From IMG/VR virus record IMGVR_UViG_3300037054_000148, positions 62,001 to 126,000 of that record: 64,000 nt of DNA, one strand, 5' to 3'. This document shows, in pieces, positions 1 to 64,000 of the stretch. Position numbers and translations under genes: made by a program. Under the pieces are notes generated by a model. It saw only the letters and a list, made by a program, of their open reading frames with translations. It did not search any database and was not told where the DNA came from. How positions within the stretch are numbered: position 1 is the first letter of the stretch; every line of letters starts with the position of its first letter.

Positions 1-1
1 A

Positions 2-169
2 TTTGATTTTATTTTTCAAGTAGAACGAGCCATTAACTATGTATTTTACACACAGAGTTCTGCTGCGGCCCAGGCTGCCTCTAATGCTGCTTTTAATGCC
101 AGGGTAACTGGAGCGGCTAACTCCCTTTCCGCTTCGGGCGTGGCTGGGAGCCAAGAGCTTGTTGGATAA
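2..169 (+). CDS. 3' end of an upstream virion protein (partial)
   Basis: Open frame from base 2 reads FDFIFQVERAINYVFYTQ...SQELVG, with TAA at 167-169; co-oriented with the baseplate operon. Confidence 0.7.
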   Translation, partial: FDFIFQVERAINYVFYTQSSAAAQAASNAAFNARVTGAANSLSASGVAGSQELVG

Positions 170-187
170 CCATGGACGATAACTAAA

Positions 188-1117
188 ATGTCAGACTCTT
201 ACCTCAACCCTATTTGGAACTCCCCCTACTTTGACCTCACCTCAGTGACCAAGGTAGGGACACTCCCAGTTCGCGGGGAGACTCGTCTGGTGCCAGTGGG
301 TATGTTATCCTCATCAGTGGCCCCTCCTCCACAGCTTCAAACTTCTGGATCAGATGAGTCCTCTCAGGTTCCCTCAGCCTATGAGGCCATCTCATTTGCA
401 AAATCAACCTTCACTGACTACATGAACATCACTATCCCATCTCGTAGATCAGCCTCCACTGACTACTTTGAAGCGGATTACACCTATCGGTTTCTCATTA
501 ATCCTCACACTCTGAGTGTTTCCCATCAGACTGCGGATAGCCAAAGCATGACACGTGGGGGTTGGCAATTTGGAGTGTGGGGTGAGGATGTGGTGGAACT
601 TCATATGACTGGTATTACAGCCGGAGATTACTTCCAAAATGGGTTATCGGATCAGTGGGAAGAATATAGTCTGAGCTATCGTAATCTTGCAGAACTCACA
701 AATGTAGTGCTAAATAACGGTTACTGGTTTGAGGGCGAAGAGGTAAACACAGCCTGGAATGCCCCCGATTACACCAGAAAGCGTATTAAGAGCCATGGGG
801 ATGTAGTGGTTAGAGTGGGGAATTTCATGTGGAGCGGAATGTTTACAAATATGACTCATACTAAATCCGCAGAAAACCCGTTTTATAACACGTTTGATAT
901 TGGATTTATTGCCTGGAAGGAGCGGTTTGCCTCCGGATCTCCCTGGCTCTCCGCCATCAGAAATAACACTTATCGTGGACATTCAAAGGAACTTCTTCTA
1001 GCTACCCCCTCCGCTACCCCTCAGTCTCAAGTGCCAGTAGACCAGTCAGTCTCTAATTCTGTAATCACAACGGCCCCCATAGCCCCAAGTTTTCTACATA
1101 TTGTAGAGTCAGCCTAA
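188..1117 (+). CDS. Baseplate/tail-tube-initiator-like virion protein
   Basis: 309 aa; FLINPHTLSVSH...TRGGW...WGED...MTG and WSGMFTNMT...ENPF...FDIGF pattern resembles tube-fold baseplate proteins; immediately upstream of hub and spike. Confidence 0.55.
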   Translation: MSDSYLNPIWNSPYFDLTSVTKVGTLPVRGETRLVPVGMLSSSVAPPPQLQTSGSDESSQVPSAYEAISFAKSTFTDYMNITIPSRRSASTDYFEADYTYRFLINPHTLSVSHQTADSQSMTRGGWQFGVWGEDVVELHMTGITAGDYFQNGLSDQWEEYSLSYRNLAELTNVVLNNGYWFEGEEVNTAWNAPDYTRKRIKSHGDVVVRVGNFMWSGMFTNMTHTKSAENPFYNTFDIGFIAWKERFASGSPWLSAIRNNTYRGHSKELLLATPSATPQSQVPVDQSVSNSVITTAPIAPSFLHIVESA

Positions 1118-4069
1118 ATGATCACCCCCTCTTCCCCTAATCCTGTTTCAGCGAATCCACTCACGGCTTCGCCAACCCCAGCATCTAAAATTCGTAATAT
1201 TGTGCAGTCTGCACAAGAGCGGGAAATTGTCAAAACAGCCCCAGATATGGTGGTTTATATTGATTCTCTACCCTTTATAAACAACCCCTATCTGAGTCAG
1301 GGCTCAACAAATATGGTGGCAGTTAATTTTAACGATTACGTCACCTCCATCATTACTTCCTATAGTATAGATTCCTTTATGCCCTCCGGAGCTATCAATC
1401 TGTCCGTCCCAAACGGATCTAAGCAGTTATTCATGGCTCCAGGTGGCAACACGATTATTGATATTATGAGTGCGGTTAGAATTTATGCCAAAAGCTATTT
1501 TTTTGCTGCTGATGGTAACACCATTTTTCGCCGCATATTCAATGGCTTGATCAAGTCAGTAGGTCTAAACGAAACCCCGACTAGTTTGGAAATCACAATA
1601 GGGATTGTAGGGATTTGCCGCCTTCTTGAAATGACCCAAATCGAACTAAGTAAGGCCCTCATTTCAGATTCAAGTTCCCTAGTTACGGTGTTTAGGACCA
1701 ATCAGGCGTACCTGAACGTCTACGGGGCTCTGTACGACACCTTTCATAGAGATGTGGATTTCAGTGAATTCCTGCAAGAGGCATTCCAGCAAACTTTCAT
1801 GGAAGATGACAGGGATAAACTGGTCATTCAAAATGAATATGCTTCCAAATGGGCCGCAAGACTCCAAGATCTGTGTAGGGATGTCCGACTATTTGGTTGG
1901 TCTTCCAATAATAAATCCATTTCATCTCCCGTCACTACAGGTGCGACCGCTGCTCAACAAAATTCCGTGATCGCCAGCCAGTCTGGAGCCGCCCCTACTC
2001 CGCTTATTTCACAAACTGAAATGAGCAAAGAGAATGCCGCCATAATTGGCCTGCTGAATGAATACAGTTTTGACATGGCAATCTCAGGAATCAAGTTATT
2101 TGGAAATCAGCTAGTCTCCAGGTTAGAGAGAGTTCGCTATCTTGTGGAGATTATGGGTTTTGAGGGTTATCAGGATGTTGACGGTCTGATTATTATAAAG
2201 CCCCCTTTGTACAACCTTGATTGCACAATTATCAGCAATAGCACTACTACTGCTGCTCAAACTGGAAATGTATCTGGGGAAAATTTGAGCCCTGCTACAA
2301 ATCCTTACGTTATCAATATGGCGGAAATCTTATCTGAAGATTACTTGGAGGATGAATCTGCGATTAGAAAGACCTCCATGTCTATCTCACTCAATTTTGC
2401 TGACCCATCAGGGCTTCAGATTGCCGCCCCCACTGATCTGACCAAGGTGACAAGGTTCACTGATGTTAATTTAGTGAGGAAATTCGGAGTTCGTCAGGAG
2501 CCAGCTAAGTATTGTGGGTTCCTACATGGAGATCTGAGGGCCACTTATGGATTTTGTGCCGCAGAGCTAGCCAAGGCCAATATGGGCTTCACTACATACT
2601 CGGTTTCTATCCCCCTCCGTCCTGAAATTCGACTTGGGTTTACAATCTATATCCCTCATCGAGATATGTACGCTTATATTACTGGCATCGCTATGAGTTA
2701 TAACGTTGGGGGTCAGGCCACAACCAGTTTAACTTGCAATTTTGCCAGAAAACGCCCACTATTCCTTCAAAATCAAAATATCACACAAATTGTAAATGGG
2801 CAACAAGTCCCTCTTACAGTTCAAGTATTTGCGGCCCAGCCTAATCTGGTTCATGCCTTCACCACAGCCTCCGCACAGCCCCCTACTACTTCAAATGGTG
2901 GGACGCTTAATGAAGTTGGGTTGATCTCCTCAGTTCCTCTGACACCGAGTGGCACCCCTAGTGCAGACCAACTAACGGTGAATACCTACCTTGCTCAAAA
3001 ATTGGGGAGCATTTACGAAACCTGGACTGATATGCCAGCTATGTCTAATGTTCCCACTTGGAGGATACAGAATGACGGCACCAGTGGGGCCAATGGAACA
3101 GATGGTCCTGCCGCCCCCTTCACTAATGGAGATTCTGCCCCAGATGGGACCAATACTTGGTATAATGGCGGTTTGGACAGCAGCACCGGCACCAAATTCT
3201 CAGTTCCCAAAATAGTAGATGGTCATTACCTGGACCGCACAACCATGGTCCAGCCCTATACGAATGAAAAGGGATACGAAGTGGTTTCCCCGCTTCCATG
3301 GGGTCGTTATGCCACCCTCACGGATGCCCTAGTTACCTTTACACGGGATGCTTGGCCAGAACCTGCCAGTGCCGCCACCTCTAGTCCAATTTCAAACACC
3401 ACTGTTTCAGCGTTCCTGACCGCTGGTTTAACCACCCACCTTAACTCTTCAGATGCAGCCACTCAACTAGCTAATATTGCGCCTCCTTCCTCAAATCGTT
3501 CAAACTTACCAAAAGGGGATACCCTCATCACCTCCACCTTCCCCTTCCAAAAGTTTGATAAGACCAATGTCCCTTACTTTGAACTGGCATATTCTTCCAG
3601 TGATATGGGGGTTACGGAGACTAGTTTTGCCATACCAGATTGGTCTAACCCTAATAATTCTGCCTCTGGGGCCGTTTCTGGATCCTCTGGGGCTATCTCC
3701 TCCGTCTCTCAATCGTCATCCACCTCTGGCTTGGACACTTTCTCCTCCTCCGTGGACGCTCTTCAAGTATTTCTACAGGGATATATTGGCCCTACTAATA
3801 GCAACAATGTTGGGCCATATGCAGTTTCCACCCTGCCTCAAAATACTGATATTGGCGGGTATGCTCCACCCAATGGCCCATTAAGTGGAGTATTACTTAG
3901 TATGGGTGCCACCTTCACTAGATCCCCATACGGAGCAATTCTAGGTCTGAGACCTACCGGCGCAACCCAGAATCCAGCCTATACGACCGGCACAAATGCT
4001 ACATATACAGGGGATACTTTGGGGCAGACTCTAACAAACATTGGTCAGATAATAAGTGGTGGTGGGTAA
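1118..4069 (+). CDS. Baseplate hub protein (gp27/GpD-like) with Ser/Thr-rich C-terminal extension
   Basis: 983 aa; RIFNGLI, FEGYQDVDGLIIIKPP, RKFGVR, SIPLRPEIRLG, YITGIAMSY motifs typical of hub proteins; precedes the spike gene. Confidence 0.6.
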   Translation: MITPSSPNPVSANPLTASPTPASKIRNIVQSAQEREIVKTAPDMVVYIDSLPFINNPYLSQGSTNMVAVNFNDYVTSIITSYSIDSFMPSGAINLSVPNGSKQLFMAPGGNTIIDIMSAVRIYAKSYFFAADGNTIFRRIFNGLIKSVGLNETPTSLEITIGIVGICRLLEMTQIELSKALISDSSSLVTVFRTNQAYLNVYGALYDTFHRDVDFSEFLQEAFQQTFMEDDRDKLVIQNEYASKWAARLQDLCRDVRLFGWSSNNKSISSPVTTGATAAQQNSVIASQSGAAPTPLISQTEMSKENAAIIGLLNEYSFDMAISGIKLFGNQLVSRLERVRYLVEIMGFEGYQDVDGLIIIKPPLYNLDCTIISNSTTTAAQTGNVSGENLSPATNPYVINMAEILSEDYLEDESAIRKTSMSISLNFADPSGLQIAAPTDLTKVTRFTDVNLVRKFGVRQEPAKYCGFLHGDLRATYGFCAAELAKANMGFTTYSVSIPLRPEIRLGFTIYIPHRDMYAYITGIAMSYNVGGQATTSLTCNFARKRPLFLQNQNITQIVNGQQVPLTVQVFAAQPNLVHAFTTASAQPPTTSNGGTLNEVGLISSVPLTPSGTPSADQLTVNTYLAQKLGSIYETWTDMPAMSNVPTWRIQNDGTSGANGTDGPAAPFTNGDSAPDGTNTWYNGGLDSSTGTKFSVPKIVDGHYLDRTTMVQPYTNEKGYEVVSPLPWGRYATLTDALVTFTRDAWPEPASAATSSPISNTTVSAFLTAGLTTHLNSSDAATQLANIAPPSSNRSNLPKGDTLITSTFPFQKFDKTNVPYFELAYSSSDMGVTETSFAIPDWSNPNNSASGAVSGSSGAISSVSQSSSTSGLDTFSSSVDALQVFLQGYIGPTNSNNVGPYAVSTLPQNTDIGGYAPPNGPLSGVLLSMGATFTRSPYGAILGLRPTGATQNPAYTTGTNATYTGDTLGQTLTNIGQIISGGG

Positions 4070-4072
4070 AAT

Positions 4073-6640
4073 ATGGATATAAAAAGTTTCACTCGAAGGC
4101 CCGATACCCCAGTTCTCTCTGAGTCTTCTCGGTTGGATGAGCAATATCAGGTATTCCCCGCTGAAGTGGTTAGAGTGGATTATGAGCGTAAAGTTGTAGC
4201 TATTCGTGACAAGCGGCATAACCAAATCTACCAGGATGTAGTGGCGTTCCCAGCGAATTCGTCCTCTGTGGAGGGGACCGATATTGATATGCCGGAAGAG
4301 GGCACTGCCTGCTTGGCCGCCACTTTGGAGTGGAACAAAGGCTACTCTCAGCACATCATTATTTGTTATTTGCTATCCGCTACCACAACCTCCCAGGATG
4401 CGGTGTCCCAACGTTCACTGTCAGGTGCGAGTAAGCCTCTAGGGGAGTGGACTGATCGAACCCGTGGGGTCTATCGGAAAGCCTATCCGGGGCAGCACAC
4501 GATTGCTAAGACGGATGGGTATACGGCAAAATTTGCTAATGGCTGGGATCAGGCTGCTATGGATTTGAGTCGAGATCAGCTTGACCCCTTCCGCCGTACC
4601 CGCACATCCAGCACAGGTCGGCAGATCATCAGAACCGATACTGCACTAAAATATGAAGGCTTTGTTCATCGTCCCCAGGCCAACTCCTCCGATATCACTC
4701 CTCACATTCTCCCAGATGGGTCAAAAGAGTGGGTGCTCTATCTAAACCCGACCGTTACAGATTGGTCAGCCCGTTATTTTGGCCAAAATGACCTCTTGAT
4801 TCAGGATATGATCCCCTTTGTGGAGCATGTAGAAAAAATTCAAGAATTTGGGCTGGATTACCCCGTCCCTCACGAGATTTATGAAACGGATATGTGGGAT
4901 AAGATACTGGGAACGGTTCAGCCCTTCCCTGATCCTTCTTCACCCACCGATAGCCAGAATTGGTGGAACCGAACTGCCATGATTGATGAGTCAGAGGGGG
5001 CTTCTTCAAATGAAAACATGTATGTTGAGGATCAGGCATGGCCTTTTGCTCAGCCATGGGATCACCCGAACAACCCCGCTGAGAATCCTGGAGTTGGCCC
5101 CGCTTTGAGTGATGGTCCTACCCCTCGTCGTCGTGGATGGATTATTGAAAAAGCTGAGGGCACCCTTGTTGGGTCCAACATGTTTGATGCGACAACCTAT
5201 GGTAAGGTGCTCAAGCCAATGGTGTTTCCACTCACCACAGCAGGCCGCTTCGCTGCTGACACGATGTCTGGTTATTCTGCGGTCACAAAACTTCCCGACC
5301 AGTCTGAGGCCCGTCTAGCCGCCTCCGCATGGTCTCTCAGATTCCCCTACGAATACAACACAACTCGTTTTGAAGTTACCAAAGAGGGGATGGCCCTATT
5401 TGAGATTGGCTCAACCCTTCCGAAGGAAAACATTGTCTGGGATTCTGGGAAATATGAACATCCTCATGGCGCGGGTCGTTCCCTTGAAGGCAATTTCACT
5501 GGTTCGGTCAAGTTGGTGCTGGGTAAGAATCGTGATGAGGAAGAGAGTCTTGATATCCAGACGACTGGCGGGGCTGTATTGCGTCTCGGAGCGGATGATG
5601 CCTCCATTCCTAATTTTCGTCGTGTCTCACAGACACAGATTCGCGGAAAGAAGGACATGATTACAGACCGCTCTCTTCAGTATTGGGGCACTCAGTCTAA
5701 AAATCAACTTGGTCATTGGGCCAGTGGGGTAAAACTGACTCCAGGAGATGCAGGAAATCTTAGTGCAAAGACCGGAGCAGAAAATGTGAGTCTCAGGGCT
5801 GCCCTAGATGGTGGACTGGTGCTTCGGCTGGGTGGTAGGAACAAGGGCTCGAAACGCCGCCACTTTTTCAATGGATATCAAGATGGGCCTGGGAAAACTC
5901 CCTACTCCATCACAGATTCAAATCGCCTAGACTCCCGTAGTCCCAATCGCCCCGTGTACCAGCTTGCTTCAACCGCAACCAGAGGCGCAGCCCTAGATAC
6001 GATCTACCAGTTTCACGATTTGACCAAAGTTGGTCAACCCCTGCTTGGAAATGCCCCACCGATTGGCATCTCTCCCTATGATTCATGGGCCGGGGATGCA
6101 ACGGGGGGGTTTGTGGACTATCTGGGAAGTTCTGCCGATATCCATGCGGTTCGGGATCTATTCGTTCGAGCCGGAAAGAATGATAATGTGGGCCTCTCTG
6201 CCACATTCGATTTAGCTGGGGCTATTCTTGCTGCCATTGGGGCGGATAGCATGGGTCGTTCGCTTATCGCACAGTTGGATGGGGCGATTGAGGCCACGAT
6301 TGGTTCAAATCAGACAAGCTCTGCTTCAAATTACACCAAGGCGATCCGATTGGAAATTAACGGAGATGTGGACATTGTAATTAAAGGAAATCTCCACCTC
6401 AATGTTACGGGGGACATAATTTCTGAAACTAATCATCGACTCGCTCTGACCCACACGGCTGACATTCGAAGAGCAACCGCTATTCTGGATGTTGGCAATT
6501 CTATCAACTATCGAGAGTCCGGAACAGGTGGAATTCAGCAATATGAGGGTGGTGTGGATGTGATCAATCAGACAGATGACTCTCTCCCATCGACAAACCC
6601 CTCCTCCCCTTCTTTCCTCTCCCCGACTGGTGGTAATTAA
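4073..6640 (+). CDS. Baseplate central spike-like protein (gp5/VgrG-type OB fold, C-terminal beta-helix repeats)
   Basis: 855 aa; N-terminal AEVVRVDYERKVV...DMPEEGTACL OB-fold pattern; C-terminal EINGDVDIVIKGNLHLNVTGD repeats. Confidence 0.6.
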   Translation: MDIKSFTRRPDTPVLSESSRLDEQYQVFPAEVVRVDYERKVVAIRDKRHNQIYQDVVAFPANSSSVEGTDIDMPEEGTACLAATLEWNKGYSQHIIICYLLSATTTSQDAVSQRSLSGASKPLGEWTDRTRGVYRKAYPGQHTIAKTDGYTAKFANGWDQAAMDLSRDQLDPFRRTRTSSTGRQIIRTDTALKYEGFVHRPQANSSDITPHILPDGSKEWVLYLNPTVTDWSARYFGQNDLLIQDMIPFVEHVEKIQEFGLDYPVPHEIYETDMWDKILGTVQPFPDPSSPTDSQNWWNRTAMIDESEGASSNENMYVEDQAWPFAQPWDHPNNPAENPGVGPALSDGPTPRRRGWIIEKAEGTLVGSNMFDATTYGKVLKPMVFPLTTAGRFAADTMSGYSAVTKLPDQSEARLAASAWSLRFPYEYNTTRFEVTKEGMALFEIGSTLPKENIVWDSGKYEHPHGAGRSLEGNFTGSVKLVLGKNRDEEESLDIQTTGGAVLRLGADDASIPNFRRVSQTQIRGKKDMITDRSLQYWGTQSKNQLGHWASGVKLTPGDAGNLSAKTGAENVSLRAALDGGLVLRLGGRNKGSKRRHFFNGYQDGPGKTPYSITDSNRLDSRSPNRPVYQLASTATRGAALDTIYQFHDLTKVGQPLLGNAPPIGISPYDSWAGDATGGFVDYLGSSADIHAVRDLFVRAGKNDNVGLSATFDLAGAILAAIGADSMGRSLIAQLDGAIEATIGSNQTSSASNYTKAIRLEINGDVDIVIKGNLHLNVTGDIISETNHRLALTHTADIRRATAILDVGNSINYRESGTGGIQQYEGGVDVINQTDDSLPSTNPSSPSFLSPTGGN

Positions 6641-6643
6641 CCC

Positions 6644-9600
6644 ATGCCTGCCTCTACTTTTCTCCCCATTAACGCTCCGGCTGGTGTAAGCCAGCCTGCA
6701 AATGTTCCATGCCTACCCTGGATTGAAAGCCAGTATCATACGGCCATGACTGATGGGAGAATGGTTGAACAGGAAATCGGTCAACTCATCTATGAAGTAA
6801 AGAAGATGGAGCAGGAATTGATGCAATGGATTCAATCTGAATTGAATCATATTATCAACGCCATGTTGGCGGCTCTACCACCAACCTCCGCCCCTCCGGC
6901 CTGCATTGCCCAAGTCATTGTGTTCATCAAACAGATGGTTACGTTTATCGATAATGTAATCAAGACCGTTCAAGCCATCATTAAGATCATCGCTCTGATC
7001 GAAACCATGATTCGTAACATGGTTGCGATGATTCAGTCGATTCTTAACGCCATTGCTTTGCTTTTGAGCCAGATTTGCAATTTTCATCTTCCGAAACTCC
7101 CATCTCTCGCATTTTTGCTCGGAAATCTATTTAATTTCCAGGGATTCAATCTTAAGGGGCTGAAACTTGGGCTCCCTTCAATGAATTTACATTTCACATT
7201 TCCACAATGCTCGATTCAGTCTCCCAAACCATTTTACTCTCCGGGGATTGCCATATCCCCATACGGAAATACGATTACGAATGCGACTTCACCAATCGCT
7301 TCGGCCTCATTCGTTTCCCCAACCCCCGTAACCGCAGGATCAGTGGCCCCCTCGGTTACCCTACCCGTCAACCCAGCCCTAGGCACTCCGGATGCTCCTG
7401 GTAGTGGTCCATTCGCTGGCTTTGTTGTCTCTTCGGATCAACAGGCTGACCCTGAATTCCAATCTCTATTCTTAAACCCCCCAACTACCACAACCCCCCT
7501 CTACCCATCCTCATTCAACCCCACAACTGACTTCCAAGGCTCCCTGCCAGCCCCAGCATCCATTATAAACAACTATAACCTGCCGTCAGCGGTGTATATT
7601 GCAAACATAGCCTCTGCGGCTAACCTGCCGATTGCCCCGACTGTGGATTCAGCCATCTTTAAGACTGATATAGTTTCTGCTATCAACCTCGGACAAGTAA
7701 ATGCTAACCGAGACTCTAACATTTCTGCCGCATGGATCATCTATCTCTACCTGTGCCGTCAGGGTCGGGCTGGTTCTTGGATTCCAGAATATGAGGCTAC
7801 TTACCAGCAGTATATTGCCCCCTCCATTGCTTATTTGCAGAACACCCCCACCCCATGGAACGGTCTGGATCCAAATAATATCCTTAGTGGGCCTTCCGAC
7901 CTCCCTATTCTTGCTGTCCTTAATAGTATGCAAGATCCAGAACTCAGCGTTCTTCTTTGGCAGCTATCCTATGTGGAAGCCTCTCTTCTAGGGTACACGC
8001 GCAATACCACATGGGATTCTTCAGCCATTTCTTCATTTTTTGGCTATACGGATGGGGCATTAGACTTTTCGGAAACCACTATTGGCACTCGTAGCCTAGC
8101 GATTACGTTAAATTCTGATGGGCTAGCTGCTTATCCCTCAACTATTATGATTGACCCCGCTTGGACTAAGCAAGTTAATGCCGCAATCGCAGTTGGTCAG
8201 ACCGCTATTCAGAATAATTCACAATTTCAGTCCCAAAATCCAAGCTATCGTTTCATATACGACCAGTTTGCCATTGCAACTGAAGTGGATCGGTACAGTC
8301 AATACTGGCGTGAGTGGGCGGCAAGTTTCAACACATTGGTAGCTTCCAGCAATTCAAATTCAGAGAGCCCAGCGGCACTGCCCTACGTGATGAATTATTG
8401 GCAGACCATAGATTCGGCTGTCAATCCACTAGGGGACATTGCTCTCTACACTTATCTCTATACGGATGCAATCACACGTTCCTCCGGATGGGTTCCTGGG
8501 GTTGATGTGATCAATCTCCCCACAGCAATTGATACAAGTGCCAATGCTCAGGGACTTTGGGTTCCTCCAGACGACCAATCAGCAGGTTGGAATGGAATTT
8601 CCCCTAATTTAACGTTTGATGCCCAGACTTTCCTTAGCCGCCCAGACATTCAGTCCCTCCCTGTCACCACTCAACTTACTATGCTGGACCTAAACAGCGC
8701 CTGGGCCACTGCGTTGAATAATGGAAACAAATCTATCGCTGTCGCCTCACAAGAGATATCTAATTTGAAGGCCATCGTTGCGAATTCAGTGATTCAGGGT
8801 TTCCAGGTTTCCAGTAGTGTTGGGGCCTCCATCAGTCCATCGACCACATCATTACTTCGCTTCGATACCACCCCTTTAGACATCGTTGGGAACGTCACTT
8901 CTTCCGGACTATTCACTATTCAAACCGCTGGGAGTTATCTGTTGACCGGAACCTACATTTTTGGAGCATTGACCGTCCCAGCCGTACGCGAGGTTCAAAT
9001 CTGGATTAACGGAGTCCCTGTCTTCACGCAGGCATCACATAACGTGATTGATCAGGTTACGATTCAATTGAATGAGACGATAATTTTCAATAAAAATGAC
9101 ACAGTGCAGATTTACGCCTCCACAAATGGCCAAAGCCCCGCTACACTTTTACCTAATTTCAACTTCCAGTGCCTAGCCTTCACATTGGACACTTCCTCTT
9201 ATGGATTTACCGTCTCCGCCGATGGTCAAATCATTCAATCTGGTGGCATCAGCACCATTCCCACCACCTCAGACACCTCTGAGTCCACTGCGGCGGTCTC
9301 AGTAGACCAGTTAATATCAAAAATCACTTCTAACCTCAAACTATCTGGGACAGATATGGAACCGGTGTATGGAAAATATACATGGGGTATTCTAGGGAGT
9401 GGGGTTAAGCAGCAACCCGCCGCCACTCCATTGGTTTCGTTGACCGCAGTCTACACAAATGCCGATGGAAAGGCCCTTCCGATTACTCCGGAGATAGACC
9501 AGCCTGATACCCCTTACTATGATGGGGTGGTCCTGAACAACGCTGCGGCCAATCAGACGGTTTCGACAGCCCTGATGTATGGCCAGGAGTATCAGATCAC

Positions 9601-10057
9601 CACCTCTACGGTCATGCCCATACAGGCCAGTGCTTCTCCTTCCGGGGTGGCAGGTTCCAATACAACTCCGTTGGCCTCCTCTGGGAACCTCCTTCCTGGT
9701 CAAATTCTTTATGTTGGCCCTGGTGGTTTACTGACTCATGACTTCAATTACGTTAACACTAATTGCCGATGGATTATTGCGGTAGGTCGTGCAACTGATG
9801 TGGATAAATTCATCTACCAGCCAAACATCCCCATGGATACGGGCGGAAATGGGGGGCGTTTGGTTAAATACTTCGAATATATCCAAACAACTCCGGCACT
9901 CACTTGGACTTTCCCCAATCCCACAGGTCATTATGTCAATATTTCTGTCATTGACACAAATGGGAATGATGTGGCTCGTGATTTGACGTTTGATGGGGTC
10001 GGAACCATCGTGCTAAATTTCCTTCTGCCAACTGCCGGAACTGCTCACGCTTCATAA
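6644..10057 (+). CDS. Large virion structural protein with helical N-terminus, C1q/TNF-like domain and cement-like C-terminal domain
   Basis: 1137 aa; LRFD...SGLFTIQTAGSYLLTG...IWING...FNKNDTVQIY (C1q-like); GQILYVGPGGLLT...VGRA; terminal QTTPALTW...ISVIDTNG. Confidence 0.55.
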   Translation: MPASTFLPINAPAGVSQPANVPCLPWIESQYHTAMTDGRMVEQEIGQLIYEVKKMEQELMQWIQSELNHIINAMLAALPPTSAPPACIAQVIVFIKQMVTFIDNVIKTVQAIIKIIALIETMIRNMVAMIQSILNAIALLLSQICNFHLPKLPSLAFLLGNLFNFQGFNLKGLKLGLPSMNLHFTFPQCSIQSPKPFYSPGIAISPYGNTITNATSPIASASFVSPTPVTAGSVAPSVTLPVNPALGTPDAPGSGPFAGFVVSSDQQADPEFQSLFLNPPTTTTPLYPSSFNPTTDFQGSLPAPASIINNYNLPSAVYIANIASAANLPIAPTVDSAIFKTDIVSAINLGQVNANRDSNISAAWIIYLYLCRQGRAGSWIPEYEATYQQYIAPSIAYLQNTPTPWNGLDPNNILSGPSDLPILAVLNSMQDPELSVLLWQLSYVEASLLGYTRNTTWDSSAISSFFGYTDGALDFSETTIGTRSLAITLNSDGLAAYPSTIMIDPAWTKQVNAAIAVGQTAIQNNSQFQSQNPSYRFIYDQFAIATEVDRYSQYWREWAASFNTLVASSNSNSESPAALPYVMNYWQTIDSAVNPLGDIALYTYLYTDAITRSSGWVPGVDVINLPTAIDTSANAQGLWVPPDDQSAGWNGISPNLTFDAQTFLSRPDIQSLPVTTQLTMLDLNSAWATALNNGNKSIAVASQEISNLKAIVANSVIQGFQVSSSVGASISPSTTSLLRFDTTPLDIVGNVTSSGLFTIQTAGSYLLTGTYIFGALTVPAVREVQIWINGVPVFTQASHNVIDQVTIQLNETIIFNKNDTVQIYASTNGQSPATLLPNFNFQCLAFTLDTSSYGFTVSADGQIIQSGGISTIPTTSDTSESTAAVSVDQLISKITSNLKLSGTDMEPVYGKYTWGILGSGVKQQPAATPLVSLTAVYTNADGKALPITPEIDQPDTPYYDGVVLNNAAANQTVSTALMYGQEYQITTSTVMPIQASASPSGVAGSNTTPLASSGNLLPGQILYVGPGGLLTHDFNYVNTNCRWIIAVGRATDVDKFIYQPNIPMDTGGNGGRLVKYFEYIQTTPALTWTFPNPTGHYVNISVIDTNGNDVARDLTFDGVGTIVLNFLLPTAGTAHAS

Positions 10058-10070
10058 CAAAGGTTTTCTC

Positions 10071-10091
10071 ACTTCTCAACCCTTTGTTGAG
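10071..10091 (+). promoter_or_regulatory. Candidate late-promoter motif ACT-N14-TGAG
   Basis: ACTTCTCAACCCTTTGTTGAG in an intergenic gap; same spacing recurs at 15396, 24003, 45339, 50845. Confidence 0.35.
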
Positions 10092-10104
10092 GGAGCCGAG
10101 TCAG

Positions 10105-11127
10105 GTGAATAATCCAAATCAATTAAGTGCCCTTCAGGCAAGCGTAAAGCAAATTACCCAAACTGCTCATGGCTTCGCTGTGGGGGACTGGCTTTGGTTT
10201 AACGGCACCGCTTACGCTTTGGGGCAGGCAAATAACGCCAGTTCCTCAGTGATTATCGGTATGGTTAGTGCGGTTGCCACGGTTGATGTGTTTGTCTTGA
10301 CGCTCGAAGGTTATGTGGACTCTTCAGTTGGCCTAACCGGCTTATCCCCCGGAGCCCTCTACTACCTCTCCAACGGTACCCCCGGTGGGATGAGCCCCGT
10401 TTCGGGGACAAGTGTTATGCCCCTTTTCGTCGCGGACAGCCCCACTTCTGGGTATGTCAAAATTGGCGGAGGAGGGGGTGGGGGAGGGGGGAATCCTTAT
10501 CAAACTCCAGCTTTCTCAGGATTTTCTATCGAATCTCAGAGCACTTCTCTGGAAGTTGGGGCCACAAGCTCTGCTAACCCAGTGTTCGCATGGTCCGTTA
10601 CAAATCTGAGCAATGCGGTGGCCAATACGGTTGCAATTTCAGACACTACCGCCTCTGTCACGTTGGGGACCGGACTCTCACTGACTTCTCCGTTCTCCGC
10701 AACATATGCAGGGGTCACTAAGACCTCTGTAAGCTCAGAAAACTTTAGAATAACCGGAATTGATTCAGAAAGTGATACATTTTCCGCTAATTTCACCATT
10801 TCTTGGTATGACAGGGTATATTATGGAGAAAGTTCTTCTTCCTTACTAGCTGCTTCTGATATCACGGGACTTCGGGTTAGCGGACTACAATCTGCTTTCC
10901 CCGGAATCTACGACTTTATTGCTTCACCAGGAGAGTTTAAGTACCTTTGTTTCCCGGTTTCTATGGGAACCCCAATTGCTTTCAAAGATCAAAGCACTAA
11001 TTTGAACGTACCATTCAGCATCCCCTACATAATTACAGTAATAAACTCATATGGCATCTCTATAAATTATAATGTTTTTGGGACTTATTACCAAATTGGT
11101 GGGGCACTTAACGTGGTGATATCATGA
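10105..11127 (+). CDS. Virion appendage/decoration protein (QTAHGF domain, Gly linker, Ig-like domain)
   Basis: GTG at 10105 has GGGAG 9 nt upstream (track start 10084 is less likely); QTAHGFAVGD...GALYYLS...PLFVA domain; poly-Gly; VYYG...YLCFP. Confidence 0.6.
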   Translation: MNNPNQLSALQASVKQITQTAHGFAVGDWLWFNGTAYALGQANNASSSVIIGMVSAVATVDVFVLTLEGYVDSSVGLTGLSPGALYYLSNGTPGGMSPVSGTSVMPLFVADSPTSGYVKIGGGGGGGGGNPYQTPAFSGFSIESQSTSLEVGATSSANPVFAWSVTNLSNAVANTVAISDTTASVTLGTGLSLTSPFSATYAGVTKTSVSSENFRITGIDSESDTFSANFTISWYDRVYYGESSSSLLAASDITGLRVSGLQSAFPGIYDFIASPGEFKYLCFPVSMGTPIAFKDQSTNLNVPFSIPYIITVINSYGISINYNVFGTYYQIGGALNVVIS

Positions 11128-11136
11128 GGAGGCTTG

Positions 11137-12108
11137 ATGCTTATAAGTAAAACAGCCTCAGTGACAATTGTGGGTCGTAATAAGGAATTTTATAAAAAAT
11201 TGGGGTATGAGATTCCAGAGAGATTCTTAAAATCTGAATGGGCCTATACCACTCCAAGGGGGACTAAGATAGAAGTTAAGGTTTCTGATTTACAGGCTGG
11301 TTCAAGGGCTTTAGTCAACGTCAAGTGTGACTTTTGCGGAAAAATAATAGAAAAAAAGTACTATAAATATTTGCAAGGAAAAGACAATGGGGATGCTTGT
11401 GAAAAATGTAAGACTAAAAAAGCGGGGCAGGCGCTTCTTAAAAAATATGGAGCAAACAACTCTTTTGCAATTCCTGAAATTCAAGAGAAGGGGGATAGAA
11501 AGAAAAGGGTTCCTTTTGAGATTATAGAACAAGAATGTGTATCTAAGGGTTACAATTTGATAGCTTTAAGTTATTCTAAGACCGGGGCAAGGTTAGAGTA
11601 TATTTGCCAATTCCATCCCCTCATCTCTCAGTCTATTCTTTTGGGTGACTTTAGGAGGGGTCATGGGTGCCGCTGGTGCGGAAGAGAGAGATACAGTGGT
11701 GATAGATGTCATACGTGGGCAGGAGGGGTTACTGATATTCAAGCATACCTCAGAAAAAAATTGAAGCCTTTGGTATTAGCTAGGATATGCAGGGCAAATC
11801 ATATATGTGAACTTACTGGTAAAAAATATAGAATTCTGCAACTTCATCATATTGATGGATTTAATAAGTTGCTTTTAACTACCTTGGGTACACTTAATTT
11901 CACTATAAAAACTATAGGAAATTACTCAGAAGAGGAATTAACAGCTATTAAGGATGAGTTTATCCAACAGCATGAACTCTGCGAATCTGTTATTCTTGGA
12001 GATAATGTACACAAAAAATTCCACCATATTTATGGATTTAAGCATTTTACTGCAAACGATTATTATGAGTTTGCACTATTAGTTAAAAAAGGAGAGTTAG
12101 ATGTCTGA
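11137..12108 (+). CDS. Free-standing HNH-type homing endonuclease with Zn-ribbon domains
   Basis: GGAGG then ATG 11137; CDFC/CEKC and C..H...GHGCRWC motifs; CELTG...LHHI...HKKFHHIYG; visibly AT-rich relative to flanks. Confidence 0.75.
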   Translation: MLISKTASVTIVGRNKEFYKKLGYEIPERFLKSEWAYTTPRGTKIEVKVSDLQAGSRALVNVKCDFCGKIIEKKYYKYLQGKDNGDACEKCKTKKAGQALLKKYGANNSFAIPEIQEKGDRKKRVPFEIIEQECVSKGYNLIALSYSKTGARLEYICQFHPLISQSILLGDFRRGHGCRWCGRERYSGDRCHTWAGGVTDIQAYLRKKLKPLVLARICRANHICELTGKKYRILQLHHIDGFNKLLLTTLGTLNFTIKTIGNYSEEELTAIKDEFIQQHELCESVILGDNVHKKFHHIYGFKHFTANDYYEFALLVKKGELDV

Positions 12109-13096
12109 TTTTCCTGGTGGTGTTCAAGTCACTGGGTATATGAGCCCAAGTAGCCTTACGGATATGTACCCGACTCACGATTCCCAGTTCGGTTTGGGTG
12201 GTGGGCATGAAGTAGCGGGTGAGACTGCTCGTAATGCGATTCCCCCTAATCGTAGACGCGAGGGAATGACTTGCTATACGGCCAGTGACCAACAGACATG
12301 GCAGTTGCAGGGTGGTATTCTTGATATAAATTGGACCAATATCACTGGGAGTGGATCTTTCGTTGTTAATCAAACGGCCCATGGCTTTCTCGCAGGACAG
12401 TGGCTATTTTTTAATGGATCCATATGGGCTCTAGCATCCGCTACTGCTTTCGCCTCTTCCGAAGTTGAGGGGATGGTTACATCAGTTCCCTCGGCAAACC
12501 AGTTCATTCTAACAACTCAAGGTCATATTTCAGGTATGAGTGGGTTGGTCCCAGGTAATGTTTACTTTTTATCTGATACCACTCCGGGTCAGATGATGTT
12601 GAATCGCCCCGCATTACAAAGCGAAGTATCTAAACCCCTTTTTGTTGCAGATTCAGCTACTTCAGGTCTCATTAAAATTGAGGTGGGGGTCCAGGTAGGG
12701 GTGGGGTTTGCGTTGATGCAACCCTTCACCATCGTCTACACCACCGGATCTCTAGGGGTAGGACAGGGAGCCGTCTACACCGTCCCAATGCAGGCTTACC
12801 AGTTCCAGATCAGGAATGTCTATTCAAACGTAGCTTGTCGATTCCGAATATACGGGACACAACAATTAGCCACGATGGATTTTTCCCGACCCGCTTCTAT
12901 AAAAGCCACGGGAAATAACGGTCTTTACCTGGAAATGGTCATGATACCTGGGGTTTTGAGTTGGATCAATTCCCCGATGCCTACTCTGGCTAACCAGGAC
13001 TCTCCGGTAAACCAAAATATGTATATCTCCATTCAGAATACCGGGACGGTCCCAGCAGTTATAACAATTACAATGCAAACCCTAAAGTTGCAGTGA
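12101..13096 (+). CDS. Virion fibre/adaptor protein (RNAIP..RRREGM N-domain, QTAHGF domain, shared C-terminal domain)
   Basis: 331 aa; C-terminal ~125 aa is paralogous to the C-terminus of the 15429 collagen protein. Confidence 0.55.
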   Translation: MSDFPGGVQVTGYMSPSSLTDMYPTHDSQFGLGGGHEVAGETARNAIPPNRRREGMTCYTASDQQTWQLQGGILDINWTNITGSGSFVVNQTAHGFLAGQWLFFNGSIWALASATAFASSEVEGMVTSVPSANQFILTTQGHISGMSGLVPGNVYFLSDTTPGQMMLNRPALQSEVSKPLFVADSATSGLIKIEVGVQVGVGFALMQPFTIVYTTGSLGVGQGAVYTVPMQAYQFQIRNVYSNVACRFRIYGTQQLATMDFSRPASIKATGNNGLYLEMVMIPGVLSWINSPMPTLANQDSPVNQNMYISIQNTGTVPAVITITMQTLKLQ

Positions 13097-13105
13097 GGAG
13101 TAAGA

Positions 13106-15016
13106 ATGTCAACGTTTCTTGGATTTTTCTCATATCTGATGCCTATTGGCTCCACAGTGGCCGGTGTGCAGTCCATGTTGAAGTCCAATCTCCAAGCGTG
13201 TAGCTGGCAGGTTGTGCGCCAATCTGTCATTCCTAACTCCACCTTTGGGACGTTGGCAAACGCAGCCAACGCTTTTGATATGAATAGCACCACGCAAGCG
13301 GGTGGGGACAGCACCGGCAATATTGGTTGTGTGGCCCCCACGGCATTTCTCCCAACTGTGATGTACGTGCAGGTAAACAACGATGGGGGCGGCTCTGCTC
13401 CATTCAGCTTCGATCTTGAATACAGTATTAACAGCGGGTCCACTTGGCAAACGTTACAGACCTGGACAAATCAGAACGTCTGGACTAATATGGAGCGTAG
13501 AAGATACATTGTTTATGGAGCAACGGCTCAGACTTATTGGAGAATGAACGTCAGTGCCTCAAATGGTGCGAATACCTACATTACTGAATGGACTCTTGAA
13601 GACCAGAATGGTAATTGGCTGACAAACTCTACCTTCCTAGATATGATCCCTCCGACGACTGAGTTTATCGGGAATAGTGTGGCCAGAGATGTCCTTCGAA
13701 TCACTGTTAACTCCTCCTCCATCAACATGCTTTCGGTGTCAGAGCTTTTCACCCCCCTTCCCCAGATGTATATGTTCGATACGCCAGCGGCAGGGGCAGT
13801 CACTCTTTCAGTCCATATTGCCAACACGGTCTCCTTTGTCGGAACTGCTGGAAATACGGCTGAACAGAACGCCAGAGGGCTATATGAGGCTATAAAAAAT
13901 AGTGCTGATTCTGATTTCGCCCTTTGGAATTGGGTTTGGCTTACTTCTCTTCAAGGCACCGCAGGGGGTGGGTACATCCAGGCCGCACAGATAACTCCAG
14001 CCACCAATGTGGCAATAACCTCCACAAATATTACATCACATCTGAGGGGGAGCTACTGCAATGCCCCAATGGTTCAGGGTTCTCAATTAGCCCCAGTAAA
14101 TGGAGTTACAATTGACCTTATTAATGGGTTTGTATTCTATCTGCAAGTTTGTAGTCGCGGAATTGCATTAGCAATTAAAACAAATAGCTCATACGTCACT
14201 CCTGTCCACGCTTGTTATGGGGATAATCCCTCTGCTCTTGCACAAATACCCATTTCGGATATTTCAAGCATTCCTTGCACCCCCATTGATTTATTTGTTG
14301 GGACAGATGAGCCTACGAATCAGACTGGGGCCTACGGCTATACCTCGCACTGGTGGGGAGTTGCCAATGCCTGGAGCAATTCCACTGCCTATTGGGGTAT
14401 GGCACCTATTGATAATGGCCAGTACAACTCCGCATCCATTTGGTCCCACCATCAAGTTCCTGGGCAGATTCAAGATTTTGGAAATACAAGTTACGCAACT
14501 AACGGTATTGCTTCAATCAATATGTCCATGGACGGGGAAGGACTATTTAACGGAGGGGATTCTGGGTTAATTTATTCAGTGCATCGAATGTCTGCCAACC
14601 CCACTATTCAATACCCGAACATTGCCACTTCTTATAATGTTACAGCAGCTAGACTTACTGGCCCCGCCTACGCAAATCTAGACTGGTATAAGTTTGTCGG
14701 CTCCCTTTCTGACGAGCAAGTCATTTTTTCCCCAAGCACCGATTACACCACAGCCATCACAATTCAAGGGCTCCCCACTGATACGACGATAAACGTATCA
14801 GATGCGATTGGCTTCCCCACTACTGGTTTTCTGTTTATTGATGGGGAGATCATTCAATATAACGGGATTACTCCGACCGCATTTACAAGTTGCACGAGAG
14901 GGATGTATTTGACCAGCCCCCAAGGTCTCTTCCCTGGTACAACGGTTTTCATTGGGGGCTGGTATGTGAAGATTCAGAACGGTTTGCTCTTCGCCGGGTA
15001 CCAGTTACCTACCTAA
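13106..15016 (+). CDS. Virion protein with discoidin/F5-8C-like carbohydrate-binding domain
   Basis: 636 aa; NAFD...FDLEYS..GSTWQT...YWRMNV...ITEWTL; C-terminal TTINVSDAIGFPTTG.LFIDGEII.Y...CTRG phage motif; GAGGAG RBS. Confidence 0.55.
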   Translation: MSTFLGFFSYLMPIGSTVAGVQSMLKSNLQACSWQVVRQSVIPNSTFGTLANAANAFDMNSTTQAGGDSTGNIGCVAPTAFLPTVMYVQVNNDGGGSAPFSFDLEYSINSGSTWQTLQTWTNQNVWTNMERRRYIVYGATAQTYWRMNVSASNGANTYITEWTLEDQNGNWLTNSTFLDMIPPTTEFIGNSVARDVLRITVNSSSINMLSVSELFTPLPQMYMFDTPAAGAVTLSVHIANTVSFVGTAGNTAEQNARGLYEAIKNSADSDFALWNWVWLTSLQGTAGGGYIQAAQITPATNVAITSTNITSHLRGSYCNAPMVQGSQLAPVNGVTIDLINGFVFYLQVCSRGIALAIKTNSSYVTPVHACYGDNPSALAQIPISDISSIPCTPIDLFVGTDEPTNQTGAYGYTSHWWGVANAWSNSTAYWGMAPIDNGQYNSASIWSHHQVPGQIQDFGNTSYATNGIASINMSMDGEGLFNGGDSGLIYSVHRMSANPTIQYPNIATSYNVTAARLTGPAYANLDWYKFVGSLSDEQVIFSPSTDYTTAITIQGLPTDTTINVSDAIGFPTTGFLFIDGEIIQYNGITPTAFTSCTRGMYLTSPQGLFPGTTVFIGGWYVKIQNGLLFAGYQLPT

Positions 15017-15028
15017 CATGAGGTTCTG

Positions 15029-15376
15029 ATGGGTAATTCCCCTGCAAAAAATCTTCTTCCCCCAATCGGTTACCAAACCTTTTGGACGAACGGTCCGTCC
15101 TCTACCAACAATTTGATATCCCCTCCCAAAATGTTCGCGGCTTTTTCACCCGTTTTTCTGAACCCTCGAATATTAGTCCCTAGATTTGTATTAGTGACCG
15201 CCTTTACCTCTGCTCAGGCCCCCATTTTTCATAGCTATCTGAATGGGGCTGTTCCGGTGGGGGAGGTTGAATCCAGATGTGGGACGATTGGTGTGACCAC
15301 CTTTCCGGCTGTCTATCAGGCTCAAAATGGGGATATTCCAGCTTTTGGTCAGATTTACCCTAGAGGTTTAGATTAA
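15029..15376 (+). CDS. Small Pro-rich protein ending GQIYPR (c-family)
   Basis: 115 aa; GAGG RBS; C-terminal motif shared with 21660 and 23631 ORFs. Confidence 0.55.
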   Translation: MGNSPAKNLLPPIGYQTFWTNGPSSTNNLISPPKMFAAFSPVFLNPRILVPRFVLVTAFTSAQAPIFHSYLNGAVPVGEVESRCGTIGVTTFPAVYQAQNGDIPAFGQIYPRGLD

Positions 15377-15395
15377 ACGAGGGTGAGGGAACCCA

Positions 15396-15416
15396 GCTTC
15401 CTGTTTCTCCAATGAG
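15396..15416 (+). promoter_or_regulatory. Candidate late-promoter motif GCT-N14-TGAG
   Basis: GCTTCCTGTTTCTCCAATGAG upstream of collagen gene 1. Confidence 0.3.
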
Positions 15417-15428
15417 GTAGTTTTTGGC

Positions 15429-19879
<4,451 letters not shown>

Positions 19880-19883
<4 letters not shown>

Positions 19884-20758
19884 CACTCTCACAATTCAAC
19901 ACCACAAATAATTATTCAACGGATGCTGCGTTTCAGACAGATTGCCTCGCAATTCATAACGCAATTCTTGCCGTAGGTCTGGTGCAGACTGCTGATGTGG
20001 GGCAGATCAGTTTTCCTTCTCTGACCCGATCAGTGGCCAATAACGCCTCTGGTTATATCATTTACGCTTTTTCGGATGCGTTACAGGCCACCTACCCAGT
20101 TTATATTAAAATTGAATATGGGGCGGGGACTGCAAATTATACCCAGCTAGGACTGTGGGTAACAGTTGGGTTTGCTACAAACGGAGCGGGGGTAATAACT
20201 GGAAATAGCCAGACCTCTAGAATTGCTCTACCCTCCGCTACGACTAATGTATTGACACCAGGAGGAGTCAGTGGTTCAACCAGTAGGCTTACTGCTTCCA
20301 TTATGCTGTTCAATGGCAGTCCTAATTACCTATCCATATGGTTCAGTGTGGAGAGGCTCCAGAGCACAGCCGGTGCGGATACGAGCCAAGGCATTGTATT
20401 GGCCTATGCACAGCATGGTGCAAGTGCCTCCCCAATCAGCGGGTCTCAAGTCGTCTACTACTCAGGTTACCAGCCCCCTCCCACCACAGCCCTCGGCTCA
20501 TTGATGCCCAATCAACCAGCGGGGACCACCTGGGTGGTGGGAGCGAATACCGGCACCGGCCCTATACTCCCCCTTGGGTTTGGTGCCCATCCGTGTATTC
20601 AAGGTGGGCTACTTTATTTCCAAGGAGACATTTCGGCCCAGTCCATCCCTTCTATTTCTGTTTATGGGACACCACACAACTATCTTGCACTCGGAGCAGC
20701 CCCCGCTAGTTTGACCAATTTCAATGCTTCGGCTGGTATTTTGGCGAGGTGGGATTAA
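19880..20758 (+). CDS. Virion (fibre-tip?) protein paralog A1
   Basis: 292 aa; [41 protein letters not shown], ends RWD. Confidence 0.7.
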
Positions 20759-21660
20759 TGACCCTATCACTCTACACCACAGCAGGAGTTCCTACCAACC
20801 CAACTGGGTGGAGAGCCACTTGTCTTCAGGTACACAACGCAATTCTTGCCGTAGGATTGATTCAGACCACAGATACGGGTCAGATCAATTTCGCTACCGT
20901 AACTCCCTCTGAATCTGGTAATGCTAAATCAGGGTATGCTATTTACTCATTTAATGATACTTATCAAGCCTCTTACCCTTGTTTTATTCGAATTGATTAT
21001 GGGGTAGACAACACGGGAATTAGTTTCTTTGGTATTGCCATATGGATGACGGTCGGAACATCCACAAACGGAGCCGGGGTAATCGGATCTATCACATCTC
21101 CAACAATTAATGTCAATATCCAGTTGTACAGTGAGGCCAATGCTGTGGGGGCGGCTAGCGGAACGTCCTCCAGATTGACTTTGGTGTCTAGGTATAACCA
21201 AACCGGATCAACTGGCATCTCCGCTCTCTCCGTGGAACGTATTCAGAGCACCGCAGGAGCCGACACTACTACAGGACTAGTGTTCACCTGGATAAAATTC
21301 AACGCTCTTCAGAACTCCTTCCCCTATCACGGGCAGCAGGTTCTTTATTTTTCTGGAATACAGCCAGCGGCTTTCTATAATAATAGCACATCAGGAGGCA
21401 TACCCCCCATTATTCTCCCTTTTAACACCACAGCTTGGGCCAATGGTAATTTCTGTTTCACCTCTCCCGTCTACCCGGTTGGTTATACTCTTCACCCCCC
21501 TATACAAGGACTCATGGTGGGCTTTCTGGCCGATTTTCCAGCCCCCAACTACCCCCTTCCCGTCTCTATATATGGGACCAGCCATCAATGGGCCGTGTTT
21601 GCTCAATCCTGGCTCTATCAGACCGCCTCAGTGGTCAATCTTCTAGTGAGGTGGGACTGA
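20758..21660 (+). CDS. Virion (fibre-tip?) protein paralog B1
   Basis: ATG 20758 overlaps the upstream TAA (TAATG); MTLSLY start matches paralogs; SYPCFIRIDYG, GLVFTW, GQQVLYF, ends RWD. Confidence 0.7.
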   Translation: MTLSLYTTAGVPTNPTGWRATCLQVHNAILAVGLIQTTDTGQINFATVTPSESGNAKSGYAIYSFNDTYQASYPCFIRIDYGVDNTGISFFGIAIWMTVGTSTNGAGVIGSITSPTINVNIQLYSEANAVGAASGTSSRLTLVSRYNQTGSTGISALSVERIQSTAGADTTTGLVFTWIKFNALQNSFPYHGQQVLYFSGIQPAAFYNNSTSGGIPPIILPFNTTAWANGNFCFTSPVYPVGYTLHPPIQGLMVGFLADFPAPNYPLPVSIYGTSHQWAVFAQSWLYQTASVVNLLVRWD

Positions 21661-21848
21661 TGGCCATAATCACTAATACCTCTGTCTTTAGTGTGGGGAT
21701 TGTGAGCCCATTTGACAAAATCATCTCAATCAGTGCCTTTCCCCCTATTATTCCTCCCGGTCTCACTAAAATATTATATGAATCTTCAGCTTGTAGCCAC
21801 CCCGCCCGACCCACTACAGGGGTCGTATGGCCCCGAAAAGCCCCTTAA
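21660..21848 (+). CDS. Small protein c1 ending RPTTGVVWPR
   Basis: 62 aa from ATG in TGATG overlap; MAII...SVG start like the 23631 ORF. Confidence 0.6.
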   Translation: MAIITNTSVFSVGIVSPFDKIISISAFPPIIPPGLTKILYESSACSHPARPTTGVVWPRKAP

Positions 21849-21857
21849 GGAGTTAGA

Positions 21858-22733
21858 ATGACACTCTCTACATGGACCAGCACTGTAAACGTCACCACTG
21901 ATGCACTATGGCGCACCGAAATGCAAGCTATCAGCACTGCTATTCTGGCTGTCGGCCTAGTCCAGACAGCCGATACGGGTCAGATCAATTTTGCGACCGC
22001 AGTGCGTTCTGGTGTGATTAACACGGCTGTCGGTTACCAGATCTTTACCTTCAATGACACCTATCAAGGCTCCTACCCCTGCTATATCAAGGTGGAATAC
22101 GGTTCCGGAGGCGTGGCCACCACTTCTTGTTCGTTATGGATCACCGTAGGCACCGGCACTAATGGTGCGGGTGTGATTACTCCCATTAGCACTTCTCGTT
22201 ATCAGATTCAGTGCAGCGCAGCTACGGCAGGCACCTTTATTTCTGGTGTGAGTGGCTCCACTAGTCGTTTGACACTCGGATGGTGTACGAATGGGGGCAC
22301 CACCGTTGCCAACTGGTTCACTGTGGAACGAATTCAGAATTCAGCCGGAGCAGATACGACCACTGGATTGGTGTTTATACAGGCTAGTCGTAATCTCGGA
22401 ATCACCGGCAATTTCGATCAGGTTATTTACTTCACCAATCCACAGCCCTATGCGTCTACGTCAGTCGGGACGATGATGATCAATCAACCTACCGCAACGA
22501 CCTGGGTGGTGGGAACGAATACCGGCACCGGCCCCATACTTCCTATAGGATTCGGGGTTCACCCAGCCGTACAGGGGGGCCTCACCTATTTCAATGCTGA
22601 CCTAACGGTTGGAAACCAGTTCACCGTAAGCATCTATGGGAATAATCATAACTTCCTGGCGATTGGGAGTGCAAATATCGGAACGCTCTATAATCTCCAG
22701 GCCACAGCCTCAATTCTGACAAGGTGGGATTAA
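21858..22733 (+). CDS. Virion (fibre-tip?) protein paralog A2
   Basis: 291 aa; TAAGGAG RBS; shares [29 protein letters not shown] with A1; ends RWD. Confidence 0.7.
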   Translation: MTLSTWTSTVNVTTDALWRTEMQAISTAILAVGLVQTADTGQINFATAVRSGVINTAVGYQIFTFNDTYQGSYPCYIKVEYGSGGVATTSCSLWITVGTGTNGAGVITPISTSRYQIQCSAATAGTFISGVSGSTSRLTLGWCTNGGTTVANWFTVERIQNSAGADTTTGLVFIQASRNLGITGNFDQVIYFTNPQPYASTSVGTMMINQPTATTWVVGTNTGTGPILPIGFGVHPAVQGGLTYFNADLTVGNQFTVSIYGNNHNFLAIGSANIGTLYNLQATASILTRWD

Positions 22734-22734
22734 A

Positions 22735-23631
22735 ATGACTTTGACAACATGGAATACTGTGGCGATTGCCTCCAACGTTCTCTTCGAAGCGTGGGCTCTT
22801 CAGGTGCATACTGCCATTCTTGCGACTGGACTGGTGCAGACGGCTGATACGGGACAGATTGTTTTTTCTACCGCAGTCTACCCAGGGGTAGCTAACACCA
22901 AAGCTGGCTATGCGATGTATGCGTTTAATGATCCCAACCAGGGCTCCTATCCCTGCTTCATCCGAGTAGACTTTGGCACCGCCTCCAGCGCCGGTTACCC
23001 ATCCTTATGGGTTCAGGTAGGCACCAGCACGAATGGAGCGGGTGTGATTGGAGGGATACAAACTTCTCAGATTCAGACTCAAGAAACTGGAGCAGGTTAT
23101 ATTTCGGGCATCAGTGGGTCTTCATCCCGATTGACCATGGCACTTAGCTATAATTACGGCCTACCTGCTTATGATGATTTTTTATCAATTGAGCGGATTC
23201 AAACCGTCTCTGGAACGGACAGCACCACCGGCTTGGTATTCACATGGGTGAAGAGTTATGTGGGATCCAACACTTATATCAGTAATGGTCAACAAGTCCT
23301 TTATTTCACCGGAACCCAACCAGTGGCCAACTATTCCAACTCCAGCGGAATTCCTACCATTTTCGCCAATACTTCCAATACGTCTACCACATGGACTAAT
23401 GGAGGGAACAACTCTTATGTTGGGTTGATCTACCCAGTTGGCCAGATCGTCCACTACCCAATTCAAGGGTTCATGGTGAATTATCCGGGGGATATCAGTC
23501 CTTTTTCAGTCGTCACGATCCCCATTTATGGGACAACCCATAGTTGGATTTCCATGCCAGTCGGATGTGCCACCAATCTGGTGACAAATGGAGGGGCCTC
23601 GCAAATGTCTCTCTTAGTTAGGTGGGATTAA
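22735..23631 (+). CDS. Virion (fibre-tip?) protein paralog B2
   Basis: 298 aa; SYPCFIRVDFG, GLVFTW, GQQVLYF, YPVG, PIQG shared with B1; ends RWD. Confidence 0.7.
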   Translation: MTLTTWNTVAIASNVLFEAWALQVHTAILATGLVQTADTGQIVFSTAVYPGVANTKAGYAMYAFNDPNQGSYPCFIRVDFGTASSAGYPSLWVQVGTSTNGAGVIGGIQTSQIQTQETGAGYISGISGSSSRLTMALSYNYGLPAYDDFLSIERIQTVSGTDSTTGLVFTWVKSYVGSNTYISNGQQVLYFTGTQPVANYSNSSGIPTIFANTSNTSTTWTNGGNNSYVGLIYPVGQIVHYPIQGFMVNYPGDISPFSVVTIPIYGTTHSWISMPVGCATNLVTNGGASQMSLLVRWD

Positions 23632-23972
23632 TGGCAGTTATTTCGAGTCAACAGGCTTACAGCGTTGGATTGGGAGGGGTTTACACCAAATCCTTCTCCT
23701 ATGTGAATGCTGTGATGACTCAAATACCTGTCTATTCGAATAGATTTATTCTTTTTAATCCAGGTTTCCTCCCCGCCGCTTCCCAGGTCTATCCCAAAGC
23801 CCTATTTGCTTCAACTGAGGTGGATACGATGACCTCACTCCTTTACAAACCTATTTTGAATGGGGGTACCATCGGGAATCTTTCTTTTGACGCAAAATAC
23901 ATCGCGGCGGGGCCGATTAGTGAACCGATTCGCCCTCTTTACGGAGTCCTCTGGCCGAAGGGCCATAAATAA
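23631..23972 (+). CDS. Small protein c2 ending RPLYGVLWPK
   Basis: 113 aa from ATG in TAATG overlap. Confidence 0.6.
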   Translation: MAVISSQQAYSVGLGGVYTKSFSYVNAVMTQIPVYSNRFILFNPGFLPAASQVYPKALFASTEVDTMTSLLYKPILNGGTIGNLSFDAKYIAAGPISEPIRPLYGVLWPKGHK

Positions 23973-24002
23973 TGGCTCATCCTAACTTTCGAGCAAGATA
24001 AA

Positions 24003-24023
24003 ACTTCCTAATTCTTTGATGAG
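24003..24023 (+). promoter_or_regulatory. Candidate late-promoter motif ACT-N14-TGAG
   Basis: ACTTCCTAATTCTTTGATGAG upstream of collagen gene 2. Confidence 0.35.
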
Positions 24024-24035
24024 GTAACCGTTGGG

Positions 24036-26657
<2,622 letters not shown>

Positions 26658-26660
26658 AAT

Positions 26661-27251
26661 ATGAAAACACTTATCGGTCATGACATTGGGCAATACGAAT
26701 TCAACGCTGCGGCACGGACCATTACCTTCAATGGTCTCCCTCCGTTTGCACTAGAGCAAATTCTGCTCATAACCAATGAGAACCCAAATATCATCATATA
26801 CAATTTTGCAGATCCAACCCCTAATGGTGGAATCCTGGTGGGTAATGTTCTGACTCTAGACTTTAACACAACTTCGATGTTGAACACTGACCCATTGCAG
26901 ATTTACATCGACCTACCTACGACTGCTCCAAATGATAACGCTGCAATGAACGATGCTTACACCCATCTCCTACTTCAAAAAATTTGTGATTTGCTAGAAC
27001 CAATGGCCACACAGGATGTGGCACAGAGGCAGAGAGTCACAATTGATGCAATCACTGGAAGTCTCACCCTAGGCACTGTTAGCACAGTTACCGGTGTCAC
27101 TGCTGTTACCACCCTCAGCACCATTTCAAACCCAGTTCCAGTTGGCAACATTGCAACCCTAGGTGGGGGCAATCCTGAGTGGACTTTTATGGATATAACA
27201 AGACAATCCTATGCAATTGCAATTCGTTCCCAGTTACAGTTTGGAAATTGA
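26661..27251 (+). CDS. Virion fibre-associated protein
   Basis: 196 aa; YEFNAAARTITF...ILLITN...IIYNFAD motif recalled from phage structural proteins; TVSTVTGVTAVTTLST repeat. Confidence 0.55.
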   Translation: MKTLIGHDIGQYEFNAAARTITFNGLPPFALEQILLITNENPNIIIYNFADPTPNGGILVGNVLTLDFNTTSMLNTDPLQIYIDLPTTAPNDNAAMNDAYTHLLLQKICDLLEPMATQDVAQRQRVTIDAITGSLTLGTVSTVTGVTAVTTLSTISNPVPVGNIATLGGGNPEWTFMDITRQSYAIAIRSQLQFGN

Positions 27252-27253
27252 TC

Positions 27254-27781
27254 ATGGCTAGCGGAATCTACAGTATCACCATTAACGGCAAAACCTACAT
27301 AGGCTCTGCTATAAACTTTAAAAGTCGTTGGACTAACCATAAAAATCAGTTAAATAAAAATATACATAAAAATAAATATCTCCAAAATGCTTGGAATAAA
27401 TACAAAGAAATGGTATTTGAGATCATTTGCGAATGTCCAATTTCCTGTTTACTTGGTATGGAACAACATTATATCAATAAATATTTTGATAATCAAATAA
27501 ATTGTTATAATATGAACTCAATAGCTGGCTCAAGTTTAGGTGCTCATATATCTGAGGAAACTAAGCAAAAAATGAGAGAACTTAATAAAGGGAATAAACA
27601 TAGTTGTGGGCATAAAAATAGTTTAGGATACAAACATTCAGATGAGTTTAAATTAAAAATGTCAGAAAGAAAAAAAGGAAACACTTTTTGGCAAGGTAAA
27701 AAACACTCAGAGGAAACTAAGCAAAAAATGAAAGATACTATAAAAAGAAGTAAAGAACTTAAATACAGAAAGGATATATAA
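27254..27781 (+). CDS. GIY-YIG homing endonuclease with NUMOD3-type repeats
   Basis: MASGIY...YIGS...RW..H...H.NKYLQNAWNKY...EQ; HSEETKQKM; AT-rich; true start ATG 27254. Confidence 0.9.
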   Translation: MASGIYSITINGKTYIGSAINFKSRWTNHKNQLNKNIHKNKYLQNAWNKYKEMVFEIICECPISCLLGMEQHYINKYFDNQINCYNMNSIAGSSLGAHISEETKQKMRELNKGNKHSCGHKNSLGYKHSDEFKLKMSERKKGNTFWQGKKHSEETKQKMKDTIKRSKELKYRKDI

Positions 27782-27783
27782 AT

Positions 27784-30700
27784 ATGGCATCACTTATTAA
27801 CACTTTACGCAAGCAGGTTGACCTCCCTGTCTGGGAATGGCTTCGCTTCTCTCCAATCGCATCAGCAGTCCCATCTTGCACCTGCTCAGCTAATAATAGC
27901 CAGTACAACAAAATACAAGGTAGGTATATCTACTACTTGATTACTGCTGCTAACTTTTGGCGTTATGACACCTATACAGATACGTTTGAACAACTTCAAA
28001 CCCCACCCATTGCTCCAGCCACATGGGCGGATATAGAATTTGAACAGTGTCAGGGCATAGAAGGGTTTGTCTTGGGGGCTACCTCCAACACTCTGACTAT
28101 TCCAGCTTATTCTTCTGGCTCTTTTAGAGGTTATGATGTAAAAATTATTGGTGGGACCGGTATGGGGCAACGTAGAATCATTTCATACGTTAATGAGCCC
28201 GTGATCGTTGAAACTGGCGTCCCTACGGCTGTGAATAACGTTTTAGGTTCCTTCACCATTACTGATGCTACGAAAGCCTGGACTCCCAACCAATGGGCTG
28301 GCTACCAGCTTCGTATTTCGTATGGAACGGGTGTGGGTCAAGTTCGTAGAATTCTATACAATTCGGCTACGGTCCTAACCCTTGGTGACTCCACCATATC
28401 CGCTCAAAGCACTTGGTGTAATCCTAACATCACCTCACCAGCCATTGTCGCAACCGCTGGCTCCCAGTCTATTTATGTGATTGAGTCTTCGGTTGTCACA
28501 GTTGATTCACCATGGTTGATCACTCCTGATAAAACCTCTCAGTATATGGTTGAGTCAGGGGTCATTTCCTTATATTCTAGTGCAGCGGCCACTCCATTCT
28601 ATACTCTTCAATACTACGACATTGCTTCGGACCTTTGGTACATCAAAACTGCTAATACTCTAAACGTATCAGCAGTTGGAACTGATGGAAACTGTGACCA
28701 TGCTGGGTATGCGGCTGTTGTGTGGACCAGAGGAACCGCTACAGTCGCTGGAACCGCCACCACCCTAACTGACACTACTCAAAATTGGGCAGTGAATCAG
28801 TTCGCTGGGTACTACATTAACTTCACGGGTGGAACCGGTGAAGGGCAGTTATCAAAAATTGCCTCCAACACCAACACAGTTCTAACTTTTGCCACCGTCA
28901 CCACCCCACCCGACACTACCACCGATTATGTGATAGAAGGGTATGATTGCGGAACCCTCACCACCGGAGGCACCTCTACCCTAACCGATTCAACTAAAAC
29001 TTGGCCAGTAAACAGATGGGCCAATTTTATGGTTAAAATTCTCTTCGGGACAGGTAAGGGCCAGTATATGCAGATTGCATCAAATACTGCCACCACTTTA
29101 ACCCTAGTTAAACCCTTGGCAACCACCACAGATACCACATCTACTTATTCCATCCTCCCAGATGGTAACAAGACCTACCTGATGATTGGTGGGCAGGCCA
29201 CCACCTTCATGTACAACTACAGTGATGACCTTCTGACAGAAGGAAGATGGCAGGACTCAGGTATAGCTTGTAACGCAGTGGTGACTTATAGCACTATGCG
29301 CCCAATTGGCATTGCTTCAGCGGTTCACGCTACCACCAACGCCACCATCACCACTTCATTCCCACACTACCTAAAGGTAGGTATGTCGGTCACGGTAAAG
29401 GGGATGACAGATTCCAATTACAACACCACCGCCGTAATCAACAGTGTCCCCTCAACCACTCAGTTCACCTATACGATGGCCGGAACCCCCGCCGTCGATA
29501 CGGTGGCTGGAGTTCAAAACACCACAGTTCTCACCGATTACACAAAAAATTGGACAGTAAATCAGTGGGCCGGGTACCAGTGCTACATGACTGTTTCAGC
29601 CGTGACCGCTGCGACTGGTTTGGCCACCGGACAGGTGCTTCAGGTTTTGGCAAACACAGCCAACGCATTAATTTTTGTAGCGGCGGGTACCGCTCCCATC
29701 ACCGGCACCACTCGCTACATCCTCACCCCTAGAGCTACACCAGGGTTGATGGATTGTGGTCTTGCCACTGGCACTCAGTCAACCTCTCTATTAACAGACA
29801 CAACAAAAGCAAGCAATCTAAATGCTTCGATCTCGGCTGGAAGTAATACGCTGACGATCAACCCCGTCACCTTCACCGCTAGCTTCGCCAACAATCAAAT
29901 GACCCTTACGGTTCCTCCGGTAAATGGGGTTATCCAGGTTGGAAATCTTATCTCTGGTGTGGGCATTCTTCCCAATACCTACATCTCGGCACTGACTTCT
30001 GGAACCGCAAATACCCTTGGAGCCGTATATACATTGACTCCCCAAGGAACAATCGCTTCCGCAGGTGGTCAGTGCTCTCTGTCTGGCTCCTCCATGACCA
30101 TCACTACGGTCCCCACAACTGGTGTATACGCTCCTGGTCAGCTTATTTCAGGAACTGGTATTACTGCTGGAACAACCATAGTGTCCTTAACTTCTGGGAC
30201 AGCTAATACTATTGGTGCTGTGTATCTCTGTAGCGCAGCAATGACTACAGAATCGGCTGAATCGGTAATCTCTAACTTTGGAGTTGGCACGATAGCGGCT
30301 GAAACAGTGACCTGTTACCCACAGGGTCAGATCAACCCAGGAATGTTGGTTACATCTACTGGCTCTACGGGTGGGCAGATGTCATTTGCTACTAACGTAG
30401 CTACCATTACAACTGTTCCAACCTCTGGTTCAATTGCTATTGGTCAAACAATCCAGTCCGCTGGAGCAGCAAATGGAGCCGTTATTATTGCTCTTGCATC
30501 TGGAACTTTAAACGTTCTCGCATCTACATATACATTATCAACCTCACCAGGAACAATCGCTGCTCAGGCAGTAACAACTTCAAATCTTACCTTTGCAACA
30601 GGTGGCTCCGCATCATTCGCCACCAATGTGATGACTTTAACAGTTGCTCCTACTCTTGGGTCAATAGCTGTTGGTCAATATATTACTGGTGCTTCTGCAA

Positions 30701-31770
30701 GTATCCCAGCGGGGACGTACATTACTGGATTACTCACTGGTAACCTGAATGCTGTTTCATCCACATACTCTTTATCAACCTCACCAGGAACAATTGTTGC
30801 CGGAGCTATCACAGCTTCAAATGGAACCGGCTCATTTGGTGGTCAGGCGTCATTCGCAACTAACATAATGACTCTAACTACAATCCCAGCCGTGGGAGCC
30901 ATCACCATTGGAGCAATCGTAACGGCTGGAGCAGTGCCGGTAGGGACGACTATCACAGGTCTACTCACCGGGACACTTAACGCTGTGTCTTCCACTTATT
31001 CACTGTCTACTTACCCCGGCACAGTCGGTGCTGAAGCCATCACCACAAGCGCCATCCCAGTCGGCACGGTCATAACCCAACAGCTAACCTCTACGATGCC
31101 AAATGGTGCGAATGGTGGAACTGGGACATACCTCCTCTCCCTCCCCGCAGCCAATACCCTCACCTATGCTGCCCTTGATTATATGTGGGTTGTTAATGCG
31201 TTTGCTGGTCGTAAATGTAAGTTGATTGGAGCCACTGGTCAATCTCAGGAGTTCTCAGTAGGCTCTAATACCAATTGCACTATTGCAATGACAGCTATTA
31301 CAACCGCCCCAGTGACTCTTGCCACCTCATATGCACTACTCCAGCAGCCTGTTCGTGGAACTGGTTTTTGCATAGAAGGTATTTTTGGTTTATCGGATAC
31401 TAGTAACTCCGGAAAATGGTGGATTGCGGCACGTGCCGGGGCAGCAGTTGGGTTTGATAAACTAGATATTACGACTGATACATTTTACATGATACCAACC
31501 TCTCCACAGACGGAAACCCTGTCTACTGGCTCAATGTATGCTTATGACGGTCAGGATAGACTTTACTTCACCAAAGAAGCAACCCAGAGAATGTATTATA
31601 TGGACTTAAAGACAAACCATATTCATGGAGCGGGCATGTATCCCTATGCTGCCCCCACAGCTCTCCTTGGAAACCGAATGGAAATCTTTCAGACAAACGA
31701 TGGACTTAATTACCTCTGGATCAATCGGGAAACCAACTTGGAGAATTTTAGACAGCTTCTTTTCTACTAA
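27784..31770 (+). CDS. Large multi-repeat virion/fibre protein (propeller-like ends with nested beta-repeat insertions)
   Basis: 1328 aa; FWRYDTYTDTF and FDKLDITTDTF kelch-like ends; repeats TLTD.T..W..NQ.AG and SFATN..TLT...GT.I..L.SGT.N. Confidence 0.65.
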   Translation: MASLINTLRKQVDLPVWEWLRFSPIASAVPSCTCSANNSQYNKIQGRYIYYLITAANFWRYDTYTDTFEQLQTPPIAPATWADIEFEQCQGIEGFVLGATSNTLTIPAYSSGSFRGYDVKIIGGTGMGQRRIISYVNEPVIVETGVPTAVNNVLGSFTITDATKAWTPNQWAGYQLRISYGTGVGQVRRILYNSATVLTLGDSTISAQSTWCNPNITSPAIVATAGSQSIYVIESSVVTVDSPWLITPDKTSQYMVESGVISLYSSAAATPFYTLQYYDIASDLWYIKTANTLNVSAVGTDGNCDHAGYAAVVWTRGTATVAGTATTLTDTTQNWAVNQFAGYYINFTGGTGEGQLSKIASNTNTVLTFATVTTPPDTTTDYVIEGYDCGTLTTGGTSTLTDSTKTWPVNRWANFMVKILFGTGKGQYMQIASNTATTLTLVKPLATTTDTTSTYSILPDGNKTYLMIGGQATTFMYNYSDDLLTEGRWQDSGIACNAVVTYSTMRPIGIASAVHATTNATITTSFPHYLKVGMSVTVKGMTDSNYNTTAVINSVPSTTQFTYTMAGTPAVDTVAGVQNTTVLTDYTKNWTVNQWAGYQCYMTVSAVTAATGLATGQVLQVLANTANALIFVAAGTAPITGTTRYILTPRATPGLMDCGLATGTQSTSLLTDTTKASNLNASISAGSNTLTINPVTFTASFANNQMTLTVPPVNGVIQVGNLISGVGILPNTYISALTSGTANTLGAVYTLTPQGTIASAGGQCSLSGSSMTITTVPTTGVYAPGQLISGTGITAGTTIVSLTSGTANTIGAVYLCSAAMTTESAESVISNFGVGTIAAETVTCYPQGQINPGMLVTSTGSTGGQMSFATNVATITTVPTSGSIAIGQTIQSAGAANGAVIIALASGTLNVLASTYTLSTSPGTIAAQAVTTSNLTFATGGSASFATNVMTLTVAPTLGSIAVGQYITGASASIPAGTYITGLLTGNLNAVSSTYSLSTSPGTIVAGAITASNGTGSFGGQASFATNIMTLTTIPAVGAITIGAIVTAGAVPVGTTITGLLTGTLNAVSSTYSLSTYPGTVGAEAITTSAIPVGTVITQQLTSTMPNGANGGTGTYLLSLPAANTLTYAALDYMWVVNAFAGRKCKLIGATGQSQEFSVGSNTNCTIAMTAITTAPVTLATSYALLQQPVRGTGFCIEGIFGLSDTSNSGKWWIAARAGAAVGFDKLDITTDTFYMIPTSPQTETLSTGSMYAYDGQDRLYFTKEATQRMYYMDLKTNHIHGAGMYPYAAPTALLGNRMEIFQTNDGLNYLWINRETNLENFRQLLFY

Positions 31771-31783
31771 ACAAGGCTAAAAG

Positions 31784-33424
31784 ATGTATGTAAGTATTGT
31801 CAACGAATATGGTCGGACGATTCAAATCAATACTCGTCAGATCAATTACGTACAGATTGATGGTAAGACCATGTTCCTCAATTATTTTGGGGGACAGTCT
31901 ACCGCTACCTCGTCCAATCTGGTGCAAATCCAGACCTTGCTGACTGTTCTTCTCGCCCAGCCCTACTTTCTAGATTTGCGGCAAAACGGGAGTGGCTTCC
32001 TTCTCAACCTTTCGGCCATTCGCTATACTGATTTTGCTCCAATTGCTGGTTCGGTATTCGTTTATTTCAACGCAGTCAACATTATTGTAAAGCTTCCCGC
32101 TTCGCTCGAACCAGCTCTTTCCACAGCCCTTGCAGCCTATGTGGATACGGGGGGTGGGGGAGCAGGCAATGGCACCTCCCTCAATGATATCATTTCCCAA
32201 CCCAGTCACGGTTTTCAGATAGGGGATATCCTGGGGTATGACGGAACGGTTTGGTTTCTCGCACAAGCGAACACCGATGCAACTTCTGAAGTTTATGGAA
32301 TCGTATCAAGCATAACGGATCAAAATACCTTTACTCTCACCACCTCTGGGTATGTGGCCGGTTTGACTGGCCTCACTCCTGGTGGTACCTATTTCCTCAG
32401 CGATTCTGTGCCGGGGAGTATGTCTTTGACCGAACCCACTACCCCTGGGCAAATTAGCAAGCCCATTTTCTTAGCTATGAGTCTGACCAGTGGCCTCTTC
32501 GTTGAAATGCGAGGAGAGTTGGTTCAGTCTGGAGGGTCCGGTGGGGGAAATGGAGCCGCCCTCCTGGACCCTATCCAGCAGACTGCTCATGGTTTCACCG
32601 TTGGGGATATACTTCGTTACGATGGCACCGGATGGGTCTGGTCTCAGGCTAATTTGGATGCCAACTCCGAAGTTTACGGAATGGTTTCGGTTGTAGTTGA
32701 TCCTGATAACTTCATCATCACCACATCTGGGTACGTTACGGGTCTGGTCGGTCTCACCCCTGGAACCACTTATTTTCTTAGTGCTGTGACCCCAGGTAGG
32801 ATGACCCCCACGGAGCCAACCGGAGATGGGGAAATCAGCAAGCCTATTTTCCTATCTACCAGCCCTACTAGTGGTCTGTTCACAGATATGCGAGGTGAAT
32901 TGATTGCATCCGGAGGATTGGGCGCGAATGGGACGGCATTGTCTGATTCCATCATGCAAATTAACCATGGCTTCTCTATTGGAGACGCAGTTCGATTTGA
33001 TGGGACCGAGTGGGTGTGGTCTCAGGCTGATTCGGATGTTGATTCTGAGGTGTATGGTCTGGTTTCAAACGTTATTGATCTAGATAATTTCACCATCACC
33101 ACTTCTGGATATATAGTTGGTCTAAGCGGCCTGATTCCCGGTACAACCTATTTTTTGAGTGCCCAGATTCCTGGGGGATTAACGTCCACAGAGCCTTTGG
33201 CGGATGGTCAGGTCAGTAAGCCACTGTTTTTGGCTACTAGCTCATCGAGTGGTCTATATATTGACATGCGTGGGGAACTCATTTCCATTGGTGGGAGCCC
33301 AGACACCTATACGAACGAAACCCCCACACCAGTTACGGTTGGGGGGATTCCGGCAGGCTCCACATTTGTAGGTTTGACTACGCAACAAATGTGGGATTGG
33401 TTACTCTACTCTATTCACCCTTAG
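31784..33424 (+). CDS. Virion protein with three tandem Q..HGF domains
   Basis: 546 aa; three ~120 aa repeats Q..HGF..GD...DGT.W...QA..D..SEVYG...GL.PG.TYFLS...SKP.FLA...MRGEL. Confidence 0.7.
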   Translation: MYVSIVNEYGRTIQINTRQINYVQIDGKTMFLNYFGGQSTATSSNLVQIQTLLTVLLAQPYFLDLRQNGSGFLLNLSAIRYTDFAPIAGSVFVYFNAVNIIVKLPASLEPALSTALAAYVDTGGGGAGNGTSLNDIISQPSHGFQIGDILGYDGTVWFLAQANTDATSEVYGIVSSITDQNTFTLTTSGYVAGLTGLTPGGTYFLSDSVPGSMSLTEPTTPGQISKPIFLAMSLTSGLFVEMRGELVQSGGSGGGNGAALLDPIQQTAHGFTVGDILRYDGTGWVWSQANLDANSEVYGMVSVVVDPDNFIITTSGYVTGLVGLTPGTTYFLSAVTPGRMTPTEPTGDGEISKPIFLSTSPTSGLFTDMRGELIASGGLGANGTALSDSIMQINHGFSIGDAVRFDGTEWVWSQADSDVDSEVYGLVSNVIDLDNFTITTSGYIVGLSGLIPGTTYFLSAQIPGGLTSTEPLADGQVSKPLFLATSSSSGLYIDMRGELISIGGSPDTYTNETPTPVTVGGIPAGSTFVGLTTQQMWDWLLYSIHP

Positions 33425-33433
33425 CTTCTAAGG

Positions 33434-34228
33434 CTATTTTAGACCGTTCCTTCTTACAATATTTGTTATAGTGGAAGCACTCAGCCCTAATTGACGGGCT
33501 ATCGCTTTGTTTGATATACTTCGTGTTTTCCACAATCTTATGGCTTCCGTCTCAATACCCACATGTATTTTGTTTAGGGCTGATTGCTGCTTAAATCTAA
33601 GTTTTTGGGCGGTTGACATACGAATCCTGGTTTCTTTGGTAGGAGATGCCCCTTTATTCACAGGAGTTCGGCCTGTCAATGTCTCTGCTATCTTTTTTCT
33701 TGTCTCGTCACTAACTTTATGCCCCATTAGAGTTGCCGAGGTTCTCTTTCTTACCCCCTCTGATGGAGGTGGCCTGTGATGCTGAGACTCAGACACCCTC
33801 TTTTTTGTTTCCTCAGAGTGGGGGGCTCGGGCTTTTCGTGCAACTGATAATGCTTTTTTATGCTCTTCCGAAAAAGGCACACCTTTCTTAGCTAGGGATA
33901 GCTTCTGTTTCGCCTTCTCAGTATGTTTTAGCCCTAAGCAAGATCCCGCCGCAGGGGCAGTATTATAGAGAGATGCCCCCATAAATCTGAGAGAATTCAT
34001 CCAATACTGCTCAGTTTCAGTTAGAAGATTGTCAGAACACACCTCCAGAATCTCAAAGATAAAGGCGTCTGCACCATATTTATTCCAGGAGTTCTGTAAA
34101 TAATGGCAAGAGTGACGCTGGTGTTTAAGGTTGCATTTGTGCTGTACCCACCGTCTTTTAGGGTTGCACGATTGGCCTACGTACCCTTTGTTAGAAATTA
34201 CATTGATTATTAGGTAGATTCCACCCAT
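33434..34228 (-). CDS. GIY-YIG homing endonuclease with NUMOD3 repeats and C-terminal HTH
   Basis: MGGIYLIIN...YVGQS...RW..H...LQNSWNKYG; SNKAIARQLGLSASTITNIV HTH; ATG 34228 after GGAAGGTGG. Confidence 0.9.
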   Translation of the reverse strand: MGGIYLIINVISNKGYVGQSCNPKRRWVQHKCNLKHQRHSCHYLQNSWNKYGADAFIFEILEVCSDNLLTETEQYWMNSLRFMGASLYNTAPAAGSCLGLKHTEKAKQKLSLAKKGVPFSEEHKKALSVARKARAPHSEETKKRVSESQHHRPPPSEGVRKRTSATLMGHKVSDETRKKIAETLTGRTPVNKGASPTKETRIRMSTAQKLRFKQQSALNKIHVGIETEAIRLWKTRSISNKAIARQLGLSASTITNIVRRNGLK

Positions 34229-37011
34229 TTTCCACCTTCCCAAACATTTTTGATTGCTTTTGCCACCACTTCATTTGGGATTCCGGCCATACAAGCGTGA
34301 CAAGGATGGGCATAATCTTGCCCAGGAGGGTTATCGCACGGCCCTTTAGACATAGAGGAAATAGCTGGATCCTCTTTGTAGCATGGGCGGCATGGCAGTT
34401 TTACCCCAATGTTCAGATTGTGATCGTAGCCCGAGCCCTGAGCACTTGTTGACCCCCAGAGAATAACAGCAGGAACCTTATAGGGCTTTCCGTCTCCTTT
34501 GCTCCAAATATAATTGGTCACATGGTTTGGGAATGAGTCTACCCCCACGTGCATTTTTGCATTAGCAATCAAATCAATTGCTAGTTTGAGGGTCTTTCCC
34601 ATATGGGTATGGTCCACTCCAGGGATTTTGGGATCCCCACTTCCGCCAATCTGTATAAAGGGGATGCTGGGGCATTGTTTGACTATCTCTCCCCACCGTT
34701 CAGCACTGATTGACTTGTACACTGACCATCCTGCCTTTACTTGTAGGGTTGCATAGTCGGCTGGTAGCTCTAACTTTTCTCGGTCAATAGAGGGAGTAGG
34801 GAGGCTCAGCGCCACCATCTCTTCGGGGAGCCCCATTTCTTTTGCAAAATACTTAATTAGATGCTGTCGCATTTCCGTATTAGGGTAATCTTCATGAAGA
34901 GGATAACCGATTAAATTGATAACTTTCTCATATTCATGCGCCTTCCCTGCCAGTGTGTTGAAATCAAACCATGCGTCTACCCCAGCATCTTTAAACATCA
35001 ACTCTAGTTCCGCACCAATTGCTGGATGGCAGTAATAGTGTATTTTGCAATTAGGGTGCTTCTTTTTGAGACTTGGAATCAAATTAAGCGTGATTAAAAT
35101 GTCTCCGACAGCACCCGGTCGATTAAGGGCAATTTGTTTAACTTTCTTCGTCGTTTTTTTTAGATAGTTCTGGGAGATTAGAGCCTGATTTAGGGCATTG
35201 ACCCTCTGGTCCCACTCCTTATCCTCGCATCCGATCTGTTTCTTGGCTTCAGCAGCCCATTTGTAAGCTGCCTCCTTGTCCCCAAGGTTCTCATAGCAGA
35301 AACTGAGCATCCGAGTCGGCTGGTCAGTGTATTTGTTGGGTTCACGCCAGAGTTCTGTGGGCTCCTGCTTGCGTCCGAATGCCTCAAGGCAGTAACCGAT
35401 GGTTTTGTTCCAGTCGCCGGTCTGGAAGGCCATGTAGCCCAGTTCCATCCAGAACTCAGACCAATCAGGAGCCTTGGAGAGACCAAATAGGAGGGACTTC
35501 TCTGCTTCGGCCAGCATTCCAGCCGCACGTTCGCACCTTCCCTTGTATAGGCAAGAAAAAAGATACTCGTCACGGAACGCATCACCGAAACTGATTCGCA
35601 TGTCGTAGTATTTAACGGCCTGGACGTAACGTCCCGCATCCTTATGCGTATTGGCCAGATAGAAAGCGGTCCTGGGATTTGGATCTTCTGCGATTTCTGC
35701 CTCTAGAATGCGGAGGTTACGCTGATTAGAATTCTCACCCACACCAGGGGCTGCATCATGGTGAATCACGCTGTCCTTGAGGGTGATCCCAGGTCGTCCT
35801 CCATGATTTGGATATTCATGGATTCGTCCTGAGAAGTTGACTCCCTCACGAGTCTTCCAGGCACGATGGTGAACCCATTTCATGCCATCAGTCTCAATCA
35901 TGATGCCAAACACCTTGTATTGAGTCAGATAGAAGGCACGTTTTAAATTCTCAGGAGTCAATAGCTCGTCATCTGCATCAAACCAAATTAGATAGTCGGC
36001 AGAGGGAATCCGATCAATCTTATCTACGAATATGTTCCTGGCCTTACTGAAGTCCCACAGCTTCCAATCTCCAGATTCATCCTGCTTTGAGGCCCCCGTA
36101 TAGGTTTCGAAGGTAAGGGGCTTAGTCCAAGCAGCCTTGGCCACTTCCTCAGTCTTGTCCGTAGAGCCGGTGTCAATGACGACCAAACCATCCACCACAT
36201 CTTCAATGGATTTTAGAACACGGGGAAGATCACGTTCCTCATTTTTGACAATCATCCCACACCAGACTTCTGGCTTTTTCTGGATGGGGCGCAGCACGAT
36301 ATCTCGTTGCCCTGCTCCATCCATCGGAGAAGTCCAATCTATAGTGAAAAGGTCTTGCCCTTGAACCAGAAGCTCTAAAATACTGGATAAGGAGTGGAAG
36401 AACGGATGAATTGTATAGTGCCCCTCATCTAAATCTCGTTCAAATCCGCTCACTCCATGATCTGGAAGGCGTAAGAAAAGGATCCCATCATTAGCTAGCA
36501 AACTCTTTATTTTTCCTAGAGCGGCCAGTGGGTTATAGAGATGTTCCATCAAATGAATCATGGTAACAGCCTGGAATTTTTCTGTATGTGTCCACTCCCT
36601 AATCTGCTCTTCAGTGAGGGCCTCAAAGTCAGCCATCAACATCGGAACATCAAGCTCCTTGCTGTATTCTGGAACAATTTCAATGTTATCCATTCCAAAG
36701 GCTTCACATCCTAGTTCCTTAAAACAATAGCTCAAATATGGAAATTTTGAGCCAATGTCCAACACCTTGCCGGGTTTCCCTCCCATGAAGTTATTGAGGA
36801 TGCTCTCTGCGAGAGACTGATTGATCCCTTTTTCATAGTCGGACATTAGATGACCTGTAAACCCGCCATTTTGGTCTTTTTCATGAGCAGCCTCATAGAC
36901 TTTGGGGGGCATAGGGTTCTGGAACCAGCAATCACAAACAGGGCACATCCAATAGGGGGTGTCCTGATACTTATGAACCGTCTGGGTGGAACAAATTGGG
37001 CAATTTGCCAT
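34210..37011 (-). CDS. Multidomain SAM methyltransferase - GT2 glycosyltransferase - TPR - GT9 glycosyltransferase
   Basis: 933 aa; CPIC/CPVC + VLDIGS + HLMEHL (class I MTase); MIVKNEE, IDTGSTDKT, DFSKARN, FDADDE, GRIHE (GT2); TPR helices; RPGAVGD, GVDSFPNHV, ILWGST, CRPC (GT9). Confidence 0.85.
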   Translation of the reverse strand: MANCPICSTQTVHKYQDTPYWMCPVCDCWFQNPMPPKVYEAAHEKDQNGGFTGHLMSDYEKGINQSLAESILNNFMGGKPGKVLDIGSKFPYLSYCFKELGCEAFGMDNIEIVPEYSKELDVPMLMADFEALTEEQIREWTHTEKFQAVTMIHLMEHLYNPLAALGKIKSLLANDGILFLRLPDHGVSGFERDLDEGHYTIHPFFHSLSSILELLVQGQDLFTIDWTSPMDGAGQRDIVLRPIQKKPEVWCGMIVKNEERDLPRVLKSIEDVVDGLVVIDTGSTDKTEEVAKAAWTKPLTFETYTGASKQDESGDWKLWDFSKARNIFVDKIDRIPSADYLIWFDADDELLTPENLKRAFYLTQYKVFGIMIETDGMKWVHHRAWKTREGVNFSGRIHEYPNHGGRPGITLKDSVIHHDAAPGVGENSNQRNLRILEAEIAEDPNPRTAFYLANTHKDAGRYVQAVKYYDMRISFGDAFRDEYLFSCLYKGRCERAAGMLAEAEKSLLFGLSKAPDWSEFWMELGYMAFQTGDWNKTIGYCLEAFGRKQEPTELWREPNKYTDQPTRMLSFCYENLGDKEAAYKWAAEAKKQIGCEDKEWDQRVNALNQALISQNYLKKTTKKVKQIALNRPGAVGDILITLNLIPSLKKKHPNCKIHYYCHPAIGAELELMFKDAGVDAWFDFNTLAGKAHEYEKVINLIGYPLHEDYPNTEMRQHLIKYFAKEMGLPEEMVALSLPTPSIDREKLELPADYATLQVKAGWSVYKSISAERWGEIVKQCPSIPFIQIGGSGDPKIPGVDHTHMGKTLKLAIDLIANAKMHVGVDSFPNHVTNYIWSKGDGKPYKVPAVILWGSTSAQGSGYDHNLNIGVKLPCRPCYKEDPAISSMSKGPCDNPPGQDYAHPCHACMAGIPNEVVAKAIKNVWEGGKWVEST

Positions 37012-37595
37012 TAAACTTCTCCTTTGGGCAGGAATACAAGTATCCCCGTATCTGTTTTAATACTCTGTGCAGTATGCGTGGAAGAAAAAGTTCCAGTAAA
37101 CTCCTCCCAATTCACATTTATATACTTGACATGATTTTCCTTCACCTGATCCACCGTAAAATTCGGGTTTTGGGGGTTCACCAACATCCTCATGTCATCA
37201 CAAATGATCACATCCCTCTCTATGTTAGGTTTCAAGGCTCTGATGAGTTCTAACTCCTTGAATAAGGGCCAACGAGTTTCAGAGGTCTCCTCCACATCGT
37301 AAAAAGCAGGAAAATGAGCATCCAACCAGAAGAGCGTAGGCCCCGGAAGTCTAGGCAGGAGAGTCTCTAGGAATGTGAGACTATCAGTGTTCATAATGAA
37401 CGCTTCGGGTAGCAACCGGTAAGTAGAATCTACCGCTTCTTGCCTGATATCGCAGGAAAATAGAAAATGCTCGTCAAACCCACATTTTTTGGCAAAACTC
37501 ATTCCTTCGCCATCCTGGCAACCTGTTTCCACAAACAGAGATAACCCATACTGCTCTCGATACTGTTTTATTGGGGTAGCGATTAAATGTGTCAT
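37011..37595 (-). CDS. Class I SAM-dependent methyltransferase-like protein
   Basis: 194 aa; FVETG...G.G, CDI, LFWLDAH, VIICDD. Confidence 0.7.
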   Translation of the reverse strand: MTHLIATPIKQYREQYGLSLFVETGCQDGEGMSFAKKCGFDEHFLFSCDIRQEAVDSTYRLLPEAFIMNTDSLTFLETLLPRLPGPTLFWLDAHFPAFYDVEETSETRWPLFKELELIRALKPNIERDVIICDDMRMLVNPQNPNFTVDQVKENHVKYINVNWEEFTGTFSSTHTAQSIKTDTGILVFLPKGEV

Positions 37596-38347
37596 AGATT
37601 GAAATTGGCCCAGGTTAAAGATGCTTGTAGCTCGGGGAACTGATCAGGTTGGATACAAAATAAATCACATCCGTGCTCATACACGTTGTAGTTGAGGTGT
37701 TTAAAATAACGAACTAAGGCTCGTTTATCAGATTTCAGCCACTCTACCCATGCGATAGGCTTGAACTTGGTGAAAGTTTCGACCCCACCCTCCAAAATCT
37801 CTTCTTCCATGCCTTCGGCATCAATTTTGATCAGATCTAGACGTTTAAAGTTCCACGCATCAATTGGCGCTACTCGAACTTGTTCATCTGGGTCATCCGG
37901 AAGCCTTTCTTGCCCAATATCATTCACTTTTGGTTTAAATTCAAAGCTTCCAAAATTTCCAGCCTTGCTGTAGTCGTATTGAGGAATGGCCATAACCCCC
38001 TCCTCCCGACCCATCACAAAATTATGCACATAGACGTTCTGTAGAGAGTTCAGAGAGACAGTTCCAGCCACCATATAGGCTAGAATGCGCTGGCCTTCGT
38101 ACGAAAATACATCTCCACCCAACGGCTCGACGGCTTTGGCTAGGGCTAAGGTGAATAGGCCAAAGTTAGCTCCGATGTCCACACAAACAGTGTGCTCTCC
38201 ACATTTTCTAGCCAAATCACAGAGGAACATGATATCCTCATGATCGAACGCTTTGCCAGTTCGCCGCAAGCTCCCTGTTTGATTGATATCGTTTCCATTC
38301 ACGATTACCGGACCGTAATCGCTTTTTATTACCCCATTGTATATCAT
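37592..38347 (-). CDS. FkbM-family methyltransferase
   Basis: 251 aa; VDIGANFGLF, SYEGQ, LDLIKIDAEGMEEEILEG, KP..WVE. Confidence 0.9.
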   Translation of the reverse strand: MIYNGVIKSDYGPVIVNGNDINQTGSLRRTGKAFDHEDIMFLCDLARKCGEHTVCVDIGANFGLFTLALAKAVEPLGGDVFSYEGQRILAYMVAGTVSLNSLQNVYVHNFVMGREEGVMAIPQYDYSKAGNFGSFEFKPKVNDIGQERLPDDPDEQVRVAPIDAWNFKRLDLIKIDAEGMEEEILEGGVETFTKFKPIAWVEWLKSDKRALVRYFKHLNYNVYEHGCDLFCIQPDQFPELQASLTWANFNL

Positions 38348-39555
38348 GCAACCTTCCTAGCAAGAATATAGAAACTCCAAAACGCATCCGGATAGCAAGA
38401 ATACTCTTCTACACGTAGATTGGTGTTTTGATTGATCCATTTAGTTAGAGTGAGAGGGGATGGAGCCCATACGTGGTTATCCCCCACCCATAGCCCCCCA
38501 GGCTTCCACATTTCCATAGATGGGTGCGGTAGGTAGATTAAACAGGTTCCTCCAACCCTGAGAGAGGCATCCCACAATCTTAACTCTTCTCCCCATTCTT
38601 TTATATGTTCTAGGCAGTGAGAAGAGAAGATGTAGTCGAATGGAGCTTGGTTAAACCGGCTCCTCTCGCTTTCATTATGAATGGCGATGGCTCCTGGAAG
38701 TGGCCACTGACTGGAACCAACATCAAGCCCCTTTCCTCGGCAGTGCATTAAGGCGATGGGTTTAATTCCCTCCGTTCCATTACCTTCATTCAGGTATACT
38801 GGGTATTTCTCCTCTTGTAGGGCGGATTCGATTTCCCACGTTAACTCTGTCTTGTTCATAGCCCTCTGAACCCCTGGATAGGCTCGGGTGGCCGCAGGGT
38901 AGAGGGGGCTGTAAAATCCCACAATTTTTCTTACCCCAGTCGCATGAGCGATGTGAAGCCCAGAGCTATCGGGGCCAATGAACATATCAGCTTTGCGGAT
39001 AGCATCTACAAATTCTTCATTTGGCATTCCAGACCGAAGTAGGGTGATCGGATTTCCAGATTTTCGCATAAGCTCCATGGGGAGGTCTGATGCGGTAAAG
39101 TCTCGCCCATCTGCTCTCCCACTTTCTCGTAGTTGGATTACAATCGAGTGATCAGATTCAGGCCCGTAGGAGTTCAAACAGGGGGTTCGGCGCAAGAGTC
39201 GAACATTTGCAACCGCAGCAAACGCATCTACTCCATGTAGTCCACAAAGCTGCTCGATCACTCCATTAAAGGAGAAGTGGTTGACGGGAGTTTCCTCATC
39301 AAACAGCCCATTCATATCCGTAATGAGGGGTCCGGTTTCCATTTTTCCGTAACGGCTAAAATCGTCGTTCTCTAGGAGAACCCTCCACACGAATGGGCTG
39401 CCTGCTAACACCCAGGCATACTGCTTGTGAGTTCTGATGATGATTCGGGCCGGAGCATATTCATAATAGAGGGCTTCGATGGTTGGTTCGATCATCAACC
39501 AGTCCCCAATGCCACCACCTCTCGTAATCACGATATAGTTATAACCTTGGTCCAC
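38344..39555 (-). CDS. GT9-like glycosyltransferase fused to SAM methyltransferase
   Basis: 403 aa; GTG start after AGGAG; RGGGIGDWL and FIGPDSSGLHIA (GT9); GLDVGS, FDYIFSSHCLEH, LRVGG..LIYLP (MTase). Confidence 0.8.
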   Translation of the reverse strand: MDQGYNYIVITRGGGIGDWLMIEPTIEALYYEYAPARIIIRTHKQYAWVLAGSPFVWRVLLENDDFSRYGKMETGPLITDMNGLFDEETPVNHFSFNGVIEQLCGLHGVDAFAAVANVRLLRRTPCLNSYGPESDHSIVIQLRESGRADGRDFTASDLPMELMRKSGNPITLLRSGMPNEEFVDAIRKADMFIGPDSSGLHIAHATGVRKIVGFYSPLYPAATRAYPGVQRAMNKTELTWEIESALQEEKYPVYLNEGNGTEGIKPIALMHCRGKGLDVGSSQWPLPGAIAIHNESERSRFNQAPFDYIFSSHCLEHIKEWGEELRLWDASLRVGGTCLIYLPHPSMEMWKPGGLWVGDNHVWAPSPLTLTKWINQNTNLRVEEYSCYPDAFWSFYILARKVA

Positions 39556-39607
39556 AGAAACTCCTGCTCATTCTCTTACTAATACTCCGTCAGAGACCAA
39601 ACTATGC

Positions 39608-39623
39608 GGTATTTTCAAATACC
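39608..39623. promoter_or_regulatory. Short palindrome in divergent promoter region
   Basis: GGTATTT-TC-AAATACC between divergent operons. Confidence 0.3.
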
Positions 39624-39650
39624 AGCCCCTTTTAGAGAGGTGCTAGTATC

Positions 39651-40073
39651 ATGTTCAAGTTTTCCGCAAAGCTCTTGACCGCAGACGCATGGGATGGGAT
39701 CGATATTAAGCTCCACAACCGCGAACAGGATTTGTGGGCCAGACAGGTCTGGCGTGGGCTTAATGACCAATATAGCAAACTTAAAGAGCAGTACAAAATC
39801 AAGGGTGTGGCCCTCAAAGAGTGGCTCAAGGAATACGGTATCGGTGGGCTCGTGCAGTCTAAGGATCAGGTTGTTGTTGGAGCGATGAGAGAAATTGCCA
39901 AACTGTTAGACGAGACGGTGAAATCCAACAAAGAGGGTGGGGCTTATCGTCAGAATGAGGTCCAGGCGTTCAAGAACGAGTATGGCACCAACAGAATTGA
40001 CTGGCTTTACGCTCTGAACGGTCAGAAACGCAGTAGTAAGAGTCGTAAGGTCAATTCGGGATTGTTGGAGTAA
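39651..40073 (+). CDS. Hypothetical protein
   Basis: 140 aa; GAGGTG RBS; no motif recognised. Confidence 0.6.
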   Translation: MFKFSAKLLTADAWDGIDIKLHNREQDLWARQVWRGLNDQYSKLKEQYKIKGVALKEWLKEYGIGGLVQSKDQVVVGAMREIAKLLDETVKSNKEGGAYRQNEVQAFKNEYGTNRIDWLYALNGQKRSSKSRKVNSGLLE

Positions 40074-40075
40074 CG

Positions 40076-40828
40076 ATGGATATTCAGGCCATTGCTAAGA
40101 AATACATCAACATGATGCCTAAGTCCAAATCTGGACTGACTATGCCCACTCCAAAAATTGTGATTGTCAATGCGTTGACAACCAAGTGGAACGGGATTAC
40201 CGTATGGGACGGCAAGGGTCTGGATACGGTGGTAATCAAGCTCCAGAAGCGAATCACCAAGGATGAAGAGTCATTAAACCGGATTATCGCTCACGAAATC
40301 TGCCATGCCTGGGCTTTCTGGATGGTGGGAATCAACGAGGAACGGAGTCCCTGGCACCGTGGTCACTCGGCTACGGGAGGATGGTGGAAGGCGGCTCAGA
40401 TTATCAACCAGAATGAAGGGAACCCCGAGTTTGTGACTGAAATCTCGGATGAGGCCATTGTGATAAATAATGACAAAGTGTTTTACGTTTACTTGGAAAA
40501 GAACTCCAGGGGATTGTTTTGGGCATGGTTCAGCCGAGTTACAGATAATCTAGCCCGACAGCTTCGTTATCGAATCAGTAACGCAGAGCTTTATAACTAC
40601 CCTATTACGGTAATTAAGACAAGTGATGAGAGGTTTCTCATCCCAGCCGCAAAACTTCCCAGATGTGCTAGATTAGCGGAAATGCCAGAAAATTTAACTA
40701 ACAAGATCGAAGAGGCACTCATGAGAAACCCAATTGATATTGATACACCTAGGGATATCAAAACAATTATTTCTCAGGCTAAGACAGCCGAATGGAAACA
40801 GAAACGGAAAGCTCATTTTCTAGTTTGA
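40076..40828 (+). CDS. SprT-like zinc metallopeptidase domain protein
   Basis: IKLQ...IIAHEICHA...GH...W (HExxH plus downstream His). Confidence 0.7.
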   Translation: MDIQAIAKKYINMMPKSKSGLTMPTPKIVIVNALTTKWNGITVWDGKGLDTVVIKLQKRITKDEESLNRIIAHEICHAWAFWMVGINEERSPWHRGHSATGGWWKAAQIINQNEGNPEFVTEISDEAIVINNDKVFYVYLEKNSRGLFWAWFSRVTDNLARQLRYRISNAELYNYPITVIKTSDERFLIPAAKLPRCARLAEMPENLTNKIEEALMRNPIDIDTPRDIKTIISQAKTAEWKQKRKAHFLV

Positions 40829-40878
40829 TTCTTTCTAGTCAAAGCTGCCGTAGGATCCAAATACGAGTATCAAGATAA

Positions 40879-41532
40879 ATGCCCATCTCTGGAATCTACA
40901 TCATAATAAATCCCGTCTCGGCTACCGCTTATATTGGTCAGGCTTGCGATGTCAGGAGACGATGGAATACGCATAAGTCTATGCTGAATCGCAAGAAGCA
41001 TCAAAACCCCCATCTTCAGGCGGCTTGGAATAAATATGGATCAGAAAACTTTTTGTTTGAACTTCTAGAGACTTGCGAGGGAAAAGAAGACTTATTAGAG
41101 GCGGAGCAATTTTGGGTAGATTACCTTTCGTTTATAGGTGGGAAGCTTTACAACATCTCTTCTCCCACTTTCTCTATGCTAGGTTTTCATCACTCTGAAG
41201 AGGTGAAACGCAAGCTATCTGTTTTTCATACTGGAAATACTTGGGCCAAAGGGAATAAACTGTCTCTAGAGACTAGGACGAAAATGTCAGAAAAAGCGTT
41301 TTCAGAGGAAACTAGACGAAATATGGCAGAAGGGCAAAGAGGGAGAATTCATTCCGCTGAAACTAAGCAGAAAATAAAATTAGCTACTTTGGGAAGAAAA
41401 GTTTCAGAGGAAACAAAAAAGAAGAGAGCCGAAACGTTAAAAAATAGATCCAGGGTTAGCAATGAGGAAACAAATCTCAAGCGTTCCATTTCTTTAAAAA
41501 ATTATTGGAACAAAAAAAGAGGGGCTGAATAG
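40879..41532 (+). CDS. GIY-YIG homing endonuclease with NUMOD3 repeats
   Basis: SGIYIIIN...YIGQA...RW..H...H.NPHLQAAWNKYG...EQFW; HSEE/HSAETK repeats. Confidence 0.9.
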   Translation: MPISGIYIIINPVSATAYIGQACDVRRRWNTHKSMLNRKKHQNPHLQAAWNKYGSENFLFELLETCEGKEDLLEAEQFWVDYLSFIGGKLYNISSPTFSMLGFHHSEEVKRKLSVFHTGNTWAKGNKLSLETRTKMSEKAFSEETRRNMAEGQRGRIHSAETKQKIKLATLGRKVSEETKKKRAETLKNRSRVSNEETNLKRSISLKNYWNKKRGAE

Positions 41533-41939
41533 TGAGCAAAAAGACTTATTCCGACATTGTTTGCTTGGTTCGTAACGAAATTGATTCAATACGAAAACGA
41601 GATGGGGAGTTGGCACCCTCTGCATATGTGGTTATGGAGATTGCAACACGCATGAAGAACGTCCAGCCTTGGGACGGATATGATCAGACCGCCACTCTAG
41701 CCCTCAACCTCAGAGGAGTGATTGAGGAGATTTTGAAGGGAAAGAAAAACCCCCTCCGTCAGGTCGATCCTAAGAAAACAGAGGATCCCGACATGGAAGT
41801 GATCTGGATTAGCCCAAATGAATATGATAATCTTGAGGACTCACTTGGAAGTAAACAATTAGTGGGGCGATCCGTTGACCGGTGCCCCACTTTGACCAAA
41901 AAAGAAAAACTGAAGAAGAGGCTCAAGCAAGCCAGTTAG
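41532..41939 (+). CDS. Hypothetical protein
   Basis: 135 aa; GTG start overlapping the upstream TAG, GAGGGG RBS. Confidence 0.55.
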   Translation: MSKKTYSDIVCLVRNEIDSIRKRDGELAPSAYVVMEIATRMKNVQPWDGYDQTATLALNLRGVIEEILKGKKNPLRQVDPKKTEDPDMEVIWISPNEYDNLEDSLGSKQLVGRSVDRCPTLTKKEKLKKRLKQAS

Positions 41940-42583
41940 ACTGGATGTCCAAAATCTGTAAGATCTGGATCCGACATCCCTCTGAAGAAATGCCATTTGT
42001 CATCCACTCCTTCCACTACTTCGGGATCATACCAATGGCATGAATCCTCCTCCCTGAACTGAGTTTCGATCAAATGGTCCACTGAGTGATAGAGGTCTTC
42101 CAGCGTTCCACAGTTTACCAGCACACAATCAAACCCCTCATACGAAAGCATGTCGATTTCTGAGGCGTGTTTGGCCACTTCTTCACTCACTTGCTCCTCT
42201 GCGGCTCTGGCAGTTTCGGCTCTGATTAATTTGACTAAAAAGAACCCCGCTTTCTTTAGGGCCTCAAACTCGTTATTAAACCTTGCATCCGTTACGACAA
42301 TATTGACGGATGGCCCCCAATTTGCGGCTTCCTCAATAAGAATATCTACCCAAATGTTAGGGTTTTTAGCCCTGGCCCACTCAGTTCCAATATACTGCAA
42401 AAATTGTCTATCCTTTTCCACTGGGAGGTGGCATCGTTGCTGTGCAAACTCCAGAATTTCATAGATGGGGGTGGCAAATTTCATAATGACCCCATTATGG
42501 TTCTTGACGATGTAATCTCCGCACGTATCCTTCCCTGAACGCATCTGCCCAGCGAATGCTATCTTGATTTGTTTCATTTGCAC
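41936..42583 (-). CDS. Deoxynucleoside monophosphate kinase (T4 gp1-like)
   Basis: AFAGQMRSGKDT P-loop, FATPIY, RQFLQYIGTEWAR, IWVD, VTDARFNNE, HASE. Confidence 0.9.
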   Translation of the reverse strand: MQMKQIKIAFAGQMRSGKDTCGDYIVKNHNGVIMKFATPIYEILEFAQQRCHLPVEKDRQFLQYIGTEWARAKNPNIWVDILIEEAANWGPSVNIVVTDARFNNEFEALKKAGFFLVKLIRAETARAAEEQVSEEVAKHASEIDMLSYEGFDCVLVNCGTLEDLYHSVDHLIETQFREEDSCHWYDPEVVEGVDDKWHFFRGMSDPDLTDFGHPV

Positions 42584-45312
42584 ACCCCCAACTCAGTCAA
42601 AAACCTACTCGGGGCCACCCACTGTGGCTCTTTGTAAGCAAATTCAATCGCCGCAGGCACCCCAAGCACCAGTGTATCCTTAGCCCTGGTGCAGGCTACG
42701 TAAAATAGGCGTCTTTCCTCGCTGATTTCTTCATCTGAGGTGCAAAACTTGTGAGGTAGGCTCCCATCATAGAGGCCGACGACATAAACAGTCTTCCACT
42801 CCAGCCCCTTGGCCGCATGAATGGTACTGATGATGATCTTGCCCTCCCCACCTATGTCCTTTTGGTCTTGCATCGTTAGCTGGAACACCACATCGTCAAT
42901 CGTCATCTCTCTTTCAGCCATTAACGCATTGATCATTTCCTTGAGCCGCACGATATTATTCAGCTTTTGTTCAATTTTATCCTTGTGCTTTTCATATTTC
43001 TTCTTCAAATATGTCTCATAACCAATGGCTCTGACCAAATAATCAATTGCATCAGAGGGGTCGTGAGAGCGTTTCACCAACTCATCCACAATATTGAGGT
43101 AGCCCCCAAGTTTCTGAAGCTGACTTCCTCGTAGACTCTCCACTAAGTTCCCTTCATGCTTCAGATTAGCATTCAGGAGCACCTTATCTAGTGCGGCATC
43201 TCCAACACCTCGCTTTGGCACCATACTGGACCGCCGCATGGCTGAGAAATCATGAGGGTTAGACGCGATTTTGAGGTAAGAGAGGATGTCTTTGACCTCC
43301 TCAGCCTGCAACAGTCCCATGGCCCCTCTGATGATGTAAGGGATTCGGTTTTTGACCAATTCGGTCTCAATATCACGGACCTGAGACCCTGCACGAACCA
43401 GAATGGCGATATCCTTATATTGAACCTTTGCATTTTTGTTAAGAATCTCCACACTAATCGATTCGGCCAGATCTCTGGGGGTGTTGGAGTGTCGGAGAAG
43501 AATTTGTCCATGCTCATCCTTACCCCCACGATGGGACTCCATCCGAAGGGGGATCGTATCTGTCATGAAAGTCTGAACTTTGTTCGCCAAGGTGACAATT
43601 TCAGGCACCGATCTATGGTTTCGTTCCAATTTGTAGAGCCTAGGCTGCACTCCTCGCCATTCCTTGGTATAATTCAAGAGAATGCCAGGGTTTGCCCCAT
43701 TGAATCCATAAATGGACTGATTGATATCTCCCACACAGAGCATGTTGAAGTTACCAGGGGGTAGGATAGAGTTTATCATATTCCACTGACAGTTTTTTAC
43801 TACAACTCCATTAGCCACATAGGTATGATAGTTTTCGACATCCATTGAGTACACAATACCAGAATAAGGAGTCCTTTTGACACTCTTTATAACTATTCTT
43901 TTACCAGTCTCTGGAGAGGGTAGAGACATTAATCCGGGGATTAGGTTGGTGGCCCTAGTTTCACACCATCTTTTGTGTATCTTAGTTCCCCCCTCTTCTT
44001 TTGAATAGAGGGGGTAGTCAAACATACGTCCATGAGCCCTTAAACATTCCACGCCATTTCCATTTGTCTCACTAAATACTAAATGAATTAAGCTCTCATG
44101 TCTTTCTCCATTTGTGGGCTCGAATTGGGTCATAGGAATCCCATAAAGGCATGAAGTTATCTGTTCCCATGCTCGTGAGTCTTGCTTAGTTTCCACTATT
44201 TTTAAAATCCATGCCCGATCTGCCTTCTCTTCCTGAATCCTTCTTACAAACCCCCCATAGGGGCCACAGCCAATTCTTCTATAGCCTAGAGAGCACTGCC
44301 CAACTCGGAAGCCAAAACCTTCTCTCCACATTAAATAAATAGCATAACTATCACTGTCATTTAGAGCAACATATACTCGATGATCAGGGGTCATTTGAAG
44401 GGTTCCGCCCTCATAAGTGATGTCTATCATATCCCCATTGTACACACGCTCTCCGATAGTAATGGGAGATCCATGCATAACTAGCTTGCCGTGTCCCCGC
44501 TCCCAAGGAACCACCCTGTCCTTATCTTTGAGAGACTCTATGGGAACCTCCTTATGCACAGTTTTGATACCATCCATTCCTACGAGCTTGCGAATCATTG
44601 TTCCTGGAGGGTGACAAGTGTTGGTGTCCTGAGCCTCATCCATCAGCACGAAATCAAACTGCCGTTGAAGGTTGTGCAGCCATTTCTCGTCAGTTTGCCC
44701 CCTTCGAACAAATAAATGAATCATATCGTCAAAGTCCACAACAGAGTCATGTGTTTTCTGCTTCTCATAGGCTAACCAGATCTCCAATTCCTGGTTGGAC
44801 ATCGCATGATAACCCGCATGGGCCACCAGAGCCTTCTGATGCACCTCGGAGGTGTAATCGACTCGAAACCCCACCCCTCTGGCCCTATGGTAGGCCAGTT
44901 TGTCCTTGAGCAGGTAAGGGTTGAGTATGTCACCCAACTCCCTATCCTCAATCAGCTTCTTCAGCATCTCTTTTTGGTCATATTCATCCAGAGGGGTAAC
45001 TTTTTCGTTCAGACCGAATCCTTTAGGGGCTCGTCTGATGGCACTCAATGCTAGTGAATGTATGGTCCCAATCCAGGGGTGACTTGGTTCCGCCGCCATG
45101 CCGACCCGTTCTAGAATCTCATTTGCGGCTTTGTTGGTAAAGGTCAGGGCGAGGATTCGCTTTGGGCTGACCTCATCATCTATAAGATGTTTAATCCTGG
45201 CCGTCAAAACGGTGGTTTTGCCACTCCCCGCCCCCGCACAAATGGCAGCGGGAGTTCCGATAGGGTGTAGCACAGCGAGGCGTTGTTCGTCATTTAGAGC
45301 AGAGAAGTCCAT
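42574..45312 (-). CDS. uvrD: UvrD/PcrA/Rep-family SF1 helicase containing an intein
   Basis: AGAGSGKT, LTFTNKAA, TIHS, DFDD, DEAQD, VGDINQSIYGF, LERNHRS, STIHAAKGLEW, EERRLFYVACTRA. Confidence 0.95.
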   Translation of the reverse strand: MDFSALNDEQRLAVLHPIGTPAAICAGAGSGKTTVLTARIKHLIDDEVSPKRILALTFTNKAANEILERVGMAAEPSHPWIGTIHSLALSAIRRAPKGFGLNEKVTPLDEYDQKEMLKKLIEDRELGDILNPYLLKDKLAYHRARGVGFRVDYTSEVHQKALVAHAGYHAMSNQELEIWLAYEKQKTHDSVVDFDDMIHLFVRRGQTDEKWLHNLQRQFDFVLMDEAQDTNTCHPPGTMIRKLVGMDGIKTVHKEVPIESLKDKDRVVPWERGHGKLVMHGSPITIGERVYNGDMIDITYEGGTLQMTPDHRVYVALNDSDSYAIYLMWREGFGFRVGQCSLGYRRIGCGPYGGFVRRIQEEKADRAWILKIVETKQDSRAWEQITSCLYGIPMTQFEPTNGERHESLIHLVFSETNGNGVECLRAHGRMFDYPLYSKEEGGTKIHKRWCETRATNLIPGLMSLPSPETGKRIVIKSVKRTPYSGIVYSMDVENYHTYVANGVVVKNCQWNMINSILPPGNFNMLCVGDINQSIYGFNGANPGILLNYTKEWRGVQPRLYKLERNHRSVPEIVTLANKVQTFMTDTIPLRMESHRGGKDEHGQILLRHSNTPRDLAESISVEILNKNAKVQYKDIAILVRAGSQVRDIETELVKNRIPYIIRGAMGLLQAEEVKDILSYLKIASNPHDFSAMRRSSMVPKRGVGDAALDKVLLNANLKHEGNLVESLRGSQLQKLGGYLNIVDELVKRSHDPSDAIDYLVRAIGYETYLKKKYEKHKDKIEQKLNNIVRLKEMINALMAEREMTIDDVVFQLTMQDQKDIGGEGKIIISTIHAAKGLEWKTVYVVGLYDGSLPHKFCTSDEEISEERRLFYVACTRAKDTLVLGVPAAIEFAYKEPQWVAPSRFLTELGVCK
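43792..44616 (-). mobile_element. Intein (275 aa) in helicase, just after motif II
   Basis: DEAQDTNT|CHPPGT...TPDH...VYSMDVENYHTYVANGVVVKN|CQW; removal restores DEAQDTNTCQW. Confidence 0.9.
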
Positions 45313-45338
45313 ACCCAGATATTACTCAAAACTTTCCG

Positions 45339-45359
45339 TCTACCTATGCCTTTGGTGAG
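45339..45359 (+). promoter_or_regulatory. Candidate late-promoter motif TCT-N14-TGAG
   Basis: TCTACCTATGCCTTTGGTGAG at the head of the neck/tail operon. Confidence 0.3.
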
Positions 45360-45366
45360 GATTCGT

Positions 45367-46230
45367 ATGATAGCAATTGCATCTGGTCGGCAGCTTGGTC
45401 CTGGGGATCTCTCGATCACCATCAGAGATGAAAACGGGGCTCCGTTCAACCCCGCGACCATTACCTTCAGTATTTTTTCAACGGTGAACGGGGTTGAAAC
45501 CCTCATGAGCCAGCCTAACCTGACCCCCCAACAAAGGTGGACAGGGGTCTATTATGTGCAAATGGCCATTCCCACCATCTGGACCGGACAGTTCAAGCTC
45601 GTTTGGTACGTGGCCCAAAACTCAGGAGATCCCACTACCACCATTTACGAAGATTTCGAAGTAATCGAGTTCAACCCACCCACAAATTCTGTCGAAGCGA
45701 TGAGCGTCTACTTATCTATGCGTCCAGGTGTGACCCCTCAAACAGCAGAGTTGGTGATGAAGGTTCGGGAGCTTCTTTCCGATACAAACCCAGATAGAAA
45801 CTATCATTTTCGTCCTCCAACTCCTGCCAAGACGGTCGCAGGTTACACCTCAAGGGTCGGCTTTATCTGGGAAGACCATACCATTATTAGAATGCTCAAG
45901 TTGGCCATTGCTCAGCTTAATACCTGGAATCCCATGAATTGGTATAACTACTCGCTGGATACCCTCCCTGTTTCCAGAGGTGGGAGTGACTGGGGAGAGG
46001 CCGCAGCTTTGGGGGCCGCAGCAAAATGCCTCTCTGCTGAGGGGGCTCGTTGGGCTGCTGAAGAATTTGGCTATAGCCTGAATGGTGTGAGTCTAGACAT
46101 CAATAAGGCTGCAACTTACCAAAATCTAGCCCAGTCTTACGATGCGGAGTTTCAGATTTGGGCTCCCCTCATTACTGCCAATCGGCCTGCTTCTGTGGGC
46201 CTTCGTCAGAGTCGCTGGCTTCTGGGGTAA
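45367..46230 (+). CDS. Head-tail adaptor/neck-like protein with N-terminal Ig-like domain
   Basis: ATG 45367 after GAGG; TGVYY...W Ig-like part; VRELLSD...YSLNGVSLDINK...Y adaptor-like helical part; position before sheath. Confidence 0.5.
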   Translation: MIAIASGRQLGPGDLSITIRDENGAPFNPATITFSIFSTVNGVETLMSQPNLTPQQRWTGVYYVQMAIPTIWTGQFKLVWYVAQNSGDPTTTIYEDFEVIEFNPPTNSVEAMSVYLSMRPGVTPQTAELVMKVRELLSDTNPDRNYHFRPPTPAKTVAGYTSRVGFIWEDHTIIRMLKLAIAQLNTWNPMNWYNYSLDTLPVSRGGSDWGEAAALGAAAKCLSAEGARWAAEEFGYSLNGVSLDINKAATYQNLAQSYDAEFQIWAPLITANRPASVGLRQSRWLLG

Positions 46231-46233
46231 TCT

Positions 46234-47583
46234 ATGGCAGAGCTTCATTTCAATCATCCAGAGAATCACCGACCCGTCATGCACATGCATACAGAGCACC
46301 CTTCTATGATTCAGAATCTCATTGTGCTTAACAGCAATTATAATGGCTCTAGGGATATTTGCTGGACCAACTCAGATGACAAGAATGTGGTTGGCTATAA
46401 TATATACAGAGCGTTTGATTCTCCCACCGCATGGGCGCTCTTAAACCTAGGTAATCCTCTTCCCATCCCGTTCTATAGGGACCAGACCTCCTATCAGACT
46501 GTCACCTATACGGTGCAACCCGCTGATTGGGTAAGTTTTGGAGGGGATGGGTCGTATGTGTTTAAAATTCCGACCGCCCCCATCTGGTCCACCCCAGTCC
46601 CTAAGAGGCACCCAACTGTGGCAAACAATCCAGGTGATGTCCAACTCACCATTGACGGTGAGTTTGTTCCGGTGGCCAGGGTGGATGGCCAAGAAGCTTT
46701 GATTTACCTCCAGCAATATGGACTCAGCGGAGGGGGGTCGGTCACGGTCCTTCCCACTACCGATTTTGTTAAAAATGAGATTACCACCCGAACCGTAACC
46801 ATCACCTATTACTCCCTGCTAAATTATGTTGATATTTATCTGGCTGGGGCAGCCGGTACGAGGACATTTTATACAGTGGTTCCAGTTATGGCCGGTGGGT
46901 ATGAAGCACACAAACCAGGATTTTTCGGAACTGAAGTCAAAACCACCTATGAAATTGATAGCATGGATTATATATATGCTGAGATGGTCAGGAGAAACGC
47001 CTTTATTTTTGAGCAATCAGGGGAACCAGCTAACCTAATGATCCGGCGTACAAAGGGGGTGCCCTGCGGCTGTCTAGTTGCAAATGGAGAACCTCGAACT
47101 GGATGTGAGTCATGCTATGAGACCGGGATTATCGGTGGCTACTATGGCCCTTACGAGATATTGTTCATTGACCCTGATGTTGCTGCAATTCGGACTATAA
47201 ATGAGGGGGGAGTCAAGGTAGAACGTGCCAGCCGCTCCTATCTTGGTCCCACTCCTATGATTGCAGCCGGAGATTTCATTGTTCGTCGTAATGGTGAGCG
47301 ATTGGTTATCTCCGATCCTATTTACAAATCCCCTCGTGGTGTTTTGTTGCAACAGGACTTTGACGTAAATCTCCTGAGCCCCAATGACACTCGTTACCTC
47401 ATTCCTCTGGTCACTCCCCAGCCTCCTAATCTTCCAACCCAGATTTATGATCCTCGTTTTGTTGAAAAGCGTGAGCTTCCGGCTGAGCCGCTCACAGATC
47501 CGACTGGCCATCCTGATAAACAATGGGATAATAAGAGACGGCCAGAAGGAAGATCTGTTGTCTTCGGAAATATCATGTTATGA
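46234..47583 (+). CDS. Neck/head-closure-like virion protein
   Basis: 449 aa; FN3-like VGYNIYR; EQSGE...RRTKGVPCGC...CESCYETGIIGGY Cys motif; GDFIV. Confidence 0.5.
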   Translation: MAELHFNHPENHRPVMHMHTEHPSMIQNLIVLNSNYNGSRDICWTNSDDKNVVGYNIYRAFDSPTAWALLNLGNPLPIPFYRDQTSYQTVTYTVQPADWVSFGGDGSYVFKIPTAPIWSTPVPKRHPTVANNPGDVQLTIDGEFVPVARVDGQEALIYLQQYGLSGGGSVTVLPTTDFVKNEITTRTVTITYYSLLNYVDIYLAGAAGTRTFYTVVPVMAGGYEAHKPGFFGTEVKTTYEIDSMDYIYAEMVRRNAFIFEQSGEPANLMIRRTKGVPCGCLVANGEPRTGCESCYETGIIGGYYGPYEILFIDPDVAAIRTINEGGVKVERASRSYLGPTPMIAAGDFIVRRNGERLVISDPIYKSPRGVLLQQDFDVNLLSPNDTRYLIPLVTPQPPNLPTQIYDPRFVEKRELPAEPLTDPTGHPDKQWDNKRRPEGRSVVFGNIML

Positions 47584-48377
47584 GATTCATTGTATATTGT
47601 ATCTACAACACATTTAAACATGAGGTCTATGTGGGGTCTTCTGCTCATCATGAAAGAAGATGGAAAGAGCACATTTATTTATTAAATACTAATAAACATC
47701 ATTGTCCCCACTTACAACATTCTTGGGGTAAATATGGGGAAGATAATTTTAAATTTGAGATATTGGAAGAAACTGAACCTTTAGATGCTGTTCTACGTCA
47801 CCAAGAACAATCGTGGATGGATATGTTTAAAGACTTAGGTTATACGCTTTATAATGTTTGCCCCACGGCAGGCTCGTGTTTAGGTCAAAAGCGAGGCCCT
47901 CGTTCTGAAGAGGACAAGTTAAAAATAAGTAAAGGAAACTTCGGAAAAAAGCGGTCTGATGAGACAAAACAAAAATTAAGAATCCTTTCTACTGGTCAAT
48001 CACGACACACAACTCCTCATTCAGAAGAGTCAAAACAGAAAATGAAAATAGCACATACTGGAATTATTCAATCCGATGCTACTCTAAAAAAACGGAGTGA
48101 GTCTAGTAAGGGACGAATTGATTCTGAGGAAACTCGAAGAAAAAAGAGTGAGCGCATGAAGGGGTCACACCCTTCTAATGAAACAAAACAAAAAATACGA
48201 GAAAGTCTGACTGGTCGCTGTGTCCCTGATGAAGAAAAACAAAAAATAAGTGAAAATAGTAAGGGTCGTAAGTGGGTAACCAATGGGATCAAGAACAAAT
48301 TTGTCTGCTCCGCAGCCATCGACATACTGATAAAAGAAGGTTATTGGTTTGGTATCACCCAAAAACGAAGGATTTAA
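47580..48377 (+). CDS. GIY-YIG homing endonuclease with NUMOD3 repeats
   Basis: VYCIYN...VYVGSS...RWKEH...HLQHSWGKYG...EQ; SEE.K.K repeats; KWVTNG...GYWFG tail; ATGA overlap. Confidence 0.9.
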   Translation: MRFIVYCIYNTFKHEVYVGSSAHHERRWKEHIYLLNTNKHHCPHLQHSWGKYGEDNFKFEILEETEPLDAVLRHQEQSWMDMFKDLGYTLYNVCPTAGSCLGQKRGPRSEEDKLKISKGNFGKKRSDETKQKLRILSTGQSRHTTPHSEESKQKMKIAHTGIIQSDATLKKRSESSKGRIDSEETRRKKSERMKGSHPSNETKQKIRESLTGRCVPDEEKQKISENSKGRKWVTNGIKNKFVCSAAIDILIKEGYWFGITQKRRI

Positions 48378-48409
48378 AGACTACCCGTACCATATCATAG
48401 AGGTTACCC

Positions 48410-48793
48410 ATGGACTCAAAACATCTTGCTTCACTAATTGCTGACAACGTTGAAATCTGCGAAGAAGCAGATCCTGCAATGGACGCATCTAGTCAATTCG
48501 CACAGACGGCTCCTGGTGTTCAAAATCAAATGCCAAATCCACTCAGCCCCATTATGGAAGATGCCGATTTCTTCACTTATCTGATGCCGGGGGCTGTTTT
48601 CGAAGCGCATGACGGCTCTCAATGGCTCATTACTGACTATGAGTGGGACGGTCGTATCGGAATTGAGAATCGCTGGTACCCAAGGCAGATTGCCAACATC
48701 ACCACCAACGATGTTCGTCGCAGTATTGCGATGTGGGTTGAGCCTGTGAATGTTAAAGTTCCAGCACCAATTCCAGGGGTTGTGTACAATTAA
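48410..48793 (+). CDS. Hypothetical (probable virion) protein
   Basis: 127 aa; GAGG RBS; in late operon. Confidence 0.55.
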   Translation: MDSKHLASLIADNVEICEEADPAMDASSQFAQTAPGVQNQMPNPLSPIMEDADFFTYLMPGAVFEAHDGSQWLITDYEWDGRIGIENRWYPRQIANITTNDVRRSIAMWVEPVNVKVPAPIPGVVYN

Positions 48794-48799
48794 GAGGTT

Positions 48800-50395
48800 T
48801 TGATGCTGGATCTGACTGGCGAGAACTTAGCCACCTATCTTCTACGCGAGTTGAAAGATGTGGTAAATCGAAATCCTCGCTTCAAAAGCCTGGGTGGGGA
48901 GACGTTCGTCCAGGCATCCAATTTGATCCAGTGGGGAGACCTTCAAGTTCAGATCAGTAACGTCACAGCCTCTGGAAATCGTCTTAGTCCTGATTACTTC
49001 ATGTGTACCCAGCATGGCCACAGTGTTCTGGCTAAACTTCAAGGGCATGATGGAGTTTTTGTGGATTGGGTTCAAGAAAATCAAGTTCTAACCACTACTC
49101 CCACCACTTCCAGCACTCTCATTTACCCACAACCTGGAGTCTACTACCTAAATGTGGACTCGGTTGATGAGGGGACTCGTGAAGTGGGACTTACGGTTCA
49201 GACCTACACATGGTCCACTGGAAAAACCGGATATGGGACGGGCTCTGGGGTGTATTTTTCCTCTCTGATTGACCCCTCCAGCGTGTATACGGTGGACCCG
49301 ACCATTTCCTTTGTAACTCAAGGTGGGGTTCTCTACGTCACTTCTTATACGACTCAGCAGCCCCTTCAACTTCGAACGACCTCGCGCATTTTGACCCCTA
49401 ATGTCGATTTTTGGTATATTAGAAAACCTTCCTACGTGATTTGTGAGTCTACGTTCACCGGCACTCAAACTGTCACCCTTCCGATTAGTTCCTACTCTAA
49501 TTTGGTGATTACCGATCAAGATGGCTATGAATTGCGGAGTGGGATTGATTATCAGTTCACTTCTATTACTTCAATTGTCCTTCAACAATTTACTCCTCCA
49601 GGATCTACCCTCACCGGAACCTTCACCATACAAGCTGACCCCAGTGTCACCTCAGTGATTCAGAGTGAGAATATGCTCCCCATTCCTCCCCTGTCCCCTT
49701 CGGAACTTATGGCAGCCGGTCAGGTTGTGATTCGTTCAACCTTCGGCCCTGTTTATACGGAGTCAGATTTGGTTGTTGCGGGTGACGGCACTATTTGGCT
49801 CAAGAATCTGCTCCGTCTAGGTGAAAAGGTGTTTTGGGAAGTCAGAGTCAACTCTGGACAGAGTAGTATGGTGGCTAAAAAGTTGGCGGCGAATAAAAAT
49901 ATTATTAATGGGCTCACAGTGGGAATTGGGGATATGGTTACAGTTGGAGATCAGTGTGTAATCATGGTCTCTCCCAATCTAACGGAGACTTATGAAGTCT
50001 ACGGCTCTAAAGAAAACGTCAGTTTTGAAATCCGGGTCAAGGCGAACGACCGTCTGACCGCTTCAGACATCTCCTCTATGATCAGATCTTTTCTCCTCGT
50101 CCAGGGGCGAGAAAATATGGAGGCAAACGGCTTAACTATCTTTGAAATCTCACGAGCCTCCATGACTGAGCCAAAAGACATGAGTGGAGTTACCCCTTCG
50201 ACTACATTTACCCTTACAGTGTCGGCTGCGGCTGATTGGGAGTATTACCTTCCCCTCATCACTCGAATTGGCTACTTTACGATTCAGATTGGTGGCCCCA
50301 CGGATGGGTTCACCACTGATTTTCCAGGAAAACCTGAAGTTTTACCACGTTTAACCGCATTGGGGTCGGCCTTGTTCGTCCCATATTACGCCTAA
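48800..50395 (+). CDS. Virion structural protein, possibly tail terminator/completion
   Basis: 531 aa beta-rich; position between neck genes and sheath. Confidence 0.45.
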   Translation: MMLDLTGENLATYLLRELKDVVNRNPRFKSLGGETFVQASNLIQWGDLQVQISNVTASGNRLSPDYFMCTQHGHSVLAKLQGHDGVFVDWVQENQVLTTTPTTSSTLIYPQPGVYYLNVDSVDEGTREVGLTVQTYTWSTGKTGYGTGSGVYFSSLIDPSSVYTVDPTISFVTQGGVLYVTSYTTQQPLQLRTTSRILTPNVDFWYIRKPSYVICESTFTGTQTVTLPISSYSNLVITDQDGYELRSGIDYQFTSITSIVLQQFTPPGSTLTGTFTIQADPSVTSVIQSENMLPIPPLSPSELMAAGQVVIRSTFGPVYTESDLVVAGDGTIWLKNLLRLGEKVFWEVRVNSGQSSMVAKKLAANKNIINGLTVGIGDMVTVGDQCVIMVSPNLTETYEVYGSKENVSFEIRVKANDRLTASDISSMIRSFLLVQGRENMEANGLTIFEISRASMTEPKDMSGVTPSTTFTLTVSAAADWEYYLPLITRIGYFTIQIGGPTDGFTTDFPGKPEVLPRLTALGSALFVPYYA

Positions 50396-50405
50396 AAGGA
50401 GATTT

Positions 50406-50828
50406 ATGGCCATCAGAGAATATAAGTGTTCATCCTGCGGGGTTATGATTGAGAAAATCATTCCTACCGCCCAGATTCCAAAAGAATCAATTCCCTGCAC
50501 AAAATGTGGAGAGAACGCAATTTTTCAGCCTATTCCTTCTAGCGTTGGGCTCCTCACAGAGAATTTCTCGGAACAGAAGATTGATATCACTATTGGTAAG
50601 GACGCAAATCGTCGTTGGCAGGATATTTCTGACAGAAATGCCCTCCGAGAGAAAGTTCGCGCACAATCGGGAGAGGTTGGGCTCTCCATGGTTGGACGAA
50701 ATGAGTTCGCCCCTCTGCCAGAGGCTGAAAAGAAAAATAGGACAGAAGCCCTTGAAGCCATTACAAAAGATGGGTTCAAACACGCTCCTGACACTAAAAC
50801 TGACCGGAAAATTTTAGGCACTGATTAA
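50406..50828 (+). CDS. FmdB-like zinc-ribbon protein
   Basis: MAIREYKCSSCG...E.I...CTKCG; AAGGAG RBS. Confidence 0.7.
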   Translation: MAIREYKCSSCGVMIEKIIPTAQIPKESIPCTKCGENAIFQPIPSSVGLLTENFSEQKIDITIGKDANRRWQDISDRNALREKVRAQSGEVGLSMVGRNEFAPLPEAEKKNRTEALEAITKDGFKHAPDTKTDRKILGTD

Positions 50829-50920
50829 AGTGGCGAAAGAAAAGACTTCTCCGACCTAAAATGAAACCACGATATTAAAGGGCTCTTGATCCAAGATCGC
50901 AACCATAGGGAGAGATAAAC

Positions 50921-53900
50921 ATGGCTCTGTTCGCACAATATACCGCACCGGGTGTCTACACGTTTGAAACGGTGAGCAACCCCGGAGTAATCACCTACGG
51001 GAACATCCGCCTTCCCGTGTTCATCGGTGAGGGACAGGAGACCTTCTCTGTAATTAACACCGAAATGCATCGCGGAAGTTCTGCTTACGCAGATGACTTG
51101 GTTGTTCAGGAGACCCTTCCGGTTTTGACCGTGGGCCAGTTGAACTTCCAGTTGACCTATACGCCCATTGTTACGGGGAACGGCACCGGAACCCTGACTA
51201 ATACTCCGACTGACATTACCGTCACACTCTCTGACGGGCAGACCCCAGTTGTGGTTACAGGTCTCAATGGCACGACCGGAGCTTTCTCAATCTTCACCGT
51301 TTACCCAGTGGGGACCGAACTTTTGGTCACTTACTACTTTAAGCGCAAGGACACCTATGTGGCAAATGAAAATGAAGCCTCCCAGGTGCCTTCATACGCT
51401 ACCTGGGCTTCAGATCCTAACCTCCCCCTCACCCTCTCCCTTCCTGGTGAGCTTGGAAACGATGTGGATCTGGGTTTCACCTTCACCGCAGCCTCCCCCG
51501 TTTCTGACGCATTGGCTATTAGCGGTGTCGGAACCGATACCATCTCCATCGAATTGAACGAAGCCGCCCTTCCGATCAGCACCACCGGTTCTCTCACTTT
51601 CGCGGCTCACACGGTGACACGTGCTTCCGGATCCTGGGCAACTGATGGCGTAGCAGTTGGTACGGCTGTTCGTTTTGCTGGCACGACTGCCAACAACACT
51701 GCTTCTGGTTCCTACCAGATTGTTACGGGTATCTCCACCGGATCCAACCCCAACGACACCCTTACTTTCTCCGCCGCATCCTTCACTGTTGAAGTGGACG
51801 CTTCCGCCACCGTGACCGCCTACGCAGTCCGCACTTACGGAGATTTGGCTAACCTCCTCACTGTGGGAATCCCCACCTTAGCTGGTAATCTCGCCCTCCA
51901 GGCTCCTCTTTCCAGCGGGATTGCCGCTCAGACCGTAACGGCTGCTGTCGCATCCGCTCCGTTCACTGGTGGAGCAGGCCCCAACTCCAACACGGTTTTC
52001 ACCACTTCCTTCATCCCTGTGGTTGACGGAACCAATGGTGGAGTCGTCACCACCAACCCTCTCAATCTGAAGGTTTTGGTCAACGGTCAGCCTGCCACCG
52101 TCTCTTCCCTGAACGGTCTGACCGGCACCTTCGTCATGGCTTCCCCCGTTCTGGCCGGTCAGACTTTCACCGTCTCCTACTACACCAATAAGTATCAGGA
52201 CACCTACGACATGATTCCTGCCACTAACGTGGTAAGCATTGATGCAGTGGGTTATGGCCCAAGCCGTAGCGATTTTGTCAACGGCGTGGATTTTGTCCTC
52301 CAGACCCCTCCGAATGCAGACGCTCGTATCCAGTGGGGTGGCTCTGCTTCAGTTATGGCAGGTAGCTCTACCCCCGGCTACACTGCATTCAACGCCTCAG
52401 TCATCACAGATACATTGGTTGATGAGATCATGTTCCTTCGCCCCGTTCAGGGAGCCGTCACTGGTAAGAACTACACTTTTATCCTTCCAGATGTCCCAAC
52501 TGATGGGTCTGGTCTGGGTGTTGTCACTAACAACCCAGCGTTGGTCCACGTATATGTTGGCACCAACCCAGAGGAAGCCCTTCTGGCTGGTGAAGTAACG
52601 GTTACTCAGGTTGTTGGAGCCACCTCCACGGTAGTTCTTTACAACCCACCTCCAATGGGTCAGAACGTCTATGCCACTTACTACCGTAACATTCTGAATG
52701 ATCACACTTTCACTCTTACGGTGGTCAATCCAGGAATTACCGGTCAGGGCACCTATTCTATTTCTGATGAAAAGGGTAACACTCTTCCAGTCATTGCTTC
52801 GGGAGCTTCTTCGGTTGTTGAAGCGGCATTCACAGAGTATGGTGGGGTCGTATGGCCCAATAAGTTCTCTGATTTGAATGGCGTGGGGGGTAAGAGCCCA
52901 GATGAAACCGTCACTGTGACCTTCCAGGAAGGGGACGCTTCTTTCGTCATCTCCCCTGGTGTTCAGGCCAGTTTGGTCTCCACTGTAAACGTGGGGTTGA
53001 AGTTTGTTGCCACCAACATCGGCACCGGCCCCAACAGCGTTGCAACTATCCAGTTTGTCGGAACTACAGCTAAGGCTGACGCTGCTGCTATCTCGGTAAC
53101 CAGCAATGCAGTGACCGTCTACACTGAGAAGATAGACACGACCACCCGCACTCTTCAGGACATTCTCAATCTGTTCATCGCCTATCCTCCTTCTACTCCA
53201 ACGACCGGAGTTATCCTCGCTGAGGCAGTAGGCAGCCCCACCCTCACTAATTCGGCTGCGGCTGGAGTGGCAGAGGACTTCATCAATGGTGCGGCCACTG
53301 TTTCCACCCCCCGTTCTCTCCACTACTGCGTGACCTCTAGCCGCACTGCCCTTCAGGCTAACACGGATGGATTTGGCATCACTGGCGGGGCTACAACCCC
53401 CTTGGGTTCCAATGTGGGTGGCGGTGCAGTCGGAGCTATCGGCTGGCTGAATCAGACCTTCCTAGACCCCGATACGGGCGTTCAGTTCACCATTCTCAAT
53501 CCGGATGATGTCTTGGCTGACCCGCTCTATGGCTTCCAGTCTCTCCCCAGCCCCCGCTATCACTTCGAGCCGGGTGACACCCTAACCTTCACTATCAGCA
53601 ACGAAACTCCTCGTGCTACTGGGGTTATTCCAACTGTGAACGTTTACGGTTTGACTCTTGAAGTCATCTCTACCTACGGGATGAACGCCGGAAACACGGC
53701 TATGGTTACCACCTTCAACGCCTCTGGAAATCAGCCCTCTGTTGGGGATTACTACTACATTTCCTACACGACTGAGAAGGAGACTTCCGATTTCGCTCTG
53801 AAGATTTTCGATAACGTAGGAGACGCCTACGCTCAATATGGTCAGCCAACCCCTGACAATCGCCTCTCCATGGCAGTCAGCTTGTTCGCTCAGAATGGCG

Positions 53901-54796
53901 GAAACATCTTCGCTTGCCTTCAGGTTCCTAAACAGGCTGGCCTTAATACCGCCGCTGACCAGACCTACATCAACGCCATCAGCACTCTGGCCGCTCCAGT
54001 TCCTGGAAACGAACAGAAGGCAGGTATGATTCAGGTTATGACCACTAGCCCAACGGTTATTCAGTACCTGAGCCGCTTCCTCTTGACTCAAGCCTCCCCA
54101 CGTAACAGCGGAGAAGCAATGAGTGTTTACGGCTATGGCTTCAACGACACTCCTTCGTCCATGATTAGCCTAGCCACTAGCCTCAAGAGTGAGCGCATGA
54201 TCGGAATCGCTTCCATTGGAGCTATCCTTCAGCTTGTCAATCCCACCACTGGCTTGGCCACCAACTACACAGTTGATGGCTCCCTCATCGCCGCCGCAAT
54301 GGCTGGCATGATGGTCTCTCCGGCAATCGATGTAGCCACCACCCTGACCCGCCAGGGAATCGTCGGATTCCAGGGCCTAATCACCCGCTACGACGACCCC
54401 TCTATGGACAACATGGCTGCAAGCGGTTTGACTTGCCTCGTGGAAAACCCAGGTGCTCTCATCATCCGTCACTGGGTCACTACTGATAACTCCAGTCCTT
54501 TGAAGCGTGAACCAACTTCTCGCTTGGTGATCGATTACGTTCGCCAGACGATGCGCTCAAGCCTGAATCAGTTCATTGGCCGTAAGCTCATCAACAGCAC
54601 CATCAATACCGTCACTTCGGTGGTTAGCTCCACCCTAGTCTCTCTGGTGGCCGAGCAGGTTATCGAAGGCTACAGCACCATCGTAGTCGCAGTAGACCCT
54701 TCTGATCCAACCACTCTGAATGTTAGCTTCACCGTTAAACCAATCTTCAGCCTGCTTTGGATCTCTGTCACTCTCACAGTCACCACTCAACTGTAA
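50921..54796 (+). CDS. Contractile tail sheath protein (enlarged by insertions)
   Basis: 1291 aa; N-terminal YTAPGVYT; C-terminal AAAMAG...TLT...IRHWVTT...IDYV...LNQFIG...DPTTLNVSFTVKPIF. Confidence 0.85.
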   Translation: MALFAQYTAPGVYTFETVSNPGVITYGNIRLPVFIGEGQETFSVINTEMHRGSSAYADDLVVQETLPVLTVGQLNFQLTYTPIVTGNGTGTLTNTPTDITVTLSDGQTPVVVTGLNGTTGAFSIFTVYPVGTELLVTYYFKRKDTYVANENEASQVPSYATWASDPNLPLTLSLPGELGNDVDLGFTFTAASPVSDALAISGVGTDTISIELNEAALPISTTGSLTFAAHTVTRASGSWATDGVAVGTAVRFAGTTANNTASGSYQIVTGISTGSNPNDTLTFSAASFTVEVDASATVTAYAVRTYGDLANLLTVGIPTLAGNLALQAPLSSGIAAQTVTAAVASAPFTGGAGPNSNTVFTTSFIPVVDGTNGGVVTTNPLNLKVLVNGQPATVSSLNGLTGTFVMASPVLAGQTFTVSYYTNKYQDTYDMIPATNVVSIDAVGYGPSRSDFVNGVDFVLQTPPNADARIQWGGSASVMAGSSTPGYTAFNASVITDTLVDEIMFLRPVQGAVTGKNYTFILPDVPTDGSGLGVVTNNPALVHVYVGTNPEEALLAGEVTVTQVVGATSTVVLYNPPPMGQNVYATYYRNILNDHTFTLTVVNPGITGQGTYSISDEKGNTLPVIASGASSVVEAAFTEYGGVVWPNKFSDLNGVGGKSPDETVTVTFQEGDASFVISPGVQASLVSTVNVGLKFVATNIGTGPNSVATIQFVGTTAKADAAAISVTSNAVTVYTEKIDTTTRTLQDILNLFIAYPPSTPTTGVILAEAVGSPTLTNSAAAGVAEDFINGAATVSTPRSLHYCVTSSRTALQANTDGFGITGGATTPLGSNVGGGAVGAIGWLNQTFLDPDTGVQFTILNPDDVLADPLYGFQSLPSPRYHFEPGDTLTFTISNETPRATGVIPTVNVYGLTLEVISTYGMNAGNTAMVTTFNASGNQPSVGDYYYISYTTEKETSDFALKIFDNVGDAYAQYGQPTPDNRLSMAVSLFAQNGGNIFACLQVPKQAGLNTAADQTYINAISTLAAPVPGNEQKAGMIQVMTTSPTVIQYLSRFLLTQASPRNSGEAMSVYGYGFNDTPSSMISLATSLKSERMIGIASIGAILQLVNPTTGLATNYTVDGSLIAAAMAGMMVSPAIDVATTLTRQGIVGFQGLITRYDDPSMDNMAASGLTCLVENPGALIIRHWVTTDNSSPLKREPTSRLVIDYVRQTMRSSLNQFIGRKLINSTINTVTSVVSSTLVSLVAEQVIEGYSTIVVAVDPSDPTTLNVSFTVKPIFSLLWISVTLTVTTQL

Positions 54797-54809
54797 AGGG
54801 TTTTCAACG

Positions 54810-55421
54810 ATGCCAACTGGGTTTGTCTATCTTGTCCACAATACACTGTCCAATAAAGTGTATTGTGGACAGACAATTCAAAAAAATCCAAATAAGAGGT
54901 GGAACCAGCACAAGAACAGAGAACACAACTCTCATTTAAAAAATGCTATGGATAAGTATGGGGTAGAATTTTTTGATTTCTCAATCCTTGAAAAAATAGA
55001 AGCAGAAGATGCATATGAACTAAAAATAGCAATTTACGAGGCCGAGGCTTTTTGGATTGACTATTTTAAGTTTTTAGGCTTCCCCCTTTACAACCAAAGG
55101 CCAGCCTCTATATCCAATAAAGGGGTGAAACGGGGGCCAGCTTGGAATAAAGGTGTTCCTATGTCCAATGAGAAAAAGGAGTTGCTACTAAAGGCTAATA
55201 AAGGCCGTCAAATCTCGAAAGAACACAAGGAAAGCATCTCTAAAGCAAATAAAGGTAGAGTTAGTGAGCGCAAAGGTAAAACATTTGGGCCTTTATCTGA
55301 AGAGACAAAGCTGAAACTATCTAAAGCAAATAAAGGTAAACCCTTTTCAGAGGAACATAAGAAGAGTTTATCTAAGGCCCGATTTAAAGTGCTCCAATCT
55401 CTTAAAGAGGTTGTCATATGA
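54810..55421 (+). CDS. GIY-YIG homing endonuclease
   Basis: MPTGFVYLVHN...KVYCGQT...RWNQH...AMDKYG; PAWNKG and SKANKG repeats; start ATG 54810. Confidence 0.85.
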   Translation: MPTGFVYLVHNTLSNKVYCGQTIQKNPNKRWNQHKNREHNSHLKNAMDKYGVEFFDFSILEKIEAEDAYELKIAIYEAEAFWIDYFKFLGFPLYNQRPASISNKGVKRGPAWNKGVPMSNEKKELLLKANKGRQISKEHKESISKANKGRVSERKGKTFGPLSEETKLKLSKANKGKPFSEEHKKSLSKARFKVLQSLKEVVI

Positions 55422-56170
55422 AAATCCACCCTGTAGTTCAACATCTGAATGGCGCTGTTACAGTGTCGCTACAGGCATCGTTTGTGGGTGACATCACAGA
55501 TACTACGGATCGTATGCGAATTGCAGCATATGGTGATCCCCTGGTGAATTTAGGGGGGCTATTTATTAGCCCCGCTCTCCCCGCTATCGGAACCCTCACC
55601 CTCACCGGAATTCCTAATCCGAATGAGACTTTCACTATCAGCACCCAGTTGTTTACCTGGATTGCCTCTGGTATCCCTACCACTGGGCAGGTTCTTCTGG
55701 GTACCGATGCCCCCACCAGTGCGGCAAATATCATTACTGCTATCACTGCTGCTTCTTTGACTCCCATTTCTGCCGCCATTAGTGGCACAAGCATCACCAT
55801 TACCGCCGTAGCAAATGGGGAAGCTGGAAACCAGATCGCCTTCGAAAATGCTTCCTCCAGTATGACCATGGATGGAAGTGGCACCCTTGGGGGAACCCAA
55901 TGGGGTCGAGAGGCTCTTACTTTTCAAATGGGCTCGGCAGAAGTGTTTAGAGGTGTGACCACTCAAATGGCTCAAACCCCAGTGAGTTTCATGGCTCAGC
56001 TTCCACTAGGCTCTCCTGGTCTCCTACCCACTCAATCTATTGTCTCTGACCCAGTTGATGCTGCGGCTGCTTGGTGTGAGCAAATGGACTCACGTATTTC
56101 TTTAGTGATGACAGCCTTGCGAGGAAATGAACCTCCGCAACTTGTTGCGCTTCCTGATTCCACAGTGTAA
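55418..56170 (+). CDS. Virion structural protein
   Basis: 250 aa; GTLTLTG.PN.NETFTI...AANIITAI...ITITA...G.AGN.I sheath-insert-like domain. Confidence 0.5.
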   Translation: MKIHPVVQHLNGAVTVSLQASFVGDITDTTDRMRIAAYGDPLVNLGGLFISPALPAIGTLTLTGIPNPNETFTISTQLFTWIASGIPTTGQVLLGTDAPTSAANIITAITAASLTPISAAISGTSITITAVANGEAGNQIAFENASSSMTMDGSGTLGGTQWGREALTFQMGSAEVFRGVTTQMAQTPVSFMAQLPLGSPGLLPTQSIVSDPVDAAAAWCEQMDSRISLVMTALRGNEPPQLVALPDSTV

Positions 56171-56181
56171 GAGGTAAAAAC

Positions 56182-58713
56182 ATGCGTTCTAACAGACTTA
56201 ACAACCGATTAAACAAAATGGCCCTTGAACAGACCGATAAAAAGGACTGGCCCAAGGATGAGACCTTGGAAGAGCTTGACGTTCCAGGTAACAAAGCCGT
56301 GGCAGTTTCAAAGGGTGCGGGTGCCGCCTGTCAGTGTGGCACCAGTGGCTGCCCTGGTTGTGACAAAGATAAGAAAGCCTCTGGTTGCACTTGTGGTAAA
56401 CCCGGCTGCCCTGATTGTGGAACAAACAAGAATGCTGACTGGATTGGTGATCTTATCAAGCAAACCGTGCAGTACCTAACACAACACCGGAATGACCCTG
56501 ATTTGAACCAGAAGGTCCAAGCTCTCCCGATTGCCCGTAAGGTTGGCCCTGCCGCTCTTCAGAATCCCGTTAGCCAGTTCGTGCAGGACGGGAACTCCTC
56601 AGCCCTGATTGGGGAACTTGAAACTATTGTCCAAGGCAAACGGACAACTGCATCTAAAAAGAAAGCTGAGGAGTCCTCCGTGGAGATTGATGCCCCCAAG
56701 AAAACAGAAACCCCAGGTGAACAGCCGGAGGGCTTTATTGACCCGAAACGTCCCGTTCCTGCTGAAAAGCCAGTCAAACCCTCTGCTGATAATACCCCCA
56801 AAGCGGCCAATCCAGAACTTTCTGGCACTCATCGTCGCGTGAAGTTGGATGAGAAGACTGAAGCGGAGCCAGCCCCCTCTGCATGGTCAGTGGACAACAC
56901 TCGTGAGCTTCAGCACAAAGCTGCGGGTAATTTTGACACGAAGAAGCCCACTGAGGCTAAAACCAACCCAGCCCCCTCTACGTATGCGGTTGATAACACC
57001 CGTGAAATGCGTCATGAGACGAAGGAACTCACCACTGAAGAACAGGATCAGATGAAGCGTAAGAATAGTTCTGATTTGGAAGTGTTTACCCCTAAGACTG
57101 CTGAAGAAGTTGACATGATCGTTGAGGCTTCTGGCTCATGGGTCGGCCATCGTCTTGCCACTGGCACTTTCCAAAGAGGAATGCCTTCGTTCATCTTGAA
57201 TGCCTCTGAAGCAGTGGCCGTAATCTCCGCACAGGGTGATGTGTTTGACGCTCAGTCAACTTCTCCCACTAACAAGTACGCATCTATTCTAAACCCCACT
57301 GAAGCCACTAAAAAGGCAGCAGCAGGCGGCTCCTCTGAGGAACCCGAATCTGAGGAAGAGACCTCCGTTGATACGGTTGTGGTCTCCTTACTTGAAGCCT
57401 GCAAGACTGAGTGGACTAACCTTGGTGATCCAGTCAACCCCGCTACTTGGCCGAAAGAAATTGACCGTGCCCTTTTGAGCCTTAATGATGAGCTTGTAGC
57501 CGCCATTAAGAAGGTTGAGGACAAGCTAGTTGAGGGTGAGTTCTACAGCAAGAACGTTGATGAAGGTCTAGAAGGCGGAGGTAGCTCTGTCGGAGTTGGC
57601 TCCCTGAACATTGCTCCGGGTGAGGAAGAGGTTCCAGAGTCCCCAGAATCCATGGATATGGGAGAGGAGGGCCTTCCTGAAGAAGACGGGCTCAACACCG
57701 CAGCAGATGAAGAAGACGAGGCCCTCCTTCCGGAGGCTCCGAAAACGGGCGGTTTGAAGAGTGCGGCAGCTAAAACAGCCGTAGAATTTCCTGATGTCAC
57801 CAGTGCAGAGACCCGTAAAGCCCTGAAATTCACGCAGTCATTGAAAGATGATATTGCTGATAAATTCTTCGAATTCAAGAAAATCGTCCAGGAGGCGAAT
57901 GATTCTTCTCTGATTAAAAACGTGGGAGAAACCTTTGTCGGCCTGAAAACCAAACTAGAAGATGTGGAAAAAATTCTGAGCAAACAGCTTCAGGTTCTGG
58001 AGACCGCTGAGTCAGCCATTCAGGACAAGAAAGACTTGAATGGTAAGAAATCCTTCCTTATGGCCGATGGCGGAACTCCTTGCGAAAAATGTGGCGAAAT
58101 GGTCATGCACTCTCCTTATGGGAAGGCGGAGGGTTCCGTTATTTGCGAGAAGTGCAAGAACGAAAAGAAAGAGCCCAAGACCTCTTCGGATGAGCGTGAT
58201 AGCGAGTCTGACCATGAAGGCACGATTGAGAAGCAGGCCAATCAGTATATCGTGAACCGTCCTGGTAAGGACTCAGAGGGTAACGAAGCCCCCTGGTGCA
58301 TCCTTCAGAAGGGCACTGGTAAGATCCTTAGTCGTCACAAGACTGAAAAGCTAGCGGAGGAGTCCTTCTCTGGTATGGAGAGCAGCAAGCATGGCTCTAC
58401 TACTAAAACAGCAGCCTGCCCAGTTTGTGGGGCTACGGTGATGCAGAATGGTAAGGACACAAACGGTGTGCTCTGCCCTAATTGCGCCAATAAGCCCTCT
58501 ACGCAGGCTCCTGGAGCCCCTCAGAATACGACTCCAGCCGCACCTAAACTGCCCCAGAACGGACCAGTCAGTCCATCTCCAATCAAGCAGTATGGCTCCA
58601 AGTCCAAGTCCAAGTTTAATGGATTGAATCTCGCTGCGGCAGATGGGGTGCATGAGGGAGAAGTTATGGATGCGTTCGACAGCCAAGTGGCCCTAAAATC
58701 TCACCAGAGCTAA
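56182..58713 (+). CDS. Large acidic multi-module internal head protein (KxA-punctuated, Zn-ribbon modules)
   Basis: 843 aa; paired CxCG..GCPxC; duplicated APS...VDNTRE..H; CEKC/CPVC ribbons; many KKA/KTA/KAA/KQA junctions. Confidence 0.5.
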   Translation: MRSNRLNNRLNKMALEQTDKKDWPKDETLEELDVPGNKAVAVSKGAGAACQCGTSGCPGCDKDKKASGCTCGKPGCPDCGTNKNADWIGDLIKQTVQYLTQHRNDPDLNQKVQALPIARKVGPAALQNPVSQFVQDGNSSALIGELETIVQGKRTTASKKKAEESSVEIDAPKKTETPGEQPEGFIDPKRPVPAEKPVKPSADNTPKAANPELSGTHRRVKLDEKTEAEPAPSAWSVDNTRELQHKAAGNFDTKKPTEAKTNPAPSTYAVDNTREMRHETKELTTEEQDQMKRKNSSDLEVFTPKTAEEVDMIVEASGSWVGHRLATGTFQRGMPSFILNASEAVAVISAQGDVFDAQSTSPTNKYASILNPTEATKKAAAGGSSEEPESEEETSVDTVVVSLLEACKTEWTNLGDPVNPATWPKEIDRALLSLNDELVAAIKKVEDKLVEGEFYSKNVDEGLEGGGSSVGVGSLNIAPGEEEVPESPESMDMGEEGLPEEDGLNTAADEEDEALLPEAPKTGGLKSAAAKTAVEFPDVTSAETRKALKFTQSLKDDIADKFFEFKKIVQEANDSSLIKNVGETFVGLKTKLEDVEKILSKQLQVLETAESAIQDKKDLNGKKSFLMADGGTPCEKCGEMVMHSPYGKAEGSVICEKCKNEKKEPKTSSDERDSESDHEGTIEKQANQYIVNRPGKDSEGNEAPWCILQKGTGKILSRHKTEKLAEESFSGMESSKHGSTTKTAACPVCGATVMQNGKDTNGVLCPNCANKPSTQAPGAPQNTTPAAPKLPQNGPVSPSPIKQYGSKSKSKFNGLNLAAADGVHEGEVMDAFDSQVALKSHQS

Positions 58714-58760
58714 ACAGTAAGTCATAAAGTTGGAATATGCAGTTCTCTGAAGAGACCCTC

Positions 58761-59561
58761 ATGAACAAAGACCTCACAAAACAGACTGGAGTTTACCTCA
58801 TTCGTAATGTGGTTAATGGAAAGCTGTATGTGGGGTCAACTCAGAATTTTAAATTTAGATGGCAGACACATCAAAGCCTGCTGAAAAGAGGAAAACATCA
58901 CTCTTGGAAATTGCAAAAAGATTTCAACTTTTATGGCATAGATTCTTTCGAATTTAAGCCCTTACTTATCTGTGAGATAAAAGACTTGGAATTTTTTGAA
59001 CAAAGGACTATTGAAAAGTTTAATGTTGTGAGTGATGGCTATAATGTTAGTGATTGTGTTGAAGCGCCATTTAGAGGTAGAGAGCACTCAGATGAGACTA
59101 AGAGACAGATAGCCGAGGCAGGATTAGGTAATCAGAATGCAAAAGGAAGTAAAAGTCGCATAGGGCAAGTTAATAGTGAAGAGCATCGTCAAAAAATTTC
59201 TAAGGCCCAAAAGGGGTGTAAACGAGACCCGGAGTTAGTTAAAAGGTCTGCGGATAAGCTAAGGGGTCGTGTGGGGGAGCAACACCACACTGAGAAAACA
59301 AAAACTAAGCTATCTGAAATCCAAAAAGTAATTCAAAGTAAACGAGTGAAGCAACCGGCTGCTGGAATGCACCACTCAGAAGAAACAAGACTTGAAATGT
59401 CTCGTAAACGTAAAGGAGTTGGTAAGTCAGAAGAAGCTCGTGCCAACATGATTAAGTCTTGGGAAAAGCGCAAAGCTACCGGACTTCATACTCGTCGCTG
59501 GTATTTATTTAGGGGCTTGGAAGTCCCCGTTGAACTTTCCACTGAATTAGATAACCAATAA
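58761..59561 (+). CDS. GIY-YIG homing endonuclease with NUMOD3 repeats
   Basis: TGVYLIRN..NGKLYVGST...RW..H...LQKDFNFYG...EQ; HSDETK, HSEETR; start ambiguous (58737 or 58761). Confidence 0.9.
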   Translation: MNKDLTKQTGVYLIRNVVNGKLYVGSTQNFKFRWQTHQSLLKRGKHHSWKLQKDFNFYGIDSFEFKPLLICEIKDLEFFEQRTIEKFNVVSDGYNVSDCVEAPFRGREHSDETKRQIAEAGLGNQNAKGSKSRIGQVNSEEHRQKISKAQKGCKRDPELVKRSADKLRGRVGEQHHTEKTKTKLSEIQKVIQSKRVKQPAAGMHHSEETRLEMSRKRKGVGKSEEARANMIKSWEKRKATGLHTRRWYLFRGLEVPVELSTELDNQ

Positions 59562-59575
59562 GGAGTTTATCAAAA

Positions 59576-60262
59576 ATGGCTAACTCACCTTTCACTGATT
59601 CCTATCTTTATAGGCAAGGAACAACTGCGCAGACAAAAACAGTAATCTCCAGCCGCTTCAAGATTTTTACCCATGCGGTAGGAGTCGGCAAATTTGTGAA
59701 GATGGGTGTCACTTCCAGCTTCAATATCTCAGAATCAAAGAATGTGGAAGCCATTCGCGGTCTGGGTTATGGTGACATCGTTGCCGAGCTTGTGCCCGGT
59801 ATCACCCAGCCGATGACGCTGACGATTAACCGCACCGCACTCTACCTTGCCAACATCATGCAGATGTTGGGTTACAAGGCCGGTGTGAGCGGCTTGGTCC
59901 GTAGCCTCAAACATCACAAATGGCCATTTGATATTAAGACCGAGATTGCGTTCAGTGAACTCGCTTCTATGGCCCAGAACGTAGGTCAGGCAGACTTGGC
60001 AGACGTAGCCGCTGAGGGGGGGCTTAACAACACTGGTAACCCCGGCCTCTACGCAGTTGTCACGATCTATGAGGGCTGCTGGATGGAGTCCTATACCAGC
60101 AACTTCCAGATTGAGCAGGCAGCCGTTACTGAAGATGCAACTATCATCGTCACTGATGTGTTTGATGTCAACGGATCAGTCTATGGCGACTTCATTGACT
60201 CTGGTCTGGCCCCTTCCGATGTGACTGGTGCTTCGCTCCTCTTCTCTGGTGCTACTTCCTAA
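59576..60262 (+). CDS. Tail tube protein
   Basis: 228 aa; TAAGGAG RBS; IRGLGYGD...ELVPG...TLTINRTALY...PFDI...TIYEGCWMESY tube pattern. Confidence 0.75.
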   Translation: MANSPFTDSYLYRQGTTAQTKTVISSRFKIFTHAVGVGKFVKMGVTSSFNISESKNVEAIRGLGYGDIVAELVPGITQPMTLTINRTALYLANIMQMLGYKAGVSGLVRSLKHHKWPFDIKTEIAFSELASMAQNVGQADLADVAAEGGLNNTGNPGLYAVVTIYEGCWMESYTSNFQIEQAAVTEDATIIVTDVFDVNGSVYGDFIDSGLAPSDVTGASLLFSGATS

Positions 60263-60927
60263 TGAACGAATTACTTAAGAAGCACTCGCCCTCAGCCAAT
60301 AAAGAGGCGGGTGCTTCTCTGCTTGTTCGTAAAGAAGCTGTGGATGCACTGCTGACTGAGATGGCTAGACCCGGTGTAGGCACTACCTATGACCGTGACT
60401 ACCAGACTAAGCACCAGAATCCGTATGCTGATTCTCGTTTTGATGAAGTCCCAGTCCAGGGTGATCCCAAGGAAGCGTCTGACCCCAATGCTAGAATGCT
60501 TCAAACGGATATGGTGGATGGACATGAGCGTCATTATCCTCAGAAAGATAAGAAAATCATGTCAGAAACTACAAAGGAAGAGCTTGGAGACGAGCAGGGT
60601 GAGGACTGGATCCATCATCACAGCAGTCTGACGGCCAAGAACCACTCCTATGACTTTGAGTCAGATCGCAATAAGAAAATTGCGAATAGGGTGGCAGCTA
60701 ACCGTTATTTTAAGCAGTATGTTTCGGCTGAAAACGTCAAAACTAATAATGACATTTTGATGGTCAATATCCCTCGCGGAAAAGTTGCTCAGGCGGAATT
60801 CGGGCCTACAACTATGGTCCGCATGGAGCGGGAACTCTCCACAACTTTAAATGTACGTGCTAAGTATGCACATGTAGTGCTCAACGCTGGCTTCGATGGA
60901 GTCTGCTTCGAGTTCATGTTGGTGTAA
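60262..60927 (+). CDS. Hypothetical (probable head-associated) protein
   Basis: 221 aa; TAATG coupling to tube gene; KEA/KIA/KVA motifs. Confidence 0.5.
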   Translation: MNELLKKHSPSANKEAGASLLVRKEAVDALLTEMARPGVGTTYDRDYQTKHQNPYADSRFDEVPVQGDPKEASDPNARMLQTDMVDGHERHYPQKDKKIMSETTKEELGDEQGEDWIHHHSSLTAKNHSYDFESDRNKKIANRVAANRYFKQYVSAENVKTNNDILMVNIPRGKVAQAEFGPTTMVRMERELSTTLNVRAKYAHVVLNAGFDGVCFEFMLV

Positions 60928-60928
60928 G

Positions 60929-61777
60929 ATGTTGAAAAAGCAAGCAACTGGCATCATCTCAGACCCTATAATTAGCCTTCAGCAGTGGGATAGCCTGCAT
61001 GGAGCAAAATTTGGGCATAAGAACGCCTCATTCTCCAAAATCGCTGGCAATACTTCCAAATACTTGCTCTCTCACGTGACTATTATGGCCTCTGTGATGT
61101 GTGAAAAAGAGCCGTCAGATTGGCTGATTGTCCCAGAGTGTTCTTATCTGGTCAACAATAATGATGACGGCTGGGAAAATGAAGTCTTGAAACTCAGTTA
61201 TCGCAGCTTTGTTGGTGCATTCAACTTTCTTGAACATTACCAGAATTCCAAAGCAGCAAAAGGGCACATTCTTGACGCCGTATTGAGAAAAATCAGAATC
61301 AGTGGTGAGGTCTGGGTCTACTTCGTAGACCTTTTGGTGGCTACTGATTTGGCTCATGAGGATCTTGTCAGCAAGATTAGAAGTGAGAAAGTCAAATACC
61401 TATCCATGGGTTGCGTGACTGATTTGGTCATCTGCTCCTATTGTGGGCAACGAGTTACGGACAATGGTAACTACTGCTCTCACCTTCAATATAATAAAGG
61501 CTCTTTTCTCCCTGATGAGGATGGTATTCCTCGTCGCGTTGCAGAGCTTTGTGGACATAGATCTTTACCTAACGGTGGGGTCAAATTCATCGAAGCATCA
61601 TGGGTAGCGATCCCTGCTTTCCCTGGTGCCTCCCTTCGAACTATCATTTCCACTGAGTGGGAAGGTCCGAAAACTGCCTATACAAAAGACGCTGGGTATG
61701 CAAGCAAAGCCGCATCCCAACTCATTCTACCCAAACCTGATGCGGTCTATGCCGAATTGGGTAGGTTGAAGATGTAG
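60929..61777 (+). CDS. Prohead maturation protease with Zn-finger insertion
   Basis: FLEH...KGHILDA, LSMGC, CSYCG...CSHL, FIEASWVAIPAF (HK97/assemblin-like E.S.V..PA); ATG 60929. Confidence 0.65.
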   Translation: MLKKQATGIISDPIISLQQWDSLHGAKFGHKNASFSKIAGNTSKYLLSHVTIMASVMCEKEPSDWLIVPECSYLVNNNDDGWENEVLKLSYRSFVGAFNFLEHYQNSKAAKGHILDAVLRKIRISGEVWVYFVDLLVATDLAHEDLVSKIRSEKVKYLSMGCVTDLVICSYCGQRVTDNGNYCSHLQYNKGSFLPDEDGIPRRVAELCGHRSLPNGGVKFIEASWVAIPAFPGASLRTIISTEWEGPKTAYTKDAGYASKAASQLILPKPDAVYAELGRLKM

Positions 61778-61862
61778 TACCTTTACTAAAACTAGAGAGT
61801 TTACAAACTTTCTGAATCAAGGAATAGAGAGCCTATTTCACCACCAAAAAGGAGTCAGAACC

Positions 61863-63122
61863 ATGGCCGAAGATCGTAAGTCCCTGAAAGAACGCCTCGC
61901 TAGCATCCGAGAAACAAAGCAGTCTACCCATAAGGAAGCTAAGATTCGCGTAGCCTCTGCATGGACGCTTGCCAAGTCGCTGCTTCCGACCGCTCCGAAT
62001 GAAATCCAGTACAAACTCGCTTCCTCACTCTTGGCGAATAGCACCAAGTCGTTGACCGCAATGTTGCGTCAGACGGCTATCAATGCTCATTATACCAAGG
62101 TCGCTGAGAAGTTCGAACAGGTACACAAAGTCGAACTCAATGAATTCCTTGAAGATGAGTCCTTCCTCAAGAAGATGAAGGGTGAAGTCGAGAAGGAATT
62201 GAAGAGTGAGCCTAAGTCAGCCAAGTTGAAGAAGGCTGATGAAACTGAAGAGCCCAAGGATGAGGCTCCGAAGGATGAGGCTCCGAAGGATGAGGGAGTG
62301 CCCCCAATGGACGAAATGCCCCCAGAGGGTGATGTTCCCCCAGTTGACGAGGCTATGCCCCCAGTTGACGAGACGACTCCTCCAATGGATGAGACGACGC
62401 CCCCTGAAGGTGGTGCCCCTGCGGGTGAGCCTATTCCTGACGAAAAGAAGCAGGAACTCCAAGAAAAGATCGATAATCTTGAAGCTGATGTTACTTCCCT
62501 TGAGGAAGCGATTGAAGGCGAAGAGGAACTCGATTTCACCAAGATCTTCAATGAAGACGACATGGGCGACAAGACCGATGCGTTGGCGAATGAGGGTGAG
62601 GGCGAAGAGTTCGGTGAAGATGGTCTTCCAGTCGAAGCTGATGGTGGTGCAGGATTCTTCGGATCCGAGCCCAATGAGCTTGAAGAGGGTGGAGCAACCG
62701 CATCCCCAGAGGATTTCTTCCACCATGCATCTCGTTACGACATCTCTTCCCTTGATGTGTTGCTTGCCGATCAGAAGGTAGCCGCAAAGGTCCAGGGTGT
62801 GGATGATCCAATTGTCGAGCGTGGCGATATGGCTGACGACCTTCTGAATGAAGGCGGAGTGCCAGACGCTGAGGAAGATCATGAAGATGTGATTCTTTAT
62901 GAGGTTCTGAAGACCCTGGGTGTGGATAAGTATGATCCGGGTGCCAAGCGTGAGGGTGAGCCCAAGCTCGAACCCCCAAAGAAGTCTGTCGCCTCCAAGG
63001 CCCCTGCCAAGCCAGCCTCCAAGGCCGCTTCAATCCGCAGTCTCGGCAATGTCAAGACCGCCACGGATATGAGTAAAGAACAGGCAATGCTTGCCAATCT
63101 TGTCTTCACGGACGACATCTAA
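61863..63122 (+). CDS. Capsid scaffold-like acidic coiled-coil protein
   Basis: 419 aa; AAGGAG RBS; EAPKD and PP(M/V)DE repeats; coiled coil; follows protease. Confidence 0.55.
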   Translation: MAEDRKSLKERLASIRETKQSTHKEAKIRVASAWTLAKSLLPTAPNEIQYKLASSLLANSTKSLTAMLRQTAINAHYTKVAEKFEQVHKVELNEFLEDESFLKKMKGEVEKELKSEPKSAKLKKADETEEPKDEAPKDEAPKDEGVPPMDEMPPEGDVPPVDEAMPPVDETTPPMDETTPPEGGAPAGEPIPDEKKQELQEKIDNLEADVTSLEEAIEGEEELDFTKIFNEDDMGDKTDALANEGEGEEFGEDGLPVEADGGAGFFGSEPNELEEGGATASPEDFFHHASRYDISSLDVLLADQKVAAKVQGVDDPIVERGDMADDLLNEGGVPDAEEDHEDVILYEVLKTLGVDKYDPGAKREGEPKLEPPKKSVASKAPAKPASKAASIRSLGNVKTATDMSKEQAMLANLVFTDDI

Positions 63123-63148
63123 ACAGTAGGCAAATAGCTCTCTGAACT

Positions 63149-63178
63149 ATCAGCCCCTCTTACGAGGGGCTGATTTTT
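63149..63178 (+). terminator. Rho-independent terminator
   Basis: ATCAGCCCCTC-TTAC-GAGGGGCTGAT perfect 11-bp stem followed by TTTT. Confidence 0.75.
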
Positions 63179-63631
63179 ATGTGGACGAATGAAAGCGAAA
63201 CTTGGGAGTTGATTTATATTCTTAAAGAAAAGAAGATGATGACTTCCAGGATTTGGAATTCGCTTAAACAGCGAACCTCTACGGCCAAGTTTTACTACTT
63301 CACCAGTCGTAATGGTTTTCAATTCTTTCAAAATAGAGTTTATACGGCTCAATATGTTAGAAATTGGATGTGGGTCTACGAACAGTTTAAGAACAAACTT
63401 TCTAACCCTAACGCCAATTACATGAATGTAAAATATCAGGTTAGTGTGGAAGACGTAGAGCACCCAGAAGGCTGTAAATGGGCCGAAGTAACTGGCCTAA
63501 ACCTGGATGATATGGACTCCCTCTCCAGTCAGTGCGACACCTTCGCCTATCAGAGTGATGCGGAGCCGAAGGTGCTCAGGGAGTTCCCGTTGACCACATT
63601 TACTCAAAATAAGGCGGAATTGCTGTATTAA
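63179..63631 (+). CDS. Hypothetical protein (start uncertain)
   Basis: 150 aa ORF; no RBS before the first ATG; no motif recognised. Confidence 0.4.
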   Translation: MWTNESETWELIYILKEKKMMTSRIWNSLKQRTSTAKFYYFTSRNGFQFFQNRVYTAQYVRNWMWVYEQFKNKLSNPNANYMNVKYQVSVEDVEHPEGCKWAEVTGLNLDDMDSLSSQCDTFAYQSDAEPKVLREFPLTTFTQNKAELLY

Positions 63632-63633
63632 CT

Positions 63634-64000
63634 CTATCTAGTTAATGACCAGCCCTCGTTCAAATAGTAATCAATCTGCTGATTTCTCACTCGCTTATAC
63701 TTCTGTCCCTTATACATTTTTATTGTATTAGCAAACATTTCTTTCATTGATTGTCTCCACTCCTCATTGTTGGCCACATTATTATTCCCGCGCTTCTTTG
63801 CAATGGCTGACATTTTTTGTTTAGTTTCTTTCGAGCGTTTCACTCCAAGCTGAGACCCAGCGGTTACACAGGTATTATATAGTTCCACTCCATCAGATTT
63901 CAGTTTTTCCAACCAATACTGCTCTCTAAGCAGGAGAGCTTCTCGGGTGGGCTCAGTAACCTCTATAACTGACCATTGGAATGCGTTGACTCCATATCTT
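63634..64000 (-). CDS. GIY-YIG homing endonuclease, 5' part outside window
   Basis: Frame extends to the window edge: RYGVNAFQWSVIE...REQYWLEKL...LYN.C.TAGS.LG.KRS.ETKQKMS, homologous to the other GIY-YIG genes. Confidence 0.8.
   Translation of the reverse strand, partial: RYGVNAFQWSVIEVTEPTREALLLREQYWLEKLKSDGVELYNTCVTAGSQLGVKRSKETKQKMSAIAKKRGNNNVANNEEWRQSMKEMFANTIKMYKGQKYKRVRNQQIDYYLNEGWSLTR

What the first reader, a model, noticed from the sequence alone, without database searches (positions are those of the whole stretch)
19880..23972. Tandemly duplicated three-gene cassette A-B-c / A'-B'-c' of diverged paralogs
Seen: four ~295 aa paralogs alternate in two subtypes. A1/A2 share [26 protein letters not shown] (near-identical DNA around 20527-20567 and 22499-22539); B1/B2 share SYPCFIR.D, GLVFTW, GQQVLYF, YPVG, PIQG. 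Each A-B pair is followed by a small c gene. Conserved scaffolds carry variable loops. Inference: alternative hetero-oligomeric fibre tips or receptor-binding heads, expandable by recombination.
Basis: partly seen in the sequence, partly recalled or inferred. Interest (0 to 1): 0.6.

Follow-up and report, generated by a model that had tools for sequence, protein, structure and literature searches.

The report
Duplicated two-protein tail-fibre head cassette

Summary
Window 19880-23972 holds A1-B1-c1 / A2-B2-c2, all translationally coupled, lying between two collagen-like fibre genes. The four ~295-aa proteins are paralogs (37-51% identity). B1+B2 form a strongly supported clade. A1+A2 are not resolved as a clade, but that grouping is not rejected (AU p 0.39).

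A/B have no Pfam or PHROG family. An AlphaFold model (pLDDT 90) matches the JBD30 baseplate chains gp47/gp48 over its whole length (Z 15.9, next hit 6.8). In JBD30 these two similar-fold proteins heterodimerise and stack into the lateral, pilus-binding tail fibres.

The family has at least 421 clusters, all named 'hypothetical'. It sits in a fixed three-part module:
- an upstream fibre or tail protein ending in a conserved ~130-aa C-terminal domain;
- 1-4 family genes;
- a small protein ending in a GQLWPRG-like motif.

One relative (L081) has a single A-B-c unit; three others keep the double unit. dN/dS is 0.04-0.19.

The best reading is two stable A-B heterodimeric adhesin sets mounted on fibres. 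'Expandable by recombination' is not supported for this lineage. I rate it a new variant of a known kind, interest about 0.5.

The parts
12101..13096 (+). 331-aa protein whose last ~130 residues (12695-13093) are the same conserved C-terminal domain ('cd1') as in fibre1
   Evidence: jackhmmer and HMM hits; alignment A6; translation
13106..15016 (+). 636-aa protein in the 'head' position after the first cd1 protein; likely a tail or receptor-binding protein
   Evidence: Weak PHROG tail and baseplate-wedge hits. 41% identical (E 2e-157) to the 630-aa protein in the same position in L027. No similarity to A/B.
15029..15376 (+). c0: third small c-like gene (115 aa), ending in FGQIYPRGLD
   Evidence: Translation. 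One of only three ORFs in the 313.6-kb genome with the C-terminal motif. Homolog in L027.
15429..19883 (+). Fibre1: 1484-aa collagen-like fibre (G-X-Y runs from residue 12 to 1072 and 1298-1357) ending in the cd1 domain (19476-19880)
   Evidence: Pfam PF01391 1.3e-84; PHROG tail fibre families; layout; phrog_15343 on the C-terminus; cd1 alignment A6
19880..20758 (+). A1, 292 aa, family member of A type
20758..21660 (+). B1, 300 aa from the ATG at 20758 (the ORF opens with GTG at 20749), family member of B type
21660..21848 (+). c1, 62 aa; keeps the N- and C-terminal modules of c2 and ends in TTGVVWPRKAP. Conserved at 84% identity, dN/dS 0.19, in L073.
21858..22733 (+). A2, 291 aa, family member of A type. 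AF2 model pLDDT 90.3, fold of JBD30 gp47/gp48.
22735..23631 (+). B2, 298 aa, family member of B type
23631..23972 (+). c2, 113 aa, ends in LYGVLWPKGHK. Its length varies from 77 to 132 aa among close relatives by in-frame indels.
24036..26657 (+). Fibre2: 873-aa protein, almost entirely collagen-like, without a cd1 domain and with a short hydrophobic C-terminal tail
   Evidence: Pfam PF01391 3.9e-72; layout; no cd1 hit

Best explanation
A and B are virion tail-fibre-associated proteins. They belong to a large, unannotated phage family that has the complete fold of JBD30 gp47/gp48.

In this lineage one ancestral gene duplicated into an A type (ancestral-like) and a B type (derived). The translationally coupled A-B-c unit was then duplicated in tandem, and all six genes have since been kept under purifying selection.

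By analogy with JBD30, each A most likely pairs with its neighbouring B as a heterodimer. These dimers assemble on or next to the conserved C-terminal knob (cd1) of the fibre encoded just upstream. The small c protein, with its GQLWPRG-like C-terminus, would act as an assembly or locking partner. The conserved N-terminal ~110 residues of A/B would then be the docking side, and the variable C-terminal two thirds the host-facing side.

Two diverged A-B sets, plus a third head (the 636-aa protein with c0), would give the jumbo phage several fixed receptor specificities rather than a shuffling system.

Shown: paralogy, fold, module synteny, purifying selection, and copy-number variation among relatives. 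Inferred: heterodimerisation, contact with cd1 and c, virion location, and adhesin function.
For: Fold:
- The AF2 model of A2 has pLDDT 90.3 and pTM 0.91.
- VIA-align gives Z 15.9 with 255 of 291 residues aligned to 8rk3 (JBD30 baseplate); the next hit is Z 6.8.
- The top Foldseek PDB hits are 8rk3_G and 8rk3_K, the only PDB rows with probability near 1 (E 2e-3 and 9e-3, above the tool's 0.001 line).
- JBD30 gp47/gp48 have similar folds, form heterodimers, and three heterodimers make one pilus-binding fibre (PMC11445458). Lydia gp67/68 are read the same way (PMC11946847).
- BFVD matches include proteins named 'virion structural protein' and tandem sets in other large phages.

Context:
- Family genes lie directly after tail-fibre, gpJ-like or tape-measure genes in many contigs.
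- The cd1 domain ends the upstream ORF, with the first family gene starting close to that ORF's end (mostly within 5 nt), in 21 loci whatever that ORF's length or N-terminal part.
- The type of c co-varies with the type of upstream C-terminal domain: cd1 loci split 11/1/9 and cd2 loci 0/17/4 (motif 1 / motif 2 / none).
- In this genome the c motif occurs only in c0, c1 and c2, and cd1 occurs only twice, all within 12 kb.

Evolution:
- Trees; single-unit relative L081; double unit kept in L006, L073 and L080.
- dN/dS 0.04-0.19.

Expression hint: short contigs from metatranscriptome libraries lie on A1, B1, A2, B2 and c2.
Against: - There is no sequence-level link to JBD30 gp47/gp48. hhalign probability is under 1%, they belong to phrog_687, and A/B hit no PHROG.
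- No complex prediction could be run.
- The c2 model failed (pLDDT 35), so nothing structural supports a role for c.
- Most loci (49 of 69) carry a single family gene, so a paralogous partner is not obligatory.
- In JBD30 these proteins build the fibre themselves and attach to the baseplate, not to another fibre.
- Fibre1 has almost no non-collagen N-terminus, so which end faces the virion is unknown.
- No virion proteomics exist for any member; the Tunturi paper has none.
- RNA-library contigs may be DNA carry-over.
Confidence: 0.55

Rival explanations
1. A/B build their own short lateral arms on the baseplate, exactly as JBD30 gp47/gp48 do, independent of the collagen fibres. On this reading the adjacency to the fibre gene is only tail-module synteny.
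For: In JBD30 the arms are made only of gp47/gp48 and dock on Dit and the upper baseplate protein. In L056 the family gene follows a tape-measure gene and one more ORF, a JBD30-like position.
Against: The tight, repeated coupling to one specific C-terminal domain of the upstream protein, across very different upstream proteins, is hard to explain by synteny alone. So is the co-variation of the c type with that domain type.
Confidence: 0.22
2. A/B and/or c are non-structural assembly chaperones for the collagen-like fibres and are absent from the mature virion.
For: Genes just downstream of fibre genes are often chaperones (established knowledge for lambda Tfa and T4 gp38/gp57). c is small and predicted disordered on its own.
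Against: The only solved structure with this fold is a virion component. Some BFVD look-alikes are named virion structural proteins. There is no hit to any chaperone family in Pfam or PHROGs. For c alone this rival remains quite possible.
Confidence: 0.12
3. The cassettes are an actively recombining or switching set of alternative receptor-binding heads.
For: Copy number varies from 1 to 4 among lineages, with independent expansions in Tunturi_5, L024, L009, L036 and L055. A 42-nt stretch of A1/A2 is unusually alike at synonymous sites in this lineage but less so in L073, a possible short conversion tract. c2 shows in-frame length variants.
Against: Paralog nt identity is ~50%. The identical six-gene order is kept in diverged relatives. 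Purifying selection is strong. Contigs from an independent peat metagenome show no recombinant or deletion joints between the paralogs. No inverted repeats or invertase were seen (direct repeats only).
Confidence: 0.08
4. A/B are enzymes (hydrolases acting on surface polymers) rather than adhesins.
For: The JBD30 authors state that gp47 was classified in the nitrilase superfamily.
Against: JBD30 gp47/gp48 hit no Pfam family here, nor do A/B. No catalytic motif is conserved: the only invariant columns family-wide are one D and one Q in the N-terminal motif.
Confidence: 0.03

Closest known systems
Pseudomonas phage JBD30 gp47/gp48 tail-fibre-forming proteins (PDB 8rk3; phrog_687)
   Same: - Whole-length fold (Z 15.9, 255 residues aligned) and a similar size (~300 aa).
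- Two adjacent paralogs of similar fold.
- Located in the tail module.
   Different: - No detectable sequence similarity, and a different PHROG status.
- Here the genes follow a collagen-like fibre that ends in a conserved C-terminal domain, and they are followed by a small c gene. JBD30 has neither: its gp47/48 lie between the tape-measure and Dit genes.
- Here the pair is duplicated, and the phage is a jumbo phage whose nearest isolate, Tunturi_5, is a myovirus.
Pseudomonas phage Lydia gp67/gp68 (Mesyanzhinovviridae)
   Same: Two tail-fibre proteins of similar fold, proposed to form JBD30-like heterodimers (PMC11946847).
   Different: That relationship was also only predicted. Lydia is a siphophage of a pilus-dependent group. 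Not compared directly here.
Tunturiibacter phage Tunturi_5 gp29-gp34 (PP885688)
   Same: - The only isolate in the phage collection with family members.
- A jumbo phage of ~309 kb.
- Same gene order: fibre gp29 ending in cd1, then four ~285-aa paralogs, then the small gp34 ending in PTTGQLFPLGRN.
   Different: - Its four paralogs form their own clade, an independent expansion.
- One c gene serves all four.
- Identity to A2 is only 28%.
- All are annotated as hypothetical.
Side tail fibre plus downstream assembly protein (lambda Stf/Tfa, T4 gp37/gp38)
   Same: A fibre gene followed by small or medium genes needed at the fibre's distal end (established knowledge).
   Different: No sequence or fold relation was found. 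The A/B fold is that of a structural fibre subunit.

Membership tests
JBD30 gp47/gp48-like tail-fibre-forming proteins (phrog_687) | Shared three-dimensional fold over the whole protein | tested here: met
   Z 15.9, rmsd 3.8 A, 255/291 residues, next hit Z 6.8. Foldseek's top two PDB hits are 8rk3_G and 8rk3_K, at E 2e-3 and 9e-3 (none under the tool's 0.001 line).
JBD30 gp47/gp48-like tail-fibre-forming proteins (phrog_687) | Sequence membership in phrog_687, or profile similarity to gp47/gp48 | tested here: not met
   A/B hit no PHROG at E<=0.1. gp47/gp48 hit phrog_687 at about 1e-100. hhalign of the family profile against gp47 and gp48 gives probability under 1%.
JBD30 gp47/gp48-like tail-fibre-forming proteins (phrog_687) | Two adjacent paralogs of similar fold | tested here: met
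   A-B pairs are adjacent and coupled. B-position genes form one clade across four phages. Across the wider family, however, 49 of 69 loci have one copy.
JBD30 gp47/gp48-like tail-fibre-forming proteins (phrog_687) | Heterodimer formation and stacking into a fibre | not testable with these tools
JBD30 gp47/gp48-like tail-fibre-forming proteins (phrog_687) | Presence in the virion; binding of type IV pili | not tested
   No proteomics exist for any member. This needs experiments.
Collagen-like phage tail fibres (Pfam PF01391), for the flanking genes | Long G-X-Y repeat tracts | tested here: met
   PF01391 at 1.3e-84 and 3.9e-72. 1029 and 795 residues lie in G-X-Y runs.
Known tail-fibre assembly chaperones (Pfam/PHROG families), for c and A/B | A hit to any such family | tested here: not met
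   No Pfam or PHROG hits for c1, c2 or eight other c-like proteins; one (Tunturi_5 gp34) has only a marginal hit (E 0.056) to an unknown-function PHROG.
Proposed module 'fibre C-terminal domain - family gene(s) - small c protein' | The upstream ORF ends in the cd1 (or cd2) domain immediately before the first family gene | tested here: met
   Window: the cd1 domain is at 19476-19880 and A1 starts at 19880. 21 loci are of cd1 type and 21 of cd2 type.
Proposed module 'fibre C-terminal domain - family gene(s) - small c protein' | A small ORF with the matching C-terminal motif directly after the last family gene | tested here: met
   c1 and c2 carry motif 1. Overall, 14 of 67 downstream small ORFs carry it, against 15 of 3619 small ORFs in the loci. 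The motif type matches the upstream domain type. The motif pattern was derived after seeing the data.

The most novel reading that the evidence does not exclude
The cassette is one instance of a hitherto undescribed, widespread three-component phage adhesion module. A trimeric fibre ends in a dedicated ~130-aa knob (cd1 or cd2). One or more exchangeable head proteins dock on it, either the JBD30-fold family or the unrelated 636-aa type. A small, intrinsically unfolded 'clasp' protein with a conserved C-terminal aromatic-proline motif (GQLWPRG-like) locks the head to the knob. In this jumbo phage, three heads (636-aa with c0, A1B1 with c1, A2B2 with c2) are distributed over two cd1 fibres, giving several receptor specificities.
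Probability: 0.22. Interest if true: 0.7.

Novelty: new variant of a known kind. Interest (0 to 1): 0.5.

Why it matters
- It gives a structural and functional handle (JBD30-type paired fibre subunits) to a large family of phage proteins with at least 421 clusters, all 'hypothetical', with no Pfam or PHROG. The family is common in soil and peat viromes, including the only cultured jumbo phage of Acidobacteriota.
- It defines a recurring three-part gene module that could serve to locate host-recognition loci in uncultured phages.
- It shows how such a module grows by duplication: one gene, then an A/B pair, then a doubled A-B-c unit.
- The Tunturi_5 / Tunturiibacter pair makes the predictions testable in the laboratory.

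Tried and rejected
There is therefore no verdict on binding.
- The AF2 model of c2 from a 9-sequence alignment failed (pLDDT 35), so its fold cannot be stated.
- Fold search with the 'atlas' library was unavailable.
- Pfam and PHROGs gave nothing for A, B or c. Pfam also gave nothing for ten neighbouring genes or for the cd1 domain.
- PDB sequence/profile searches for the family and for cd1 found nothing meaningful.
- blastn against the phage collection found no match.
- The ESM Atlas feature search gave only unnamed viral clusters for A2 and nothing for c2.
- c2 and Tunturi_5 gp34 show no BLASTP similarity. Their link rests on position and the short C-terminal motif only.
- The idea that conserved strands carry variable loops was checked and not borne out.
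- Laying contigs of four runs (two DNA, two RNA libraries) showed no recombinant or deletion joints between the paralogs. One 120-nt RNA-library contig 'goes back 90' within A1 and is probably an assembly artefact. These are contigs, which drop rare variants.
- The 636-aa neighbour is not a diverged family member.
- No other genetic code was used.
Full report
**What the window is.** The window is bases 62001-126000 of a 313.6-kb IMG/VR virus record, estimated complete. The same DNA occurs in many peat metagenomes from different studies. The only related isolate in the phage collection is the 309-kb jumbo myovirus Tunturiibacter phage Tunturi_5, at 28% identity to A2 (PMC11924767).

**The observation.**
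- Table-11 ORFs give the order fibre1 (15429-19883, 1484 aa), A1, B1, c1, A2, B2, c2, fibre2 (24036-26657, 873 aa), all on the + strand.
- Both fibres are collagen-like (Pfam PF01391 at 1e-84 and 4e-72). They have 1029 and 795 residues in G-X-Y runs.
- Gene junctions overlap by one or four bases: fibre1/A1 as ATGA, A1/B1 and B2/c2 as TAATG, B1/c1 as TGATG.
- The four ~295-aa proteins align end to end with 72 invariant columns. Identities are A1-A2 51%, B1-B2 46% and A-B 37-44%. Nucleotide identity is only 45-52%.
- Informative sites favour AA|BB 16: 6: 5, and B1/B2 share insertions.
In it, 10 of 12 synonymous codons match, against 36% gene-wide. The same stretch is less alike between A1 and A2 of the relative L073. 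This hints at a short conversion tract, but the window was chosen after the fact.
- c1 (62 aa) matches c2 (113 aa) at the N-terminus and at the C-terminus, and lacks the middle.

**Phylogeny.**
- In a 55-protein tree the four paralogs, with their 98-99% identical orthologs in L006, form one clade (99/98). It is sister to the single-copy gene of L007 (100/100).
- B1+B2 group at 100/99. A2 joins the B clade only weakly (85/45).
- The AU test does not reject A1+A2 as a clade (p 0.39).
- With more relatives, all genes in the B position (window, L073, L080, L081) form one clade (100/100). A-position genes form an unresolved basal group next to the outgroup.
- So A is the ancestral-like type and B the derived type, and the A/B split predates these phages.
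- Tunturi_5's four paralogs form their own clade, an independent expansion.

**Copy number in relatives.**
- L006 (98% identical), L073 (A/B 80-91%, c 65-84% identical) and L080 all have A-B-c-A'-B'-c'. In L080 the second c is an uncalled 69-aa ORF.
- L081 has fibre - A - B - c(62 aa) - 1023-aa gene, that is, one unit. Its A and B are nearest to A2 and B2.
- This fits a tandem duplication of the whole unit, or a loss in L081.
- Against L073, dN/dS is 0.04-0.05 for B1, A2 and B2 and 0.19 for c1. dS is near or beyond saturation, and for A1 and c2 it could not be computed. All six genes are therefore real and constrained, including the 62-aa c1.
- Contigs of an independent peat metagenome are colinear over the whole region, with 15 point differences and no joints. 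Short contigs from metatranscriptome libraries lie on A1, B1, A2, B2 and c2, which is a weak sign of expression.

**What A and B are.**
- They hit no Pfam or PHROG family.
- A profile word-search finds at least 421 clusters. All are 'hypothetical' with no Pfam domain.
- A scan of viral contigs gives 67 loci with 1-4 tandem copies: 49 loci with one copy, 12 with two, 4 with three and 4 with four.
- An AF2 model of A2 from a 46-sequence alignment is confident (pLDDT 90.3, pTM 0.91).
- Its only strong match among solved structures is the JBD30 baseplate entry 8rk3. VIA-align gives Z 15.9 with 255 of 291 residues aligned, against Z 6.8 for the next hit. Foldseek's top two hits are chains G and K of the same entry, at E 2e-3 and 9e-3, just above the tool's 0.001 line.
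- These chains are gp47 (318 aa) and gp48 (307 aa).
- The JBD30 paper describes them as proteins of similar fold that form heterodimers. Three heterodimers make each bent lateral tail fibre, which embraces the type IV pilus (PMC11445458).
- Phage Lydia is predicted to do the same with gp67/gp68 (PMC11946847).
- The sequence link is absent. gp47/gp48 are in phrog_687, and the family profile does not align to them.
- BFVD look-alikes include proteins named virion structural protein (FoX4, KL1). They also include tandem or multiple copies in large phages (Atu_ph07, A7KUT2-4, phage G).

**The wider module, which goes beyond the finding.**
- Family genes sit directly after tail-fibre, gpJ-like or tape-measure genes.
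- The last ~135 residues of fibre1 are a conserved domain (here 'cd1'; phrog_15343/9627, with no Pfam or PDB match). It forms the extreme C-terminus of the ORF immediately upstream of the first family gene (mostly ending within 5 nt of its start) in 21 loci. That ORF can be 178 or 2200 aa long, and collagen-like or not.
- Another 21 loci have a different C-terminal domain in the same place ('cd2'; phrog_35197/10330).
- Directly after the last family gene there is usually a small ORF.
  - 14 of 67 such ORFs end in a motif like PTTGQLWPRG, against 15 of 3619 small ORFs overall. These include Tunturi_5 gp34, which has no BLAST similarity to c2.
  - A second class ends in G-Y/F-A or PIVG.
- The motif class follows the upstream domain class. 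cd1 loci split 11/1/9 and cd2 loci 0/17/4 for motif 1 / motif 2 / none.
- The motif pattern was written after seeing the data, and the three parts also co-diverge with the family tree. This therefore shows a block that has been kept together for a long time. It does not show direct contact.
- In this genome (3644 six-frame ORFs) the motif occurs only three times: in c1, c2 and a third gene, c0 (15029-15376). cd1 occurs only twice: in fibre1 and in the 331-aa ORF 12101-13096.
- c0 follows a 636-aa protein unrelated to A/B. L027 has the same order: cd1 protein, 630-aa homolog (41% identical), c0-like gene, family gene, c.
- The region 12.1-26.7 kb therefore looks like one host-recognition locus with three 'head + c' units.

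**How it most likely works.**
- Shown: paralogy, fold, synteny, purifying selection.
- Inferred: A and B pair as JBD30-like heterodimers; they dock on or beside the cd1 knob of the fibre; c helps assembly or locks the complex.
- The conserved N-terminal ~110 residues would be the docking side and the variable remainder the host-facing side.
The c2 fold failed.
- Rivals are independent JBD30-like arms, chaperones absent from the virion, an actively recombining set, and enzymes. They are weighed in the fields above.

**Verdict.** The paired similar-fold fibre subunits are a known kind. The sequence family, its fixed association with a fibre C-terminal domain and a small motif-bearing protein, and the doubled unit are new variants of that kind.

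Noticed in passing
window 27179-27781 (between 26661-27251 and 27784-31770): A GIY-YIG homing-endonuclease gene (phrog_314 at 2e-24) sits between a 196-aa and a 1328-aa structural-looking gene. The relative L073 lacks it (its 177-aa and 1254-aa genes are adjacent). L075 has it (GIY-YIG plus NUMOD3).
   Followed up: partly
window 15429-19883 and 24036-26657; L006, L073, L075, L081: The collagen-like fibres differ greatly in length between close relatives. Fibre1 is 1484 aa here and about 2190 aa in the 98%-identical L006. Fibre2 is 873 aa here, against 747 (L006), 741 (L075), 1195 (L073) and 1023 (L081).
   Followed up: partly
window 23631-23972 and proteins P0007-P0013: c2 shows in-frame length variants among near-identical strains (77, 99, 113 and 132 aa). 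One variant has a 19-aa tandem repeat unit, and others have internal deletions.
   Followed up: partly
window 15029-15376, 13106-15016, 12101-13096: A third small c-like gene (c0) follows a 636-aa protein, which in turn follows a 331-aa protein carrying the same C-terminal domain as fibre1. The same order is seen in L027.
   Followed up: yes
window 26500-26657 (C-terminus of fibre2): Fibre2 ends in a short hydrophobic stretch after a GDVLTK...DYDASW segment. It lacks the cd1 domain, so its attachment or partner is unclear.
   Followed up: no
window 11134-12108: A 324-aa ORF matches phrog_5104 (unknown function, 2.5e-21). It also has a weak homing-endonuclease hit.
   Followed up: no
L082/L083 (P0120): A family member occurs in a Pseudomonas aeruginosa assembly, next to P22-type portal and SU10-type adaptor genes. 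The family is therefore not limited to soil jumbo phages or to long-tailed phages.
   Followed up: no
window 20460-20549, run X16: One 120-nt contig from an RNA library maps as two overlapping 60-nt pieces ('goes back 90') inside A1. This is probably an assembly artefact.
   Followed up: no

What the first reader, a model, noticed from the sequence alone, without database searches (positions are those of the whole stretch)
34210..37011. Four-module glycan assembly line in one polypeptide (Zn-MTase - GT2 - TPR - GT9)
Seen: four recognisable modules in 933 aa. A peptide-acceptor-type GT2/TPR, a GT-B elongating enzyme and a methyltransferase could prime, extend and cap a glycan in one chain. This parallels chlorovirus A064R (two GTs plus MTase acting on capsid glycans); I do not know this arrangement from tailed phages.
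Basis: partly seen in the sequence, partly recalled or inferred. Interest (0 to 1): 0.7.

Follow-up and report, generated by a model that had tools for sequence, protein, structure and literature searches.

The report
Phage collagen-fibre glycosylation enzyme
A 933-residue protein of an uncultured 314-kb tailed phage really does fuse a zinc-ribbon methyltransferase, a protein-directed GT2 sugar transferase with TPR repeats, and a GT9 heptosyltransferase-like domain. It belongs to a large undescribed family, shared by phages and bacteria, that travels with collagen-like Gly-X-Thr fibre genes and most likely sugar-coats those fibres.

Summary
ORF 34210-37011 (-) is intact, 933 aa, and has four modules:
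- A Cys4 zinc ribbon plus class I methyltransferase. The fold is closest to the NDP-sugar C3-methyltransferases KijD1, TcaB9 and MtmC.
- A GT-A GT2 domain of the SunS/ThuS/GmaR type.
- TPR repeats.
- A GT9 GT-B domain (structural Z 19-21 to TibC, WaaF and WaaC) with a conserved Cys4 finger.

It ends a four-gene operon with three more methyltransferase or GT9 genes, in a jumbo myovirus.

The architecture is not phage-specific. About 1,000 representative clusters (at 50% identity) exist, including chromosomal copies in Casimicrobiaceae, other Betaproteobacteria, Holophagaceae and Methylocucumis.

The main new result is an association with collagen-like G-X-Thr repeat proteins:
- Two giant ones lie 7.6 and 14 kb away in the window.
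- 27 of 50 viral loci and 17 of 26 bacterial loci have one within 10 kb. In bacteria it is usually directly upstream.
- 13 of 13 enzyme-bearing phage records carry such repeats, against 0 of 5 control phages.

The closest experimental precedent is C. difficile SgtA (GT2+TPR), which adds O-GlcNAc to Thr in the collagen repeats of BclA3.

Most likely function: cytoplasmic O-glycosylation (prime, heptosylate, methylate) of collagen-like tail fibres. Acceptor, donors and order of action are inferred, not shown.

The parts
34210..37011 (-). 933-aa four-module enzyme (whole ORF including the stop codon)
36877..37011 (-). Residues 1-45: Cys4 zinc ribbon. C4, C7, C23 and C26 are invariant.
36277..36840 (-). 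Residues 58-245: class I SAM methyltransferase. D85 and G87 are invariant; D108 and E156-H157 are kept in 90% or more of homologues.
35716..36276 (-). Residues 246-432: GT-A GT2 domain of SunS/ThuS/GmaR type. The D280-T-G-S-x-D285 motif and the DxD motif D345/D347/D348 are invariant.
35200..35715 (-). Residues 433-604: TPR / helical repeat module
34213..35154 (-). Residues 620-933: GT9-type GT-B domain. R631, G633, G636 and D637 are invariant (N-lobe motif), as are G823, D825, S826 and H830 (C-lobe motif).
34291..34392 (-). Residues 874-907: conserved Cys4 finger (C874-x2-C877-x14-C892-x14-C907) in the C-lobe
37011..37595 (-). 194-aa operon partner, probably another class I methyltransferase (a lead only). 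Its stop overlaps the enzyme's start by 1 nt.
37592..38347 (-). 251-aa FkbM-family methyltransferase with weak RfbT likeness. Overlaps the next gene by 4 nt.
38344..39555 (-). 403-aa accessory protein and first gene of the operon. It carries a GT9 piece (just below the Pfam cut-off) and a Methyltransf_23 domain (just above it). It is not a recent paralogue of the 933-aa enzyme.
15429..19883 (+). 1484-aa collagen-like protein with 320 G-X-Y triplets, Y = Thr/Ser in 85%. Candidate acceptor. It follows a baseplate/tail-like gene.
24036..26657 (+). 873-aa collagen-like protein with 255 G-X-Y triplets, Y = Thr/Ser in 80%. Candidate acceptor.
26661..33424 (+). Four ORFs (196, 200, 1328 and 546 aa) that follow the second collagen-like gene and converge on the enzyme operon. 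Homologues of the 196-aa and 1328-aa ORFs follow a collagen-like stretch in a related 221-kb phage. Presumed fibre module, function unknown.

Best explanation
The ORF encodes a soluble, cytoplasmic, multi-domain protein O-glycosylation enzyme. Its acceptors are the Thr/Ser residues at the Y position of collagen-like G-X-Thr repeat fibre proteins. In this phage the candidates are the 1484-aa and 873-aa proteins at 15429-19883 and 24036-26657.

Proposed steps (all inferred, none shown):
- The TPR module holds the unfolded repeat chain.
- The GT2 domain primes Thr/Ser with a hexose or HexNAc from a host UDP-sugar, as SgtA does on BclA3.
- The GT9 domain adds heptose from host ADP-heptose, either onto that sugar or directly onto the protein as TibC does.
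- The Zn-ribbon methyltransferase, together with the three upstream operon products (a GT9-MTase fusion, an FkbM MTase and a probable MTase), methylates and further elaborates the glycan.

The glycan coat would stabilise or hydrate a proline-poor triple helix and set the surface chemistry of the fibres.

What is shown: the four intact, conserved modules and their closest folds; the operon; the family's spread; and its statistical and positional association with collagen-like genes.
For: Modules and catalytic motifs
- All four modules are intact and their motifs are conserved across 54 homologues at 45-83% identity.

The GT2-TPR module is of the protein/peptide-glycosylating kind
- The family profile hits GmaR at 1.6e-20, a ThuS-like enzyme at 2e-20 and SunS at 1e-18.
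- C. difficile SgtA (GT-A + 4 TPR) adds beta-O-GlcNAc to Thr in GPT collagen repeats of BclA3 and is encoded next to it (PMC7157674).

The GT9 fold
- Z is 21.2 to TibC (a protein heptosyltransferase), 21.1 to WaaF and 19 to WaaC. All other GT-B folds score 11.6 or less.
- The conserved Cys4 finger sits at the same relative place as TibC's iron finger.
- A homologue at 54% identity is followed in its operon by GmhA-HldC, GmhB and HldA-type genes, which together make the ADP-heptose pathway.

The methyltransferase
- Its fold is nearest to sugar-directed Zn-domain methyltransferases.

The collagen link
- The two giant G-X-Thr proteins in the window have 80-85% Ser/Thr at Y.
- A collagen-like ORF lies within 10 kb in 27 of 50 viral loci, and within 700 bp in 9 of them. 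This holds even in lineages at 28-48% identity.
- In bacteria, 17 of 26 loci have one; in 14 it lies upstream on the same strand. The bacterial partners have Sec signal peptides.
- None of 35 Clostridia loci that carry only a SunS-like GT2 has one (Fisher p about 1e-8).
- 13 of 13 enzyme or GT2-TPR-bearing phage records carry G-x-T runs, against 0 of 5 large control phages covering 1.39 Mb (p = 1.2e-4).
- 6 of 80 random viral G-x-T loci carry a GT2-TPR homologue, including two giant-virus MAGs. Only 11 of 50,697 phage records do overall.

Link to virion genes
- In the isolate Tunturi_5, all 35 G-x-T hits fall inside the annotated tail fibre gp29, 3.7 kb from the GT2-TPR gene gp35.
- In a complete 42-kb phage the collagen-like gene follows the tail protein gene.

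Other support
- One relative fuses a 2OG-Fe(II) oxygenase to the enzyme.
- The fourth module is swapped in relatives, which fits an elongating role.
Against: - No biochemical data exist for any member of the family.
- In the window's own genome the proximity is not significant on its own. The nearest collagen-like gene is 7.6 kb away, P = 0.22 by random placement. Over five large genomes the combined P is only 0.029.
- 23 of 50 viral loci have no collagen-like ORF within 10 kb.
- Unfused GT2-TPR and GT9 homologues in small phages sit among early/replication genes, with no collagen-like gene within 10 kb.
- This phage has no detectable ADP-heptose or NDP-sugar genes, and none of 33 related viral records has a GmhA-type gene. 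Heptose use rests on one homologous locus plus the fold.
- The GT9 domain of this protein misses the Pfam threshold.
- The enzyme-peptide complex prediction gave no answer.
The control set of 5 phages is small.
Confidence: 0.55

Rival explanations
1. Generic virion glycosylation. The enzyme decorates other structural proteins (capsid, sheath, or the non-collagen fibre proteins such as the 1328-aa and 546-aa ORFs next to it), as mycobacteriophages glycosylate capsid and tail-tube C-termini. The collagen-like genes are merely neighbours in the same tail module.
For: - The operon converges on the 1328-aa and 546-aa ORFs, which are closer than the collagen-like genes.
- Within-genome proximity to collagen-like genes is weak.
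- Virion glycosylation of capsid and tail tube is documented for mycobacteriophages (cited in PMC12619734).
Against: - Bacterial homologues have no virion genes, yet sit directly downstream of secreted collagen-like proteins.
- The 1328-aa and 546-aa neighbours are present only in the closest relatives, while collagen-like genes recur across the whole family.
- In the relative at 83% identity, L005, the collagen-like gene is the immediate neighbour, 376 bp away.
Confidence: 0.15
2. Host envelope remodelling. The GT9 and GT2 domains alter LPS core, O-antigen or another host surface glycan during infection (superinfection exclusion or receptor masking), as many phage 'moron' glycosyltransferases do.
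For: - GT9 is classically the LPS-core heptosyltransferase family.
- PHROG and Phold-type annotation files such genes under 'moron/host takeover' (PMC11924767).
- Unfused homologues in small phages lie among early genes beside a cellulose-synthase-like GT2.
- The FkbM neighbour resembles RfbT, an O-antigen methyltransferase.
Against: - The GT2 part is of the SunS/GmaR type and is fused to TPR repeats, which are protein-binding.
- The nearest GT9 structure by aligned length is the protein-acting TibC.
- A lipid-linked-glycan role would not predict the conserved pairing with collagen-like genes in bacteria and phages.
Confidence: 0.12
3. Glycocin-type peptide maturation. Like SunS or ThuS, the enzyme S- or O-glycosylates a small ribosomal peptide (a bacteriocin-like product).
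For: The best NCBIfam hit is SunS (4e-11, far below its cut-off). SunS and a ThuS-like structure are top PDB profile hits.
Against: - SPbeta, which carries true SunS, has no G-x-T runs and lacks the extra modules.
- No glycocin-type genes were recognised in any locus with called genes. A dedicated small-ORF search was not done.
Confidence: 0.03
4. DNA hypermodification. The transferases glycosylate and methylate modified bases of phage DNA.
For: - The operon borders DNA-metabolism genes (SprT-like, UvrD helicase, homing endonucleases).
- Phage glycosyltransferases that hypermodify DNA are known (10.1101/2023.12.21.572611, listed).
Against: - Chromosomal bacterial homologues lie beside secreted collagen-like proteins and housekeeping genes.
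- The folds match protein- and sugar-directed enzymes, not DNA glycosyltransferases.
Confidence: 0.02

Closest known systems
C. difficile SgtA / BclA3 (O-GlcNAc transferase of exosporium collagen-like protein)
   Same: - A GT-A GT2 domain followed by TPR repeats.
- The gene lies next to a collagen-like G-X-Thr protein.
- The acceptor shown experimentally is Thr in the repeats (PMC7157674).
- Stand-alone GT2-TPR relatives of the window's module are the same size, about 335-345 aa.
   Different: - SgtA is a single 358-aa enzyme, with no methyltransferase or GT9 fused.
- It is from a Gram-positive spore former, not a phage.
- Direct sequence comparison with SgtA could not be made here.
SunS / ThuS glycocin S/O-glycosyltransferases and Listeria GmaR (flagellin O-GlcNAc transferase)
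   Same: These are the best solved-structure relatives of residues 246-495, with profile E 1e-18 to 1e-20. All glycosylate peptides or proteins in the cytoplasm.
   Different: - Their acceptors are a small peptide or flagellin.
- They have no fused MTase or GT9.
- The NCBIfam SunS score of 42 bits is far below the 350-bit equivalog cut-off.
TibC / AAH bacterial autotransporter heptosyltransferases (BAHT)
   Same: - GT9-type GT-B fold: Z 21.2, 277 aligned residues, the longest of all matches.
- A Cys4 metal finger inserted near the C-terminus of the C-lobe. TibC has C339, C342, C358 and C370; this protein has C874, C877, C892 and C907.
- They act on repetitive proteins in the cytoplasm before Sec export, which fits the Sec-signal-bearing bacterial partners.
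   Different: - 12-14% identity, and no sequence-level hit.
- TibC's N-terminal beta-barrel is replaced here by the TPR/GT2/MTase modules.
- Thumb hairpin, dodecamer formation and iron binding are unknown.
LPS-core heptosyltransferases WaaC / WaaF and GT9 structure 3tov
   Same: - Fold Z 19-21.
- The N-terminal Gly-Asp motif, aligned to RfaQ positions 3-39, and the G-x-D-S...H C-lobe motif are invariant.
   Different: They act on lipid A-Kdo acceptors at the membrane, are single-domain, and have no Cys4 finger known to me (own knowledge).
KijD1 / TcaB9 / MtmC NDP-sugar C3-methyltransferases
   Same: An N-terminal Cys4 zinc domain followed by a SAM-binding Rossmann domain, with TM-score 0.67-0.74 normalised to the query. 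They fill the top 18 PDB matches.
   Different: - Their third domain, which binds the dTDP-sugar, is absent (TM-score normalised to the target about 0.45).
- Pfam's zinc-domain model PF08421 was not hit.
- The substrate here may be a protein-linked sugar rather than an NDP-sugar.
Chlorovirus PBCV-1 A064R
   Same: One viral polypeptide with two glycosyltransferase domains and a methyltransferase that together build and cap part of a virion glycan (PMC9614988).
   Different: - Different folds and order: GT-A, a novel GT, then a C-terminal MTase.
- It acts on N-glycans of the major capsid protein using UDP-rhamnose.
- It has no TPR and no GT9. Homology was not tested here.
Mimivirus/Marseillevirus L230 and mycobacteriophage virion glycosylation
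   Same: These are virus-encoded modifications of the virus's own structural proteins. L230 hydroxylates and glucosylates a viral collagen-like protein (PMC9614988). Mycobacteriophages glycosylate capsid and tail tube.
   Different: L230 acts on hydroxylysine, not Thr. The mycobacteriophage acceptors are C-terminal tails, not collagen repeats.

Membership tests
CAZy GT2 (GT-A), SunS/GmaR/SgtA-type protein glycosyltransferases | GT-A domain recognised by the GT2 model, with a DxD motif | tested here: met
   PF00535 scores 25.5 bits against a cut-off of 23.3. D345/D347/D348 and the D280-T-G-S-x-D285 motif are invariant in 54 sequences.
CAZy GT2 (GT-A), SunS/GmaR/SgtA-type protein glycosyltransferases | TPR / helical repeat domain directly C-terminal to the GT-A domain | tested here: met
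   TPR hits over residues 434-534. The profile matches TPR structures over 443-556, and SunS and the ThuS-like enzyme over 224-495.
CAZy GT2 (GT-A), SunS/GmaR/SgtA-type protein glycosyltransferases | Acceptor is a Ser/Thr/Cys of a protein or peptide | not testable with these tools
   Only gene-neighbourhood evidence is available. The complex prediction gave no answer.
SunS equivalog (TIGR04195) | Score above the curated equivalog cut-off | tested here: not met
   42.3 bits against a cut-off of 350. Related to SunS, but not a SunS.
CAZy GT9 (heptosyltransferases) | GT-B fold specifically like GT9 structures | tested here: met
   Z 19-21 to TibC, WaaF, 3tov and WaaC, against 11.6 or less for other GT-B folds. 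Foldseek E 1e-9 to 1e-11.
CAZy GT9 (heptosyltransferases) | Pfam PF01075 match | tested here: inconclusive
   No hit on the window's own protein. 31 of 54 homologous domains hit at E 0.01 or better, best 1.2e-7.
CAZy GT9 (heptosyltransferases) | Conserved N-lobe Gly-Asp motif and C-lobe G-x-D-S...H motif | tested here: met
   R631, G633, G636, D637 and G823, D825, S826, H830 are invariant. Residues 622-658 align to RfaQ positions 3-39. That these are the catalytic and donor-binding motifs is from my own knowledge of WaaC.
CAZy GT9 (heptosyltransferases) | ADP-heptose as donor | not testable with these tools
   Indirect evidence only. A homologue's operon holds the ADP-heptose pathway. Neither this phage nor any of 33 related viral records has a GmhA-type gene.
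BAHT (TibC/AAH) protein heptosyltransferases | Cys4 iron finger inserted in the C-lobe | tested here: inconclusive
   A conserved Cys4 cluster has similar spacing and relative position and lies in a loop-rich stretch of the model. Residue-level equivalence and the identity of the metal were not testable.
BAHT (TibC/AAH) protein heptosyltransferases | N-terminal beta-barrel domain, thumb hairpin, dodecameric ring | tested here: not met
   The structural alignment starts at TibC residue 86. Upstream of the GT9 domain lie TPR repeats, not a barrel. Oligomeric state is not testable. Not filed as a BAHT member.
TcaB9/KijD1/MtmC sugar C3-methyltransferases | Zn-binding Cys4 N-domain plus SAM domain | tested here: met
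   Invariant C4, C7, C23 and C26. The top 18 fold matches are from this family.
TcaB9/KijD1/MtmC sugar C3-methyltransferases | C-terminal NDP-sugar-binding domain | tested here: not met
   The matches cover only about 45% of the targets. The GT2 domain follows directly at residue 246. Not a member; same N-terminal two-domain fold only.
PBCV-1 A064R-like multi-transferase | Homology of the domains to A064R D1, D2 and D3 | not tested
The likeness is architectural only.

The most novel reading that the evidence does not exclude
A widespread, so far unrecognised collagen-glycosylation system is shared by tailed phages (jumbo and small), giant viruses and Gram-negative bacteria. In it, modular MTase-GT2-TPR-(GT9 or another GT) enzymes coat proline-poor G-X-Thr triple helices with methylated, heptose-containing O-glycans. 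In these phages glycosylation would be required for folding or stability and for receptor specificity of collagen-like tail fibres. Swapping the fourth module would then diversify fibre glycans, and hence host range or immune and defence evasion.
Probability: 0.4. Interest if true: 0.75.

Novelty: new variant of a known kind. Interest (0 to 1): 0.6.

Why it matters
- Virion glycosylation in tailed phages is known only from a few cases, and nobody has shown a glycosylated collagen-like phage fibre.
- If the inference holds, about 1,000 protein clusters annotated as 'methyltransferase' or 'cell-wall glycosyltransferase' are really collagen-fibre glycosylation enzymes.
- The many G-X-Thr 'tail fibre' proteins of phages, giant viruses and environmental bacteria would then be glycoproteins.
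- That bears on how proline-poor bacterial and viral collagens stay folded, on phage adsorption and host range, and on engineering recombinant collagen materials.
- A cultured model exists: Tunturi_5 gp35 and gp29.
- The fused enzyme would also be a compact three-activity tool for glyco-engineering.

Tried and rejected
- **Near-identical DNA in cultured phages:** none found.
- **Promoter and terminator scan of 33000-40200:** counts no better than shuffles.
- **Complex prediction of residues 240-933 with a 36-aa G-X-T peptide:** 'no answer', so not used as evidence.
- **Phage-encoded donor pathways:**
  - The own genome has no SIS_2/GmhA, NTP_transferase or Epimerase hit.
  - No SIS_2 hit in 33 related viral records.
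  - The idea that these phages make their own ADP-heptose was dropped. Only one homologous locus has the pathway.
- **Pfam sheath model PF04984:** found nothing, but PHROG identified the sheath at 50921-54796. The Pfam negative was therefore a sensitivity problem.
- **Is the 403-aa GT9-MTase a permuted duplicate of the 933-aa enzyme?** No detectable similarity.
- **Is the operon conserved as a unit?** No. The three upstream genes occur only in the closest relatives.
- **Within-genome proximity of enzyme and collagen-like genes:** weak (own genome P = 0.22, combined 0.029). The case therefore rests on cross-genome co-occurrence and on bacterial operon adjacency.
- **Source names for stand-alone GT2-TPR relatives:** uninformative.
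- **Direction of transfer between phages and bacteria:** the tree is unrooted and both labels are interleaved, with at least four changes. No direction is claimed.

Full report
**1. What is there**

The ORF exists exactly as reported: 34210-37011 on the minus strand, ATG start, 933 codons, no interruption. It is the last gene of a tightly packed same-strand set:
- 38344-39555 (403 aa).
- 37592-38347 (251 aa), overlapping the previous gene by 4 nt.
- 37011-37595 (194 aa), overlapping by 4 nt.
- The 933-aa ORF, overlapping by 1 nt.

The window is positions 62001-126000 of a 313,597-bp IMG/VR virus record that CheckV rates complete. The phage is a contractile-tailed jumbo phage:
- 50921-54796 matches tail sheath (phrog_2839, 1e-20).
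- 60896-61777 matches a head maturation protease.
- 13106-15016 weakly matches baseplate/tail proteins.
- The nearest cultured relative by sheath sequence is the Acidobacteria jumbo myovirus Tunturi_5, at 41.7% identity (PMC11924767).

**2. The four modules**

(a) *Zinc ribbon and methyltransferase, residues 1-245.*
- Methyltransf_23 matches above threshold.
- Four Cys (4, 7, 23, 26) are invariant in 54 homologues, as are D85 and G87. D108 and E156-H157 are kept in 90% or more.
- The AF2 model has pLDDT 92.9.
- Its 18 best PDB matches are all KijD1, TcaB9 and MtmC. These are NDP-sugar C3-methyltransferases with an N-terminal Cys4 zinc domain.
- Their third, sugar-nucleotide-binding domain is missing here.

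(b) *GT2, residues 246-432.*
- Pfam GT2 matches above threshold.
- The DxD motif and the D-T-G-S-x-D motif are invariant.
- The family profile hits GmaR (1.6e-20), a ThuS-like enzyme (2e-20) and SunS (1e-18). All three are cytoplasmic protein or peptide glycosyltransferases.

(c) *TPR, residues about 433-604*.

(d) *GT9, residues about 620-933.*
- Sequence models barely see it in this protein. NCBIfam gives a faint heptosyltransferase N-motif match at 622-658, and Pfam gives nothing.
- 31 of 54 homologous domains do hit PF01075.
- The AF2 model has pLDDT 91.1.
- It matches GT9 structures at Z 19-21 (TibC 21.2, WaaF 21.1, 3tov 20.5, WaaC 19). Every other GT-B fold scores 11.6 or less.
- A Cys4 cluster (874, 877, 892, 907) is conserved. 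It lies in a loop-rich stretch just before the C-terminal helices. This is the same relative place and a similar spacing as TibC's iron finger, Cys 339, 342, 358 and 370 (PMC4358343).

The caveat is that the GT9 call needs structure or family-level evidence.

**3. How common, and where**

- A word-indexed search found more than 100 full-length homologues at 45-83% identity.
- An exhaustive profile search found 1,017 cluster representatives at E 1e-30 or better. They include stand-alone GT2-TPR (about 335 aa), GT9 (about 300 aa) and MTase (about 230 aa) proteins, and larger fusions.
- No cultured phage has the full architecture. Only GT2-TPR pieces are found, in PaBG, Tunturi_5 and SPbeta SunS.
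- IMG/VR yields 52 loci, from jumbo contigs down to complete 42-47-kb phages with terminal repeats.
- A scan of one genome per prokaryotic species also found full-length copies in Casimicrobiaceae and other Betaproteobacteria (on contigs up to 1.3 Mb), Holophagaceae, Vicinamibacterales and the isolate Methylocucumis oryzae Sn10-6.
- The called-gene context of two such copies is plain chromosome: ABC transporter, PTS, MetX/MetW.
- A tree puts the window's protein in a low-GC viral clade that is sister to the high-GC betaproteobacterial clade. Jumbo-phage sequences form the deepest branch. Labels change at least four times and the tree is unrooted, so I claim no direction of transfer.
- The clade is diversified (about 50-60% identity within it), so this is not a very recent capture.

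**4. The collagen link**

In the window:
- Two giant ORFs are collagen-like. 15429-19883 has 320 G-X-Y triplets and 24036-26657 has 255.
- Thr or Ser fills 85% and 80% of Y positions, and there is little proline.

Across viral loci:
- 27 of 50 have such an ORF within 10 kb, and 9 have one within 700 bp. These include the most divergent lineages, at 28-48% identity.
- In L005, a relative at 83% identity, the nearest collagen-like ORF lies 376 bp from the enzyme.

Across bacterial loci:
- 17 of 26 have one. In 14 it lies upstream on the same strand, and in 10 of those within 500 bp.
- These proteins carry Sec signal peptides.

Controls:
- 35 Clostridia loci that carry only a SunS-like GT2 have none (Fisher p about 1e-8).
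- At record level, 13 of 13 enzyme or GT2-TPR-bearing phage records carry runs of G-x-T codons, with essentially none in a reversed-pattern control. This includes five records with no collagen-like gene near the enzyme.
- 0 of 5 large phages without the enzyme carry them: phage G, Finch, RedWattleHog, LR745208 and SPbeta, 1.39 Mb in all (p = 1.2e-4).
- Conversely, 6 of 80 arbitrary viral G-x-T loci hold a GT2-TPR homologue, two of them giant-virus MAGs. Only 11 of 50,697 cultured-phage records do overall.

Link to virion genes:
- In Tunturi_5 all 35 pattern hits fall in the annotated tail-fibre gene gp29, 3.7 kb from the GT2-TPR gene gp35.
- In a complete 42-kb phage the collagen-like gene follows the main tail protein gene.

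The honest weak point is that proximity within large genomes is only modest. For the window's own genome P = 0.22, and over five genomes the combined P is 0.029.

**5. Mechanism**

The nearest tested system is C. difficile SgtA. It is a 358-aa GT-A+TPR enzyme, encoded beside bclA3, that adds beta-O-GlcNAc to Thr of GPT collagen repeats (PMC7157674). On that basis I infer that:
- The GT2-TPR core primes Thr/Ser of the repeats.
- The GT9 domain adds heptose.
- The methyltransferase domain modifies the sugars.

Support for heptose:
- The GT9-specific fold.
- One homologue at 54% identity whose operon continues with GmhA-HldC, GmhB and HldA-type genes.
- This phage and 33 relatives lack a GmhA-type gene, so they would draw on host pools.

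Support for a sugar-directed methyltransferase:
- The KijD1/TcaB9 fold.
- The company of an FkbM/RfbT-like methyltransferase and a probable third one in the operon.

Support for a modular 'core plus variable extender' logic. In relatives the fourth module is:
- replaced by a second GT2, by Anp1 or by FkbM;
- lost altogether;
- joined by a 2OG-Fe(II) oxygenase;
- or permuted in order.

Glycosylation in the cytoplasm before export has precedent in TibC/AAH (PMC4358343). From my own knowledge, not tested here: O-glycosylated Thr at Y stabilises proline-poor triple helices (Riftia cuticle collagen). The review PMC8968730 makes the related point for BclA.

**6. Rivals**

- Generic virion glycosylation of other fibre or capsid proteins.
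- Host-envelope remodelling.
- Glycocin-type peptide maturation.
- DNA hypermodification.

The first two are not excluded. Unfused homologues in small phages sit among early genes beside a cellulose-synthase-like GT2, with no collagen-like gene nearby.

**7. Verdict**

The modules and the assembly-line idea stand. 'Capsid glycans' and 'phage-specific' do not.
- The finding is best described as a new, multi-domain variant of the SgtA-type collagen O-glycosylation system. It is widespread in uncultured phages and Gram-negative bacteria.
- It was not found in the literature I could search.

Noticed in passing
window 15429-19883 and 24036-26657: Two giant collagen-like ORFs (1484 and 873 aa) made almost wholly of G-X-Thr/Ser triplets. 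After the repeats, both carry a near-identical short motif of the form [11 protein letters not shown]-x-SWQPS. The whole genome has four such ORFs.
   Followed up: yes
window 33434-34243 (-), 40879-41532 (+), 47580-48377 (+), 58737-59561 (+): Four paralogous GIY-YIG homing endonuclease genes (phrog_314; NUMOD3 confirmed by Pfam in the two that were scanned) are scattered through 25 kb. One abuts and overlaps the 3' end of the enzyme ORF by 34 nt. It is absent from relatives at 83% identity.
   Followed up: partly
window 42574-45312 (-): A 912-aa UvrD-type helicase whose N-terminal domain matches in two stretches, with a sub-threshold intein-splicing hit at residues 474-507. Possibly an intein-containing helicase.
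   Followed up: no
window 50921-54796 (+): The tail sheath homology covers only residues 946-1288 of a 1291-aa protein. The 945-aa N-terminal extension has no match. The Pfam sheath model missed the gene altogether.
   Followed up: partly
L022:2041-3402 (IMGVR_UViG_3300016294_000004, 42-kb phage with terminal repeats): This small phage carries a full-length enzyme homologue. It also encodes a PurZ-like protein (phrog_1211, 2e-72), hinting at a 2-aminoadenine (Z) genome.
   Followed up: no
P0023 (1186 aa), P0071, P0116, P0118: Natural domain swaps in the family: a C-terminal 2OG-Fe(II) oxygenase added to the four modules (P0023), and FkbM (P0071), a second GT2 (P0116) or an Anp1-type domain (P0118) in place of GT9.
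   Followed up: partly
locus of P0053 (240-kb ENA contig, no DNA held): The enzyme is followed by an ADP-heptose pathway (SIS_2+CTP_transf_like, HAD, PfkB). A dTDP-rhamnose gene set lies upstream. A faint collagen hit and two pectate-lyase-like (tailspike-type) genes lie downstream.
   Followed up: partly
L018 (IMG/VR) and L063 (Vicinamibacterales MAG): The two enzyme sequences are identical, one in a 'viral' contig and the other in a bacterial MAG contig. This means either a prophage or mis-binning, and it blurs the viral/bacterial labels used in the tree.
   Followed up: no
L302 (Pseudomonas phage PaBG, NC_022096 170585-187613): PaBG has a similar local layout: a large tail fibre/intimin-like protein, a GT2-TPR gene (gp263), then a head maturation protease within 3 kb. 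Its four G-x-T runs lie 20 kb away.
   Followed up: partly
L144 and L118 (GVMAG giant-virus contigs): Giant-virus MAG contigs with G-x-T collagen-like arrays also carry a GT2-TPR homologue within a few kb. The pairing therefore reaches beyond phages and bacteria.
   Followed up: partly
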